A stretch of 64,000 bases of DNA from Microbotryum violaceum (lineage: Eukaryota), in assembly GCA_001244265.2 (NCBI GenBank), contig CDLV01000004.1, positions 2,294,001 through 2,358,000 of the forward strand, in the 5' to 3' direction. Below the pieces are notes generated by a model. It made no database searches and was not told where the DNA came from. It saw only the letters and a program-made list of their open reading frames with translations. Made by a program: the position numbers and the translations under genes. Positions 1-64,000 of the stretch are shown here, one piece after another. Positions within the stretch are counted from its first letter, which is position 1. Each line of letters starts with the position of its first letter.

Positions 1-160
1 TGGTCCGAACGCAATCGAAATTGGCCTAATATAAACCCTGCATCTGCGAGCTTGATTGAAATGAGCATGTAGCTTGGAGTCCGCGACTGCTCGCCCGCTC
101 CGCCTGCAGGCTCTCGCATTGCACTCGTTTGGCCCTTGAACGCTCGGCACAATCCTCACC

Positions 161-1097
161 ATGGTCAGTAGCTCGCTCACACTCAGCTGACATGGAGATA
201 CCATTGTCGGACTGACCGTGTTCCTCCGCTCCCCCCTGTTGTACCCGGCATACCGCACTGGCGGCTCCGCACTCCCGCCCCGACTCGATCATCCTCCCGA
301 TCCCCACCCATGACCTACATGCACCACCTCCCAGCCTTCTTCGTCTGAACCCTACCAAACTCCCCGAGCAGACCTCGACATCACCCTCCCTCCTCGTCCC
401 TTCCTGGCGCCACTGCACCAGCCGCTCCCCTCGACGTACACGCCCAAAGCCGTCGTCGGCCCCGCGTTCAGCATCGGCCTCGTCTCGGCCGGCTTTGGTC
501 TCTTCATCTCGAGCATCAAGAACAGTCTCGAGTCGCACAACAAGGGTGCTATGGGCGTCTTTACGAGGACGGGGTGGATCATTGGCTACTTTGGTCAGTT
601 CAAAGCCACTGCCGAGACCGGCGGGCACAGCGCTCGCGGAGGGGGTGTGGAGTGCAGTACAGCTTTTTACAGAGTATCTGCATCGCATTTTTAATCGGGT
701 TGCTACCTACTGCGACACTAACGCCACGCCCCGAGCTGCCAGCGCTTTCGCTTCCGCAACCGATCCCAGCAGCTGACCCCCTCATTCATCGCTTCTACCC
801 ACAGCCACCGCCGGTTTCGTCTACACCCTCGTCGACAACAGCGTGTCCAAAATGATTGAGAACTCTACAAACGGCATCGCCGGCGCAACAGGTGGATGTG
901 CCGCCGGCTTCGTCTCGGGCATTCGCAACGGCTCTTTATCTTCCGCGATGGGCTTGTGCGCCTTCATGGGTGCCGCTGTCGGGACGTACGAGTTGGCGGG
1001 AGAGACGTTGGGTAACGAGATGAGGAAGGATAGGAAGACGCGAGATGAGGAACGAATGAGCTTCTTCAAGAAGAGGCCAGAGACCCAGGAGGAGTAA
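161..1097 (+). CDS. NDUFA11: NADH:ubiquinone oxidoreductase 21.3 kDa subunit (NDUFA11/B14.7, Tim17/22/23 family); exons 161-163, 422-593, 805-1097
   Basis: GTCAGT..CAG introns join M-PLPSTYTPKAVVGPAFSIGLVSAGFGLFISSIKNSLESHNKGAMGVFTRTGWIIGYF-ATAGFVYTLVDNSVSKMIENSTNGIAGATGGCAAGFVSGIRNGS...FFKKRPETQEE*. This matches the fungal NUO-21.3 pattern (GAMGVFTRTG, GGCAAGF.GIR). Confidence 0.8.
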
Positions 1098-2198
1098 AGC
1101 AAGGCGGGAAGGGGAAACCTGGGCAAGGGGAGGACAGTGTTGGAGGAGATAAATACGATGGATAGAAGAGAGGGGTGTATAGTGTCGAACGTGGTATCTC
1201 TGAACCTTTTTTTTTTGTGGCTTGTTTCCGGAGCAATAACAGTCAAGGCTCGGTTTGCGCCCATCACGAAGGCTTGCAAGAGGTGCGGCGCCGAGCATTG
1301 TCTTGTAATGCCCTTGCAGTATGGTCGCAGTATATCCAAGCGATCGTGGGTCTGGTACAAGTCACCGCGCTTCGGTACGAGTCGGCGAGTGTCGCGTTCT
1401 TGGCTGGGACTCGGGGCCTGGGGGCATATGCTTCAACAACCATGGTGATCTTTTAAGCCTGAACAGTGAGCACACCGTCTGCCTCTCCTGCGAGTCAAAT
1501 TTGGGCTTCGGGCGTTGACTCTTCGCACGTGCGGGTGACACAGACAAATGACTGGTCGAGCCATGGTGATTCCCGCACTGGCCCCATCTTTCCACGCACG
1601 ACGCATCACGCATGCCCCCCTATCCGGAGCAAGCTACTAGTTCGAGGCGCAAAAGCGCCTGGAGAGCGGTGTTCCTTAATAAGCAGTGCAAGCAGTGCCT
1701 ACATATGCTGCTTCAAGTACTAGTGCCGGCTGTTTCTGGTCCTAAACCAAGCTCGCATATGGTTTGGGTTGAGCTCCTTTCAATTGGCTTGCTGAGTGCG
1801 CACCTTTCGCCACTGGCTTGTAGAGCCGAGGCTCGCATGGTCTTGTAGAGCAATGGCTCTTCGGTGATACAAGTGTGCGTGTGATACAGGCCCTATTGTC
1901 TCCGACTTCGGTCCTTCGCGGCTAAGATTGTCGAACCTGAGCTTAAGAGCAAGAGCTCTTAGCGCGGTCACGACAGGGGCGGAGGCATTCGGGCTCATGC
2001 GGACGCCCTATTTGCTCGGTCATTTTGTTGGACGCAAAAACACCTTGATGTCACATTGCACCCTCATCTGTGTATTTCCACTCTCTTCCTCTTTCCCATC
2101 ACTCGCGCTTTGCCCCTCCCGGCTCCTGAAGTCCTCCCACTGCACTCCCACTGCACTTCCCACTCTTTCCACTCTTTCGAGCCCTATACCCATCTAAG

Positions 2199-2498
2199 AT
2201 GCATTTCTTCTCCATCGTTGCCGCTGTGGCCCTGGCCTCCACCGTCGCCGCCAAGAGTCAGGTCACCTGCCCTGCACTTACCAAGACCCAAAAGTGCCTT
2301 GCCCCCGCTCCCAAGTCGCCGAAGCTTGCGCAGCCTAAGACCAAATCCGCCCCGCTCGGTCACAGCGTTCACCATCAAGGCTCGCACTCCAAGCATCCCG
2401 AGTACAACATTGGCATGGTCCCTAAAGGCTCGCACCCCAAGGGCAGGAAGTCTCCTCGTCACCCTGCTTCGGACATGACGAGCGCCCAGATTCCCGGT
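2199..2498 (+). CDS. Small secreted K/P/H-rich protein, first exon (effector candidate); downstream exons not resolved
   Basis: Signal peptide MHFFSIVAAVALASTVAA, two Cys, pyrimidine-rich leader, GTGAGT donor at 2499. The ORF-track extension to 2735 runs into a TE poly(A) tract. Confidence 0.6.
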
Positions 2499-2569
2499 GT
2501 GAGTAGTTCCCGACTCGGAGGGTGGCACGGGCCACGCGAATTCCGGGCCGCCACCCATGTCCAGGGATA

Positions 2570-4939
2570 TGAGGCGCCGGAGCTAACACGAGTTTCGCGC
2601 GAAAAAAAAAAAAGAGAAGAAAAAAAAAGAAAAAAAAATGACAGCACAGCACAGTCATGCCGCAAGGTCGTCCGTCATGACCCATGGCATGGCCTGACTT
2701 CCCTCCAATCCATGGGACAGAAAAAGCTCTCATGAATCTCATTTGTAGCCATCAGCTCTTCTGCACCCACCTAGCTGAGCCTGCTGCTGTTACTGCTGCA
2801 GCGCTGCTTATTGTGCTTAACCCTGAGGCCGGCGGCCCGACAGGCAACCGCCTCGAGTTGGGCCTGGATTTGCCTCTTTTCCTCCTGCCACTGTCTTCCC
2901 CTCGCCTCTCCTAATGAACATGAACGGATCAACTTCTGGCTCGACCGACGATTTGTTCAGCTCGGCCTTGAGTTCCGATACAACTTCTTCTTTTGGCGCT
3001 GCAACCGCTGGCGATGCACCCCTTTTGGTACAACAACGTATCGAGCGCGTGCTGGGGCGAGCGCCCGACTGTTCTTAGGCCCGTTCGCGCCCTCAACCTC
3101 AAGCTCCACTCACTCCAGCTCAACAGCTCGAAATGATGAACATGATGGTAACGCTCCACAAGATGAACAACAACTCGCTGCCATGGCTGCCAAAATCGAA
3201 GCTCGCCGAGCAGATCTACGCTCAATTGAACAACGCGCGATGGCTTTCGGCAAGACGGAAGCTAGGGTCGCGGCTGACAAACGAGGTCCAGCAGCATATC
3301 TGGAGCTGATCAACTCTCACAACCTGGGTCTAGAGGAAACAGGTCAGTCTCATCGATTCACGTTGGCCGTTTGCCGTCCCTTGTTCCGTGTCCCATTGCT
3401 GATCTCTCGGCTCTCGCTTTCGTAGACTAGATCCGGGACAATGTGCCTCGGGCTTACGTTAACGACTGGCCAAATCCCTTCAAATCCGGCTCGACTCTTT
3501 CCACATCCTCAAGTCGTCCCTCGTCTATCCCTCGGGATCGAGCTCAACTCTTTTGCAGTCGTCGAGTCGCGCCTCGACCACCCGTCATCCAGCTCCCGCC
3601 GCGCCATTGCCCGACACGGCTTTTAGCCGATCGACCTCGAGCGACGCAAGGACGTCGCGATCATCTCCGGTACATGCGAATGATCGCAATGGGGGCGGGC
3701 TCTTGACACCAGCGGCACGCTCGGCGCGTGGCTGGCTAAGTGGCGCTCAGCTAGGGCTCGATAAATCCTCTTCGCACGCCCCCTCCCCCTCCCCCGCCGA
3801 AGCGATGCACTTGATGCCCGCTAGTAAGGAGGAGAGCAGGAAGGGCAAGGGCGTACAAAGATTCGCAAGTGGGGAGCAAGCAGAAGAAGAGGAAGACTGG
3901 GGGAAGAGCGCAAGTGTTGATCTGCCGGGACGACGACGACAACAAAGCGAGCGAGGATGAATCACCTTCGTCGGGACTTTCGGAATCAAAGTGCGGAGAG
4001 GCGTCAAGTTCAGGACACCTTTGCGGGGAAGCAAAGGATTCAGGGGATGATTCTAAGTTCAGATCCGAAGAGGGATCAGAGGAGGAAACGTTACCTCCGC
4101 CACCGAACTTTGGTCCGAAGCGACAGCCAAGGCAGGTGATTGAGCAGCAGATGCAATCACTTGCCGACTCAAGGGAACATGCTACCGTTAGCTCTTCGAC
4201 CGAACCTCCAGAAGATCTCACTCGCCTTGCTACCCCGCCTTGTCGAACGCGCCTTCGGAGGTTTTTTCCCTTCGACGCTCGGAACGAACCTCTCGTCCCC
4301 CGCGGCCACGAGACTAACCATGCGTTGTAGACTAGCGAGTTCGGATTGAAACTATAGATAAAATTTGTAGCATGTACCAAATCTTGACTCTTGTGCGAGA
4401 CAGAGATGATCGGCGCATCGGCGACACTGCGCGGCTGTCACTTTGTCACTCGGATGAGACCCAGCTTGAACCATCAATTCCAGCTAGCGAGCGATAGGGT
4501 ATGATTTGAAAAGCTGTCACATTGCAAGGTTCTCTTCCGACCATCGAAGAGCGACCAATATTTCCGCCGCGCCTCCTCAATCTCAAGAGCATTAGATTGG
4601 AAACCTTGAACTCGGATCTCTTCGAATAGCGCTGTCTTGGCTTCTTCGTCCAGCACTTCGTCGCCGACTTCCGTCCCTAGGGCATGCTGATCGCCGTCTT
4701 GAAGGTGGGTGAGAACAGGCGGCAACGTAGCCATCTCGGGGCGTTGGGCACTCAAGGGGACCGAAGCAGACGAAGACTCGTCACCTCTCAGCCACTCGGC
4801 GACTCAAAGCTTCAGAGCTCCCGACTGCTCCCGAGGGGCAACGTCCGAGTCGAGGACTTTTTTTTTTTTTTTTTTTCTCGCGCGGCGCGCATTTCTTTTT
4901 TCCTTTTTCTGCGGCGCTCGTGTTAGCAACGGCGCCTCA
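2570..4939. mobile_element. Non-autonomous TIR DNA transposon (~2.4 kb), superfamily unclear
   Basis: 23-bp TIR TGAGGCGCCG(GA/TT)GCTAACACGAG at both ends, TA on both flanks, subterminal poly(A) (2602-2638) and poly(T) (4858-4876). No recognisable DDE domain inside. Confidence 0.75.
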
Positions 4940-6082
4940 TACATACATACAGGGAGTTGCCGGCGAAGCGAAAAAAAAAAAAAAAAAAAAAAAGAAGGAA
5001 GGGAAGGAAAAAAGAAAAGAAAAGAGAAAGAAAAAGGAAGGAAACAAAGAAACGAAGGGAAGAAGGGGGAAGTAGGAAAGTCGAACACATGATGTACATG
5101 GGCATAGTACTCTCTTGTTAACTTGCCCGAATTCGGTATCTTTACACCGACACCAGGTACACGCAAAGATGGTATGCCTAAGCTTGAGAAACATGCTTAT
5201 AGTCCCGCTCGCAGCCGCCTCACTTCAAAGCCTTTTCAAAGCTCGGACAGCAGTGTAAAGAGCAATGAAACAAACAAGTTTTAAACACGTGGATTACAAG
5301 ATATATCCTTTGCTTTACCAGAAATGGCTTCCACAAAAACTGTGCAAACATCTCACCGTGTTGGAGCTCCAACGCTTAGAGTAAGGCACCGGTCGATTGA
5401 GATCGCGGGTTCGGCGAGGCCAATCCGAGCTACCAACGAGTCTCGAATCACCGTTCTTGAGGACCGTCTTGTTGCGCTGGTATCCGTTGGAGCACATCCT
5501 GAATGGTGGAAGAATTCGTAAATTGAAGGTCGATGAAATATCAAGATACCGAAGATGCCCATGTAGCGCAGGGAAGGATGCCGATCGATACCGATGCCGA
5601 TAAGGATCAAGCCGAGGTCAGAAGGTCATGTCATATGGTCCGCCGAGCATGAACTCACGCTAGTCCTTCTTCTTGCGAGCTTCATACAAAGTCTGTTGGT
5701 AGCGCGAAGTGATGGCACACTGGATGGCAGGTCATGGAGCCAATCTGCATCCTCCTTGTGTTCCGATCTTAGTGGTTGCATCGGGTCACGATTTCGTCCC
5801 GCCGCAGTTCCAAATCCTCAATCGCCGAGGGAGCACAAAACCCGACACTCTTGCCGTCTGATGCTTGTAAAGTGTGTTCGATTCTTCTTAGTAGTAACTG
5901 ACTTTGTCCGTTGCTCTGCTCACTTGAGAGACGGCGTCCGTTCGGATCTTCGACCATACGGACCGGGTGGGCTCGGTAAAACGAAAGTCGAAGCGAAGGG
6001 TAGCTCAAAGTGACCATAGATGCGTTGAACGAGTCGGACTGGGTATCGGAACGTGAACGGACTTCTTTTTAGTCACTCCTCT

Positions 6083-6197
6083 GGGAACGGGGAACACAGA
6101 AACGCCGACTTCAGTACACGAGATGGAGCGGTAGGGGGAACGGGGAACACAGAAACGCCGACTTCAGTACACGAGATGGAGCGGTAGGGGGAACGGG
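6083..6197. repeat. Perfect 53-bp tandem duplication (2 copies plus a partial)
   Basis: GGGAACGGGGAACACAGAAACGCCGACTTCAGTACACGAGATGGAGCGGTAGG at 6083 and 6136, partial at 6189. Confidence 0.95.
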
Positions 6198-7098
6198 CTA
6201 ATGGTCGGGCGACGGCTCACGGTACCTCTTCTCGAACGGCTCTACTTCATGGCAGATGTTGTGACGATGGATGTAAGCTTAGCAACGGATATCACCGAGA
6301 CGATCCTTAGTATTCGAGCTGTTACCATTGACCTGCACTTCTTGCGTAGTCCAACGATCATGGTCGACCAACGTTGGCTTCGACCTGATCCTTATCGACG
6401 ACCCCTGAACTTGGCTTATCTGAAGGTATTGCTCAGCGGGTATTCCAAGTTTTGCTACTTGCTTCTTTATCGGTCTGATCGTCTTCAAGAATGCTTTGGG
6501 ACGTTGTAGGCAGTTGACGATGATGGAAGGCGGTGGACGGCGGACCTCGGGAGCCTGACCTCGGTGCGCTCGTGATGCTAGATTAATGGCGGTCTTGCTC
6601 GATCGATGGCTCATGTAGGTTGATGAGCATTGAATTACAGCCCAACTCCGTGTCTTTGTCGACGTAAAGTGTAAAGTGTGCTAGTTCAGTGTCTCGCCCA
6701 GGCGTGCTGTTCACGCCAAATCGTTTCGATCGGCTTTGCTGAACGGCATCGGATGGGATCGACAATCGATGGCGAGTCTTGCGGTGACGTGGCAAAATAC
6801 GTTGTGTTGGCTTGAAGGCCGAAGAAGTGCGGACGTTGGGCATAGATCAGGACAGGTAGGGGGCTGAGAAAGAGCTCGATGCGATTGTCGCGCCGCGGGC
6901 GACACGTGACTTCTGCTAACTTCCCCGCGACTCGTCTAGCCTCGTTCATGCGCGACACGCGAGCGCACGCGCGACACTCGCGCGGACTCGCGCGGCCGCC
7001 TTCTTCCACACACACACACCGCCCCCATGTCAACCTTGTCGAGTTACTCCCCGCTTTCATAACGACTCTGTTTCACTCAACAGCCTCCAACTGCTATC

Positions 7099-7431
7099 AT
7101 GGGAAAAGTAGATGGTATCATTCCGACTTGGGAGAGGGAGTTGGCCGCCAAGGATGCATGACGTTGCAAGCTGGGAGCTCTTTGAGCCCTCCTAATGCAG
7201 GCTGGAGCAGATGCAGAGATTCTTCCAGTGCCGATGTTCGATATACGATTCTGCTGCTGCATACCAAGACTCTTGGCCGGGAGCACCGGCGCAGGATTTG
7301 TCGGCTCACCCCGAGAAATAATTATCTGGAACGAGCCCTACTAGTTCTCTGGAACTCAATGGAGCCCGACTGTCGGAAAAGAGGAGGAAGCTGGCCCGGA
7401 GGGATTGGAGTCTCGGAGTGCCCAGCCCTGA
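7099..7431 (+). pseudogene. Degenerate ORF (MGKVDGIIPTWERELAAKDA*RCKLGAL*ALLMQAGADAEILP...)
   Basis: ATG at 7099; in-frame TGA stops at 7159 and 7183, compatible with CGA>TGA transitions. No recognisable domain. Confidence 0.3.
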
Positions 7432-7625
7432 GCCTCGAAAGCTCGAACGCTTTCAACAGCCACACCACCAACCCAATACACCATGGCAATGTCACCATTT
7501 GTAAATACATAAAGCTTAGCATTCGGAGCAAACGCCCTCCTGCCATGAAAATGAGTTCCATACCGCGGAGTAAAAAGGCAAACCTCCTCCGAGTGTTGTT
7601 GGTTCCCGTGCAAGTAGAAAAAGCC

Positions 7626-8330
7626 GCGAGCGTGTGAGCGTTTCCGGTCGCGCGCATCTGCGATTCTGCGAGCGTGAGAACTGTTTTAGGAGCGCGTGTA
7701 AGCAGCTTCCGAGGCGCGCAAATCGTAAAGAGCGGGGAGTGCGGTCGGAATTTAGCTATGAAAATTGAAAAGATCAAAATCTTTTTTCGGATTTATTCTT
7801 ATTTTTGGAAAAATACCAAAAAGCGCGTAGATTGAGTAGGTTGCGCGCGCATGAGCGCGCTGTAGCGCGTGTAATGCCCCGTCCGTGCGCGGATACGGCG
7901 GGGCGAGCGAGTCTAACAGTGAGTGAAAAGCGCGTGGACCGCCAATAGGGGCCAGAAACAGATGTTTTTCCTGGAAAGCGCGCAACTCCGCAGGTTCCAG
8001 AGCGCGTTAGAGACCAAAAGTGCGTCCAAGCGTGAATGACGCGCGTATGAAGGCCCTTTGGCGCGCAATTGCACAATTTTCGGCGCGCGTACAAACAAGT
8101 TGTAACGCGCAAGTAGCTCCGGGCGCGCAAATCCATTTGTTGCCCAAACGGCGGCCCGTGTGCCACAGCCGCTCACAGCAGCGCGGCAACACGCGCATCA
8201 CACGCGGCACGCGCGGCATCCATCCGCTCATGCGGGCTTCCATGACGGCATCGGTCACGGTCACGGTCACGTGTTTTTCATTTTGGGTCGGCTCGCGTCG
8301 GCCAGTCGGTCGCTGAAACTCGCACGCGCT
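7626..8330. other. Non-coding CGCG-rich block, probable DNA-transposon terminus or MITE
   Basis: Many GCGCG(C/T) motifs (GGCGCGCAA at ~7713, ~8060, ~8122) interleaved with A/T tracts. Weak inverted similarity of the ends. Same texture as the TE end at 47690-48200. Confidence 0.4.
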
Positions 8331-9573
8331 AACGAAGCTTAGAACGTCGACTTTCTGGCTCGCCGTTCTCCCGATGAGATGGACCAACGAGATCCCATCG
8401 GGGTCCAACAGCAAAATAAATTGCAAAAGATATCTGTAGTGTCAAGCTCCAATTTATCGAAGAGAGATCGAAGATGGGGTATCTATTTCATTTTGCAAGC
8501 CATCGACTCGTAAGGAGTGACTCGGTGTTTCACTGCGTGCTCGCAAGTGTGCCCTGCCGCGCTCGATGTCGACGTCGGCTGCTGCGGTGTTGGTTGTTCG
8601 AACCTTCGACGTGCACACCCGCCTCGCTCTCCTGCTTCGCTTCCGGCCTTAACATTACGCCTCATTGCGCTCTCAAGTGTTGATCACCACGAGCTGCCTC
8701 TTTCCAACATTGTCGCAACACTTACCAGCATACAAACGTCTACAAGTCGCTCGGCGCAGTTTTCCGAACAACCGTTTCAGCATCTCTCTCGACTTGACTT
8801 CACGTTCACCGGCGTCCTCGATCAGTTGCTTCTTCCCGCAGCGCTGCCGCTGTAAGTCCCACTAACCCCTCAACAGCATATGGGACCCGCCTGACCTAGT
8901 ACCTTAAACTTATAATAGCTTCCTCCCCCTCTTTCTCATTCCACACTGCTCGTTAACTCCACCGAGATAGTCTGCCGACGCTCGAGCCTCCTCCCACTTT
9001 CGCGTCGCAAAAGAATCTGCCTGTCCTTCCTTTGTTCGCGTCGGCCTTGCTCTGACCATCCTTTTCCAACCCAGCCGCGCCTTCAGCTACAACAGTAAGT
9101 TACTAATGTACCGACCTTCATTTCAGACCTTCTTCATCCCTTCACGAGCACTGCACCGGTCCGGTCCGCGCGCGCACGCTTGCGCGCCAACGGCTCCCAC
9201 GGCGCTCGACGCTACCCAACGGTCGGCCGTCCCACTCGTCCCTCCCGGAGTTCCCAATTTCATTTTCGGTCCGTTTCGGCCGGTGACTCGTTGTGTTTCA
9301 GCGAACCTGCGGAAATTCTGGAGATAACGCCATGGCCTTTTTGTTCAAAATTGCACTTGCTTGTCCGCCTCCGAACGCCTTCGGCGATAGGGATCCGCGA
9401 TGTCTCGGCTGGGCGGCGTCAGCAGCGGCGTGTCCATCTTTGCAAGGTCGCTTATCACACCCTTTCGGGCTTTCGAGTCTTGACATGGTTCACCACCACA
9501 CCATGCTACAAAAACATCATCAAAACTGACACTATCTTTCCCTGTGTACCCTCCACCTCATCAGATTGCTTCG

Positions 9574-10677
9574 ATGCAACAAGTCCCCTCGTCGACGCCG
9601 GCGACACGCGTACCCCTAATCGCCTCCTCATCCCGTCGAGCAGCCGTCGCCGCCGCAAGCCCCGACACAAGCCCGAATTCGAGTCCTCGCTCCCACCACC
9701 TCCCCACGCGTCTGCAGGAACCTTCTGCCGCTGTGCTTCGCTCGATGTGGCAACGCGATCACGTTCGAGTACCCATTGCCGAAGCATGGGAGCAAGACCC
9801 CTTTGCGTCGATCAGTTCGTCCCGTCGGCCATCTTCGGTCTCGGCCCAATCGGACTCGCCAATCCTGAATCAGCCATCATCCTTCCGTCGACTATCAACG
9901 CAATCAAGCAATAATGAACCTTTTCAACGATCCGTTTTCCGTTGGTTACAACACTACCAGCATGACTCCCCCGCTTCGCTCGACGACTCTCCGCGTCGCG
10001 ATCACTCGCACCTCGACTTTCGCCCCGAATCACAAGGCTCAATCGACGATCAAGAGCCGCACGTGGACACATCTTCAGCCTTCCGTTTTGCTATCAATCC
10101 GTTCCATTCGTCGTCCCCGACCCTTCAAACCTTCGCCGACCGAGCACCTCGATATCCGACCGACGAGAAGACCTCTCGACCACACCGCTCGCGCCGAGCT
10201 CGTTGCCCTCAGATGCCTGATACATCAACACCGCCCAAAAGTTTTCGTGACCTCCCTCTAGGCAAATACATCGCTTGGTTCCTGATCGTCGCTTTGGTCG
10301 CCGTCGTCGTCTCCGTCACCGTCACGCTCTCCCTCCGTTCATCAAGACGAGCAAACTCTGAAAACGCCATCGGGTCCATCGGTAGTGGAGTCAGCTACTC
10401 CCCACCACCCGTATCCGCCTCTTCCTCTTCCCTAACCCCATCCTCGAACCAAGCTTTCAACACGCTCAGCGCTTCCGCGGATTTTCTCTCCTCGAGTACC
10501 TCCAACGTCGAAGCCGCGACCGCGCTCCTGACTGCTCCAAGTTCAGCAGCGGCGAACGCCAGCCCGACGACGACAAGTGCACCTTCCATTCGAGCCGAAA
10601 GAGCTTCGAGTACGACGACAACTTCGTCTGCGAGGGGGAAGAGGATGAGGAGGGAAGGCAGGGCCGCGCATCCTTAG
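9574..10677 (+). CDS. Ser/Pro-rich single-pass membrane protein, hypothetical
   Basis: Long intronless ORF with one hydrophobic segment (YIAWFLIVALVAVVVSVTVTLSL) followed by an S/T-rich tail. Confidence 0.7.
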   Translation: MQQVPSSTPATRVPLIASSSRRAAVAAASPDTSPNSSPRSHHLPTRLQEPSAAVLRSMWQRDHVRVPIAEAWEQDPFASISSSRRPSSVSAQSDSPILNQPSSFRRLSTQSSNNEPFQRSVFRWLQHYQHDSPASLDDSPRRDHSHLDFRPESQGSIDDQEPHVDTSSAFRFAINPFHSSSPTLQTFADRAPRYPTDEKTSRPHRSRRARCPQMPDTSTPPKSFRDLPLGKYIAWFLIVALVAVVVSVTVTLSLRSSRRANSENAIGSIGSGVSYSPPPVSASSSSLTPSSNQAFNTLSASADFLSSSTSNVEAATALLTAPSSAAANASPTTTSAPSIRAERASSTTTTSSARGKRMRREGRAAHP

Positions 10678-11241
10678 GCCCTCGGTGTGACTCATTGCAA
10701 AACCGTCGCCTCGCAGCGAAATCACTTTGCTCTATTCCCACTTACGCCGCATCATCCCACCTGCACATACTGAAGAGAAATCTTCGTACATTCTCTACCC
10801 GCATCCCTCTTGCACCTTTTTTCCTCGCACTTGGGATCAGGATCCCTTTGGAGTTGTCACACCCCCCACCCCCCACCCCCCATATTCATTTTAATCTAAT
10901 CATCTTGGATGTCCTTAGTTTCTCATCTAGTGAATCACCTTAGTATTCGTACACTGTGCAACTGAAACAGTTCTTATCGTCAACTGTATTCGTCATCAAT
11001 GACACCGACACTGGAACGCGGGCTAAAAAACATGTCGCCAAATCGATTGAATTACAACAAAACCCCGCATTAACCCTCCACAACACACGACTCGCCATAC
11101 GAAAAGATTAACTCATCTTCAACGAGGAAGATTAGGTAGGATAAATAGATGCAGTAACCTCATAATGTAATTATACCAATCCCTGCGCGAACCTTATCCG
11201 CCAACCGCATTCGAGAGAAGGAGAGAGAAAGAGCTCTCTTT

Positions 11242-13490
11242 TCAGTTCTGAGTTGACATGGAGACGGTATGGGCGGCAGCGAGTGCGCACCTAACGGGAG
11301 GAGGGAAAGAACAAGATCATCAGTATTCAAAATCGGGGTTATAGTCTATAGCTCAATGCCTCCCCCCCCCAACGAATACGCCGAAACTCACTCGCAAATC
11401 ACCTGCGCCCTCCTCACGACCACGATCCTCGTCTCTCGCCTCGATCTAGTTCCCAACCCTCTACTCCTCGCTACACTCATGCGAACCGAGCTACCCCCAT
11501 TCATCTTCGGAGTCATAGGACTCGAAACGGCCGTTCCCAAACCCAGACTCATTCCGGAAGCGAGAGGGATTCCCTTTCCCAAACGGTCGTTCAAGTTCGG
11601 TGATGCAGTTAGACCAGGTTCGGGAGAAGTGAAGGGTGAGTTCTCAATAGCCGATTCTTTAACGAGTCCTGGGAATAAGCAGGCTCCAACGCGTTCGGGT
11701 TCACCTGCAAGAAAAGGAAGGGTAACGATAAAAACTATCCCCCAAGTCAGCTCTGCTCGTCTCGTTCTCGTTCTCGTCCTTCGCAACGTCCACCCGCTTT
11801 CGGTTCGCCCGAACGTACCTCTCTCGGTTCTATAGCACCTTTTAATCAACTCCAACCTCCCCGGATCTAATAAAGTCCCAATCTGCGGTACATAAGCCCT
11901 ATAAAACCCCGACCCCTCCACTCCACCTCCACCTCCCATCGCCGTCGCCGAAGAATGCAACGTTCTCGCATAGAGATGGAAGGCCTCCAACATGGTCAAT
12001 AGAGAGGAGGATAGATGGGTTGGGGATGGATTCAAGAGGTAAGATATGGCAGGACTGTGGCGTGAGAGGAGGGAGAAACATGTTCGTTCGGAGAGGTGGG
12101 TGAGGGAAGCGGAAAAGGTTTGCCTTCGCCAAACGGAAGCGACGAGGGGTTCACCTAACGTGAGGTGGGGGCAATAATGATATTCGCGTCCAAAATCAGC
12201 ATCATTCACTTTCAAGTGTACCTCGTTCGCGTCCGCTGCATGAGCTTACGATCAAACAAGGTCGCATGCAACCTTGTCAACTCCTCATTCGCCTCCTCTG
12301 AATCGGTGACCAACAATGAATTCACAATCCCATCCGCCAACAGAGTCGACAGCGCATGTCGAATCAAACTCTGTAAGATGATCCCCGATTCGGGATCTTC
12401 GAATCCCTGTATCGAGTTGAGGAAGGGGGATTGGGTGATGGTGGGGAGGTCGGCATAGATTGCCGAGGCGAGTTGGTTGCGAGAGTAGTCGCGCGAGTTG
12501 AGCGTGTCGGCGGCGAAGCGGTTGATGCGGCGCTCGAGGCCTATGACAGGAGAGAGTCGTCAGAACAGGTTCCCAACGAATGTGACCGATTGTAGTAAGC
12601 GTTAACGCACCTGACGAGCTATTTTTGATGGTGAAATCATCGACGGTCGAGGTCCCGACGACGGAAGCCGCGGCGTCAGCGACTTCCCCACCTTCGAGCA
12701 ACGAGACATGTTTGCGTAACGACGCGTTCTGAGTGTCCAAGTCGCCTATCTCAGCACAAGGTGATTTTGTAGTTCCAGATGAGACTGACTAATCGTTCTT
12801 GCATCAATAGTTGTTGTCTCTGGTCCTCGATCCTTTCATGCGCGAGGCGATAGTTCTTCAACAGCCGGCTGTGCAATCACACCCATGATCAGTCATCGAC
12901 CCGATCCGCCCAGCCACCAGACTGGTAAGCACTGACTTGTATTCCTCATCGCCAACCAAATACTGCCCCTGTGGGTGCTGGAAAATCGGCGGCGAGACTG
13001 GACCTTGCCCCACGGCGACGGGAGCTGGGGAAGGTGTGCCCGAATAAGCCAAGATGGCCTGCATCGCATGATTATTGCCCGAAATCGAACCCGAACCCGA
13101 TCCCGATCCTGTGCCTGTACCGTTTCCTCCTGTGTCGTTCGGTCCTACGGAACCACTGCCACCACTGCCGTTCGAATAAGCTCGTCCGTGGCCATTGAGC
13201 GCTCCTCCAGCTTGTCCATCATAATTCATCTGCGGCACATACTGCTGAAACTTGGTCTTTCCAACGGTTGCCGAAACTTGTGAAGGCTGCTGCTGCAGAT
13301 GGGATTGGGTAGGTGTACCCGCTGCTGCTGCTGCAGCTGTTGTTGCTGCTCTGGGTTGATGAGGAGGATGTTGCCCCGCAGCGTGTGCGCCGCCTGCTTC
13401 GACCGAACTCGCGAGGGACGTTTCGAAAGGGAGCTGTTTGTGCTTTTGGGCTTTGTTCTTGCGCAAGAACAGGTTCGGCACCCCCTTCAT
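11242..13490 (-). CDS. Conserved basidiomycete hypothetical protein (multi-exon), low-complexity N-terminus and coiled coil
   Basis: Spliced frames give MKGVPNLFLRK...NYRLAHERIEDQRQQ...GLERRINRFAAD...LIRHALS...VASVWRRQTF...FYRAYVP...ERVGACLFPGLVK...VVRRAQVICECALAA*, with canonical GT-AG introns. Confidence 0.75.
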
Positions 13491-16144
13491 CTTGCACACC
13501 ACGTGCTTGGGACGAGCGCGACTCGGTGTGACGGCGAGAAAGAGCGCGAGGCGCGAGTGTGTGGGGCCGTGGGGAGGCGGCGGCAGAATGAGAATGATAA
13601 TTTGAATTCCAGCTAGTCTATCTACTGCAGAGAACAAAAACTGGGGCCCGTACCCATGTCGGGGGGTGGGGCGGAGGAGAGGAAAAGAAAAGAAAAAGAG
13701 AGGGAAAGAGAAACCAGTGGGAACCCGTTAAATTAACGGGAGGATCAAATTCAAAAAACAGCAGGATAATCGAACAGTCTACATGATATCAGCGCAGAGG
13801 TTAAGAAAACACAATACGAAATACAGCAAAGAAACAAAATCCATTCATCTTGCATTCATTGCCGAAACAGCCTGCATGTCGCTTGTTGCCGGACATGGCT
13901 TCAAACACTCGTGCAATGAGATCCGGACGGTTGCATGCTTTATCGGCCCCAGTGCAGCCTTGATTTCCGGCGCTTCGGGGTCGTACGTCATCGTGATGAG
14001 CAGCGGAGGCTTTCCGTGTTTGACAACGCATGTCATCGCATCCTGGTATCGCTGCGTGATGTCGCGATTTGGTTCGGGGTCAAGCCGTTGATGCCTTGGG
14101 TCGTGGTGAGGCGTAGGTTCTCCTGATGTAACCAGATGTGTTGAGTCAATCGGTCTTGACTTGGGAGTACATCCGTAATTCACAAACTCCAGGAAGGGAC
14201 GTTGGGTGCCATGCGGGATTGAGAAGTGCTCGTCGCGTTTGGCAAGTAGTGCGCAAAGAATTGTGAACGCGAGACTCGCCACCTCGACCCCTTTACTGGA
14301 CCTTTGTCCTAGGTGTTCAAAAGTTCAATGTCAGTCTGTGCTTGCGCCTTCGGCAGAATGGAACATCAGAGAAAGAGCCGAAGACGCGTACGTTCGCCAT
14401 CACCATCCTCTTCGTCCCCTTCCTCGCCGTCTTCATCCTCATTGTCGCGGTCTTCGTCCTCCTGTTCGTCTTCGTCATCCAGACCGAGACCGGCAGGTAC
14501 CTCGCCCAATTGGACACCATTGTCGATCTGCTCTCAGTTTCTGGCGATGGGCGGCCCAGCTTGGTTGAAACCGCAAAGAGGAATGTTGGGGTGGAAGCCA
14601 TCTTCCCCCGGGGAAGATTAGTGGGTACCGGAGAGGCATCGCAGACGGATGGAGCGAGCTAACGATTTGGTACTTGGGCCGACCATCGGGACATCGATCA
14701 CCGTGCACCTGGAGAATAAGGTCTTGCGGTCCACGATCTCCCGTGTTGGTGTCGGAATCGCAGATAAGCATCGCCATTTCCGTGCTTGACGTAGGAAGGT
14801 TGTGGGTGCGTCGGTCTCGGCCTGGTGGTAGGCAGAGGCGCAGGACCCACTCTTTGGCCGTATCCCAACCCGCGCGAGGTTTGGCCGATGCGAACTCCCT
14901 CACAAAGCGATTGCCGGTGCGCAACATGGACTCGAGCTTGGTCAGCGTTGATCTTCGAATGCGAGTCTCTGCGCTGTCGGGTCCTTGAAGTCGTGTGTCG
15001 GTGGCCTCGGCCGGGTCGATCAGCCATGTCTGGGCAAAGGCTGGGCGTTGATTCACGGCAGGGATCAGGGCGCCGAGTCGATGGTAGAGGCGACCAAACA
15101 CGCGAAACACGGGGGGTCCTAGCGTGCCCACTTGAGTTTGGTCCCAGAGGGCAGCGAGCGAAGTGAACGACAACGCGTTGTTGTACGACCGGGCATTCTC
15201 GCGGAATGCAACCGCTTCTGTGTGGGTGGGTAGAACAGTTCAGCATGTGGGTCTACTGCAGACGAACGTTGTTGGACGGAGCAACTGACCGCTATCCGAG
15301 CCTTGAAGAAGCTGCCGATACTCGAGATTGGGCTGGGGAGGGGGAGGTAGCCAGCCGCACCTTGCCCTGCGAGCAGCACGCGCTGAAGTGTCGTACGTCA
15401 TCGTGATGAGCAGCGGAGGCTTTCCATGTTTGACAACGCACGCCATCGCATCCTGGTATCGCTGCGTGATGTCGCGCGGTCTATTCTCGAACGTCGAGCC
15501 CAAAGTCATCAAACGTCCAATTGGGTTCGGGCCCAAGCCGTTGATGCCTTGGGTCGTGGTGAGGTATAGGTTCTCTTGATGCAACCGGATGTGTAGAGTC
15601 GATCGGTCTCGACTTGCAGTATATTCATAAATCACAGACTCCAGGAAGGGACCGTGGGTGCAATGCGGGATTGAGAAGTACTCGTCGCCTTTGGCAAGTA
15701 GTGCGCAAAGAATTGTGAACGCGAGACTCGCCACCTCGACCCCTTTACTGGACCTTTGTCCTAGGTGTTCAAAAGTTCAATGTCAGTCTGTGCTTGCGCC
15801 TTAAACAGAATGGAACATCAGAGAAAGAGCCGAAGACGCATACGTTCACCATCACCATTCTCTTCGTCCCCCGCCGTCTTCATCCTCATCGTCACAGTCT
15901 TCGTCCTCCTCTTCGCCTTCGTCAGCAAGACCGAGACCGGCAAGTACCTCCCGCGATTGGACACCTTTGCCGATCTGCTCTCGGTTTCTGGTGATTGGCA
16001 GCCCAGCTTAGCAAAGCCCGCAAAGAGAAATGTTGGGGTGGGACCCATCTTCCCCTGCAGGAAATAGTAGTGGCTACCGGAGAGGCAAGGCAGACGGATG
16101 GAGTGAGCTGATGACTTGGTACTTGGGCCGACCATCGGGACATC

Positions 16145-16334
16145 TGTTGCAACAAGGACTAAGAGGTACTCCACGACTCAGCTCCGAGATACACGAGTGA
16201 GATGATGAGAATAGCGTGGAGAAGGAACCCAGAAGGAAAAAAAGACGCAAAGACAAAGATAGGCGCGCGCGCAGAATAAAGTATTAACCAAGGCTAATAG
16301 CAATGAGTTAGGCTCTCAGACCCCACTTCTAACA
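16145..16334 (-). repeat. Copia 3' LTR
   Basis: Direct repeat of 20660-20849 with two transitions seen. Confidence 0.95.
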
Positions 16335-19300
16335 CTCCCACCGGTCAAAGAGACTAACGAGACCATTCCAAGTAGCGCACGAAGTTGATCAAAGCGTTGA
16401 AATCCCAAAGGCTTCGTCATAATATCCGCGGCATTGACGTGGGTAGGGCAGTATTCAAGTTTGACCTCGCCAGAAGCAACCCATTCTCGAACAAACAAAT
16501 GAGCAATGTCAAAGTGCTTGGTTCGCATGTGATCGACCGGATCCTTGGCGATCTGGATGCATGCGGCGTTGTCTTCTTGAATGATAGTAGGCTGTGCTTG
16601 TGGAATGCCGACATCACCAGCCAAACAACGGAGCCAGATTGCTTCACGAGTGGCTGAGGATGCAGAGAGGATTTCGGCTTCGGTAATGGATGTAGTGATC
16701 ATAGATTGTTGCTTCGACTGCCAGGAGATAACGCCGCCAGCGAGCATTGATGCATAGGCTCCCACCGATCTGCGAGATTCCGGGTCATCCGCAAACGAGG
16801 CATCGGAGTAGACCATCAATCGAGTTGTGGAACTGTTTCGATAAAGAATTCCCAAATCGATGGTGCTGTTGAGGTAGCGAAATATACGCTTGACCGCAGC
16901 CCAATTGTCGACAGTTGGACAGGAGTTCTTTTGAGCAACGGCACAAACAGCAATCGCAATATTGGGTCAACATTGAGTGGACGCGTACTGCAGGGAACCC
17001 ACAGCCGATTGGTACAATGACACATTGGCAAATGGAGTAGCATCGTTCGAAGCGAAGGGTGATTGTCCATGGGCGTGACTGCACGGCGCTTGGATGGAGA
17101 AGCGAAATCGAACTTCTCGAGCATAGTGCGGACATACTTGCTTTGGTGAACGAGGATGTAATCCTTGGTGCGATGAATTTCGAAGCCCAGGAAGTAGGAG
17201 ACGGGTCCGAGACGCTTGAGCTGGAAGGCCTTGTGAAGCGATCCGAGCTCGGAGTCCAAGAAGGACTGATTGTTGGACGCAATGAGACCGTCGTCAACAT
17301 AGAGAGTGATGATAGCAAACGAAGTGCCCAAATGTTTGATGTAGAGGCAAGCATCGGCAGTTGCCCTCATGTAGCCTCGAGACACCATGAGATCATTGAC
17401 GGCTCGATACCATTCACGGGGCGCCTGTTTGGTTCCATACATGGAACCCACAAGCTTGAGGCACTTGCCAGGGGATTGAGGACGATTCCATCCTTTTGGG
17501 TATCAAACATAGACATCCTCGGTCATCTTGCCATTGAGAAAGGCGCAGTCGAAATTGAACTGTTCGAGATACAGGCCCTGAGCAGCAGCCAGAGCAATCA
17601 AGAACAAAATTGTCAAAGAACGAGCGACAGGAGCGTAGGTGTCATGGTAGTCGATGCCTGGGTGTTGAGCAAATCCTTGAGCAACAAGACGAGCTTTGAA
17701 ACGAATGATTTTGCCGTTTGCATCGCGCTTGATACTGTAGGCCCAGATCATGCCGAGTACCCGAATTCCTTTGTGCCACTTGACTTCCTGAAAGACTCCA
17801 TGATGATCAAATTGTAGAAGTTCTGAGACCATTGCCGCACTCCAATGGTTGCGATAGGGTGACTTCATGGCTTCCTCGAATGTCTTGGGTATCTCGATGT
17901 CTTCTTTGGCAAACACGGCAGCACAGTAGGCATTGTAGGAAAGCTTGTCGTGGAACACGGGTGGAGTATCCAAGACATCCACCATGATAGCCGAAATGAT
18001 GGGAAGTATATTTTTCCGGAAGTTGAGGTCGACGACGAGAACCAGCAGGAAGGATGTTGGAAGGATCAACATTCTCGAATTGGCCAGGATTTGGACCAGT
18101 GCAAACGATGGCGTAACCTTCACGAGGAGCGAGAGCAACTTCCGCCTCACTGTCGAGTGGTTCTTCTGCATCATGATAGTTATCAGGTCCATCGTCAAGT
18201 CCATCATTGTTGTCATTGTTGTCATCCTTATGAGGAACGACTGCAAGATACCCCCCTGTTGACCAACTCCAATTGGAACCACCGGAGGAGGCTGTGGATC
18301 CGGCAAAGTTGGATCCACAACAGGTGAAGTTGGTGTAGACGGCAACACATCTGGCGGAGGATGAGGAGGTTGAGAATGATGAACGGGATCAGAAGCGTCC
18401 GCACGATCTTGAGACGAAGTGACGACGGAAGGAGTCAAGGAATGTGACGTGACGCGAAACGTAGACCTGTTTCGACGATTGGACCCAGACACGGTAGTTG
18501 TATTCACCGGAGTACCCGATGAAAACTTCCTGAATGGAGCGAGGTGCAAGCTTGGAGCGATGCTCCTTGGGAACGTGGACAAACGCCGTAGATCCGAATG
18601 GCTGAAGATGAGCAAGACTAGGCTTCTTGCCGAGAAGAACTTCGATTGCCGTTTTTCCTTGAATACGAGGATGTGGTCGACGATTGAGAACAAATGTCGC
18701 GATGGCCAGAGCATCTGACCAGAATCGCATGGGAAGGCCAGAGTTGAGGAGCATTGATCAAACGAGACCCATGAGAGATCCATTGAGTCGCTCTACTTGA
18801 CCATTTTGCTCCGGAGTATAGGGGGCTGTGAATTCCACAATGATGCCCTGCTTTTCAAGAAGAGCCCGGAACAATGAGTTGTCAAATTCACGGCCATTGT
18901 CCGATCTGACCCTCTTGATTTTCTGACCCGTTTGACGCTCGGACTCGGCTTGAAATTTCGACCATGCTTCGATAATCGTCTCAGCCCTCTTGTCCTTTAG
19001 CACGATTGTCCATTTAGCCGTCGAATACTGATCCACGATAGCGAGATAGATAGTATCGCCATGGTGATTGGGATGTTCGACAAACCCGAGATCAATGAAG
19101 ACGCGGTAGAGTGCATGAGGCGCTTCGGTACTCTTGTTGGAGAAGGGTGATCGCTTTGACTTGGCCTGGATGCACGAAAAGCAAGGAGTAACCTTTTCGT
19201 CCTTCAGAGTGATGCCAGTGATAGCTCCGGATTTGACGGCCAAAACGATTGCCGCAGGAGATTGATGGCCCAACTTCCGATGTGCTTCCATCAACGTACA

Positions 19301-20659
19301 GGTTCCAGTGAGACAATTGGCTCCGACCATTGAAGGCGGTGAGGATGACATGATAGGCTGAACGGGAGCTGCATCCATGACAAACCCCCGACCAGGAAGC
19401 GAGCGCAGAATCGACTTGCCGCGGATGCTGAAAATGAGATTGCTTTGGGGACCAACAGCGTACGTCATCGATTCCAACAGACGGTCGATGGCGATAAAAC
19501 CGAATTGAGCACAGCACCGGGCATGTAGTAGACCCTCTTAATGGTGATACAAGCGCCATATGAGGTAAGAAACGTCACTGAGCCATGACCGGGAGATTCG
19601 ATTTGAGATTGATCGGCGACAGAAATTTTGAGAGGCTCAGAGACAACGTCCGATAGGACCGACTTGTCTCCAACGCAATGGACCTTAGCACCCGAGTCAA
19701 TGATCCATGGAAAACGTGGCATCGTTCGCAAATAGGAGAAAGTGTAGGTCATCAATGCAGATTCATCTACACCAATGGCAGCTACGTTCGAATTTGAGTC
19801 CGAGGAAGCGGGAGCGCTCGCATCCTTGTTCCTGCTTGGACAGAGACGCCAACCATGCTCGTGTCCCAGTGCTTTGCAGCGCGAAAAATGTTTGTTTCGG
19901 GAATCAGCCATTTCGACGTTCATCAGGAGTTTCGGATAGAACGTGTTCCAATCCATGTGGATGTCGATGTCGGAGGCAAGGTTCCCAATGATTGAGTCAT
20001 ACTGGGCTGGGAGCGACCAAACGAGCATGCCTGCAAACAGCCAATGCGGAAGCGGAGCTCCGAGGTTCTGAAAATCGGACATGGCGATCTTGACCTTGTT
20101 GACGAATTCCTTAAAAGGAATATCCCCAGAGTAAGGTTGCGCTAGAGTGTTGAGGAGGTCCATAGTGCGACTCGGGCGACCGTGAGAGTGGAGACCACGG
20201 AGGGTGTCCCACATCTCGTACGCCGAGGTAAGATGAATCAAGTGAGACATCTGTTCCTCAGAGATCGAATTGGCGATGTACTTGCATGCCAAATCGTTGC
20301 GGCGGATGGCCTGTTCGCGATATTCCGCGACCTTGTCCGCAACTTGAACGCTGGTGAGCCTGGGCGAGGCGTCCGAGTGCGCAGAACCAGAGCCCCCCCC
20401 CCCCCCCCCAAGCCCGCTAAAGCCGGAGGAGGCTGGTTCAACTGGCGCGACGGACGCAGTTGCATGTGAGATAACGAGCGTGGACCGATAGTCCGCAACA
20501 AGGGAGTCGATGGATTGATTGACGACATCCCATATTTTGTCGGCTCGAAGATTGATAAACGCACGTTGTGACCAGCTCTTGTACCCTTGTGTGTCCTTGA
20601 GATACAAGTGATTGCCCGACCCGTTGGGGAAGTCGGATTCGCCCGTTGAGCTCATAACC

Positions 20660-20849
20660 TGTTGCAACAAGGACTAAGAGGTACTCCACGACTCAGCTCC
20701 GAGATACACGAGTGAGATGATGAGAATAGCGTGGAGAAGGAACCCAGAAGGAAAAAAAGACGCAAAGACAAAGATAGGCGCGCGCGCAGAATAAAGTATT
20801 AATCAAGACTAATAGCAATGAGTTAGGCTCTCAGACCCCACTTCTAACA
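20660..20849 (-). repeat. Copia 5' LTR
   Basis: Followed on the minus strand by PBS GGTTATGAGCTC. Confidence 0.95.
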
Positions 20850-21634
20850 ACATCGATCACCATGCACCTGGAGAATAAGGTCTTGAGGTCCACGATCTCC
20901 CGTGTTGGTGTCGGAATCGCAGATAAGCATCGTCATTTCCGTGCTTGACGTAGGAAGGTTGTGGGTGCGTCGGTCCCGGCCTGGCGGGAGGCAGAGGCGC
21001 AGGATCCACTCTTTGGCCGTATCCCAACCTGCGCGAGCTTTGGCCGATGCGAACTCCCTCACAAAGTGATTCTTGGTACGCAACATGGACTCGAGCTTGG
21101 TCAAAGTAGATCGTTGCATGTGACTGTCTGCGCCGTCGGGTTCAAGTCGAGTGTCGGTGGCCTCGGCCGGGTCGATGAGCCATGTTTGAGCAAAGGCTGG
21201 GCGTTGATTCACGGCAGGGATCAGGGCGCCGAGTCGATGGTAGAGGCGACCAAACACGCGAAACACGGGGGGTCCTAGTTCCCAGTGCCGAGCCTTGCAG
21301 TGGGTGCACACGGCCGTCTGCGGGCCGAGGTCGTCGCGGATCGAAACGTGGGCTTGAGGGGTTTGAGCGCGATTCGAGCCCGGCGCACTCGCCTTTGCGG
21401 AGGAGGTGGTGGTGGGGCGAGCCCAGCGTCGAGTTGGCCATCGCGCTGACCACGCTGTCCGTTCTGCACAGCTGCACGGCGGGCTCGTATACGTGTCGCA
21501 ATGCCAAGATCGGTTGAAATGTTGTCATGACGCGCCGGGGGGCTGATTCTGTTGATCGGAGCGGGACGAAGAGGAGGGTCGAGCCGCGGGGCGCCCAGCA
21601 GCGGGCGCTCGAGCAGGCCCAGGGTAGCCCATGT

Positions 21635-21975
21635 ATACGCTGGGTCACCCAATACGAGGGCCGAAAGCTTAAGGTATGTGCTTTGGATCAAATCAATCAG
21701 TTTCAGAGATCAGCGGGCTAATCCGGCTGCCAACAACAAGCAGGCAAACGCGCATTATACCCACAGCTCCGTGGATACCAGCTACCTCGTTCACACCGTC
21801 AATAGATACATGGCGCATCCACTCCCGGGCGGAAAAGCCAGCAGACCGGATGACCCGGAGGGATCGGACGGGCTGGTGTGGTGTTGGGACATGACGAACA
21901 GCACGGCGTTCGAAAAAGTCAAGGCCAAACCGGACCTCCCACCCGCCCCCGATCCGGTCGAGCGTCGCGCAGAGG
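21635..21975 (+). pseudogene. Orphan internal fragment of an unidentified host gene (2 exons)
   Basis: Intron GTATGT(21674)..GCTAAT..CAG joins IRWVTQYEGRKLK to ANAHYTHSSVDTSYLVHTVNRYMAHPLPGG..DGLVWCWD. No start codon; the fragment abuts the Helitron. Confidence 0.55.
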
Positions 21976-23192
21976 TGGGGTTGGACCGAGTTGAATGGGC
22001 GTAGGTTAGTGCTGTACAAGGTGAAAGGATGAAGAGGGGATGTACGCTGATTATTGGGTGATGGTGGGATTGATAGGTCGATGTATTGGGGTGAGTAGAG
22101 TCGTACTGGTATGCGGAGGTGGGGATGCTTCGCAGCGAGTTGGGGGTTGAATGTCGTGTGTTGAGCGGCACTCTGTTGCGGCCAGTCACAACATCGTCAA
22201 CACCATCATTTCCCAACGCTCTCCAAAGTCAAATCTCCCCACCCATCCCTCTAATCCGGCCCCCCATCTTTCCTACCCCACTATAGGCGGATCCCTAACC
22301 AAAAAAAAGCACCCTGCTACCTCTGCCCATGCCCGATATCATGACCTCAAAGTACCCACACGTATTACTTCGGATGCAAGAAGCGACGAAAAAGGTGGGC
22401 TGGGTGGAGGGTTTGAATCATGTATGCATTTTATTTTATTTTGCCTGGTGGTTTGGAGGAGGTCATGTGGAGGTGGGGGGTGCGCGATCGCTGATTTCCT
22501 GCTTCGGCAATGTCTTTTTTGTGCGATAATGGATTACAGTGTCTAGTCAACGAGTAGGCTTGGCTTTCTTCCTCCTCTTTCTTGCCTAGGCAGTCGACCC
22601 CTGCCCAACTCACAATCCGAATCGATCTTTGATCCCCAGATATCTCCCAGGTCAAGGTATCCTCGCGCATACGGACGGACCCGCCTACGCACCGATCGTC
22701 ACGACCTTATCCCTAGGTAGTCATACCATACTTCAATTCACTCCTCGAAAAAACGACCTTACTCCTTCCGACGAAAAAGTCGACTCTACGGCACCCCTAA
22801 ACTCCTTCGAACTGGCGTCCAACTCAAAAGAACAAAGCGAACCGTTCTCCCTCTTCCTACCCCCCCGTTCCTTAATCCTCCTCCAGGACACCCTCTACGA
22901 AGACTGGCTCCATTCGATCGAGTCGAAGAAAGAAGATACTGCGGATGATTTAATGAGATGTAGGAATTGGGGAATGTGGTGGGAAAGAGGAGCGGATACG
23001 TTTTCGACTGGTTCAGAAGAGGAGCGGTTGGACATGAAGAAAGGGGGAGATATTTTGTCGGAGGGGGGAATTGAAGAATTGATTAGGAGAAGGAAAACCG
23101 TGGAGAGTGGGAAAGGATGGGATAGGGGGAGGAGAGTCAGTTTGACTTGTCGAATCGTCGAGAGGGTCGTCAAGGGTTTCAAAGTTGGGTAG
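21975..23192 (+). pseudogene. ALKBH6: AlkB homolog 6 (2OG-Fe(II) dioxygenase), N-terminus missing, +1 frameshift in an A8 run (22301-22308)
   Basis: Exons ~21975-22004, 22077-22090, 22287-22421, 22540-22553, 22640-23192 give WTELNGRRSMYWGG...[32 protein letters not shown]...PRSL...WLHSI...RVSLTCR. Confidence 0.8.
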
Positions 23193-23365
23193 GAGACTAG
23201 GTGGACGGCGTTCGATCTGGAGGGTCTTTGTATGATAAGAAAAGAGGGGTCGTTATTAGAAACATAGTATAGCATGTATTCCAGTAACTAAACTGAATAA
23301 AAACTCCTCTACCTGACGCTGAGAGACGGCCGCGAAACCCCTATGGTCCCCTTTCCACCGACCGT

Positions 23366-25198
23366 TCACAAACGCGAACCAGTCCCTCCAGTCGTCCCAT
23401 CAGGCTCCACCTCCACCGTCACCGAAACACAGATATAATCCCCACTCTCCAGCTTGACCAACTCCCACATGGACGTGCCAGTCCCAGCGCCCGAATATTT
23501 CTCATCGTCCGCCGAGTCGGACCCACTGAGGACACCCGAAGAATCTTGGTACGCTGAGGCAGGCTTGATGCCTTCGACGTCGGCGGTGTCCTGGGGCGGA
23601 CAAGGGGGTACTTTGGGTGGGCAGGGGGGTACTTTGAGTGGGCAGGGCGGTGCGTCGGGTACGTCGAGTTCGTCGGGTAGACGGGAGTTGTTGTTGTCTG
23701 TTGTGTTGGTCAAGTTGTGGATGTCGGGGAGAATAGGTGGCGTAGAGGTGTTGCTTCTTGGTGGCGGAGTGGGAGGAATGACGATATCGCCAGCGCCATT
23801 TGAACTGCCATGATCGGGTGGGGTTGAGATGTTGTTCGGTGGTGGAGTGGGAGGAATGACGATATCTCCAGCGCCATTTGAACTGCCATGATCGGGTGGG
23901 GTTGAGGTGTTGCTCGGTGGTGGAGTGGGAGGAATGACGTTACCGCCAGCGTTATTCGAACTGCCATGATCGTTAGGCTTATTCGCACCCGACCGCTGCT
24001 GCCTCAAATGCCACTGCAAACACCCCACACCCACCAGCACAAACGCCACCACAACCAAGACCACACCAATCCAAATGCATCTCCTCCTTTTCCTCAGCTG
24101 ATCATCCCTCTCCGCTCTGATCCCTCTCCTTCCCTGAACGACGATGTGCTTGCCCGCGCTTCCGCGAATCTTGCGTTCCTGCAATCCATCAGCGAGAACC
24201 CTCCATTCCTCCTTCTCCCTCTCGCGATGCCTCTCCCTTTCTTCGATCCTCCTCTTCAACTCCGTCGCTTCATCCCCCCCATCTTCCAAAATCTCCTTCG
24301 ACCCTCCCCCGCTCCCCTCACCACCACCACCAACCTTTTTCGTACTCGCTGCGCTCCTAATCCCCTTGGCTCCCTTAGCCGCCGTCCTGATGATCCACCT
24401 CTGCGCCTCCAAAGCTTGCCCTCCCAAATAAGCCGAGCCCTTGCTCAACGTAGACCCATCAGAACCCCTCTTTCGACTTTTAGGACGAGAGTTCGTCGTC
24501 AATGGTGCTGTATCAGCTGGGGAAGGCGCCTCGGAATCGGAAGGTATGGGGGAGAGGGAGGAGGTGAAGGTGAAGGGGAAGGGAACGCCGAACGGTCGAT
24601 ATTTCGTGGGTGAGGCGGAGTAGGATCGATTAGGGGAAGGGAGGTTGGTATCGATGCTTAGGAGGGGGGCGGATACCCTTCGTCTTGTTGAAGGCTTCCG
24701 AATTGGTGACCCGGTAGGAACGCGCGTGAGGGCAGATGACGAATCCTCCGTCTCGGAAGAGGGATAGCACTGGGCATCCCCATTCCTCTCCTCCGCTATC
24801 TCGATCCCGAACGAATTCGTTCCGTCAGGATGATAAACCAAACTCGGAATATCAGGTAAATTCGAAGCCGGAATCACTTCCTTGATGGACACTTCTTCGG
24901 GATCGATGATGGGCGGATGTTCGAACGGATCACTCGCTACGCTCTCGCGCTTGTTGTCGGGATCGGCGTCAGGATCGGGATCGGTCAACCTCGTCTTCCA
25001 TCGAGTCCGGGAAGGGCCGGACGAAGGCTCGATCAACAGGGCATGCGCCGGTGCGTCCGAATTCGGTGACGACGCTCCACCACTCTCCAAATCATTGACA
25101 ATGAAGATCCACGCATCGTCAATCGGAGGCGTCTCATCCAGAGGCAGTAAGAGCGATGACGGACGACGGTCGGAGGGGAATGTCGGAGTGAGAGCCAT
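23366..25198 (-). CDS. 610-aa single-pass (type II-like) membrane protein with Pro-rich tandem repeats
   Basis: Long ORF; basic patch followed by TM segment CIWIGVVLVVVAFVLVGVGCL; repeats lie C-terminal to the TM. Confidence 0.75.
   Translation of the reverse strand: MALTPTFPSDRRPSSLLLPLDETPPIDDAWIFIVNDLESGGASSPNSDAPAHALLIEPSSGPSRTRWKTRLTDPDPDADPDNKRESVASDPFEHPPIIDPEEVSIKEVIPASNLPDIPSLVYHPDGTNSFGIEIAEERNGDAQCYPSSETEDSSSALTRVPTGSPIRKPSTRRRVSAPLLSIDTNLPSPNRSYSASPTKYRPFGVPFPFTFTSSLSPIPSDSEAPSPADTAPLTTNSRPKSRKRGSDGSTLSKGSAYLGGQALEAQRWIIRTAAKGAKGIRSAASTKKVGGGGEGSGGGSKEILEDGGDEATELKRRIEERERHREREKEEWRVLADGLQERKIRGSAGKHIVVQGRRGIRAERDDQLRKRRRCIWIGVVLVVVAFVLVGVGCLQWHLRQQRSGANKPNDHGSSNNAGGNVIPPTPPPSNTSTPPDHGSSNGAGDIVIPPTPPPNNISTPPDHGSSNGAGDIVIPPTPPPRSNTSTPPILPDIHNLTNTTDNNNSRLPDELDVPDAPPCPLKVPPCPPKVPPCPPQDTADVEGIKPASAYQDSSGVLSGSDSADDEKYSGAGTGTSMWELVKLESGDYICVSVTVEVEPDGTTGGTGSRL
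23745..23972 (-). repeat. Coding tandem repeat, 3 x 78 bp (26 aa, DHGSSNGAGDIVIPPTPPP..STPP)
   Basis: GAACTGCCATGATCG recurs with a period of 78 bp. Confidence 0.95.
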
Positions 25199-25317
25199 CC
25201 GAGGCGATGACTCGGGGCTGGATGCGAGAAGGCCCGCAAGGCGGGTCAGTCAACTTGTGGAAAGGAAAGGGGTGGGTCTCAGAAGGCGCGAAGCGATTGA
25301 AGGAATGGGACGTGGGG

Positions 25318-25367
25318 ACTCACGGTGACAACTTTGTCGTACACTCACGGTGACAACTTTGTCGTAC
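25318..25367. repeat. Perfect 25-bp tandem duplication
   Basis: ACTCACGGTGACAACTTTGTCGTAC twice, upstream of the 610-aa gene. Confidence 0.9.
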
Positions 25368-25726
25368 ACAACAGTGCAGATGCCCAAGCCGATCTCCCCG
25401 AAGGTATAGGTATGACGCGTCTCAAGGGAGGGGAAGCCTCCCTCTCGTTTTGAACCAGTCCCAGCCCGAAGTCTAGTGCGCTCGGACTCACTCTGACAAG
25501 GACACAGGAGGCGGTATTTCCCTTGCGCCTCGAATCAAGCTGATCGGTATCCCAATTGGGCCGGAGTGCAGCTAGTGCAGCTAGTGCAGCGCTAGCGGCG
25601 CATCGGTTTTTGTTGGGTTTAAGCAATATTTCGATCGGGGAGAGGGTTATGGCGTCGTAACATTTAGTGAAACTTGCGATCCGGTAAAACATGTCGTCTC
25701 AGAACTTCGGAATTGAAACGCCCCTA

Positions 25727-26985
25727 CAGTCAGACCTGAGAAAATTCGTATCGCCCAATCTTATACCTGTCAAAATTTATGGACTTTTCAATCTCCCGAC
25801 TTTTTTGGCTGACAGAATTACAGAACCTGTCCAATCTTATACCTTATAATTTATGGGTTTACAGGTCAAACTATAAGATAAGAGAGAGCAGGAAATGAGC
25901 GATTGATCAGGAATTGGCCTCTCCTTCGGCGTTCTTGTTGACGAGCCGCCTGCTGGAAGAGTCCGAAATGCCCCGAAACAGCCGAGAAGCGAGCACAGTA
26001 GAGCAAAGGCGGCGGTTGACACGTTGACAGGCTAGTCGCGACGTGTTCTCTCTCCTCTTCCGCCGACAACGACGCCGAAATGAACATCTTCACAATCCGA
26101 GAAGCCCTCATCAGAAATTCCTCTTCATATCATCATGGTCTCATTCCCTTCCCGGGATTCATCTGCTGGCGCCACGCTCAAATCTTGTCTGATGGCAAGA
26201 ACAAACCGACCATACACCTCTTCCCAACGGTCGCGGGCCTCTCGATGGCGATCGCGGCATCATCAACGCGATGAACGCTCTGAAGACGGCGAACGATGAG
26301 CTGGTCGAAAAGGGGATAGTTACGAGCAACGAGAAGATGCGTATCCACTTTCTCGTCGATGTGGAGGAGGAGAACCTTGCTGGTGGGGCTGAATTGACCG
26401 ATCAGGAGATTGTGGACCTGGGGTCATTGCCGAAGAGTTGGAGGAGAATTGCGAGGGAGAAGGAGGAAAGGAGGAAGCGAAGATAGAGCTCCGACCGGCG
26501 GAGCGAACGACGCCGAAGGAGGCAATCTCAGCGCTTGGTGTTTTCCTTAGGTTTGCTATGAATGGGTACTCAGGTCCAACGTGTTTGATTTTTTTTGAGG
26601 ACGAGGCTAGGAGGATTCGCAGGACTCTTGTTGCCGAGCAGGTTGCCGCGAGGATTCAGACGACAATGACTTCGTATTTCCAGCGTCAGTAGGTCAAGAC
26701 ATTTTTTCTTGGAGCTTTCTTAACTTGTTAGATGTCATCATGCCTCAGTAGAGGCCGTACATTGGCTGCAATTCAGTAATTCGGGCCTTCTGAATTTCCT
26801 CCCCCTCAAAGGTCAATGTATCGACTCAAACGATGCACGAAGATTCTTGATTTGATGTAGGAAGCTCAAACACGGAGTTTCAGATCATAATGTAGTGATC
26901 TGAAGCCGAAGTCTTTAAGCTTATACCTGTCTTGATTCATGGGAAAATCCGTCCACCGAAAATATAAATTTTCTCGGTCTGACTG
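25727..26985 (+). mobile_element. Tc1/mariner (pogo/Tigger-like) internally deleted DNA transposon
   Basis: TA|CAGTCAGACC(T)GAGAAAATT ... AATTTTCTCGGTCTGACTG|TA; subterminal CTTATACCT repeats; residual pogo-type C-terminus (WRHAQIL, LTDQEIVD, KEAISAL, QTTMTSYF). Confidence 0.9.
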
Positions 26986-27335
26986 TAATGGTGAATCACT
27001 AGCCGTGCTAGGGCTGAACTCGCGACAGTGTCTCAGGTGGCTGTACGGCGCGGTTTCACGCCGGTGAGCTTGCGAGAAAAGGGGCTACCCGGGTGGGCTA
27101 AATTCACCGGCCGCGGCGGCGAAGCACGTGAGAGCACGTGGCCTCAAACGTGCTTCAGCCCCCGGGTCGGTCCGCTTTGTAACCCCATCACTTAGACTAC
27201 AATAGCGGGATATCTCAAATTGTACAATCTCAACTTGTACAATGTATCAGTTAGCTGGTATCTAGCTTAGGTACACATTTTCAGAACAGATGCAGAAGTA
27301 GGTGCCCTTGTTCACGTGGTCGTCCAATCCCGCTC

Positions 27336-27914
27336 TCAGCCCCCATCCCTCCGTTTCTGGGCCACAAAGATCGCACAAATCACCACCGTTCCCACCACAA
27401 CCGTTCCGCAAACCCCCACGATCAATCCGAGCGTCGTCCTCCTCCTTTTCTTCACCCTAATCAACCATTCTTCCTCCGTCATCTGCCGTCTTCGCTCTTT
27501 GGCCCTCTCGAAACGCGTCTGCTTCCTAGGTCGAAGAGGCACGGCTTTCCAAGTTGGTTCGACGACTTGAATAATGGGGTCGTCATCTTCGTCGAGGTGC
27601 TGGTGCTGTATCGTATCCGAGCTGGTGGCTGAACCTTGAGCCGGTGAACTCGTGCTACTTGAAGGTGTCGTCGGCTCGATCGCACCCAGCTCCCACGCCG
27701 CGACGTTGTCTCTAGTTACCTCGGTCATAGGCATCGAGCCAAAGTGTCCTGCTCTGTGGGCCCAGTACGCCTCATCTGACTGATTACTTCTGGTCTCATC
27801 ATATTCATCTCGTGTCCCCCCAGTATTTTCCGAAACGACCCTTATCGAACTCTCGACGATGAGGGGCGGTATCGAGTCGGTCCTGAACCGCGAGGGGCCG
27901 TCATTCCGCATCAT
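27336..27914 (-). CDS. Last exon of a hypothetical protein with a C-terminal TM (upstream exons probably extend to ~28450)
   Basis: KKRRR followed by TTLGLIVGVCGTVVVGTVVICAIFVA; upstream open frames with a GTGAGC donor at ~28166. Confidence 0.55.
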   Translation of the reverse strand: MMRNDGPSRFRTDSIPPLIVESSIRVVSENTGGTRDEYDETRSNQSDEAYWAHRAGHFGSMPMTEVTRDNVAAWELGAIEPTTPSSSTSSPAQGSATSSDTIQHQHLDEDDDPIIQVVEPTWKAVPLRPRKQTRFERAKERRRQMTEEEWLIRVKKRRRTTLGLIVGVCGTVVVGTVVICAIFVAQKRRDGG

Positions 27915-28616
27915 CGCCGTCTCACTCGCCGAATGAACGTAATCCTACGAGCTTCACTTTTGGATCGACGGTACCAACATTCGTGATGTGGTATATCCAA
28001 AAAAAATCTTTGCGAGGATCCCAATTCTTCCTTTTTGACCCAAGAACGGTGCTGCGAAGCGAAAGCGAGAGTGCGAAAGAGAGAAAGGGTGGTTTAGTAG
28101 AAGATCGTCAGACTCAGGTGTTTTTTTCCTCTCGATTGAAGCGATTCTCGGGGATGGAGTGCTCACCTGCTTCGGGCTCGGCGCACTGCTACGCGCCTCC
28201 CACTTGTGATGGGTTCTAAAGTATAGGTATAGAATGGTAGGACTCCTGATCGTAGAGGTCGTTGTACGAGCGATTGCGCATAGCCAAAAAGACGAAGAGC
28301 GGCGCCTCGGTCAAGACGCTGGGACGGGACTTTTAGCGCATTGAATGGCCGAGCATAGCCTTCAGGAGTCGCGATCGCAAGATCAAGAACCGAAATATGA
28401 CGCTAATTCCATGTGTCCACTTTGAGTCCACACAGCGGTATAACCCATCCGACTTCCATGCGAAAGAGTCATTGTCTCAGACATCTCGATCAGACGCGAG
28501 GGTGATGAGACATGCGATGACTCGCGTTGAGTCGAAGTTGGAATATTCTACAACAGCGCAACACAACAATAACAATATTCCAGATTAATCTTGACACCCT
28601 CTCCCAACCACCCCAT

Positions 28617-29607
28617 CTACAGCTCCATCACAAGCGCAAAGATCGCCGCATACAACACCACACAGACCAAGCAAAGCACAACGACGACGTCCCCGCTCGT
28701 TCGAAAAGGGCGACCCCAGAGTTTAGGAACGACGGATTGAGTGACGTGGGGAGGTGCGGAGGCAACCATGGCTGCTTGGGTGATGTTCAGTGGTTCGGGA
28801 TTGGAATCGGGGTGCGCTTCGGAGGGAGCGGTGCGGGGTTCAGGGGTTTTGGATGTCGTCTCGGCTGAAGTGGAGGGCGGAGAGACGGTCGTTGTAGGCG
28901 ATGTCCGATATTCGTCTGTACAAAATTTCAAGCATCAGTTCAGCTACTCATCATTTGCACAAGCAGCCAAACCGGGTGCCGACATTAGAGACGCACCGGC
29001 AAAATCGACATCGCCTCTTCTGGCGCGATGGTACCCGATCAACAGGATGAGCGTCCCCAGAACGACATAGAGAAGACCGACTGAAACAAGAAGTGATATA
29101 CCAATCAGTCAACAATACTTCATAGCCTTCTCGAGTGTGAGCTCCCGATGAAAAGGAGGAGCCACTCACTCTTTGCGAACTCGGCTGAAAAGATCTTCAA
29201 AATGAGGAGCGCGTAATAGAACAACCCCAACGCCGTACGGGTATAAGCACCTGTACGAGCACCCAAACCTCTCCGCAAACCTCAGCTTCCTCGTCAAGCC
29301 TACGGCACGTGGACGTACATACCGTCAAAGGTCCTTTGTCGGGCTCTTAGCTCGGTCAGTTCGTCGATGTCGGGGGTGATGAAACTGTTTCTTCGGTAAC
29401 CTAATGTTCGAAGATCATGCCGAGGTTCGAGAAGTAACAAGACAAAGGCGTCAGCTCGACCGTTTTCTCTTCCTCTCAGCTCCTGAGCCCAGTCGAGCAC
29501 GTCACCTCGTCCTCAATAGACTCACCATTATACGTCGCAACGGGTCTCGAGTTCTGCTTCCGATGTGTAAGGCGAGTGACCGTACGGCCAATATCTTCGC
29601 CCAGCAT
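28617..29607 (-). CDS. DUF202/YidH-like multi-pass membrane protein (multi-exon)
   Basis: Spliced ELRARQRTFDG-AYTRTALGLFYYALLILKIF...GLLYVVLG.LILLIG...GRPFRTSGDVVVVLCLVCVVLYAAIFALVMEL*. Confidence 0.7.
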
Positions 29608-29865
29608 GGTCCTGGTCGATGGTGTCGAGCTGTACTACGTTCGAGTCGAGCGAAGAGGGCTACTTGCCAGGTGCGGAACGGAGCCAAGAGACGGAATGGC
29701 GTGCCGAGTCGTCCCGTCGATCACTCGATCGGGCCGATCAATTAGCAATCACGTGATCTCGCTTGCTTCGTCGGGACTCTCATCGCCGAGCCAGACAGCC
29801 CCATGGTGACCTCCTCTCTCTTTCTCTGCTTGCCATTTCGGGTTAAAAAGTGTGCAAATTAAAAA

Positions 29866-31430
29866 ACTTGAGATTACTTCGGAGCGGACTTTGGGATCAC
29901 ATCGGTGCGGACTTTGGGATCACATCCGAGGCCATTCTTGTACCACGTTCATGGGGACTTTGGTACCACATAGTGTAGACACCTGTATCTCTTGCAATGT
30001 GTGATGTATCACTCTGGGAACAGTAGTTTGATGCATGTATAGGTCTATAGTACTTCTGGCCGGTGAGACTAGGCGGACAATGCAGTAGTTGCTGCATCGA
30101 TGTTCTGCCCCGCTTGGCCTCTCCGCGCCCATGGTGTCAGCAGCGGTCCGGCGCCCGAACCGCCAAGGCCGACACTCCCGAACGTGATTGCGCCGACTCG
30201 GATTAGACCAGAATTGGCACCGGTCCCTTGCTTCTCTCATCCATGAAGAACAGTTCATAGAGATCGAGAGAAGATACAGATTCTAATAAGTCACGCTTCG
30301 ACATCGGCGGACGTTTGCTTGTATGATCATTGCAGTTGAACGATGTTCAAATGTCCCCGATCTCTTTTGCAGGCCCCCGAGCAACGACGGCCATCCGCAG
30401 AACCTCCACAACAGGTCGACCTTCGCGGGTTGAATCCAAGCTTCTATAAAAGTGATGGCCAGTTCTGGACGTCATCAGATCCCCATTGCCACGTCCGACG
30501 GCTGTTGATGATGAGTAGGGGCGCGTTACCGTAAGGTCGCTCGGCGACAGCGAGACAGCATTCATATCGGTGTGGAGCCCAGTCATGCGTCTGTTGATAT
30601 ATCCCACGAATAAGAATTAGGTCGATCACAGGACGAAACAAAACGCAGTGCAGCACGCAGCTTCGACACACCTCTGTAGCTATGAACCTTGGGAGCTCCA
30701 GGACAGGGAGGTTGCTTACAAATTTCCATTCGGATTTCTGCTTGCGAGGAACGAGCGGCCTGAGACGGAGCTCGTTGTGCTCTGCAGTGGTGAAGATGAT
30801 GTTTGAGAAAAATTCCTCCGCGCCTCGTGTTCGACAGTTCGTCGGTCTGCATTCCGCCGAGAGAGCTCGCAGGTATGCCGGTCCAAATCTTCTTGTCTTT
30901 CCGGGCCAGGAGTGGTGCGGAGACGACGTTGTCAGGTAATACCTCCTCTGAACTGTCTTCTTCGGCTCCGTAGTATGAATCGCTTGTCGAACCCTCTTCG
31001 GAGTCGCTGGAACAGTTCTTGCGAGAGTTCGAAAGCCCCGAGGCTGAGGAGGTGCGAGACATCGAGGACTTGGGGGAAACCACGACCAAAGCTGCCGAGA
31101 GTTTCGAATCATCCTCATCCTCATATGAATCCGATTCATTATCTGATAGGTATGGCTCTGGCGAACTTTGTTGTCGCAGCGCAATGGGCAAGCGGTCCCC
31201 TTTGTATTTGACTATAATGCAATTGGTTCATCGCTTAAGTTGTTGACATGAGCGTACTTGGCGTCGTCTAGAAGGTACCCCATCCAGGTGTTGTTGTGCT
31301 CGAAATGGACGAGCTATCCGCTCAACAAGGAAGGAAAGGAGTGCTTTGTGTGAGATTTGTATATGTACGAGTGGGCGAGTGGGGTGTAAAGACGAGGAGC
31401 GTACGAAGCTTCAATGAGGGTTTTTTTATT
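29866..31430 (-). mobile_element. Internally deleted, inverted copy of the Mutator-like element at 34855-41735
   Basis: 29866-30354 is the reverse complement of 41236-41735, including the 23-bp repeats. 30355-31280 is a more diverged inverted copy of 34855-35785 (NELRLRPLV..KSEW.FV..LPVLELP.F.ATEV). Confidence 0.85.
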
Positions 31431-31516
31431 TTGATTTTTTTGCTCGGATCAGCGGCATTCGTGAGTTTGCCGGTTTCTAATAAGGGTTCTAACGGTTGCA
31501 GGCCTTATGGAGCTAC

Positions 31517-31690
31517 TACCTTTTCTGGCCTTTTGGCTTAGATCAAGTGTAGCATCTGTTCTTATCAGTTTTGATTACTGATAGTTGTTCAACGAACAAC
31601 ATCCAATCAAATCTTATCTTTCATTGCCAGGGTGTGCAGTTCTTGGGCTTCCCAAGATGTCCGTGCTATCTCACTTCCAGCACGGTATTA
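31517..31690 (+). ncRNA. U2: U2 snRNA-like gene (variant or pseudogene)
   Basis: GGCCTTTTGGCTTAGATCAAGTGTAGCATCTGTTCTTATCAGT; stem IIa TATCAGT/ACTGATA; IIb GTTGTTC/GAACAAC; hairpins TCTTGG/CCAAGA and CCGTGCT-ATCTCACTTCC-AGCACGG. The Sm site is non-canonical. Confidence 0.9.
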
Positions 31691-31824
31691 CGTCAGTGGC
31701 GCCATTTTGTCTTTACTCTGTGCACTCTAATGGGGGGGCCAAGGAAAGGCGATTAGCTTCGCCTGGAATTCGTGCCCGCTCGTTTTATTAATCATCTGCC
31801 TCAGCACCACGAGTTCACGGAAAT

Positions 31825-32645
31825 ATGGACTACAACAACAACACCAACAACGCCAGCCCTGCTGCTATACCACCTCTTCGCCCTGACCCTCCCAATCCTC
31901 CCGGCCAAGCCCTCACCATCACCACCAAATCATACTCCGCCGCGGTCGTCGCCGGCTCCGCTGCGAAGCACGGCAACGCCACCGCCAACGCCTCAACTGC
32001 CGTCGCTGCCCATCCACTGATGCACAACATTGAGAATTGCGTCATCATCAACACCCCACCCTCAACCTCGGTCGAGCAAGTCCTCCTCGCGTTTGACAAA
32101 CACTACCCTGGCCTTACCGGCGCAATGCCATGCGTCAGCAAGGGTCAGCGCGGCCTCCGCTTTCCCAAGACCGCCGATCTTGACACCCTGGTTGCCAATG
32201 GCCTTACTGTTGGCAAGACTCTGTGCAAAGTTGAATAGCTGTACAGCTCTACTAAAGGAGGTGTTGTACAATGCACCCTTACGGGCTTTTTCTCCGACCC
32301 CGAGGGCCTCTGCCTATTCGATGAGCAGATCGCTGCCTATGGCACGGTCCTCCGTCGTCGCATCCAATACATTGGAAAGACGAAACACATCTCTGGGGTG
32401 TACGACTTTATCCTTGCCCTTAAGGATGTAGATGTTTTGCCCCCTGCCTCACTTTCTATTGCTCGTGACGGTGTCACTGAGCGAATCCCACTGAGGATCA
32501 CCGGTGGCATGCGCCACTGCGTCTTCTGCCGTTCCGCGGCTCACGTCCGTAAGGATTGCCCCGTCGCCCCGGCGTGCAAGTCCTGCGCGAGCACCTCGCA
32601 CGCCACCCAGCACTGCCCAGGCCGTCACGCGTCGAGCCCCCAGGG
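31825..32645 (+). mobile_element. 5' fragment (ORF1, double zinc knuckle) of the L1/Tx1-like LINE
   Basis: Homologous to the 46888 copy from the ATG onward; CVFCRSAAHVRKDC..CKSCASTSHATQHC; premature TAG at 32236; cut by an LTR at 32646. Confidence 0.92.
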
Positions 32646-34306
32646 TGTGAAAGGCACGAGATCGCTCTCGAGCCTCACTGGCGACCTAAGCTGGCAGGTG
32701 CAAGTTGTATGGATTGCAACTAGCTTCTGGTGTCAGCCCGATTATCTACGAGAGTGCTGAGATATGGAACACCAGTACTCACCTAGCTTCTGGTGTCAGC
32801 CCGATGAGGAGGGAACTGAAGAAGCTAGGTGCGCGCGATCTCTATTTCTAGTGCCTGTGGCCCATAGTAAGGCGCGCGCCTTACACTCTCCCCGCCTTGA
32901 AACAATTCCCCTCCTGCGGTCGAAAATCCTACTCCTCGTTCCAATGCCTCCGTATCCTCCAGTGCCTCGGCAGGCTCCCATGAATCGCTGTCTGACGGCC
33001 ACAAGACCCACAAGACGAGGTATTGCTGCTTGCCAGAACGGACCCTCTCGTTGACAATCTCTTCAATGATGTACTCTGGCTCACCACCTACATCCACTGG
33101 GCCCAGTCGCGCAGGTTCACGGTTGGGGAACAGGGCTGTGTCGTTCTTGCGGTAGGTCTTGAGCTTGCCCGTGTGAAAAAACGGTACCACTGCATCGTCC
33201 CCGTTCAGTTGCAGGATGTAGGACGAGATTTCCGGTTGGGCTTTGACAATGCGATAGGGACCGTCAAAGCGGTCCATGAGCTTGGCTGCGTGGCGCTTGC
33301 GGGTGTGGAGCCGCTTTCGGCGATCACTCGAGTCAAGAAGAACAAGATCCCCAACAGCCCAAGAGGGTTCATTCTGGCGCTTCTTGTTGGACTGTGCTGC
33401 CTGCCGAACCTTGGAAATGGCGAGCTGGTCCCGGGCGTCTTCGCAGGCTTGGAATCGAAGGGCAAGCAACTCCTCAACGGACGGCAAGTTGTCATCACTG
33501 TCGACGCGGGCAAGCGGGGCGAGGGAGGGCGTGTAGCCAAGCACGAGCTTGAAGGGGGTTTTCCCGGTAGCGACATTGAGAGACGATACTCACAGACAGC
33601 AAGGCACTCCGCCCAGTTGGATTGCTCCTTGTTAACGAGCGCTCGAAGAATCTGGAAGGCAGTCTTGTTCGTTTTCTCGCTGCGACCGTCCGTCTCCGGG
33701 TGAAACGCCGAAGAGAGCTGGAGCTTGACATTCAGGCGCTTGTGCAGGGCAGTCCAGAACTTGCTTGTGAACAGCTTGTCCTGGTCCGAGACAATGCTTT
33801 GAGGGAGGCCAAAAAGGCGGTGCCATCCTTCATGGAAGCGTGCGGCGACCTCTGCTGCGGTGTCAGCTCCGCGTGCAGGGAGCAAACGGACGTACCCCGA
33901 CAGGCGGTCGGTGATCGTCAACACGCGGTCCGGGCAGCGGTCCGACAAAATCGATGGCAATGTCGGCCATGGGTCGTGTCGGGACAGGGAGCGAGTGCAG
34001 TTTGCCAGCAATGCAAGTGGTACGAGCCTTGGTCCTCTAACAAGAATCACATTGTTGGACGTAGTGCTTGACGTCCCGGGACATGTTTGGCCAGAAGTAT
34101 GCCTGCTGAACGGTCCGGTACGTTTTCATATCACCTAGGTGCCCCTGCGCATCATGAGCATCGTGAAGGATGGACTCACGGAGCGGGGCTAGTGATGAAA
34201 TGATAAGCCGGCCCCGTAAATACAGCAATGCATCAACAATCTTGAAGTCCAATGTGACCGAGCCAATGTTAGCCATGGCTTGCTGGCAGAATGGGTCGGT
34301 CTCGTA
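32646..34306 (-). mobile_element. Ty3/Gypsy chromovirus 3' fragment (integrase, chromodomain, PPT, 3' LTR 32646-32885)
   Basis: HDAQGH..CDSC, TDRLSGY, SDQDKLFTS, HPETDGRSE, GPY, EYIIEEI..YLV.W..WEP; purine tract then TGTAAGG on the minus strand. Confidence 0.93.
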
Positions 34307-34853
34307 TGTCAGAACCCAATCATATCTGATTCTCTTTCAATCCTATTTACTTCTCATGCCACTATTTCACTCCTACTTTGCACTCCTTCTTTAGCCTATT
34401 CCCACTACGCCGGATCCCAGCGCCTGATTGAGACTCGGTTGACACGTTGGCTTGGGTTGAAGTCGCGCGCCTCGCGGGCGCTCGTCTCTCTTCCTTCTTC
34501 ATCCATCTTCCATCCTCATTCTTGTGCTCGTACTCAACCCCTTGAGTCGGGATCCAGGTCAGTCCTTTTGCAATGCCCGATCCATCTTCCATCCTCAATC
34601 TTGTGCTCGTACTCAACCCCTTGAGTCGGGATCCAGACTTCTAATAGGTCATGAGCCCAAAAGCCGCTCACAAAGCTTCTACAGTAGACGCAAGCGGACC
34701 ACCACCATCCAACACTTCACCTCCACCAGAAGTCACTCCTGAAATCAACACCATGCCATCTGACACTACGTCGTCGGCCCTGACCGCGCTTCAAGCCGAC
34801 TACGCCGCGCTGCTCGCCAAAATCACGCGCCTGCCAGCTGCCAGCCTGCAGTG
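34307..34853 (+). mobile_element. Second Copia family: 5' LTR (34307-34646), PBS and start of gag, truncated
   Basis: TGTCAGAA...TTCTAATA ends, PBS GGTCATGAGCCC at 34647, internal ~57-bp duplication in the LTR, ORF MSPKAAHK...ADYAALLAKI. Confidence 0.75.
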
Positions 34854-34854
34854 A

Positions 34855-37800
34855 AGGGTTTACCTTCAAGGTAGATGGCGCCAGTCGCACTCATCATGTC
34901 GACAGGAGAAATGAGCCAACTGCTCCAAAACAAAGGGGGCCGACCACCCATCGCGTTGCAGGAACAAAGCTCCCCAGAGGGATACGCATCGGAAGTTGAC
35001 TCGGAAGTGGATGAGGATGAGGACAGTCTGCAAGTCTTGGCAGCTTTGGTCCCGGTTCCCTCAAAGTCCTCGATATCTAGCCCCTCCGCAGTCTCGGGGC
35101 TTTTAATCTCTCCAAAGAGCCGTTCGAGAGACTCCGACGAGGATTCGGCAGACGAGGGTTACTACGGAGTCGACGACGACAATTCGGACGAGAAATCAAT
35201 TGACAACATCTTCTCGGCACTACTCCTGGCTCGGAACGACAAGAAGATCCTTGACCGGCACACGTACGAGCCCTCTCGACAGGACAAAGAGTTATCGAAC
35301 ACGACGCGCGAGGCAATTTTCTCAAACATGATCCTCACTACTGCAGAGCACAACGAGCTCCGCCTCAGGCCGCTTGTTCTCAATTGTCGCAAGCCGAGGT
35401 CCGAATGGGAATTTGTACGCAAACTTCCTGTCCTGGAGCTCCCAAAGTTCATGGCTACAGAGGTATGTTGAAGCTGCATGCTGCGCTGCGTTTTGTTTCG
35501 TCCTGTGAACGACTTAACTTTCATTGGTGCGATCTATTAACAGAAGCATGACTGGGCTCCACGCAAATATGAACGCTGTCTCGCTGTCGTCGAGCGACCT
35601 TACGGTGACGCGCCCTCGTCTACTCATCATCAACATCCGTCGGAGGTGGCAGTGGGGATCGAGTGGCGTCCGGAAGTGCCTATCACCCTTCGAGAAGCTT
35701 GGAGTCAACCCGGCGAAGGTCGACCTGTTGCGGAGGTTCTACGGATTACACATCGTTGCTCGGGGGCCTGTAAAAGAGTTCGGGTCAAGGATGGCAAACT
35801 TGGGTACAAGAAACGAGACAATGACAAGGACCCGGGAAAACATGCTCTACTCAACTCAAGGTGATCATCCCGGATAGGAAATCAAAGGAGCTTGGGTTGG
35901 GTGGCTGATAAGACTCTCTGTGACCTTCTTCGTCCCTTGTGTAGATCCTCGTTCAGGCCGACGATCTTTCATCGGCGCTGGTGTACACCCTCGGCAACCA
36001 TGAAGGACGCCAACCACCGCCGAACGTCCGACGTCCAGCCCCTTTCATTCGTGCGTTGGCGCATCAGGAAGTCTTTCGGCAGGCCAACACGCCCACGCTT
36101 GCATTTCAAAGTGAGTGTGTGCTCCAAGTTTGCAAGAAGTTAGTTTTCACTTCTCAAGACTGACCATCAGTTCCTTTCTCGATAATGGACTCGATCATTT
36201 CACAGATATGAACCAGCGGATGTCGTTCTGGGAGAAACAGAACGAGATCATTCTCCCGCAGTACAGGAAAGTCGGCGCAAAGCAGCTGCGCAATATGTTC
36301 AGGGCAAAAGGTCGACAGAACGCGCAGCATGGATCCGCCTTGTACTCGCTAGCGCGCATGGCTGAGCTGAGACCGTTCACCCTTCAAAATGCAACGGAGC
36401 CCGAGACACGCGGAGTGGCCTAGTGAGTGATCACGATCTAAGCTGCTTGCCGATCTGATGAGCTAACAAGCGGCGGAGGTATTTACCCTTGTCAGCTTTC
36501 AACCTTTTAATGAGAAAACGAAGCAGCCGTTGATCTGCGTCCTTGCCTCCCTCCACTCCATCGACGTGTTGATGTCCTTCGCCACAGTTGGGAACGATTC
36601 AGGCGATTGGTCGCGGTTTGTTGGACTTGACTCAAGCTGGCGATACCTGAACGAGAACCGCGCCCCCCTCACCGCCCTCGTCTCGACTGGCTTGAAAGAC
36701 AAACTTGCGCTAGGTGAGAGCCCGGGAAGCACTTGAAAGGAAGGTCCGGACGAGTACAAAGATTCATTTCATCGCTTATGTATTGTCTTCTTCAGGTCCT
36801 ATGCTTCTCTCCAGTGATGTGAAGGCAGACACTCTCGTCATTTACTTGGACACGGTAAACAGGCTGGTCGAAGAGCGCGCCGCGATCCTTGTAAGGAGTG
36901 CGTTGTAAGATGGGTTGACCAGGGTGTGCTGCGCGTCACGACAGTTTTGAGAGGAGTCGCTCACGCCCTTCTGTACCGTCGACGATTTGCATGCGTACTT
37001 CAGAAGCTCGTGAGAATGGGCCCAATCTACCCGGCTCGTCCCCCAGGTTGCCAAATCTTCTCCAAAATGCCGAATTCATCTTGGAAAATCAGTGGCAACC
37101 ACCGAATTTCATGATCGGCAAATGTCGGACTGAGCTCAACGCCTTGACACTCTGTAAGCGCCGCTGCTTGCTAGGGCTACTATATGAGATGTGCAGACTG
37201 CTCTCACGATTTTGAATTCCTGATGATCGTCGTCTTCTGCATCTACGTTACTATAGGGAAAGAAAAGCACAACCTCAACTTTCACATACGCCTTTGCCAA
37301 TTCCACGTGGTTCAGGCCATTATTCGGTGGTCGAGTGACAGGAATGACGGCGAAAGGGGCAACACCGTCAAGCCTTCTCGGATTGCTCGCAAGACGTTGA
37401 TCAACATTTTGTATGAATTTCGATCCATCATCCAGCGCTTTCGTTTCATACGCACCGAGCATGAAACAGATGCCGAGGCGACAGCTCGGCGCTCGGCTGA
37501 GTTCGAAGGGAAGAAACGGGCGTTCTTTGAAAAATCGGACGCATGGATCGACAAAGAGTTCCGAAGTCGTCGCAAACCAGCAGCAAACAAATCAGACGTC
37601 ACCAAGAAGTCGGAACTGGGTTGCAACAGCCGAGAAGAAGACCAATTACAAGCAAAGAAGGATAACTTTCGGGCGTATTTCAATGTCAACTGGTTCGTAC
37701 AAGAGTGGATCGGTGAGTCTTACTTATTCCTTCTTTACGTGTTCTCTCACAGTTTTTTTGGCTCACGCATTTCCACAATTCTGAAGGAACATACACAGAT

Positions 37801-40800
37801 GATGGTTTACCCCTTGGCGTTTCACGGGAAACCATCAACACCAACAACGTGACTGAACGAGCCTTCAAGACCATCCAGCAAGAGCATCTCCACGGCCGAG
37901 CCAACAAGAGGTATTGCGTAGCACCGGACTCAAGGAGCGAATCTCGACGGAAGAGCTGACAATTCTGCTTGCGCTCTGCACCTGCTAGGATCGACAATCT
38001 CGTTGTGGTCTTACCCGACAATGCTCTAGTTTATGACATTTGGAAGGACGTATCGAATGCAAAACCGGATCATGTTCTTCGAGATACACTGGCAAATTTG
38101 ATGGACATCTGGGAGCTTGGACAGTTCCGCCCTAACGAAAAGGAGGGCCAGTGGGTGCTCAGTTTACGGTGAGGTTTTACGGGTACCAGTGCCTTGGCTA
38201 CCAAGCACTTACTGACGCGAGAATGCTTCGGATTTCAAACTCAGATCCATGGATTCATCAATCACTCTCGATACTCGCGCGCCTTATTGTCCTTGTCGCG
38301 CATTCAAGCAAACAGGAAATAAATGCGCTCATCTTTGGGCGTGCGATCTGCTGGTTCACAATGGCGACTACCACACAGCGATGAGTGCGTCCGAAAGCTT
38401 TGATCACCCTCGTAGCGGCTTCACAAGCCTACAATCTGACAATTGGTGTGGGATTTCTCTTGCAGACCGCATCATGGCAGCAGCAGCAGCGGCAAAAGCA
38501 ATGTCGGACATGCGGGACGGAACAAAATCAAGCAAGCTCCACGACGCCTCCGTCGAAGCCTTGGTCGACAAAGTATTGGACTTTAAAATGCCATCGGCTT
38601 TGGAGGATGACAACGAGCCAGACGAGCCCTTGTCAGAGGACGAACTCGACGAACGCGACGAGGTGGATTCGGACGTCGAGGACGAGGACGAACGCGCTGC
38701 CGATATAGCCGATGTTGCTGAATTTCAGCCCAACTGCTCAACTGTCAAAGGTGAGCACTGTCTGAACGCCTTGCCGGAACGGAGACTTCCGTTTCAATCT
38801 GGTCTTGTTCTGTCACACAGGCAGATCAGCCAGGAATCGGCCATTGCAACCCCATCGTAGCAAGAAGACAGCCAAACCGAAACTCTCAAAACCGAAGTCA
38901 AATTCAAGGGTCACGCTCGAGCACTCGGGAGAGTCGATGCAAAGCAACGGCAGCAATTAGACGTTTGATACGCGACAAGCTCAATCCTGATCAACTTCGT
39001 CCAAAAACTTCCAAACATACCATCTTTGAGAACGGAACCACTCAGTTTGGGAAGACCCGTGGACGCCCACGTGAGACGAAATTTTCCAACAGCTTATCCT
39101 CGACCAAAGATCACGCGGCTGCCAAGCGAATGGCGGCCATTCCCGAGGTCATAGACATCGAAGAACTGAGCGACGACGAGAGGTCACCATGCCAGCTCGC
39201 GCCGTTACAAGAAGGACGTCTTCCACTCGACACCTACGATACAGTTCAGCCGGAGGAGCGCCGAAGCAATGTTTCCGCCGTCAAGGACATTATCAAGCGC
39301 ATTCCCAACGAGGTTCAGAAGGTTGATTGGGACGTATTCCTCGACATTCACGCCGGCGACCACGCACCAGGCCTGAACTTGAGCTCCTTGCGCGAAATGG
39401 CCAACGCCAATTTGTGGTTGAGGGCTTCGCACATCGATGCTTTCAGCAGCGCTATCAATCGGTTCCAAGGCCAATTGCCTTTCAATGGTCGGTCAAAAGA
39501 GGTTCGTGACCTTGAACCAACATGCTACGCACTCTATCTCGAAGGAGGAAAGTGCGCCAAGGGAATTGGAGGCACTCGACCAACCGAGCGGCAGCAGGGG
39601 GTGAGTTCGGATGGGAGTTCGCGAGCATATCGTTCTATCATTATTGACAGGAGGCCTGCCTCTTTGTTTGCGCTGCCCCTTTACCAGATTATCCTTTCTC
39701 GAACACCAGTTCTACTCTTCCCAACTCATGTCACCAATCATTGGATACTTGTCGAGGCACGCCTTTCGGATTGTACATTTCGGGTGTACGACTCTCTTTT
39801 TGGCAGGGAGAACATGCGCAAGGAGGCAAACGAAAATCTCGATGTGAGTTCATCCCCATGACCATCACAAAGCACTTTCAAAGGCGCTCAAACTCTGCGC
39901 AGCTGCTGACGTCATTCGCCCTTTCTGCCTGCCAGTCAATCATCACTTTCTTGGAAACTCGTGCAGAGGGACCGATAGAGCGCATCACTGGAGGCATCGA
40001 TCGACCGACGGTCCCGTACAGAAATTGGAAGCGATCGATTGTCAAAGCGGCGAAGGCCGGCGATCAGCCTCAACCGGATCGATATCCTCAACAGACTGAT
40101 GGCAACGCGTGTGGGGCGTTCGTGTGCCGAGCGATGGAAACCCTGGTATGCGCAGCAGTCGCCAAAATGGAACCCGATTGGAGCTGGGGCCCACAGGTTG
40201 AGCCGGGAAGATTTTATTCGGAGCTTCGAGACTATATGTTGGATGTCACCCTGCACTCTCGTCTACGATGCGACATGAGCTCGTCTTGGTTTTCGGGCTC
40301 GCCGGAGTCTCCAACCGTCTCGTGTGCTACTCGTGATCCAGACAACACAATGGATAGCAGGAAGCCTCATGGCAATACACAGCCTGGAGATCACGTCGGT
40401 GAGTTCGAATAGGATATTGAAGCTCCTGCATGCTCTATTGTCCTAAGGAACTCTGCTCTTCTCCTCCTCATGTCCCTTGTTGTTTCGGAATGACTCACCC
40501 CTGATCTCATCACCCGGCCATTGTTTCGTGCGCAGGCTACAGCAGTGACGACGCGGAAGAAGTCTCACAACATCACAGTAAGTTCCAGGACAGAAAAAGC
40601 AACTTCTTGGCTTTGCTCGTGCCCTTGATTCCAGATTGTCACTCAATGATCCTTCCTCTCTTCGTGTCTGCGCCGCTCTAGTTCCACCCCTGTGTCTACG
40701 AGATCCGTAACTTTCGAGGGGTCGAGACTTGCAAGGAATGTTTCGTCCTCTGCTGACACAGTCATTATCCAGCACCCACAACCTGGCGGTTTGTCACACG

Positions 40801-41735
40801 TGGGATCTGTACACGGAAACAACATGTCGACAGCACGAACTCGTCTTGCATCGGACCAATCCGATTCGACCCTAAACCGACCAACGCTCGCCTTTCCTTC
40901 ATTTTCGCCAGTATTCGCCACGCGCGATATCGAACACCTACCAAAGAAATGCAATTACTCTGCGGTTCCTCAAGAGAGTAGCCCTTCCGCTGTTGTTACT
41001 CCCAGCAAAGGGCGTCATTCGGCAGCGGAAAGCGTGACCCGAGCTCCAGTCGGCGGAAAGCTTGCTCGCAATGTCGAGACCGAAAGTTGAAGTGTGATCT
41101 AGGTCATCCATGCTCGAAGTAGGTACAGTCTAGTAATTTATCATACCAAGAAAGAGCTGACAACTGGTTTGTTCACTTTGAGCAGCTGCACTAAGAAAAG
41201 GAGAGGTAAAGCGAGCCAAGTTTTTACATGTGAATACATTTAAATATCGTTCAACTGCAATGATCACACAAGCAAAAGTCCGCCGATGTCGAAGCGTGAC
41301 TTATTGGAATCTGTATCTTCGCTCGATCTCTATAAACTGTTCTTCATGGATGAGAGAAGCGAGTAACCGGTGCCAATTCTGGTCTAATCCGAGTCGGCGC
41401 AATCACGTTCGGGAGTGTCGGCCTTGGCGGTTCAGGCGCCGGACCGCTGACACCACGGGCGCGGAGAGGCCTGGCGGGGCAGAATATCGATGTAGTAGCT
41501 ACTGCTTCGTCCGCTTCGTCTCACCGGCCAGAAGTACTATAGACCTATACATGCATCAAAATACTGTTCCCAGAGTGATACATCACACATTGCAAGAGAT
41601 ACAGGCGTCTACACTATGTGGTACCAAAGTCCCCATGAACGTGGTACAAGAATGACCTCGGATGTGATCCCAAAGTCCGCATCGATGTGATCCCAAAGTC
41701 CGCTCCGATGTGATCCCAAAGTCGCCTCCGATGTG
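34855..41735 (+). mobile_element. Mutator-like (MULE) DNA transposon, 5' terminus lost
   Basis: Transposase gene followed by a ~500-bp terminal region ending in 23-bp tandem repeats (GATGTGATCCCAAAGTC.. at 41661, 41684, 41707). Confidence 0.85.
34875..41090 (+). CDS. Multi-exon MULE-type transposase with SWIM zinc finger and Ulp1/C48 SUMO-protease domain (probably inactive)
   Basis: GLDSSWR, FMIGK..ELNAL, RLCQFHV, NTNNVTERAFK; SWIM CPCRAFKQTGNKCAHLWAC; C48 triad NHWILV, VYDSL, QQTDGNACGAFV. Confidence 0.8.
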
Positions 41736-41737
41736 GG

Positions 41738-44700
41738 TTTTTATTTATTTGATAGACTTCATTAACAGCATAATTATATTAATACCTAGAAATCTTCGGA
41801 AAAGTCGGAGGGAATGCTGTTACGCACACTGGCAGAAGCCAGTAGTGTAGGACTCATTGACCCTGAACCAGGATCAACCATACCCACTAAAACCCCTTTG
41901 GTGTCTTACAGAGACACTAGGCGACCCTTGGACTCCTGGATAGAGGCTCGAAGCCCCTCGAACTCCGTTTCGGTGATCGGTTCCAAAAGATCCGGCGAGA
42001 ATCGACGACGGCGACAGAGCTTCCAGATCGAGTGAAAGAAGAGGACTCGTAGTTCGACAAGTCGACATTTCGAGCGAGACACGACCGGGCATACAAAGTC
42101 CACAAAGACTGGGTGGGGGTCGGGGACAGAGCAGACCAGAGGCGCCGGGCAAATGGGCAGCCGACCGCGAGGTGAACCAGGCACTCGGGTGCTTCCGAGA
42201 GGCACATCACACAGGAGGTAGATCGATTGTTGGGATGTGGGCTGGTTGGGGAGGCGACTTGGCTTCCCGGATGGAGGGACCCCAGGGAGAGAAGGTGGCC
42301 GGTATCCTCGGCGTCCGAGTGAACCCGGCGAACCTTGCGCAAAGCCTTCCACCAAGCGTTCCAGCGTTGCTCAGGCAGATCGAATACCTTCTGGTGTCCC
42401 TTGGGAAGATAAGGGGGAAGATGAAGACTTGGTGGCGTTTGGACGCGTTCACAAACGAAGACGGAGTCATCACCTCGCCATCGGGCCCTCGAAAAAGCGT
42501 CGGGTTTACCGAGAGTTGTATTCCGTGGCCCGCTGGGAAATAGAGTACGTGCGTCGCCCATTGCTCGAGGTTCTGGCTCTTGGAGAGTTCCGGGGGATTG
42601 AGCGTGGTCACCAACGCCCAGGCTTCGAAGTATCGGACCCAACGAGCAGGAAGAAGTTTTGTCGTTTTTCTCACCGCATGGTCCCACTTTGGGGGAGGAT
42701 GGCAAAAGTAAGCCCACCAGATCCAAGTCCAAGGGCAACGATGCTGTTTGGGGGCCGGTCTGGACAAGGTGAAAGGGGTTGGTTCGTTTGGTGCCTGGAG
42801 GCGGATGCGGATGTCGAAGAGGTGGCGTGTGAAGCAGCCGTCCGGGGCCCGGAGCTGGAAGACCCACTTCGTGTGATCGATTGCTAGACGCCGAGGCAGA
42901 TCAATCAAACCGAAGCCGCCGTGATCAAGAGGGGTGCAGAGGCGTGACCGGGAGACCTTCGGACGTCGCTGAGTACCATCCGAAGCTCAACCGTGAATGG
43001 CGAGCATGGCGGCCTCCTCGATCTCCTTGACAACGCTCTTGGGGGCGGGAAGGAATCGGCTGTAGTACAGGATCTTTGTGTAGCAGTAGATGTTGATGAT
43101 CGAACACTTGGCTGATATGGGAGATCGTACATCGGAATCGAGCGTATCCGAGCGATGGTCAAGGCCTTGACATCTTCCCAGCCCGCATCCTCGGCGATCT
43201 CCACCCCGACCTGAACACCAAGGTAGCGAAACTGCGAATCGCTGAGACGCCAGGTCCCGATCTGGGGCGATCGACCGATCCCGAAAAGCTCCAAGGGGGT
43301 AGAGGAAAGATTTGACGTTGCTGAGCTTGCTGGCACTTGCCCGTTCGTAAAGCTCGATCGCCCGATTGAGGTGGTCGAGGTCCGAGAGGTTGTGGAGTGC
43401 GCAGCAAGCGTCGTCGGCAAAAAGGAGTTCGCGAACGTTTTGGAGGCCCGCAGTATCGATGCCCTTGACTCTGAATCGAATCTGACAGGCAAAACCTTCG
43501 ATCGCCAGGACGAAGAGAGACGGAGCCAAAGGATCACCTTGCCGAATGCCCGACAGGATGTCGAAAGTGGCAGAGAGCCAACCGTTGAGGAAGATCGAGG
43601 CAGATTGATTGGTGTAGGTCGCTCGGTACCATTGGCGGGCTTTGGGGCCGAGGCCAACGGCGCAGAGGACTGCATCAAGGTACGGGTGGGAAAGACGATT
43701 GTAAGCCTTTTCAAAGTCCATCACCGCTAGCATGCCAGACACGGGTGTTGAGCCTGGAAGTCCAGGGTCCATGAGACATTGGACCTCAGCGATGTTCGTG
43801 CCGATCCAACGGTTCGGAGCAAAGCCACGTTGGGTTGGGCCAATCAGGAACTCGAGCAGGGGAGCGAGGCGCTGGTTGTGGGCTTGCGAGATGATGCGCT
43901 TGTCTGCATTGATAAGCGATATGGGGTGTTTGTTCGAGAGCTGATCCCTCTCGCCGCATTTGTGGATGAGATGGATGTGGGCGGTGTTGCGGGGAAGAGG
44001 TCCAGGCTGACGGGCCTCGGTGGGGATCGAGTTGATGACGTCTCGAAGAATTGGGCCAGTGGCCGGCCACGTAGCGCGATAGAACTCAACCGGGAGGCTG
44101 TCAGGCTCTGGCAAAGAGTTCGACTTACACGCCTCTTTGAGCCTTTGTCATCTCCTCCAACGGGTACGTTTCCTCGAGCTTGAATGAGTCCGCGGGAAGA
44201 GGCGAGTTGGAGCGAGGCCGTCGGTGATCGCCTTCAGGGCCGCGTCATCGATGGGCGGTCCTCATAGACCCGCTCGAAGTAGTCGCTGGCCGCTCCAAGC
44301 ATCGAATCAGGGTCGGAATGAACATCATCGTTGACCGTGAGCGGAGGGATCAGGTCGGATGCTCGCACTTTGCGCAGGCGGATGAAGATGGAAGAGGGAC
44401 CCGCCAGAGATGGGTCGAGGCGGGACCGCAGGGCCGCGCCGTAGCGCGAGTGGTCAGCCCTCTCTTGCTCCGACCCGCCACGACGGAACCGAGCGAAAGT
44501 CCGGGCCAGAGCCTGCAGCTCGGGCAGCAGGCGGTGTTTGGTGGACGTCCAAGCTGCTGGTGGATCGTTGGGCGTCTGGAGGAGGGCTTTGTTGTAAAGG
44601 GTGCGGACAATGGAGGTGAGGTACTCGCAGGTCGCGTCGCCCTCGATCACGTGCAAACCCAGCTTGAATTTGCCCGGACCGATGTCAATTGCGCCCGGCA

Positions 44701-46888
44701 CTTGGAACCGTGCCACAACCATTGAGTGCGTCGGTTTGAGAACAGGAGCCCAAATTTTGTGATCATGGAAGAGGTCGACCCAATCAGGCGAGACATAGAT
44801 GCGGTCAAGGCGACGGCACGTGCCGGGCGCTGAGCGATTCGTCGTGGCTCGTCCTTTGGGATGATGGAGCCGATAGGCGTCGAAAAGATTGTTGGCCGTG
44901 GCAAGGTCGCGCATCTCCTGACCCCATAATTCGTTCTGTTTTGGTTCTCCGAATCGAGGGGCTGGGACTCAACACAATTCCAGTCCCCCCGACTAGGAGC
45001 GCAGGCGGCGAGGGTTCGTCACGTACAACTTGTCGGAGGGCGGTGCTGAGGTGTGAGAGGAAGCGTTTTTTGTCTGGCTTGTCGGAGGAAGGCGCGTATA
45101 TTGATACAACCCGGACTTTTGAATCACCCACACAAAAGGTGGCGTCGGTGACTCGATCCGGGAAAGAGAAAGAGGCACGAAGAGTGTTTGGAGGCGACTC
45201 GGGATCCAAAGTCATGACCACGGAGTCGCTCTTCCAAAGTATGGCAGTGTTGTTGAAAGGAGTGAAAAGAGCGGAGAGCTTTAAGTCTTGGCACTCCTGA
45301 GTCCACTGGCCCACCCTTTCGGGGAAGGTCGGCCAGTTTCGCTCAGGAGAAAGACGTCGGCGTTATGGGAGCGGAGATTGGAGAAAAGAGAGGCACGCTT
45401 ACGGTCTTCATTGATTGACTGCACGTTGGCAGCAACAAAAGACACGTTTGGGATTTTAGTTGTGCTCATCATCTTGGTCCATAGCGTCTTCCACGTCCTT
45501 AGGAGGTGCTTCTTGGTCTTCGGCTTCTTCGTCGGCCTCGTCGTCGGTGTCGGCGTCATCGGGTCGGGCTTTGGGCGCGGCCGAGGGCAACGGCGTGGGC
45601 GAAGACGGCTCGGGGCTCGGCTCGGAGGCTTCGAGGGCAGACGCAGTGGGAGGGGCTTCACGAGTGGCTGGCTTGGAGAGGGCGGCAATCGACTTGGATC
45701 GAGTTATGATCGACTTTGGCGTGGCCGGAGGAGGGCTTGGGGATGGAGAGGTGGTCTCTGAGCTGGGGGACTCGGAGGATTTTTCAACGAGGGAGTAGGC
45801 AATTCCCTGATTGGAGGCAGGCTGGGGGGCAGGAGGAGTGGCAGTTTTGCAAGGGAAATTGAAGGAGAACTCGGGGCGGGCATTCTTCGACAGAGAATCG
45901 GGCTGAGCTCTGTTGGACAGATCTTCAGTCTGGGCAGCCAGATCCTGTTCCACTCGACGTTTTTTGGTCGTGCGGTCGTGGGCAGAGGCCGGGGAGATCG
46001 ACTTGGACACGGCGGCGGGGGCGGCGGTGGTAACGGTGGAGGCTTGCGGGGCACGTGACGTGGGGGTCCCTGGGGGCTCGACGCATGACGGGCCGGGCAG
46101 TGCTGGGTGGCGTGCGAGGTGCTCGCGCAGGACTTGCACGCCGGGGCGACGGGGCAATCCTTACGGACGTGAGCCGCGGAACGGCAGAAGACGCAGTGGC
46201 GCATGCCACCGGTGATCCTCAATGGGATTCGCTCAGTGACACCGTCACGAGCAATAGAAAGTGAGGCAGGGGGCAAAATATCTACATCCTTAAGGGCAAG
46301 GATAAAGTCGTACACCCCAGAGATGTGTTTCGTCTTTCCAATGTACTGGATGCGACGACGGAGGACCGTGCCATAGGCAGCGATCTGCTCATCGAATAGG
46401 CAGAGGCCCTCGGGGTCGGAGAAAAAGCCCGTAAGGGTGCATTGTACAACACCTCCTCTAGTAGAGCTGTACAGCTTCTCGACTTTGCACAGAGTCTTGC
46501 CAACAGTGCCGCCGTTGGCCACCAGGGTGTCGAGATCGGCGGCCTTGGGAAAGCGGAGGCCGCGCTGACCCTTGATGACGCATGGCATTGCGCCGGTAAG
46601 GCCAGGGTAGTATTTGTCAAGCGCGAGGAGGACTTGCTCGACCGAGGTTGAGGGTGGGGTGTTGATGATGACACAATTCTCGATGCTGTGCATCAGTGGA
46701 TGGGCGGCGACGGCAGTCGAGGCGTTGGCGGTGGCGTTTCCGTGCTTCGCAGCGGAGCGGGCGCCGACCGCGGCGGAGTATGATTTGATGGTGGTGGCGG
46801 GGGCCTGGCCGGGAGGATCGGGAGGGTCAGGGCGAAGAGGTGGTATAGCAGCATGGCTGGCGTTGTTGGTGTTGTTGTTGTTGTCCAT
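41738..46888 (-). mobile_element. Full-length L1/Tx1-like non-LTR retrotransposon (ORF1 zinc knuckles; ORF2 APE endonuclease, RT, zinc finger), frameshifted
   Basis: ORF2 motifs ANVQS, LSET, SIYAP, RLDRIYV, DFEKAY, GIRQGDPLAPSLF, LFADD, RYLG, GGFGL, CVMC..HLAVGC; AT-rich 3' UTR ending ATCAAATAAAT(A)n. Confidence 0.95.
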
Positions 46889-46891
46889 CCA

Positions 46892-49800
46892 ATAGGAGTT
46901 TCCTTTTTCAAGTCGGCGACGACGCTTCCACGTAATCCAGTCTTCAGGAGGTTTGGACCAGAGTTGCCATTTTCGGAACCAAAGTGCCCTGCTATTCGCG
47001 GGATCAACCTAATTCCGTAAAAAAAAGTTGAAATCGTGTGAACCACTCTCCGACTTGGGGCTGAAAGCGCCCGACTCCCAATGGCTCGCTAACGAGTTCA
47101 CAACCGACTAATAGTCGACTCCCGGCCGACTCCCCGCCGACTCCCTGGGGTCCCTCCATCCGGGAAGCCAAGTCGCCTCCCCAACCAGCCCACATCCCAA
47201 CAATCGATCTACCTCCTGTGTGATGTGCCTCTCGGAAGCACCCGAGTGCCTGGTTCACCTCGCGGTCGGCTGCCCATTTGCCCGGCGCCTCTGGTCTGCT
47301 CTGTCCCCGACCCCCACCCAGTCTTTGTGGACTTTGTATGCCCGGTCGTGTCTCGCTCGAAATGTCGACTTGTCGAACTACGAGTCCTCTTCTTTCACTC
47401 GATCTGGAAGCTCTGTCGCCGTCGTCGATTCTCGCCGGATCTTTTGGAACCGATCACCGAAACGGAGTTCGAGGGGCTTCGAGCCTCTATCCAGGAGTCC
47501 AAGGGTCGCCTAGTGTCTCTGTAAGACACCAAAGGGGGTTTTAGTGGGTATGGTTGATCCTGGTTCAGGGTCAATGAGTCCTACACTACTGGCTTCTGCC
47601 AGTGTGCGTAACAGCATTCCCTCCGACTTTTCCGAAGATTTCTAGGTATTAATATAATTATGCTGTTAATGAAGTCTATCAAATAAATTAAAAAAGACTA
47701 CGGTCTCGACTCGCCCCCGACTCGCCCGACAGTTGCCCGACTAAGCACCGACTCAGCGGCGACTCCCGCAAGCCACTTTCGATAGGCCGCGGCGCGCCCG
47801 CAAACGCTCGGAACGCGTTTTCGAGGACTTTTGAGCGATTTTTGGAGCATGTAGAACCCATTTTGATAATATTTCCGAGGCGCATGCGAAATTTTGACAT
47901 TTTGGGGCCAGAATAGGGTAAAAAACTTTGACAAAAAGGCCAAAAAAGTGCGTTTTTCGAGGCAAAATGTCCAAAAAAATTCCAGATTTTGACTGAAAAT
48001 GTCCAACTATGAGGGCCGCCTAGTTCTGAATAATTTTTGAAAACTACTCTCCAAGCTCTACAATGCTCAGAAATTTTTCTGCGCTGCGCGCAGACTGCGT
48101 TTCCGCCGCGCGCGGGCCGAAAGGTCGCGCGCGCGCACACCAAGAGCGCCGCCAGCGCTCTGCTCCACACCCGCCCCGCCGCGATCCACTGCCGCGCTTG
48201 ACGGGCCAAGCTCTGACAAAGCTTACCGCCATACGAGCATGAGCCAGGCTGACCTTCATTCTTCATCATTGTTGACGCCCTTCGTCTTCGTCTGAACGGC
48301 CTCCTGGTGCAAGACAAGCAAGGGATGCTGCTCAAATTCCTTTTATGTTCTGCAAAAGCCTGTACCGTTTTTCTTGATTGACGGTGATGTGAATTCCCCC
48401 TTCATCACGCCAGTTAGATCGTGTGGAATCCTTGACCTCGTAGTTGATGCTTGACAACTCCGGTTTGAGCAAATTTATGATACAGCGCCCATCGACTTGA
48501 CAAATGCGCGTGTTGCCCTGATGAGACAGGTTGGAGTAAACTCCCGGAGCAATGACACGCAGCTCTTGTATCACAGCATTTGCGAAAAGAGCAAGAGAGT
48601 CAAGACTTTGAACACTTTCATAAGTTGTGCTTGACTTCTTGTAAATGTTCCTCACTGCAGGGAAGGTGACAAGTAAAATGCGCAGTCACGGTGCTAGTCA
48701 GTCATGTGAGGTTTCCCCACACAAGTAGTAGTTTGGCATACCTATCCCGATCGCCAGTCGTTCCCCACATTGTTCACTCGAAGGCAAACCCATAGGTTCT
48801 TCTGGGATTCCATACACGACCAGTATGTCCACCTTGAGAGAACGGAGTGCAGACACATCACCATCAACAGCTCGGACGAGTACGTGGTTTGACATGATCT
48901 GACCATAGACCTCTTGTTGTCCTTTCATTTTGTCCTGTGGTGTCGGAGTCAAATGTAAGCGCAAGAAAAGGCACGCCCCAGCTTGCGTCATGATACATCA
49001 CAAATCAGCGACTAACGTGAGATCGTCCCTCGGTGATGATTGCAGTTGTCGCTTGCTCGTGCAAAGTCTTCTCCCGGATATTTGCCCCTGAAGCGAAGGT
49101 TCCTCTCGTTCCCCACAGACTCTCGATACCTGTCCATTCCCATTGTCTCGACTATCCGTCGAAGCGCGGCAGAACGCACGTTGCCGCGGTGCTCGGTTCG
49201 GTTTTGGGCAAAGGGTTGATCTGACGCTACGTTCTGTGCGCCACCTTTAAACTTGATCTTCTCGAGGTGTCGGCATTGGTGTGCACGTCGTCGAGCGAGC
49301 AAGCTGTCCAAGTCGAGTGTGGGGACAGAGTAGAGGGCCCCCTTCTCTAGAAGATCACGCGGGTACGGGGGCGCTTCCCACTGGTTGGGAACACGGGTCT
49401 GTATCGGTAAATGCATCGATCAACCGATAATTGCGCTCACTCGCGGATTGCTCATGCTCATGGCATGCTTCGGCCAGGATCGTTTGAAACTCTCGATCTT
49501 CTTCTTCTGCATCGGCTTGATCGAAGCCAGCATCAACAGCATCGCTGAGGGTTCAATATACGGTTGTTAGTGATCGTTTGTTGCTCTCAAACACCAAGCT
49601 ACGTACATCAGAGCTTCCTGGTCCATGTCAAGCGCAATCACCGAAAGAAGCGCGTCGCATTCCTCACGTCGCATAATACACGGTAATGGCTCCGATCCGA
49701 CAAGACGCAGACGATCGAGGACTTGGTTCAGACCAGCCTCGTTCACGTTCGGAGGGACACCTTGGCGAACGGTCGACTCGGATGTGTTTCGGAGTACCAG

Positions 49801-50823
49801 GCGGAGCCTGCAGACACACGCAAGATTCTACACACATCAGTATCCGGGATCGACTCATGAATGAAGAGGATGCAAACTCATTGAGGACCTGTAGAAAGTC
49901 TTGGAGGCGTGTAGATCGACCTCGGAGATAGACGCGGTCGACAGCTGTCCAACGTATGCGAGTGAGGTGATGACGAGCACTCGCAAGCTCACGCTCCCGA
50001 ATCGCGTCGGCGTTAGCTAATCGAGGAATCCATTCTTGAATGTTGTGGATGATATATCGAATTTTTTCTGCCTTGTCGAGATGGGCCCATAACGCCGAGG
50101 CATTGAGAGGAAGGCGCATTGACCGACGACCCCGATACGGCGAATGCGATAGATCGATAGCCATCGAGATAAGCCAAGGATAGAAAGCTTTGATCGGAAA
50201 ACTTTCCGATAGATTGCTTCAAGGGGCGTGGCAGCGCGTCAAAATTTCGAGGGACATCTTTCGATAGAGCAAGTCGGAGAGAAGCGTCGGGCGCAGGTAG
50301 GTCGTACGCGAGTAGGTCAAGTCTGGTCAACGAGGCGTAGGTCGGCAACAGGGCTCAAGATTGCAGATTCCTCGGAGGTGAGAGCAAAGCTCGGTTCGAT
50401 ATTAATGATCACAGGCATTTTGAACACCTTTGTAGACACCTTTGTAGAGTACAGAGTGCCAGTGATTGGGTGCCACGACCGCGGTCGGTGGCGTGTCGCG
50501 CGGGTCAAACTGAAATGGACTCGAATAGGATCTCATGATTAATCGCAAAGGCAGCACTTACCAACGCGCTCAAATTGCAAACAGCGTGACTGTTACCCGC
50601 GCGCAGCTGGGCCGGCTATATATGCCCCGCGCCTCCAGCCTCCCGCTACCCTGGTCTGCGCTTCAAAGTTTGACCGGAGGGAGGAAAATGTCCATAAATG
50701 AGGTGAGCCTCAACCCATTCTGAGCCACAAATGTCCAAATTTGCGGGCTGCCTAGCCGATTTTCGGGTCCCCAAAATGTCCAAATTTGCGGGCCGCCTCT
50801 GGCTGGGCTTTCGGGGGTCCTAT
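46892..50823 (-). mobile_element. Non-autonomous DNA transposon related to the P-like element, carrying a degenerate gene (~48332-50508)
   Basis: Ends ATAGG-N14-AG(T/C)C(G/A)G in inverted orientation; subterminal CCGACT and AAAATGTCCA repeats. The protein resembles the C-terminal half of the 51607-61753 product. No TSD found. Confidence 0.6.
47141..47695 (+). mobile_element. 5'-truncated LINE copy (3' ~550 bp)
   Basis: Reverse complement of 41743-42289 with one homopolymer indel seen; short A tail; possible GACT duplication. Confidence 0.95.
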
Positions 50824-51393
50824 GGTACTCCCATGGTACGGCGCTACCCTTGCGCCCAAGACTTGGCGAGGTTGCGATGGCCCTCCCTGAGTCCCTGGCG
50901 ACCTTGGGACCGGGGCATAGTAGCGAAGGTTTGTTCTTGAATGAGTGTCACTAAAATTGGATGAGAGTGGGAGGGAGAAAGGAAAGGTTCGAGGGAGTGG
51001 CGCAGGATTATTTACGTGGTTTGTTTTGTTGTTTAGCCCCTAAGGCCGGTGGTTGACTGCCGGACGGGCAATGACACGGCGGGCGCGCCGCATCACGTGA
51101 CAAATGTTAGCCCTCGCCCCGCGCGTCAGCCGCCAGGCGCCAGGCGGAGCTGTGCTGTAGAGGCAATGTCATGCAAAGCCAGGCGCCTGCCGTCCATTAA
51201 ATGCAATATAAGTGTAAGCATTGTTTGACGTCAACTGAAAAAGGAAAGAAAATACTGGGAGCGCTGTAGCTTCGTTGGAACGGCGCGGAAAATACAAAAG
51301 TCACCACAGGGCTTGTACATAACTTCTGATCGGAACATGGACACCACAGGCAGGTGCGGCAGACACAGCAGTATGCTGGTACATCCACCACAG

Positions 51394-51417
51394 GCGGCCC
51401 GGAGGGCCGCAACCTAG
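51394..51417 (+). mobile_element. Helitron-type 3' terminus (element body probably 50825-51417)
   Basis: Hairpin GCGGCCC-GGA-GGGCCGC followed by AAC-CTAG|T. Confidence 0.6.
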
Positions 51418-54400
51418 TTAAAAACAGCGATTTTAGGTACATTCCTTAACTCACCTTTTTTTATTAGTAATAGGGTAAAGGAACGGTTAGTCGGGCGCGA
51501 GTCGAGGTAGTCGGGCGCGAGTCGGCGCTCAGTCGGGCGCGAGTCGGGATTGGCTAGCGGTCCCGGCGCGCGTCGCTTCGGCTGGTGTTGCGCGTGGCTC
51601 CACGCTTCAAACAAGCCTTCCTTGCTTTGCTGGCTGGCTTGCTGCTTCGTTGTCAGACTTCCTTTTTGCTGAAGTTGAGCTCCTTGTTTCCGCGGTGGCA
51701 TTTGTGCGACTTGTAGAGGTTCTGCCGGCGGCATCTCGCAGGCCGGGCACGCTCCGAAGGGCGGCAAACCTTTGCTCGGCATGTGCGCTCGTGCTGATTA
51801 GGCGCTCGTCCGGGTAACATGAGGTAAGGTCCGTGGTTGAATGATATGTAGTCATTGACGGGCCTAATGACTCGATGACCTGTCGACCATCAATCATGCG
51901 GAACGGCATAGTGCCATCAATGAGGCATGTGGAATAGCATGTTTTCTTGATGAGGCGAAGCTCCTGTACGACAACATTTGAGAGCAGAACCAACGAGGCG
52001 AGCGTGTCTTGGTTGCAGTGGTTTGTTGTCACTTTGCTGTAGATGTATCGCACTGTAGGACACAAGACTTGTGTCAAACGAGAACTTCACAGCTCAACTG
52101 CCACTCAAAACAATGTACCAATTCCGGTTGACAGCGCTTCTTCTCCATAAGCAGTTTGATCGCAGCTGAGTGAATGCATGCCACGCTTGAGGCCAAAGCA
52201 GATCAGAGATCCAATCTCCAATGGTGTGGCAGCGGTTACAGCTCCGTCAAGCGAATCAAAATGAGGATAGCGTTGTGCTAGCGCTCCGTACTGCTTGTCT
52301 CTCAGGGAGCTTTTCCTAAAAGTATAGGACCGGCAAAACATTAGATCCAGCTGCCTTCGTTCCTAAATTCAGCAACAACCCACTTGAATGCGGCCGTCCT
52401 CAATATAGGCGTTCTTCTGAATCTCGTTTGTTGTGAGCGCTCGGGCCACCTGGCCACCTCCAGTCCAGCGAAAGCTCCTTGCGGTGCCCGCAATGTCTTT
52501 AAAGCGAGATGGTCCCATGGACTGCACCAACCCTTTCAAGACGCGTGAATGTACTGCACTGCATCCTTGCTCTGTATTGCTAATCTCTAAGCCTGCCTCT
52601 CCGCAACTTGTGTCGCTCAATTCCATTGGCCTCCCTTTGAGTAGAACAACTCTGAGGTGGCTACACTCATGAGCAGCTCAATGGGCAATCAAGCTGGCCC
52701 AGTTCAGCAAGAAACTGGTATCGCGAGCATCAACAAGAGGCGGAAGTTTCAAGTGTGTAGGCTGTATAGTACCGAAGATGCATGAGTTCAGATCGAAATT
52801 ACGCTAGTTAAGCTTGGTAGACGCACGATTGGACATAATGAGCTGTTTGCCTTCTCAATGGTCTCGAGTACGTAGCGTTCCTCAGCTTGTCTGTCAGCTT
52901 CGTTGTAAGCGATTTGCATGTCAAGTCTGGCCAATGAGAAAGGAGAACAATATGAGGTCCGGATTAAAAGGTAGAAGAACGCTTCAGCGCACATGGCACA
53001 GTGAAGTGTCCACTCACAAGGCTGCCTCAACATCCAAGTCCAGAGCTGCAAGCGATCGAATTGCACGGTCGACAGCTTCCCGCTCGTTTGGGTCCAGTTT
53101 CACAACACCTTGGCACGTGCTACGCCGCATGCCATCAAGAGCAGAATCCAGCAATTCGGTGCGGAGCAGACCTTTGATCTTCCTTGGTAGGATGATGGTC
53201 TCCAAGATCTACGTCAAGTGGGCATGGTATCCCGTGTCAGATACGCATCACTTGTAGGCCAAGTCGTTCGGAACTACCTTGAACTGTTGTGCCATGGGCA
53301 AGTACGTCCTCGACGAGTATGTCAGGTTGCGGACCTTGGTTGCGTCTGTTGGTCGCGATGCGTTGCACAGGCTCCCACATGCGTAAACCTGAAAGCAGTT
53401 CACGCGCAGTATTTGCCGCTGCAAAACTGGTGAGAGAGATATCGCCATCACTGGGGTACGTTCGCATCGCAACAAGGTCAAGATTGTTGAGGTCGTTGTA
53501 GGTATGATGGTAGCCTTGACATGATCCCGCCGCCTCGGTCTTAAACTTCCTCATGAGCTCCAAGAGTGCAGTGACTTTGCCAGTTGCCTGTTGGATTCTA
53601 GCCGGGTTCAATACTGTATAGATTAGATTGATTTAAGTAGAACGCACCTGCAAGAACTCTAGAGCATTGAACTCCTTTACAATCTGGCGTATACCCCCAA
53701 AGAACTGCTCCACCATTTCTGTGCCATGCCGCCAGGGAATGAACAATTCCTTCGGCCAAAAATCTCGGTAGTTGCGGACAAGAGCAATTGTTGAGTCAAC
53801 CATCTTCCTGACCCCATCAAGCGTTTCTTTGGCGAGGAACGAGTGAGAGCTAGATCCGGGGCGACTTTGGACAAAGTCATACCACGCCTCGAACGTATAT
53901 CTGACAATGAGCAACATGCTGATACGTTCAAGGGGCTGAAGCGACCGATTCTGGATGGCATTGTGTAACTCGCCACATAAGAAGAGATATACAACCACAT
54001 CGGGGTCGAGTTTTTTGTCTTCAGTGAGTTCGGTTACGAGTTTGAGCGTCGCCTTGGAGAATGCCCAATGTGTTGCATTGTTGTCTTGACGATCACGCCC
54101 GACCACATCATGACAAGACAGAGTACGACGCGACTCCAGTCCGCCCAGGATGGTGAGCATATCCTGGTAGGCAATGCATCCGAGGCCACCAAACAGCAAT
54201 CTTGCTCCAGAGTCAACAGCGTTCCTCAGACATTTGGCCAGGTGTTTTTCGTCCCGACAGAAGACTATTGGTGTTCCCACGACGTTGACGGTCAATATAG
54301 TGATCTCAGGAAACACTCCGTCCAGATCTGGGGAGGGGAGGGTGTATGATGACGCGTTCCTTGATCCGGTTTGAGCAACAGCACCACCCTGATTGCGCAA

Positions 54401-55709
54401 AAGGACGGCAACATTATGTTGCAGCACACCCTTGCTTGCCGCACCATCTGCGGAGATGGATACCAGAAGGTGTGCGACGCAACGTTTTATTAATTCTTGT
54501 ATCACTGAATGTAACTGTTTAGTCACGTCCTCCGCGTTTGTAGTTTCACCGATCACAAAAGCGGCACACACCTGTGCTGGGGAGCCAACATCGTTTGGTG
54601 CTATCATGTAAGCTCGGATCTGAATGAAGAGGTGACACATGTTAAAGCCTCATGGAAATGAAGTACAAACTTAAAAGAATCATTGCCACTCACTTTGGTT
54701 CCAGCAACCGGGGGGTCAGGTCCGCTGAACATATCAGGGAGTTCACCCGGAGTTTCATAGATGCGTGGCGGACCAATTGATCCGATCAGCTCGTGGTGGA
54801 ATATGCCCTTTGTACGTAGTTCGCGCTCTAAACTGAGGTCTTCTGAGTAGTATGGAGTGGTTCGCATCCTGGATCGACACTTTGTGTTGTCTACATGCAA
54901 ATTGAATGTTAGGCTGTCTGCTTCGAGTTTTGCGCAGACACATGTAAGGCCCGTGCGCCTGGGCCTTAGGAAGAGGGGACGCGCGCCTGGGCACTCTTAG
55001 TCTCTCTCCAGCGACTGATACGAGTGTCCAGGTGAGCACAAGGTGGATCAGAAGGCATTGTCATACCAGCGACTAATACGAGTGTCCAGTGACAATTCTA
55101 CATACTTTGGTCCTGTGATCCTTGTGTAATACACCCCGTTGGAGTGTACACCTGAGCGACGACGACAAGGATCACAGGACCAAAGTATGTAGAATTGACA
55201 CTGGACACTCGTATCAGTCGCTGGTATGACAATGCCTTCTGATCCACCTTGTGCTCACCTGGACACTCGTATCAGTCGCTGGAGAGAGACTAAGAGTGCC
55301 CAGGCGCGCATCCCCTCTTCCTAAGGCCCAGGCGCACGGGCCTTACACTCTCCACCACCTAAACCAAACTCCCCTCCCTCCTTACACCCTCCCCTCCTTG
55401 CCTTGTCCTCCCCCGCCTTCCCACTCTCCCACTCTTCCAACGCTGCGGTGTCTTCCAGGTGTGAGCATGGCTCCCATGTGTTGTCGCTGTCTGCCCACCC
55501 CTTCCATTTCACCAAGAACCTCTTCCTTGACCCCTTCCCCTTTTCGTCCACAATCCGTTCTACCTCCCACTCCTCGTTTCCTTGGACGATAATGGCCGCT
55601 GGTTCCGTTGCCTCTCGTCCTGGGAACACCACCCCATTGTTCTTTACCCAGCGTCGGAGCTTGGAGGCATGGAAGATGTTGTGCGACTTGTCCCCCGCCT
55701 TGAGCTTCA

Positions 55710-55814
<105 letters not shown>

Positions 55815-58388
55815 TCATTGATCCCGCGAGTCGACTAAGACCATGTCGCCCACTGCAAACCCGGGCTCCGGGTTCCTCGCCTTGTTGCTCTGGTTGGCCT
55901 GTCGGATCTTTGCAATTGCCAAATTGTCTCGGGCTTCCGCAACCGCTGATTCACGTTGTTCCACGATGGATTTGACTGCCTGTGACGTGGTTGAGCCCTC
56001 CACTGGGGTGATTGGTGTCAGCTCCGGCGTGAACCCAAGTACCACTTCAAATGGCGTCTTCCCCGTCGACCTGTTCATACTGGAGTTGATCACAAACTCC
56101 ACCGTAGCCAAGTGCTTTGACCAGTCATTTTGCCGTCGGTTGACCATTGTTCGCAGGACTTGGATCACGGTCCGATTTGTTCGCTCGCTTCGGCCATCCG
56201 TTTGTGGGTGGAAAGACGTCGATGTTGCCAGTTTCGTTCCCAGCTGGCCCATGTACGCTCGCCAGAACTCGCTTGTGAAGAGCTTGTCGCGGTCGGAGAC
56301 CAGCACTCGTGGCATGCCGAAGTGTCGATGCCACCCCTCAAAGAGCCGGTCCGCCGTGGTAGTCGCGTCGTCCGTCGTGCGGCAGGGGATGAGGCGAACG
56401 TAGCCTGAAAGGCGATCTGTTACCGTAAGCAGTGCGTCATTACCATTGCTAGGTACAAGTGGCCCGACAAAGTCTAGGCCAACTTCCCGCATTGGCCAGT
56501 CAGGCACATTCAAATTGTGGATCCGACCGGCAAAACCGGTGCCATGCATCTTCATTGTCTGACAAGCAGCACAGGACTCAACGTAATCTTTGCATGCATC
56601 CTTCATTCCCGACCAGATATAGTTGCGGCGTAGGTGTTCATACGTCTTGTGTAGTCCAAAATGGCCTGCGGCATCATGCGCGTCATGTAGTGCGTCCTCC
56701 CGAAAGTTCCCCGTCTTTGGCAGGAGGATCCGTCCTTCGAACCGTGCGATTCCATTGTCGACTGAGTAGCCTGGTGTTGAGTCAATGTTCTTGATAGCTT
56801 GTTGACATTGCGGGTCCTTGCGGTAACCGTCCCTGAGTTTGCAAAGGAAGGCAGGATCGAGAGTTGCCTCCGCCAGCACGTTGACATTGTCGCTCGCCTG
56901 GCAGCCGGCTGTGGGTTCCTCCGGGAAAGAGTAACGACTCAATGCATCAGCCACTGTGTTCTCTGGACCTCGTACATATACAATCTCGAAGTCGTAATCG
57001 GCCAGTCGTTCGGTCCATCGAGCTTGTCGTCGTGAAAGGCTTGGTTGCTTCATGAAGCCCGCCAAGGAGTGGTGGTCTGTGAGGATCTTGAATTGAACAC
57101 CCAAAAGGTCCACCCGCCAGTGATGAAGGGCGTCCACAATTGCAAGCAATTCCATCTCGTGTGCTGCATAGTTGCCTTCCGCTGGGTTGTACTGTCGTGA
57201 CCAATAGCCTGCCGGCATGGCCGTCTGCCATTGCTTTCCTTGACTGAGTGCCGCCCTGATTCCCCGATTGCTCGCGTCCGTCATCAGCCATAATGGGTTG
57301 CCCTTGTCGGAATGGTCAATGGGATGTAGAGAAGGAAGGTTGCCCACCAAGGACTTGATTGCCTCAAACGCCTTGTCGTGCTCTCCCGTCCAGCCTTCGT
57401 CGACATGCACCCCTTTCCGTGTCAGCGGGACTAAAACCGCCGTCAAATCCGCAAGCTTGTCGATGAACTTCCGCAGATACTGCACCAGACCTAGGAATCC
57501 CCGCAATTGCTTCACTGTCCTTGGTCGCGGCCACTGTTGGATCCGCTCCACCTTGTCAGGATCGACCTTGATGCCTTCCCGAGTGATCTGGTGGCCGAGG
57601 AAAAAGCACTCGGCAGCAAACAGTTCCGTCTTCTTCGGCGATACGTACAGATCCGCCCGTCTCAGCGCCTCCAGAACTAGTCGCACCCGTCGTTCATGTT
57701 CCTCCAAGGTGTCGGCAAAGATTGTGATGTCATCGAGGTACACGAAACACACGCTCCCGATAAGGTCTCCAAGTGCCTCGTTGACTCGGCGCTGATGCGT
57801 TGCCGGGGCGTTGCAGAGTCCCATTGGCATTACCGTCCACTCGTACAATCCCCACGGTGTCACAATCGCCGTCTTCCGGATGTCTTCCTCGGCCATCTTG
57901 GTTTGGAAGAAGGAGTTTGTCATGTCGATCTTCCCCCAGAATCGCGTGTTTGAGCAGACCGACAGAATCTCGTCCGGAAGTGGTAGAGGTGTGCGATCTC
58001 GGACCGTCCCTTCGTTGAGTACTCGGTAGTCACAGACCATGCGTGGTTGGATTGACGGGTCCTTATCCATACCTTTCTTTGGGATGACAAACGCCGGGGA
58101 CGCGAACTCTGATGACGACTTTCGAAGGCGGCCATTGGCGACGTGCTGATCAATCAGGCGCTTCCAGGCTTCCCGGTAACGGTGTGCGGCTCGATAACCC
58201 TTCAAGTTCGGTTTTGTTGCTCCGTCCTTCAGCTCGATTCGGTGTCGGACCGGTGATTCATACGTCGAAACCGGAGGAATATCCCCCGGGAACCGATCTG
58301 CGAACTCGACCCGTAGCTTTGCCTCCCGCCGTCGCAACTCTGTCAACTCCGTTTCCCTTTGCTGGACCCCGTCGATGTAGGCAATCAC
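55815..58388 (-). CDS. pol: Gypsy Pol (RT-RNase H-integrase); premature stop before the GPY/chromodomain part (55321-55815)
   Basis: CDYR.LN, MPMGL.NAPAT, YLDD, TDAS, HDAAGH..CAAC, SDRD, DGRSER. Confidence 0.92.
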
Positions 58389-59917
58389 TGCACGCCAGTT
58401 GATCCGAGCTTTATCGCTTCGTTTGGCATTCCTCGCCGCGGCTCGCTGGGGTGGGGTCCGAAGACCGGCGCAAGAAGGTCGATCTTTACGTCAGGCATGG
58501 TCGGATGTGGCACCAGGATCTTGTGTGCCGCGAAGTCAATGGTAACCTTGTGTTTTACAAGGAAGTTGAACCCCAGTACCACTTCCAAGGGCTCCTGCAG
58601 TTTAGCCACCTTCAGAATTGTGTGTCCCGCTTCCCATGCGCCATTCTCGAGCGTGATCGGAATCTTTACAAACAAGGTAACATGAAACGCGCGTGCTTGG
58701 CCCTTGATTGCAGTTTTGACCAATGTAGGAACAGGGAGACGATGCATGACTAACCCCAGTTTCTCAACCACCTTATCTGCAATAAAGGAGGAAGAGGCCC
58801 CAGAGTCAGCAAGTGCCTGCAACGTCTTTGACTTCGTGTTGTTGTGCAGAGTGATGGGAATGGTGGAGATGAACTGAGGGGCGTACTCGTTTTCTTCGTC
58901 CGTTGAGATGTCGTCTTCTGAGTTTTCCGCAATTTGATGGAGGGTGTCATTCTTAGCCGCTTTCGCCGTCTTCATTTCGAATTCGGCCCACCCCTCCGGG
59001 ACATCCGGTGCCTGCTGCCAGTTGGCTGTACAGTCGCTTGCGCGGTGATCCGTGTTGATGCGTCTGCAGCTAAAGCATCCCTCCTTCTCCGAGAGATAAT
59101 CCTTCATCGGGTCCGTGAGTCTCGTCGGCCTGCGTCGAGTGGTCGCCGAGGTCACGAAAGGTCGGCCAGAGCTGGTCTTTGGGCTCGTAGTCGAGGTTTG
59201 CGTTCGGGGAGTTGCTACAGGACGAACCACTATGATCACATTCCATTGGGATCTTGCCAATCGCTCGAACACCTCGTAAGATAATGTCTTGAGCTTGGGG
59301 AGCGCCGCCTTTGAAGCCACCACGTAGTCTAAATCATCTTGGTGTAGGCCAGTACCCAACAGAAGGTCGTTCTGTCGTAGAACAACGCTCAATTGAGGGT
59401 CCATGTTGAACAGTAGGATCTTGATGAACTCGATGTCGCTGAGGGCGGTCTGGCCGAGCTGCAGCTGTGAGGCCCAAAGTCCCAAAGCCCACGTCGCGTA
59501 GTCGTGGTTGCCTTGGTGGCTGTGGCGAATACGCTGCTCTGTCGTGAAGGCGAAATCCAAGGGTAGTGCCTTGCGGATGAAGGCGACCTTAAGCTCGTCC
59601 CACATGCGTTCCTCCGTCGCCGTCACCAGCCAATCCTTGAGCGCCTCGTGTTCAATGTGGTTGGCGATGAACATTATCTTTAGTCGCATGTTCTTCACTT
59701 GGTACTGGAAGAACATGTTGTCCATGTTGTTGAGGAAAGCGCGGATCGAGGAGAGAGTGAGTTTCGTGCCGTTCACAAGCTTGGGCGCGCTGAGCTTCAT
59801 GCCCCTTGGCATCGTTGCAACCTCCTGTTCATCGTCCGAGCTGTCCTCCCTTTCCTCTGGTGCCGATGGTGGCGCTGGTTGGGCGGTGGAGTTCTTGGAG
59901 TTCTTGCCACGCGCCAT
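58385..59917 (-). CDS. gag: Gypsy Gag-protease
   Basis: CFSCRR..H..C knuckle and LADSGAS. Confidence 0.9.
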
Positions 59918-61859
59918 ATTTGTCTGTTACCGTTCGTTGTCGTTTGTTCGTTCCGTGGGTGTGTCGCTGGCGCACGTGGCAGTGTGCGTCTTTGACCGGT
60001 GTGAAAAAAAAAGTGTAATACACCCCATTGGAGTGTACACCTCAGCAACAACGACAAGGATCACAGGACCAAAGTATGTAGAATTGACACTGGACACTCG
60101 TATCAGTCACTGGTATGACAATGCCTTCTGATCCACCTTGTGCTCACCTGGACACTCGTATCAGTCGCTGAAGAGAGACTAAGAGTGCCCAGGCACGCGT
60201 CCCCTCTTCCTAAGGCCCAGGCGCACGGGCCTTACACCTTGTTGTCGCCGCTCAGGTGTACACTCCAACGGGGTGTATTACAACACAATCCAGGTTGGAC
60301 TTGTCGAGGCTAAGGCGCATCTTGCCTGATGTCGCTCGGTCCATTCTGCAAGCACCTTGATCATTCAGTATGAGGTTGAATTGAAGGAACAAAAGAATGA
60401 CAGTACTCACTGCAGTTTTCGGCTTGTGGATGCGCCGATTGTAGCCTGCAGCACTCTCAGAGCCATCGGAGACGCCAGCGCCATGGCTTGCTCGAAGTCA
60501 CGCAGCGCTTCGGACCGCACAAAGCCTCGCATTGATTTGCCCTTGACGATCTGATCGTGCTTGACCATAGCCGCTTTCACTAATCCCCCCAAGATGTTTG
60601 CTCCGTCAAATTCTCCTGAGGCCACACCTTGCGCAAATTGTAGATACACGGTCCCTTGACCGTTGTCATCCAGGATTTCTTCTAGTCCATGATGTCACCG
60701 GTAGATGGCCAAGAGAAGTGTATCGCCCGCAACATATTTCTTGTTGGTGTATTTGCGAGTTGCGCCAGCAGCATATTGACGTCGAAGAGCTGCTCAACAG
60801 GATGAATCCTTAGGAAGCCTTGCGCATTCTTCACACGGTAAGCTTGGTCCGTCCTTGTTGATCAAATCTCGAGCGCTATACTTGCGACAGTTCACACTGA
60901 TGATGCGCCGTGCTCAATGATCGTTGCGCCACTTCCATTCATTTGCTTCCAATTTGTCCACCTCCTTCCTCTCGAGCTCCGTCATTGGTCGTTTACCAAT
61001 TTTGGGATAGAGGCGCAAACAAAGTGTCTGTCGAGGAGGGGCCCCGCCACCCTGCACCACAGTTGATGAAAGATAATGCATCGCCTTTTCAGACGTAAGG
61101 CCGGGGCATGGTCCTAGCAAGGGGCTGGTAGCAGTTGAGCCAGAGGCAATAGGTCTGAAGAAATTGCTGATGGGTTGGAGGTTGGCACACTTCTTATTGC
61201 CGAGATGTAATTGAAATTGTGCCTTGCACAGCAAGGCCGCCATTGGAACCAAGACATAACAATGTCCACACCGCACGTACTTTGGATTTTTGACATCAAC
61301 ATTCAATCCCAGGCAAAGATCTTCAACTTTTTCAGCAAACCTCCTGAAAAGAGGCGGATGGTCGCGAGCCCACGTTGTATGCTCCTCAGGGGTGAGCTCT
61401 TGAGCTTTTGTCAGCTTCGATGCCTTGGTGAAGGTCATTTGAAGTCGAGAAGTTGGCGGGTTTTTTGAGGATGATGCGACTTGTTGATTTGTTGGCTTGG
61501 TTGTTGGTGCCTTGCCGGACTCTGCCGATGTGCTCTTGCTGCTCAGTGTTCCGGCAGCGGATCTCCCAGACTTTGCCTTTGATTTTGTGCCCTTGATAAC
61601 AATGGATTCAATCTCTTTGGGATCCTCGACAGCACCAACCAGAGAGGATAAACGACAGAATTGACGGAGCCGTGACATGTGAGCGCGCGCTGCGTTGAAT
61701 GACCCAATCCGAGCACCTCCGTCTCCACTGCATTGATCGTAGCCGGCCCGCACAAGTAGCTGTTTTCCTGTTGTTCCGCCTTAGGATTATGAGGGAACTC
61801 GTTTCTGATGTCCAGCTTCAGAAATTTGAATAGCGTAAGGACGGCCGTCCAAGTAGTTA

Positions 61860-64000
61860 AGACCCACTTCGCATGATTGATCGCTAGATGCCAAGGCCGA
61901 TCAATCAAGCCAAAGCCGCCGTGATCGAGAGGGGTGCAGAGGCGCAACCGGGAGACCTTCGGACGTCGCTGAGTACCATCCGAAGCTCGACCGTGAATGG
62001 CGAGCATGGCGGCCTCCTCGATCTCCTTGACAATGCTCTTGGGGCGAAGAGGAATCGGCTGTAGTACAGGATCTTTGTGTAGCAGTAGATGTTGATGATC
62101 GAACACTTGGCTGCATATGGGAGATCGTACATCGGAATCGAGCGTATCCGAGCGATGGTCAAGGCCTTGACATCTTCCCAGCCCGCATCCTCGGCGATCT
62201 CCACCCCGACCTGAATACCAAGGTAGCGAAACTGCGAATCGCTGAGACGCCAGGTCCCGATCTGGGGCGATCGACCGATCCCGAAAAGCTCCAAGGGGGT
62301 AGAGGAAAGATTTGACGTTGCTGAGCTTGCTGGCACTTGCCCGTTCGTAAAGCTCGATCGCCCGATTGAGGTGGTCGAGGTCCGAGAGGTTGTGGAGTGC
62401 GCAGCAAGCGTCGTCGGCAAAAAGGAGTTCGCGAACGTTTTGGAGGCCCGCAGTATCGATGCCCTTGACTCTGAATCGAATCTGACAGGCAAAACCTTCG
62501 ATCGCCAGGACGAAGAGAGACGGAGCCAAAGGATCACCTTGCCGAATGCCCGACAGGATGTCGAAAGTGGCAGAGAGCCAACCGTTGAGGAAGATCGAGG
62601 CAGATTGATTGGTGTAGGTCGCTCGGTACCATTGGCGGGCTTTGGGGCCGAGGCCAACGGCGCAGAGGACTGCATCAAGGTACGGGTGGGAAAGACGATT
62701 GTAAGCCTTTTCAAAGTCCATCACCGCTAGCATGCCAGACACGGGTGTTGAGCCTGGAAGTCCAGGGTCCATGAGACATTGGACCTCAGCGATGTTCGTG
62801 CCGATCCAACGGTTCGGAGCAAAGCCACGTTGGGTTGGGCCAATCAGGAACTCGAGCAGGGGAGCGAGGCGCTGGTTGTGGGCTTGCGAGATGATGCGCT
62901 TGTCTGCATTGATAAGCGATATGGGGTGTTTGTTCGAGAGCTGATCCCTCTCGCCGCATTTGTGGATGAGATGGATGTGGGCGGTGTTGCGGGGAAGAGG
63001 TCCAGGCTGACGGGCCTCGGTGGGGATCGAGTTGATGACGTCTCGAAGAATTGGGCCAGTGGCCGGCCACGTAGCGCGATAGAACTCAACCGGGAGGCTG
63101 TCAGGCTCTGGCAAAGAGTTCGACTTACACGCCTCTTTGAGCCTTTGTCATCTCCTCCAACGGGTACGTTTCCTCGAGCTTGAATGAGTCCGCGGGGAAG
63201 AGGCGAGTTGGAGCGAGGCCGTCGGTGATCGCCTTCAGGGCCGCGTCATCGATGGGGCGGTCCTCATAGACCCGCTCGAAGTAGTCGCTGGCCGCTCCAA
63301 GCATCGAATCAGGGTCGGAATGAACATCATCGTTGACCGTGAGCGGAGGGATCAGGTCGGATGCTCGCACTTTGCGCAGGCGGATGAAGATGGAAGAGGG
63401 ACCCGCCAGAGATGGGTCGAGGCGGGACCGCAGGGCCGCGCCGTAGCGCGAGTGGTCAGCCCTCTCTTGCTCCGACCCGCCACGACGGAACCGAGCGAAA
63501 GTCCGGGCCAGAGCCTGCAGCTCGGGCAGCAGGCGGTGTTTGGTGGACGTCCAAGCTGCTGGTGGATCGTTGGGCGTCTGGAGGAGGGCTTTGTTGTAAA
63601 GGGTGCGGACAATGGAGGTGAGGTACTCGCAGGTCGCGTCGCCCTCGATCACGTGCAAACCCAGCTTGAATTTGCCCGGACCGATGTCAATTGTGCCCGG
63701 CACTTGGAACCGTGCCACAACCATCGAGTGCGTCGATTTGAAACAACGAACACAGTCAACAATACCATTTTGAATACGACGAATCGATCGGCCCAGTACC
63801 GGTGGCCTTACAGGAGCGCAGATTGGAGAAAAGAGAGGCACGCTTATGGTCTTCATTGATTGACTGCACATTGGTAGCAACAAAAGACATGTTTGGGATC
63901 TTAGTTGTGCTCATCATCTTGGTCCATAGCGTCTTCCACGTCCTTGGGAGGTGCTTCTTCGTCGGCCTCGTCGGCGGCGTTGGCGTCATCGGGTCGGGCT
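61860..64000 (-). mobile_element. Third long LINE copy, 3'-truncated at ~61860, endonuclease region partly deleted, runs off the window
   Basis: Colinear with 42860-44740 and 45368-45570. Confidence 0.95.
63741..63812 (-). repeat. Remnant of a third Gypsy-type LTR replacing ~0.6 kb of the LINE endonuclease region
   Basis: Non-LINE segment starting TGTAAGGCC on the minus strand; both other Gypsy LTRs here also start TGTAAGG. Confidence 0.5.

Follow-up and report, generated by a model that had tools for sequence, protein, structure and literature searches.

The window analysed here, the whole 64-kb stretch of Microbotryum DNA, contains a gene for a U2-family snRNA surrounded by transposon remnants (Table 1). 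An Rfam cmscan search matches the U2 family (RF00004) to positions 31518-31701 of the forward strand with 106 bits (E 2.2e-20), far above the gathering score of 46 bits for that family, and the alignment runs through the model from end to end (1-192/192) with a single non-standard pair flagged. RF00004 is the sole Rfam family to exceed its gathering score in the window, no second U2-like match appears there even in a permissive Rfam scan (E<=1), and a blastn comparison of the window with itself shows the gene and its immediate flanks (31212-31824) to be single-copy within it. An unconstrained minimum-free-energy (MFE) fold of the gene (-48.0 kcal/mol) contains stems I, IIa and IIb together with two 3' hairpins, at 31641-31657 and 31661-31685. 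A preliminary description of this DNA had proposed a full-length U2-like gene in which just these elements are intact, and both the end-to-end RF00004 match and the fold bear this out; the gene end was placed there at 31690, whereas we find it at approximately 31695-31701, with the outer helix of stem IV included in the Rfam match.

Table 1. Features of the U2-family gene and its surroundings (positions in the window)
Feature	Position	Strand	Basis
U2-family snRNA gene, full length	31518..31701	+	Rfam RF00004, 106 bits vs 46, model 1-192/192
Stem-loop I	31524..31542	+	7/7 consensus pairs in cmscan alignment; MFE fold
Branch-point recognition sequence GTAGCA (vs GTAGTA)	31549..31554	+	C at 31553 = U2 nt 37; sequence; Rfam consensus column U
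Stem-loop IIa	31564..31582	+	Six pairs in cmscan alignment; MFE fold
Stem-loop IIb, 7 bp, letters differ from consensus	31584..31600	+	cmscan alignment; MFE fold
Stem IIc 3' strand, pairs with IIa-loop bases 31570-31576	31605..31611	+	7 Watson-Crick pairs; same columns as consensus complementarity
Sm-site region, non-canonical: ATCTTTCATTG, consensus AUUUUUGG	31616..31626	+	Sequence; cmscan alignment
Stem-loop III, short, 7 bp	31641..31657	+	MFE fold; cmscan alignment with deletions relative to model
Stem-loop IV, 7 bp, 11-nt loop ATCTCACTTCC, consensus AUUGCACUACC	31661..31685	+	MFE fold; cmscan alignment
TATA-like TAATAAG, 34-40 nt upstream of first U2 base; putative promoter element	31478..31484	+	Sequence only
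Left arm of old inverted repeat bracketing the U2 gene	30356..31211	.	79.6% identical to 34924-35784; window self-blastn
Right arm of inverted repeat	34924..35784	.	Window self-blastn
Retroelement ORF1 fragment, starts 124 nt after the U2 gene	31825..32645	+	95.6% reverse-complement copy of 46068-46888
Integrase-core relic	33208..34125	-	Pfam rve 27.6 bits, under cut-off 32.6

Conservation extends to the segments that lie between the helices near the 5' end. Both the stretch that pairs with U6 (helix I), located after stem I and ahead of the recognition sequence, and the one that follows the recognition motif are identical to the Rfam consensus. In stem IIc the consensus columns are occupied and the complementarity is spelled differently, with changes on both strands; the IIa-loop bases 31570-31576 are perfectly complementary to 31605-31611 over seven bases, a degree of matching that was reached by 25 of 5000 shuffled linkers. 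We take this complementarity to be the stem IIa/IIc toggle known from yeast U2. On homology we class the gene as a genuine member of the U2 snRNA family, with all of the predicted helices kept.

Three single-stranded recognition motifs, the branch-site reader, the Sm-site region and loop IV, depart from the consensus. The GTAGCA reported in the preliminary description is indeed present, with a C at 31553 read directly from the sequence, and the canonical recognition sequence GUAGUA, which occupies U2 nt 33-38 (PMC12165851), is not found in this copy. The canonical form of the Sm site (an A, four to six U residues and a G, flanked by hairpins) is absent from the linker 31601-31640; the corresponding region has two C interruptions, lacks a run of U residues followed by a G, and reads AUCUUUCAUUG in the RNA. 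The initial account had correctly described both this site and loop IV as non-canonical, although the Sm-site letters given there (ATCTTTTC) differ from those in the sequence at 31616-31626 (ATCTTTCATTG). Loop IV as a whole spans 31668-31678, and its first seven bases (31668-31674, where ATCTCAC had been located) read AUCUCAC in place of the consensus AUUGCAC, without the UG of the AUUGCAC-type sequence to which U2B''/U2A' binds. A C-interrupted Sm site and a loop IV without UG are expected to weaken assembly of the core snRNP. Given the departures from the canonical form at three defining motifs (loop IV, the Sm site and the recognition sequence), we refrain from classing the copy as a U2 that is proven to work.

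The recognition sequence differs from the canonical one by a single base, which is what a base-call or assembly error at 31553 would produce were the true sequence GTAGTA. However, the deviations in the Sm-site region and loop IV would then need several more errors within 130 nt, and substitution errors are rare in polished assemblies; we regard such an error as highly improbable.

Antiparallel pairing with UACUAAC sets nt 37 opposite the second letter of the branch site (position -4), and the pairing geometry put forward previously, in which the changed base faces this position and a G-U wobble becomes a G-C pair, is right. A C at nt 37 (C37) would form a G-C pair with G(-4) instead of G.U and would be mismatched with A(-4), whereas a U can pair with both. 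The strand-invasion model has positions -2 to -4 of the intron as the toehold, which pairs first with three bases that are flipped out in the loop of the branchpoint-interacting stem-loop (PMC13019295), and we infer that nt 37 is one of these three. In eukaryotes surveyed in 2026 GUAGUA is reported to be strictly retained, save for substitutions in two sponges (PMC13685798). Among fungi the conserved branch motif is described as only CTRAY (PMC5677156), and position -4 is therefore free with a canonical U2 as well.

The preliminary description had claimed an abundance of G at position -4 in this DNA, quoting six branch-like heptamers. All six are present, two of them displaced by one base (at 36461 and 37954), and five lie in plausible short-intron contexts as judged by eye, the heptamers being a selection. 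The abundance itself does not materialise. Among 310 NNCTRAY motifs on both strands the base at -4 is a G in 92, a C in 80, a T in 75 and an A in 63, such that G accounts for 30% of the motifs as compared with a G content of 27% in the window; in 27 strict candidate introns (a GTRNGT donor, CTRAY and YAG within 45-180 nt) it is an A in nine, a T in eight, a C in six and a G in four. The motif counts lie near the base composition, and the six quoted sites are thus what chance would offer. The window is nearly all transposons and is thus a poor sample of host introns, and with the test weakened in this way the counts lend re-tuning no support. A relaxed, ORF-aware intron scan yielded 371 distinct candidates and was set aside, as false positives are far too many in G+C-rich DNA.

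These counts bear directly on the idea that the copy is an expressed, specialised variant, which would form a minor U2 snRNP beside canonical U2 and have a stronger toehold on introns with G(-4). Its intact structure is consistent with such a role, and there are precedents in human cells, in which engineered U2 snRNAs with altered recognition sequences direct splicing at matching branch sites (PMC13019295), and in the expressed variant U2 genes of humans (bioRxiv 10.1101/2020.01.24.917260). However, the matching class of introns is not seen in the window (4 of 27 introns and 92 of 310 motifs have the G), the Sm-site region has its two C residues and loop IV is without UG, and an altered recognition sequence in an expressed paralogue is reported to be harmful in human and yeast (PMC12165851). 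We consider a specialised role of this kind unlikely.

The surroundings of the gene are those of a transposon nest. We tested 28 long ORFs in the window, six of which contain transposon Pfam domains above the curated cut-off (copia, gypsy and RVT_1 reverse-transcriptase); a seventh is the sub-threshold integrase relic, and a host-gene Pfam family was found in none of the 28. A gypsy polyprotein is 80-92% identical to proteins of Microbotryum silenes-dioicae, with the next-closest relatives in M. intermedium and M. saponariae, and then in Rhodotorula and Sporobolomyces, which identifies the DNA as that of a Microbotryum species, an anther smut of the Pucciniomycotina. Comparison of the two ORF1 copies (31825-32645 and 46068-46888) shows that the one on the U2 side has T/A at 19 of 25 transitions, with TCG the commonest context (5/25), a bias in keeping with the RIP-like hypermutation, targeted to TCG, that has been described in Microbotryum. 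The earlier remark that the T-to-C change in the U2 gene runs opposite to the C-to-T decay of its neighbours agrees with this count.

Several of the repeats in the window can be assigned to individual elements. A retroelement of about 6 kb (41720-47711), with an RVT_1 ORF at 42990-44147 and ORF1 at 45707-47008, both on the reverse strand, has inverted terminal repeats of 401 nt at 100% identity (41889-42289 and 47141-47541) and a further 180 nt at 94%; its architecture is DIRS-like, and the perfect terminal repeats point to an insertion of recent date. Another copy of this RVT_1 element lies near the window end (RVT_1 ORF 61546-63147), and in the comparison of 42859-44552 with 61859-63554 there are 300-nt blocks with 100% identity, which stand 19,000-19,002 nt apart. 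The copia-type element at 16144-20849 has gag, Pol_BBD and RVT_2 at 17506-20673 on the reverse strand and 191-nt flanking direct repeats at 99% identity (16144-16334 and 20659-20849), which are probably LTRs. The gypsy-type element at 54943-60237 has protease, RT, RNase H and integrase at 55818-59926 on the reverse strand, and 225-nt direct repeats (96%) within which there is a 183-nt inverted repeat; an Rfam match to WsnRNA46 at 55038-55247, inside this repeat and the sole addition made by the permissive Rfam scan, falls short of its gathering score (48.4 bits, with 65.3 needed) and is in all likelihood spurious. A 487-nt inverted repeat (29868-30354 and 41236-41719, 93%) directly adjoins, on the outer side, both the left arm near the U2 gene and the terminal repeat of the 6-kb element; it suggests that there is another family of repeats or a context favoured for insertion. 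We also note a 57-nt segment that is duplicated at an offset of 79 nt with 98% identity (34501-34557 and 34580-34636).

We reject an origin of the gene as a retro-copied snRNA pseudogene. The match to the family is full-length, without 3' truncation, and there is no run of A residues after 31701; the only flanking direct repeat is one of 10 nt with nine matches, about the chance level in 431 nt, and does not constitute a target-site duplication. Being full-length and without an A-rich tail, and with a direct repeat only at chance level, the gene is unlike a retro-copied pseudogene. A scan for bacterial-type promoters and terminators gave zero sites, which is irrelevant for a eukaryotic snRNA gene.

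Pattern searches in public collections returned no U2 loci. A 20-base pattern from stems IIa/IIb had no matches in metagenomes, prokaryote genomes or viral contigs. The 47 metagenome loci obtained with a 19-base pattern from loop IV, in which two letters were degenerate, are all chance matches, as Rfam finds U2 in none of the 47 and blastn aligns window positions 31572-31701 over little more than the site of the pattern (25 nt at the longest), besides scattered matches of 11-12 nt elsewhere in these loci. Part of the region 30500-33000 is contained in 19 of 23 listed sequencing runs, with no RNA run listed among those that contain it and a best word share of 0.47; since this region is mostly transposon, these shares are uninformative about the U2 gene.

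Our preferred reading, which we hold tentatively and put at somewhat short of an even chance, is that the gene is a divergent paralogue with little function or none, being either weakly active or silent. The homology, the folds and the substitutions of this copy are established; one or more canonical U2 genes would coexist with it elsewhere in the genome, and it would contribute little or nothing to splicing, with its low activity arising either from poor transcription or from an Sm site and loop IV whose alterations may impair snRNP assembly. Several observations point to a divergent copy. The branch-point reader, the Sm site and loop IV are independent motifs and all deviate together; the gene is flanked by transposon remnants (the inverted arms, the ORF1 fragment and the integrase relic), with host-gene Pfam families in none of the 28 tested ORFs of the window; and G is not in excess at the partner position in either the introns (4/27) or the motifs (92/310). 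Variant and pseudogene snRNAs are common beside canonical genes in other eukaryotes (bioRxiv 10.1101/2020.01.24.917260). GUAGUA is reported to be near-invariant, the two sponges being the exceptions named (PMC13685798), and n.35 variants of human RNU2-2 lead to dominant disease, with yeast variants inhibiting splicing (PMC12165851); as single changes in GUAGUA are thus harmful even in a paralogue, a sole U2 with such a change is unlikely a priori.

Other features fit a divergent copy less comfortably. Small fungal genomes often have one or a few U2 genes, and the 64-kb window, which is the DNA searched, has no canonical U2 among its matches. The gene does not have the look of decay, as it is full-length, with one non-standard pair and a compensated stem IIc, and is without an A-rich tail; its helices are spared and the deviations lie together in the single-stranded motifs, which is unlike neutral decay and would fit motifs typical of a lineage. 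The T-to-C change also opposes the C-to-T/G-to-A bias of the adjoining repeat copy.

In a rival reading, the U2 of a whole lineage has been re-tuned; GUAGCA and the unusual spellings of the Sm site and of loop IV would all be normal in Microbotryum or a wider Microbotryomycete clade, and the present gene would be the working U2 or one of several. C37 would pair with G(-4) and be mismatched with A, which would be tolerated since fungal branch sites are constrained only over CTRAY. Consistent with this are the 106-bit full-length match with all of the helices intact, the co-variation in stem IIc (seven pairs, reached in 25 of 5000 shuffles), the TATA-like element 34-40 nt upstream, the lack of pseudogene hallmarks, and the status of the gene as the sole U2 in the 64-kb window; the deviations are limited to single strands that bind proteins or the intron, as expected if the partners had co-evolved, and the fungal CTRAY motif leaves -4 free (PMC5677156). 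On the other hand, GUAGUA is reported to be near-invariant even in eukaryotes with degenerate branch sites (PMC13685798), and single changes within it are harmful in human and yeast, even in a paralogue (PMC12165851). At -4 a U can pair with either A or G, but a C only with G, so that the change to C37 loses pairing options. A G excess at -4 is absent in the window, poor sample though this transposon-rich DNA is, and a transposon nest is an unusual location for an essential single-copy gene. We therefore think it improbable that the whole lineage has been re-tuned. The overall pattern would be easiest to explain if the lineage as a whole has these spellings of the Sm site and loop IV, with C37 either private to this copy or a lineage trait too.

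The copy has in common with canonical U2 (RF00004) stems I, IIa, IIb, III and IV, the U6-pairing stretch and the complementarity between the IIa loop and IIc, and differs in having GUAGCA for GUAGUA, AUCUUUCAUUG for AUUUUUGG, AUCUCAC for AUUGCAC and a shortened stem III. Classical suppressor experiments with yeast and mammalian U2 are reported to rest on redirected pairing. The copy would act on the same principle as engineered suppressor or orthogonal U2 snRNAs, in which a changed base within nt 33-38 redirects pairing to the complementary branch-site letter (PMC13019295); those are laboratory constructs that act beside wild-type U2, whereas the Microbotryum copy is natural, has a single change in this motif, and faces a weakly constrained partner position. 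Human RNU2-2 (formerly RNU2-2P) is alike in being a U2 copy that is a few bases off and for which the sequence by itself did not reveal the status; after years of annotation as a pseudogene it turned out to be expressed (PMC12165851; bioRxiv 10.1101/2020.01.24.917260). The wild-type human gene keeps GUAGUA, changes to which are pathogenic, whereas in Microbotryum the genomic copy is itself changed and its canonical partner is a presumed one. Rare natural substitutions in GUAGUA are described for the sponges Amphimedon queenslandica and Geodia barretti (PMC13685798); these belong to a different phylum. In literature searches, judged by title and abstract, we met with no natural fungal U2 whose recognition sequence is altered, although sequences from fungi may be included in the U2 alignment figure and the supplements of PMC13685798; the searches likewise gave nothing on U2 in the Microbotryum snRNA literature, and a search for GUAGCA in U2 snRNA returned no literature.

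If the gene is a divergent side copy, as we tentatively prefer, then it represents ordinary snRNA gene variation in a transposon-rich region, and is a caution for automated snRNA annotation. It is doubtful that Microbotryum, and perhaps a wider Microbotryomycete clade, splices all of its introns with a GUAGCA U2 whose Sm site and loop IV have shifted too; were this so, it would be the first lineage of fungi, and one of only a handful among eukaryotes, in which the U2 branch-site reader is altered in nature, and the Sm ring, U2B''/U2A' and branch-site position -4 would be the co-evolved partners. Such a finding would also bear on intron prediction in the genomes of anther smuts. GUAGUA is among the most conserved RNA motifs of eukaryotes, and because it is kept despite degenerate branch sites it must be under constraint beyond its pairing with introns, from the branchpoint-interacting stem-loop, contacts with SF3B1/Prp5 and pseudouridylation. 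Were a whole lineage to live with GUAGCA, nature would have supplied an experiment on those constraints, and on the toehold model for the recognition of branch sites.
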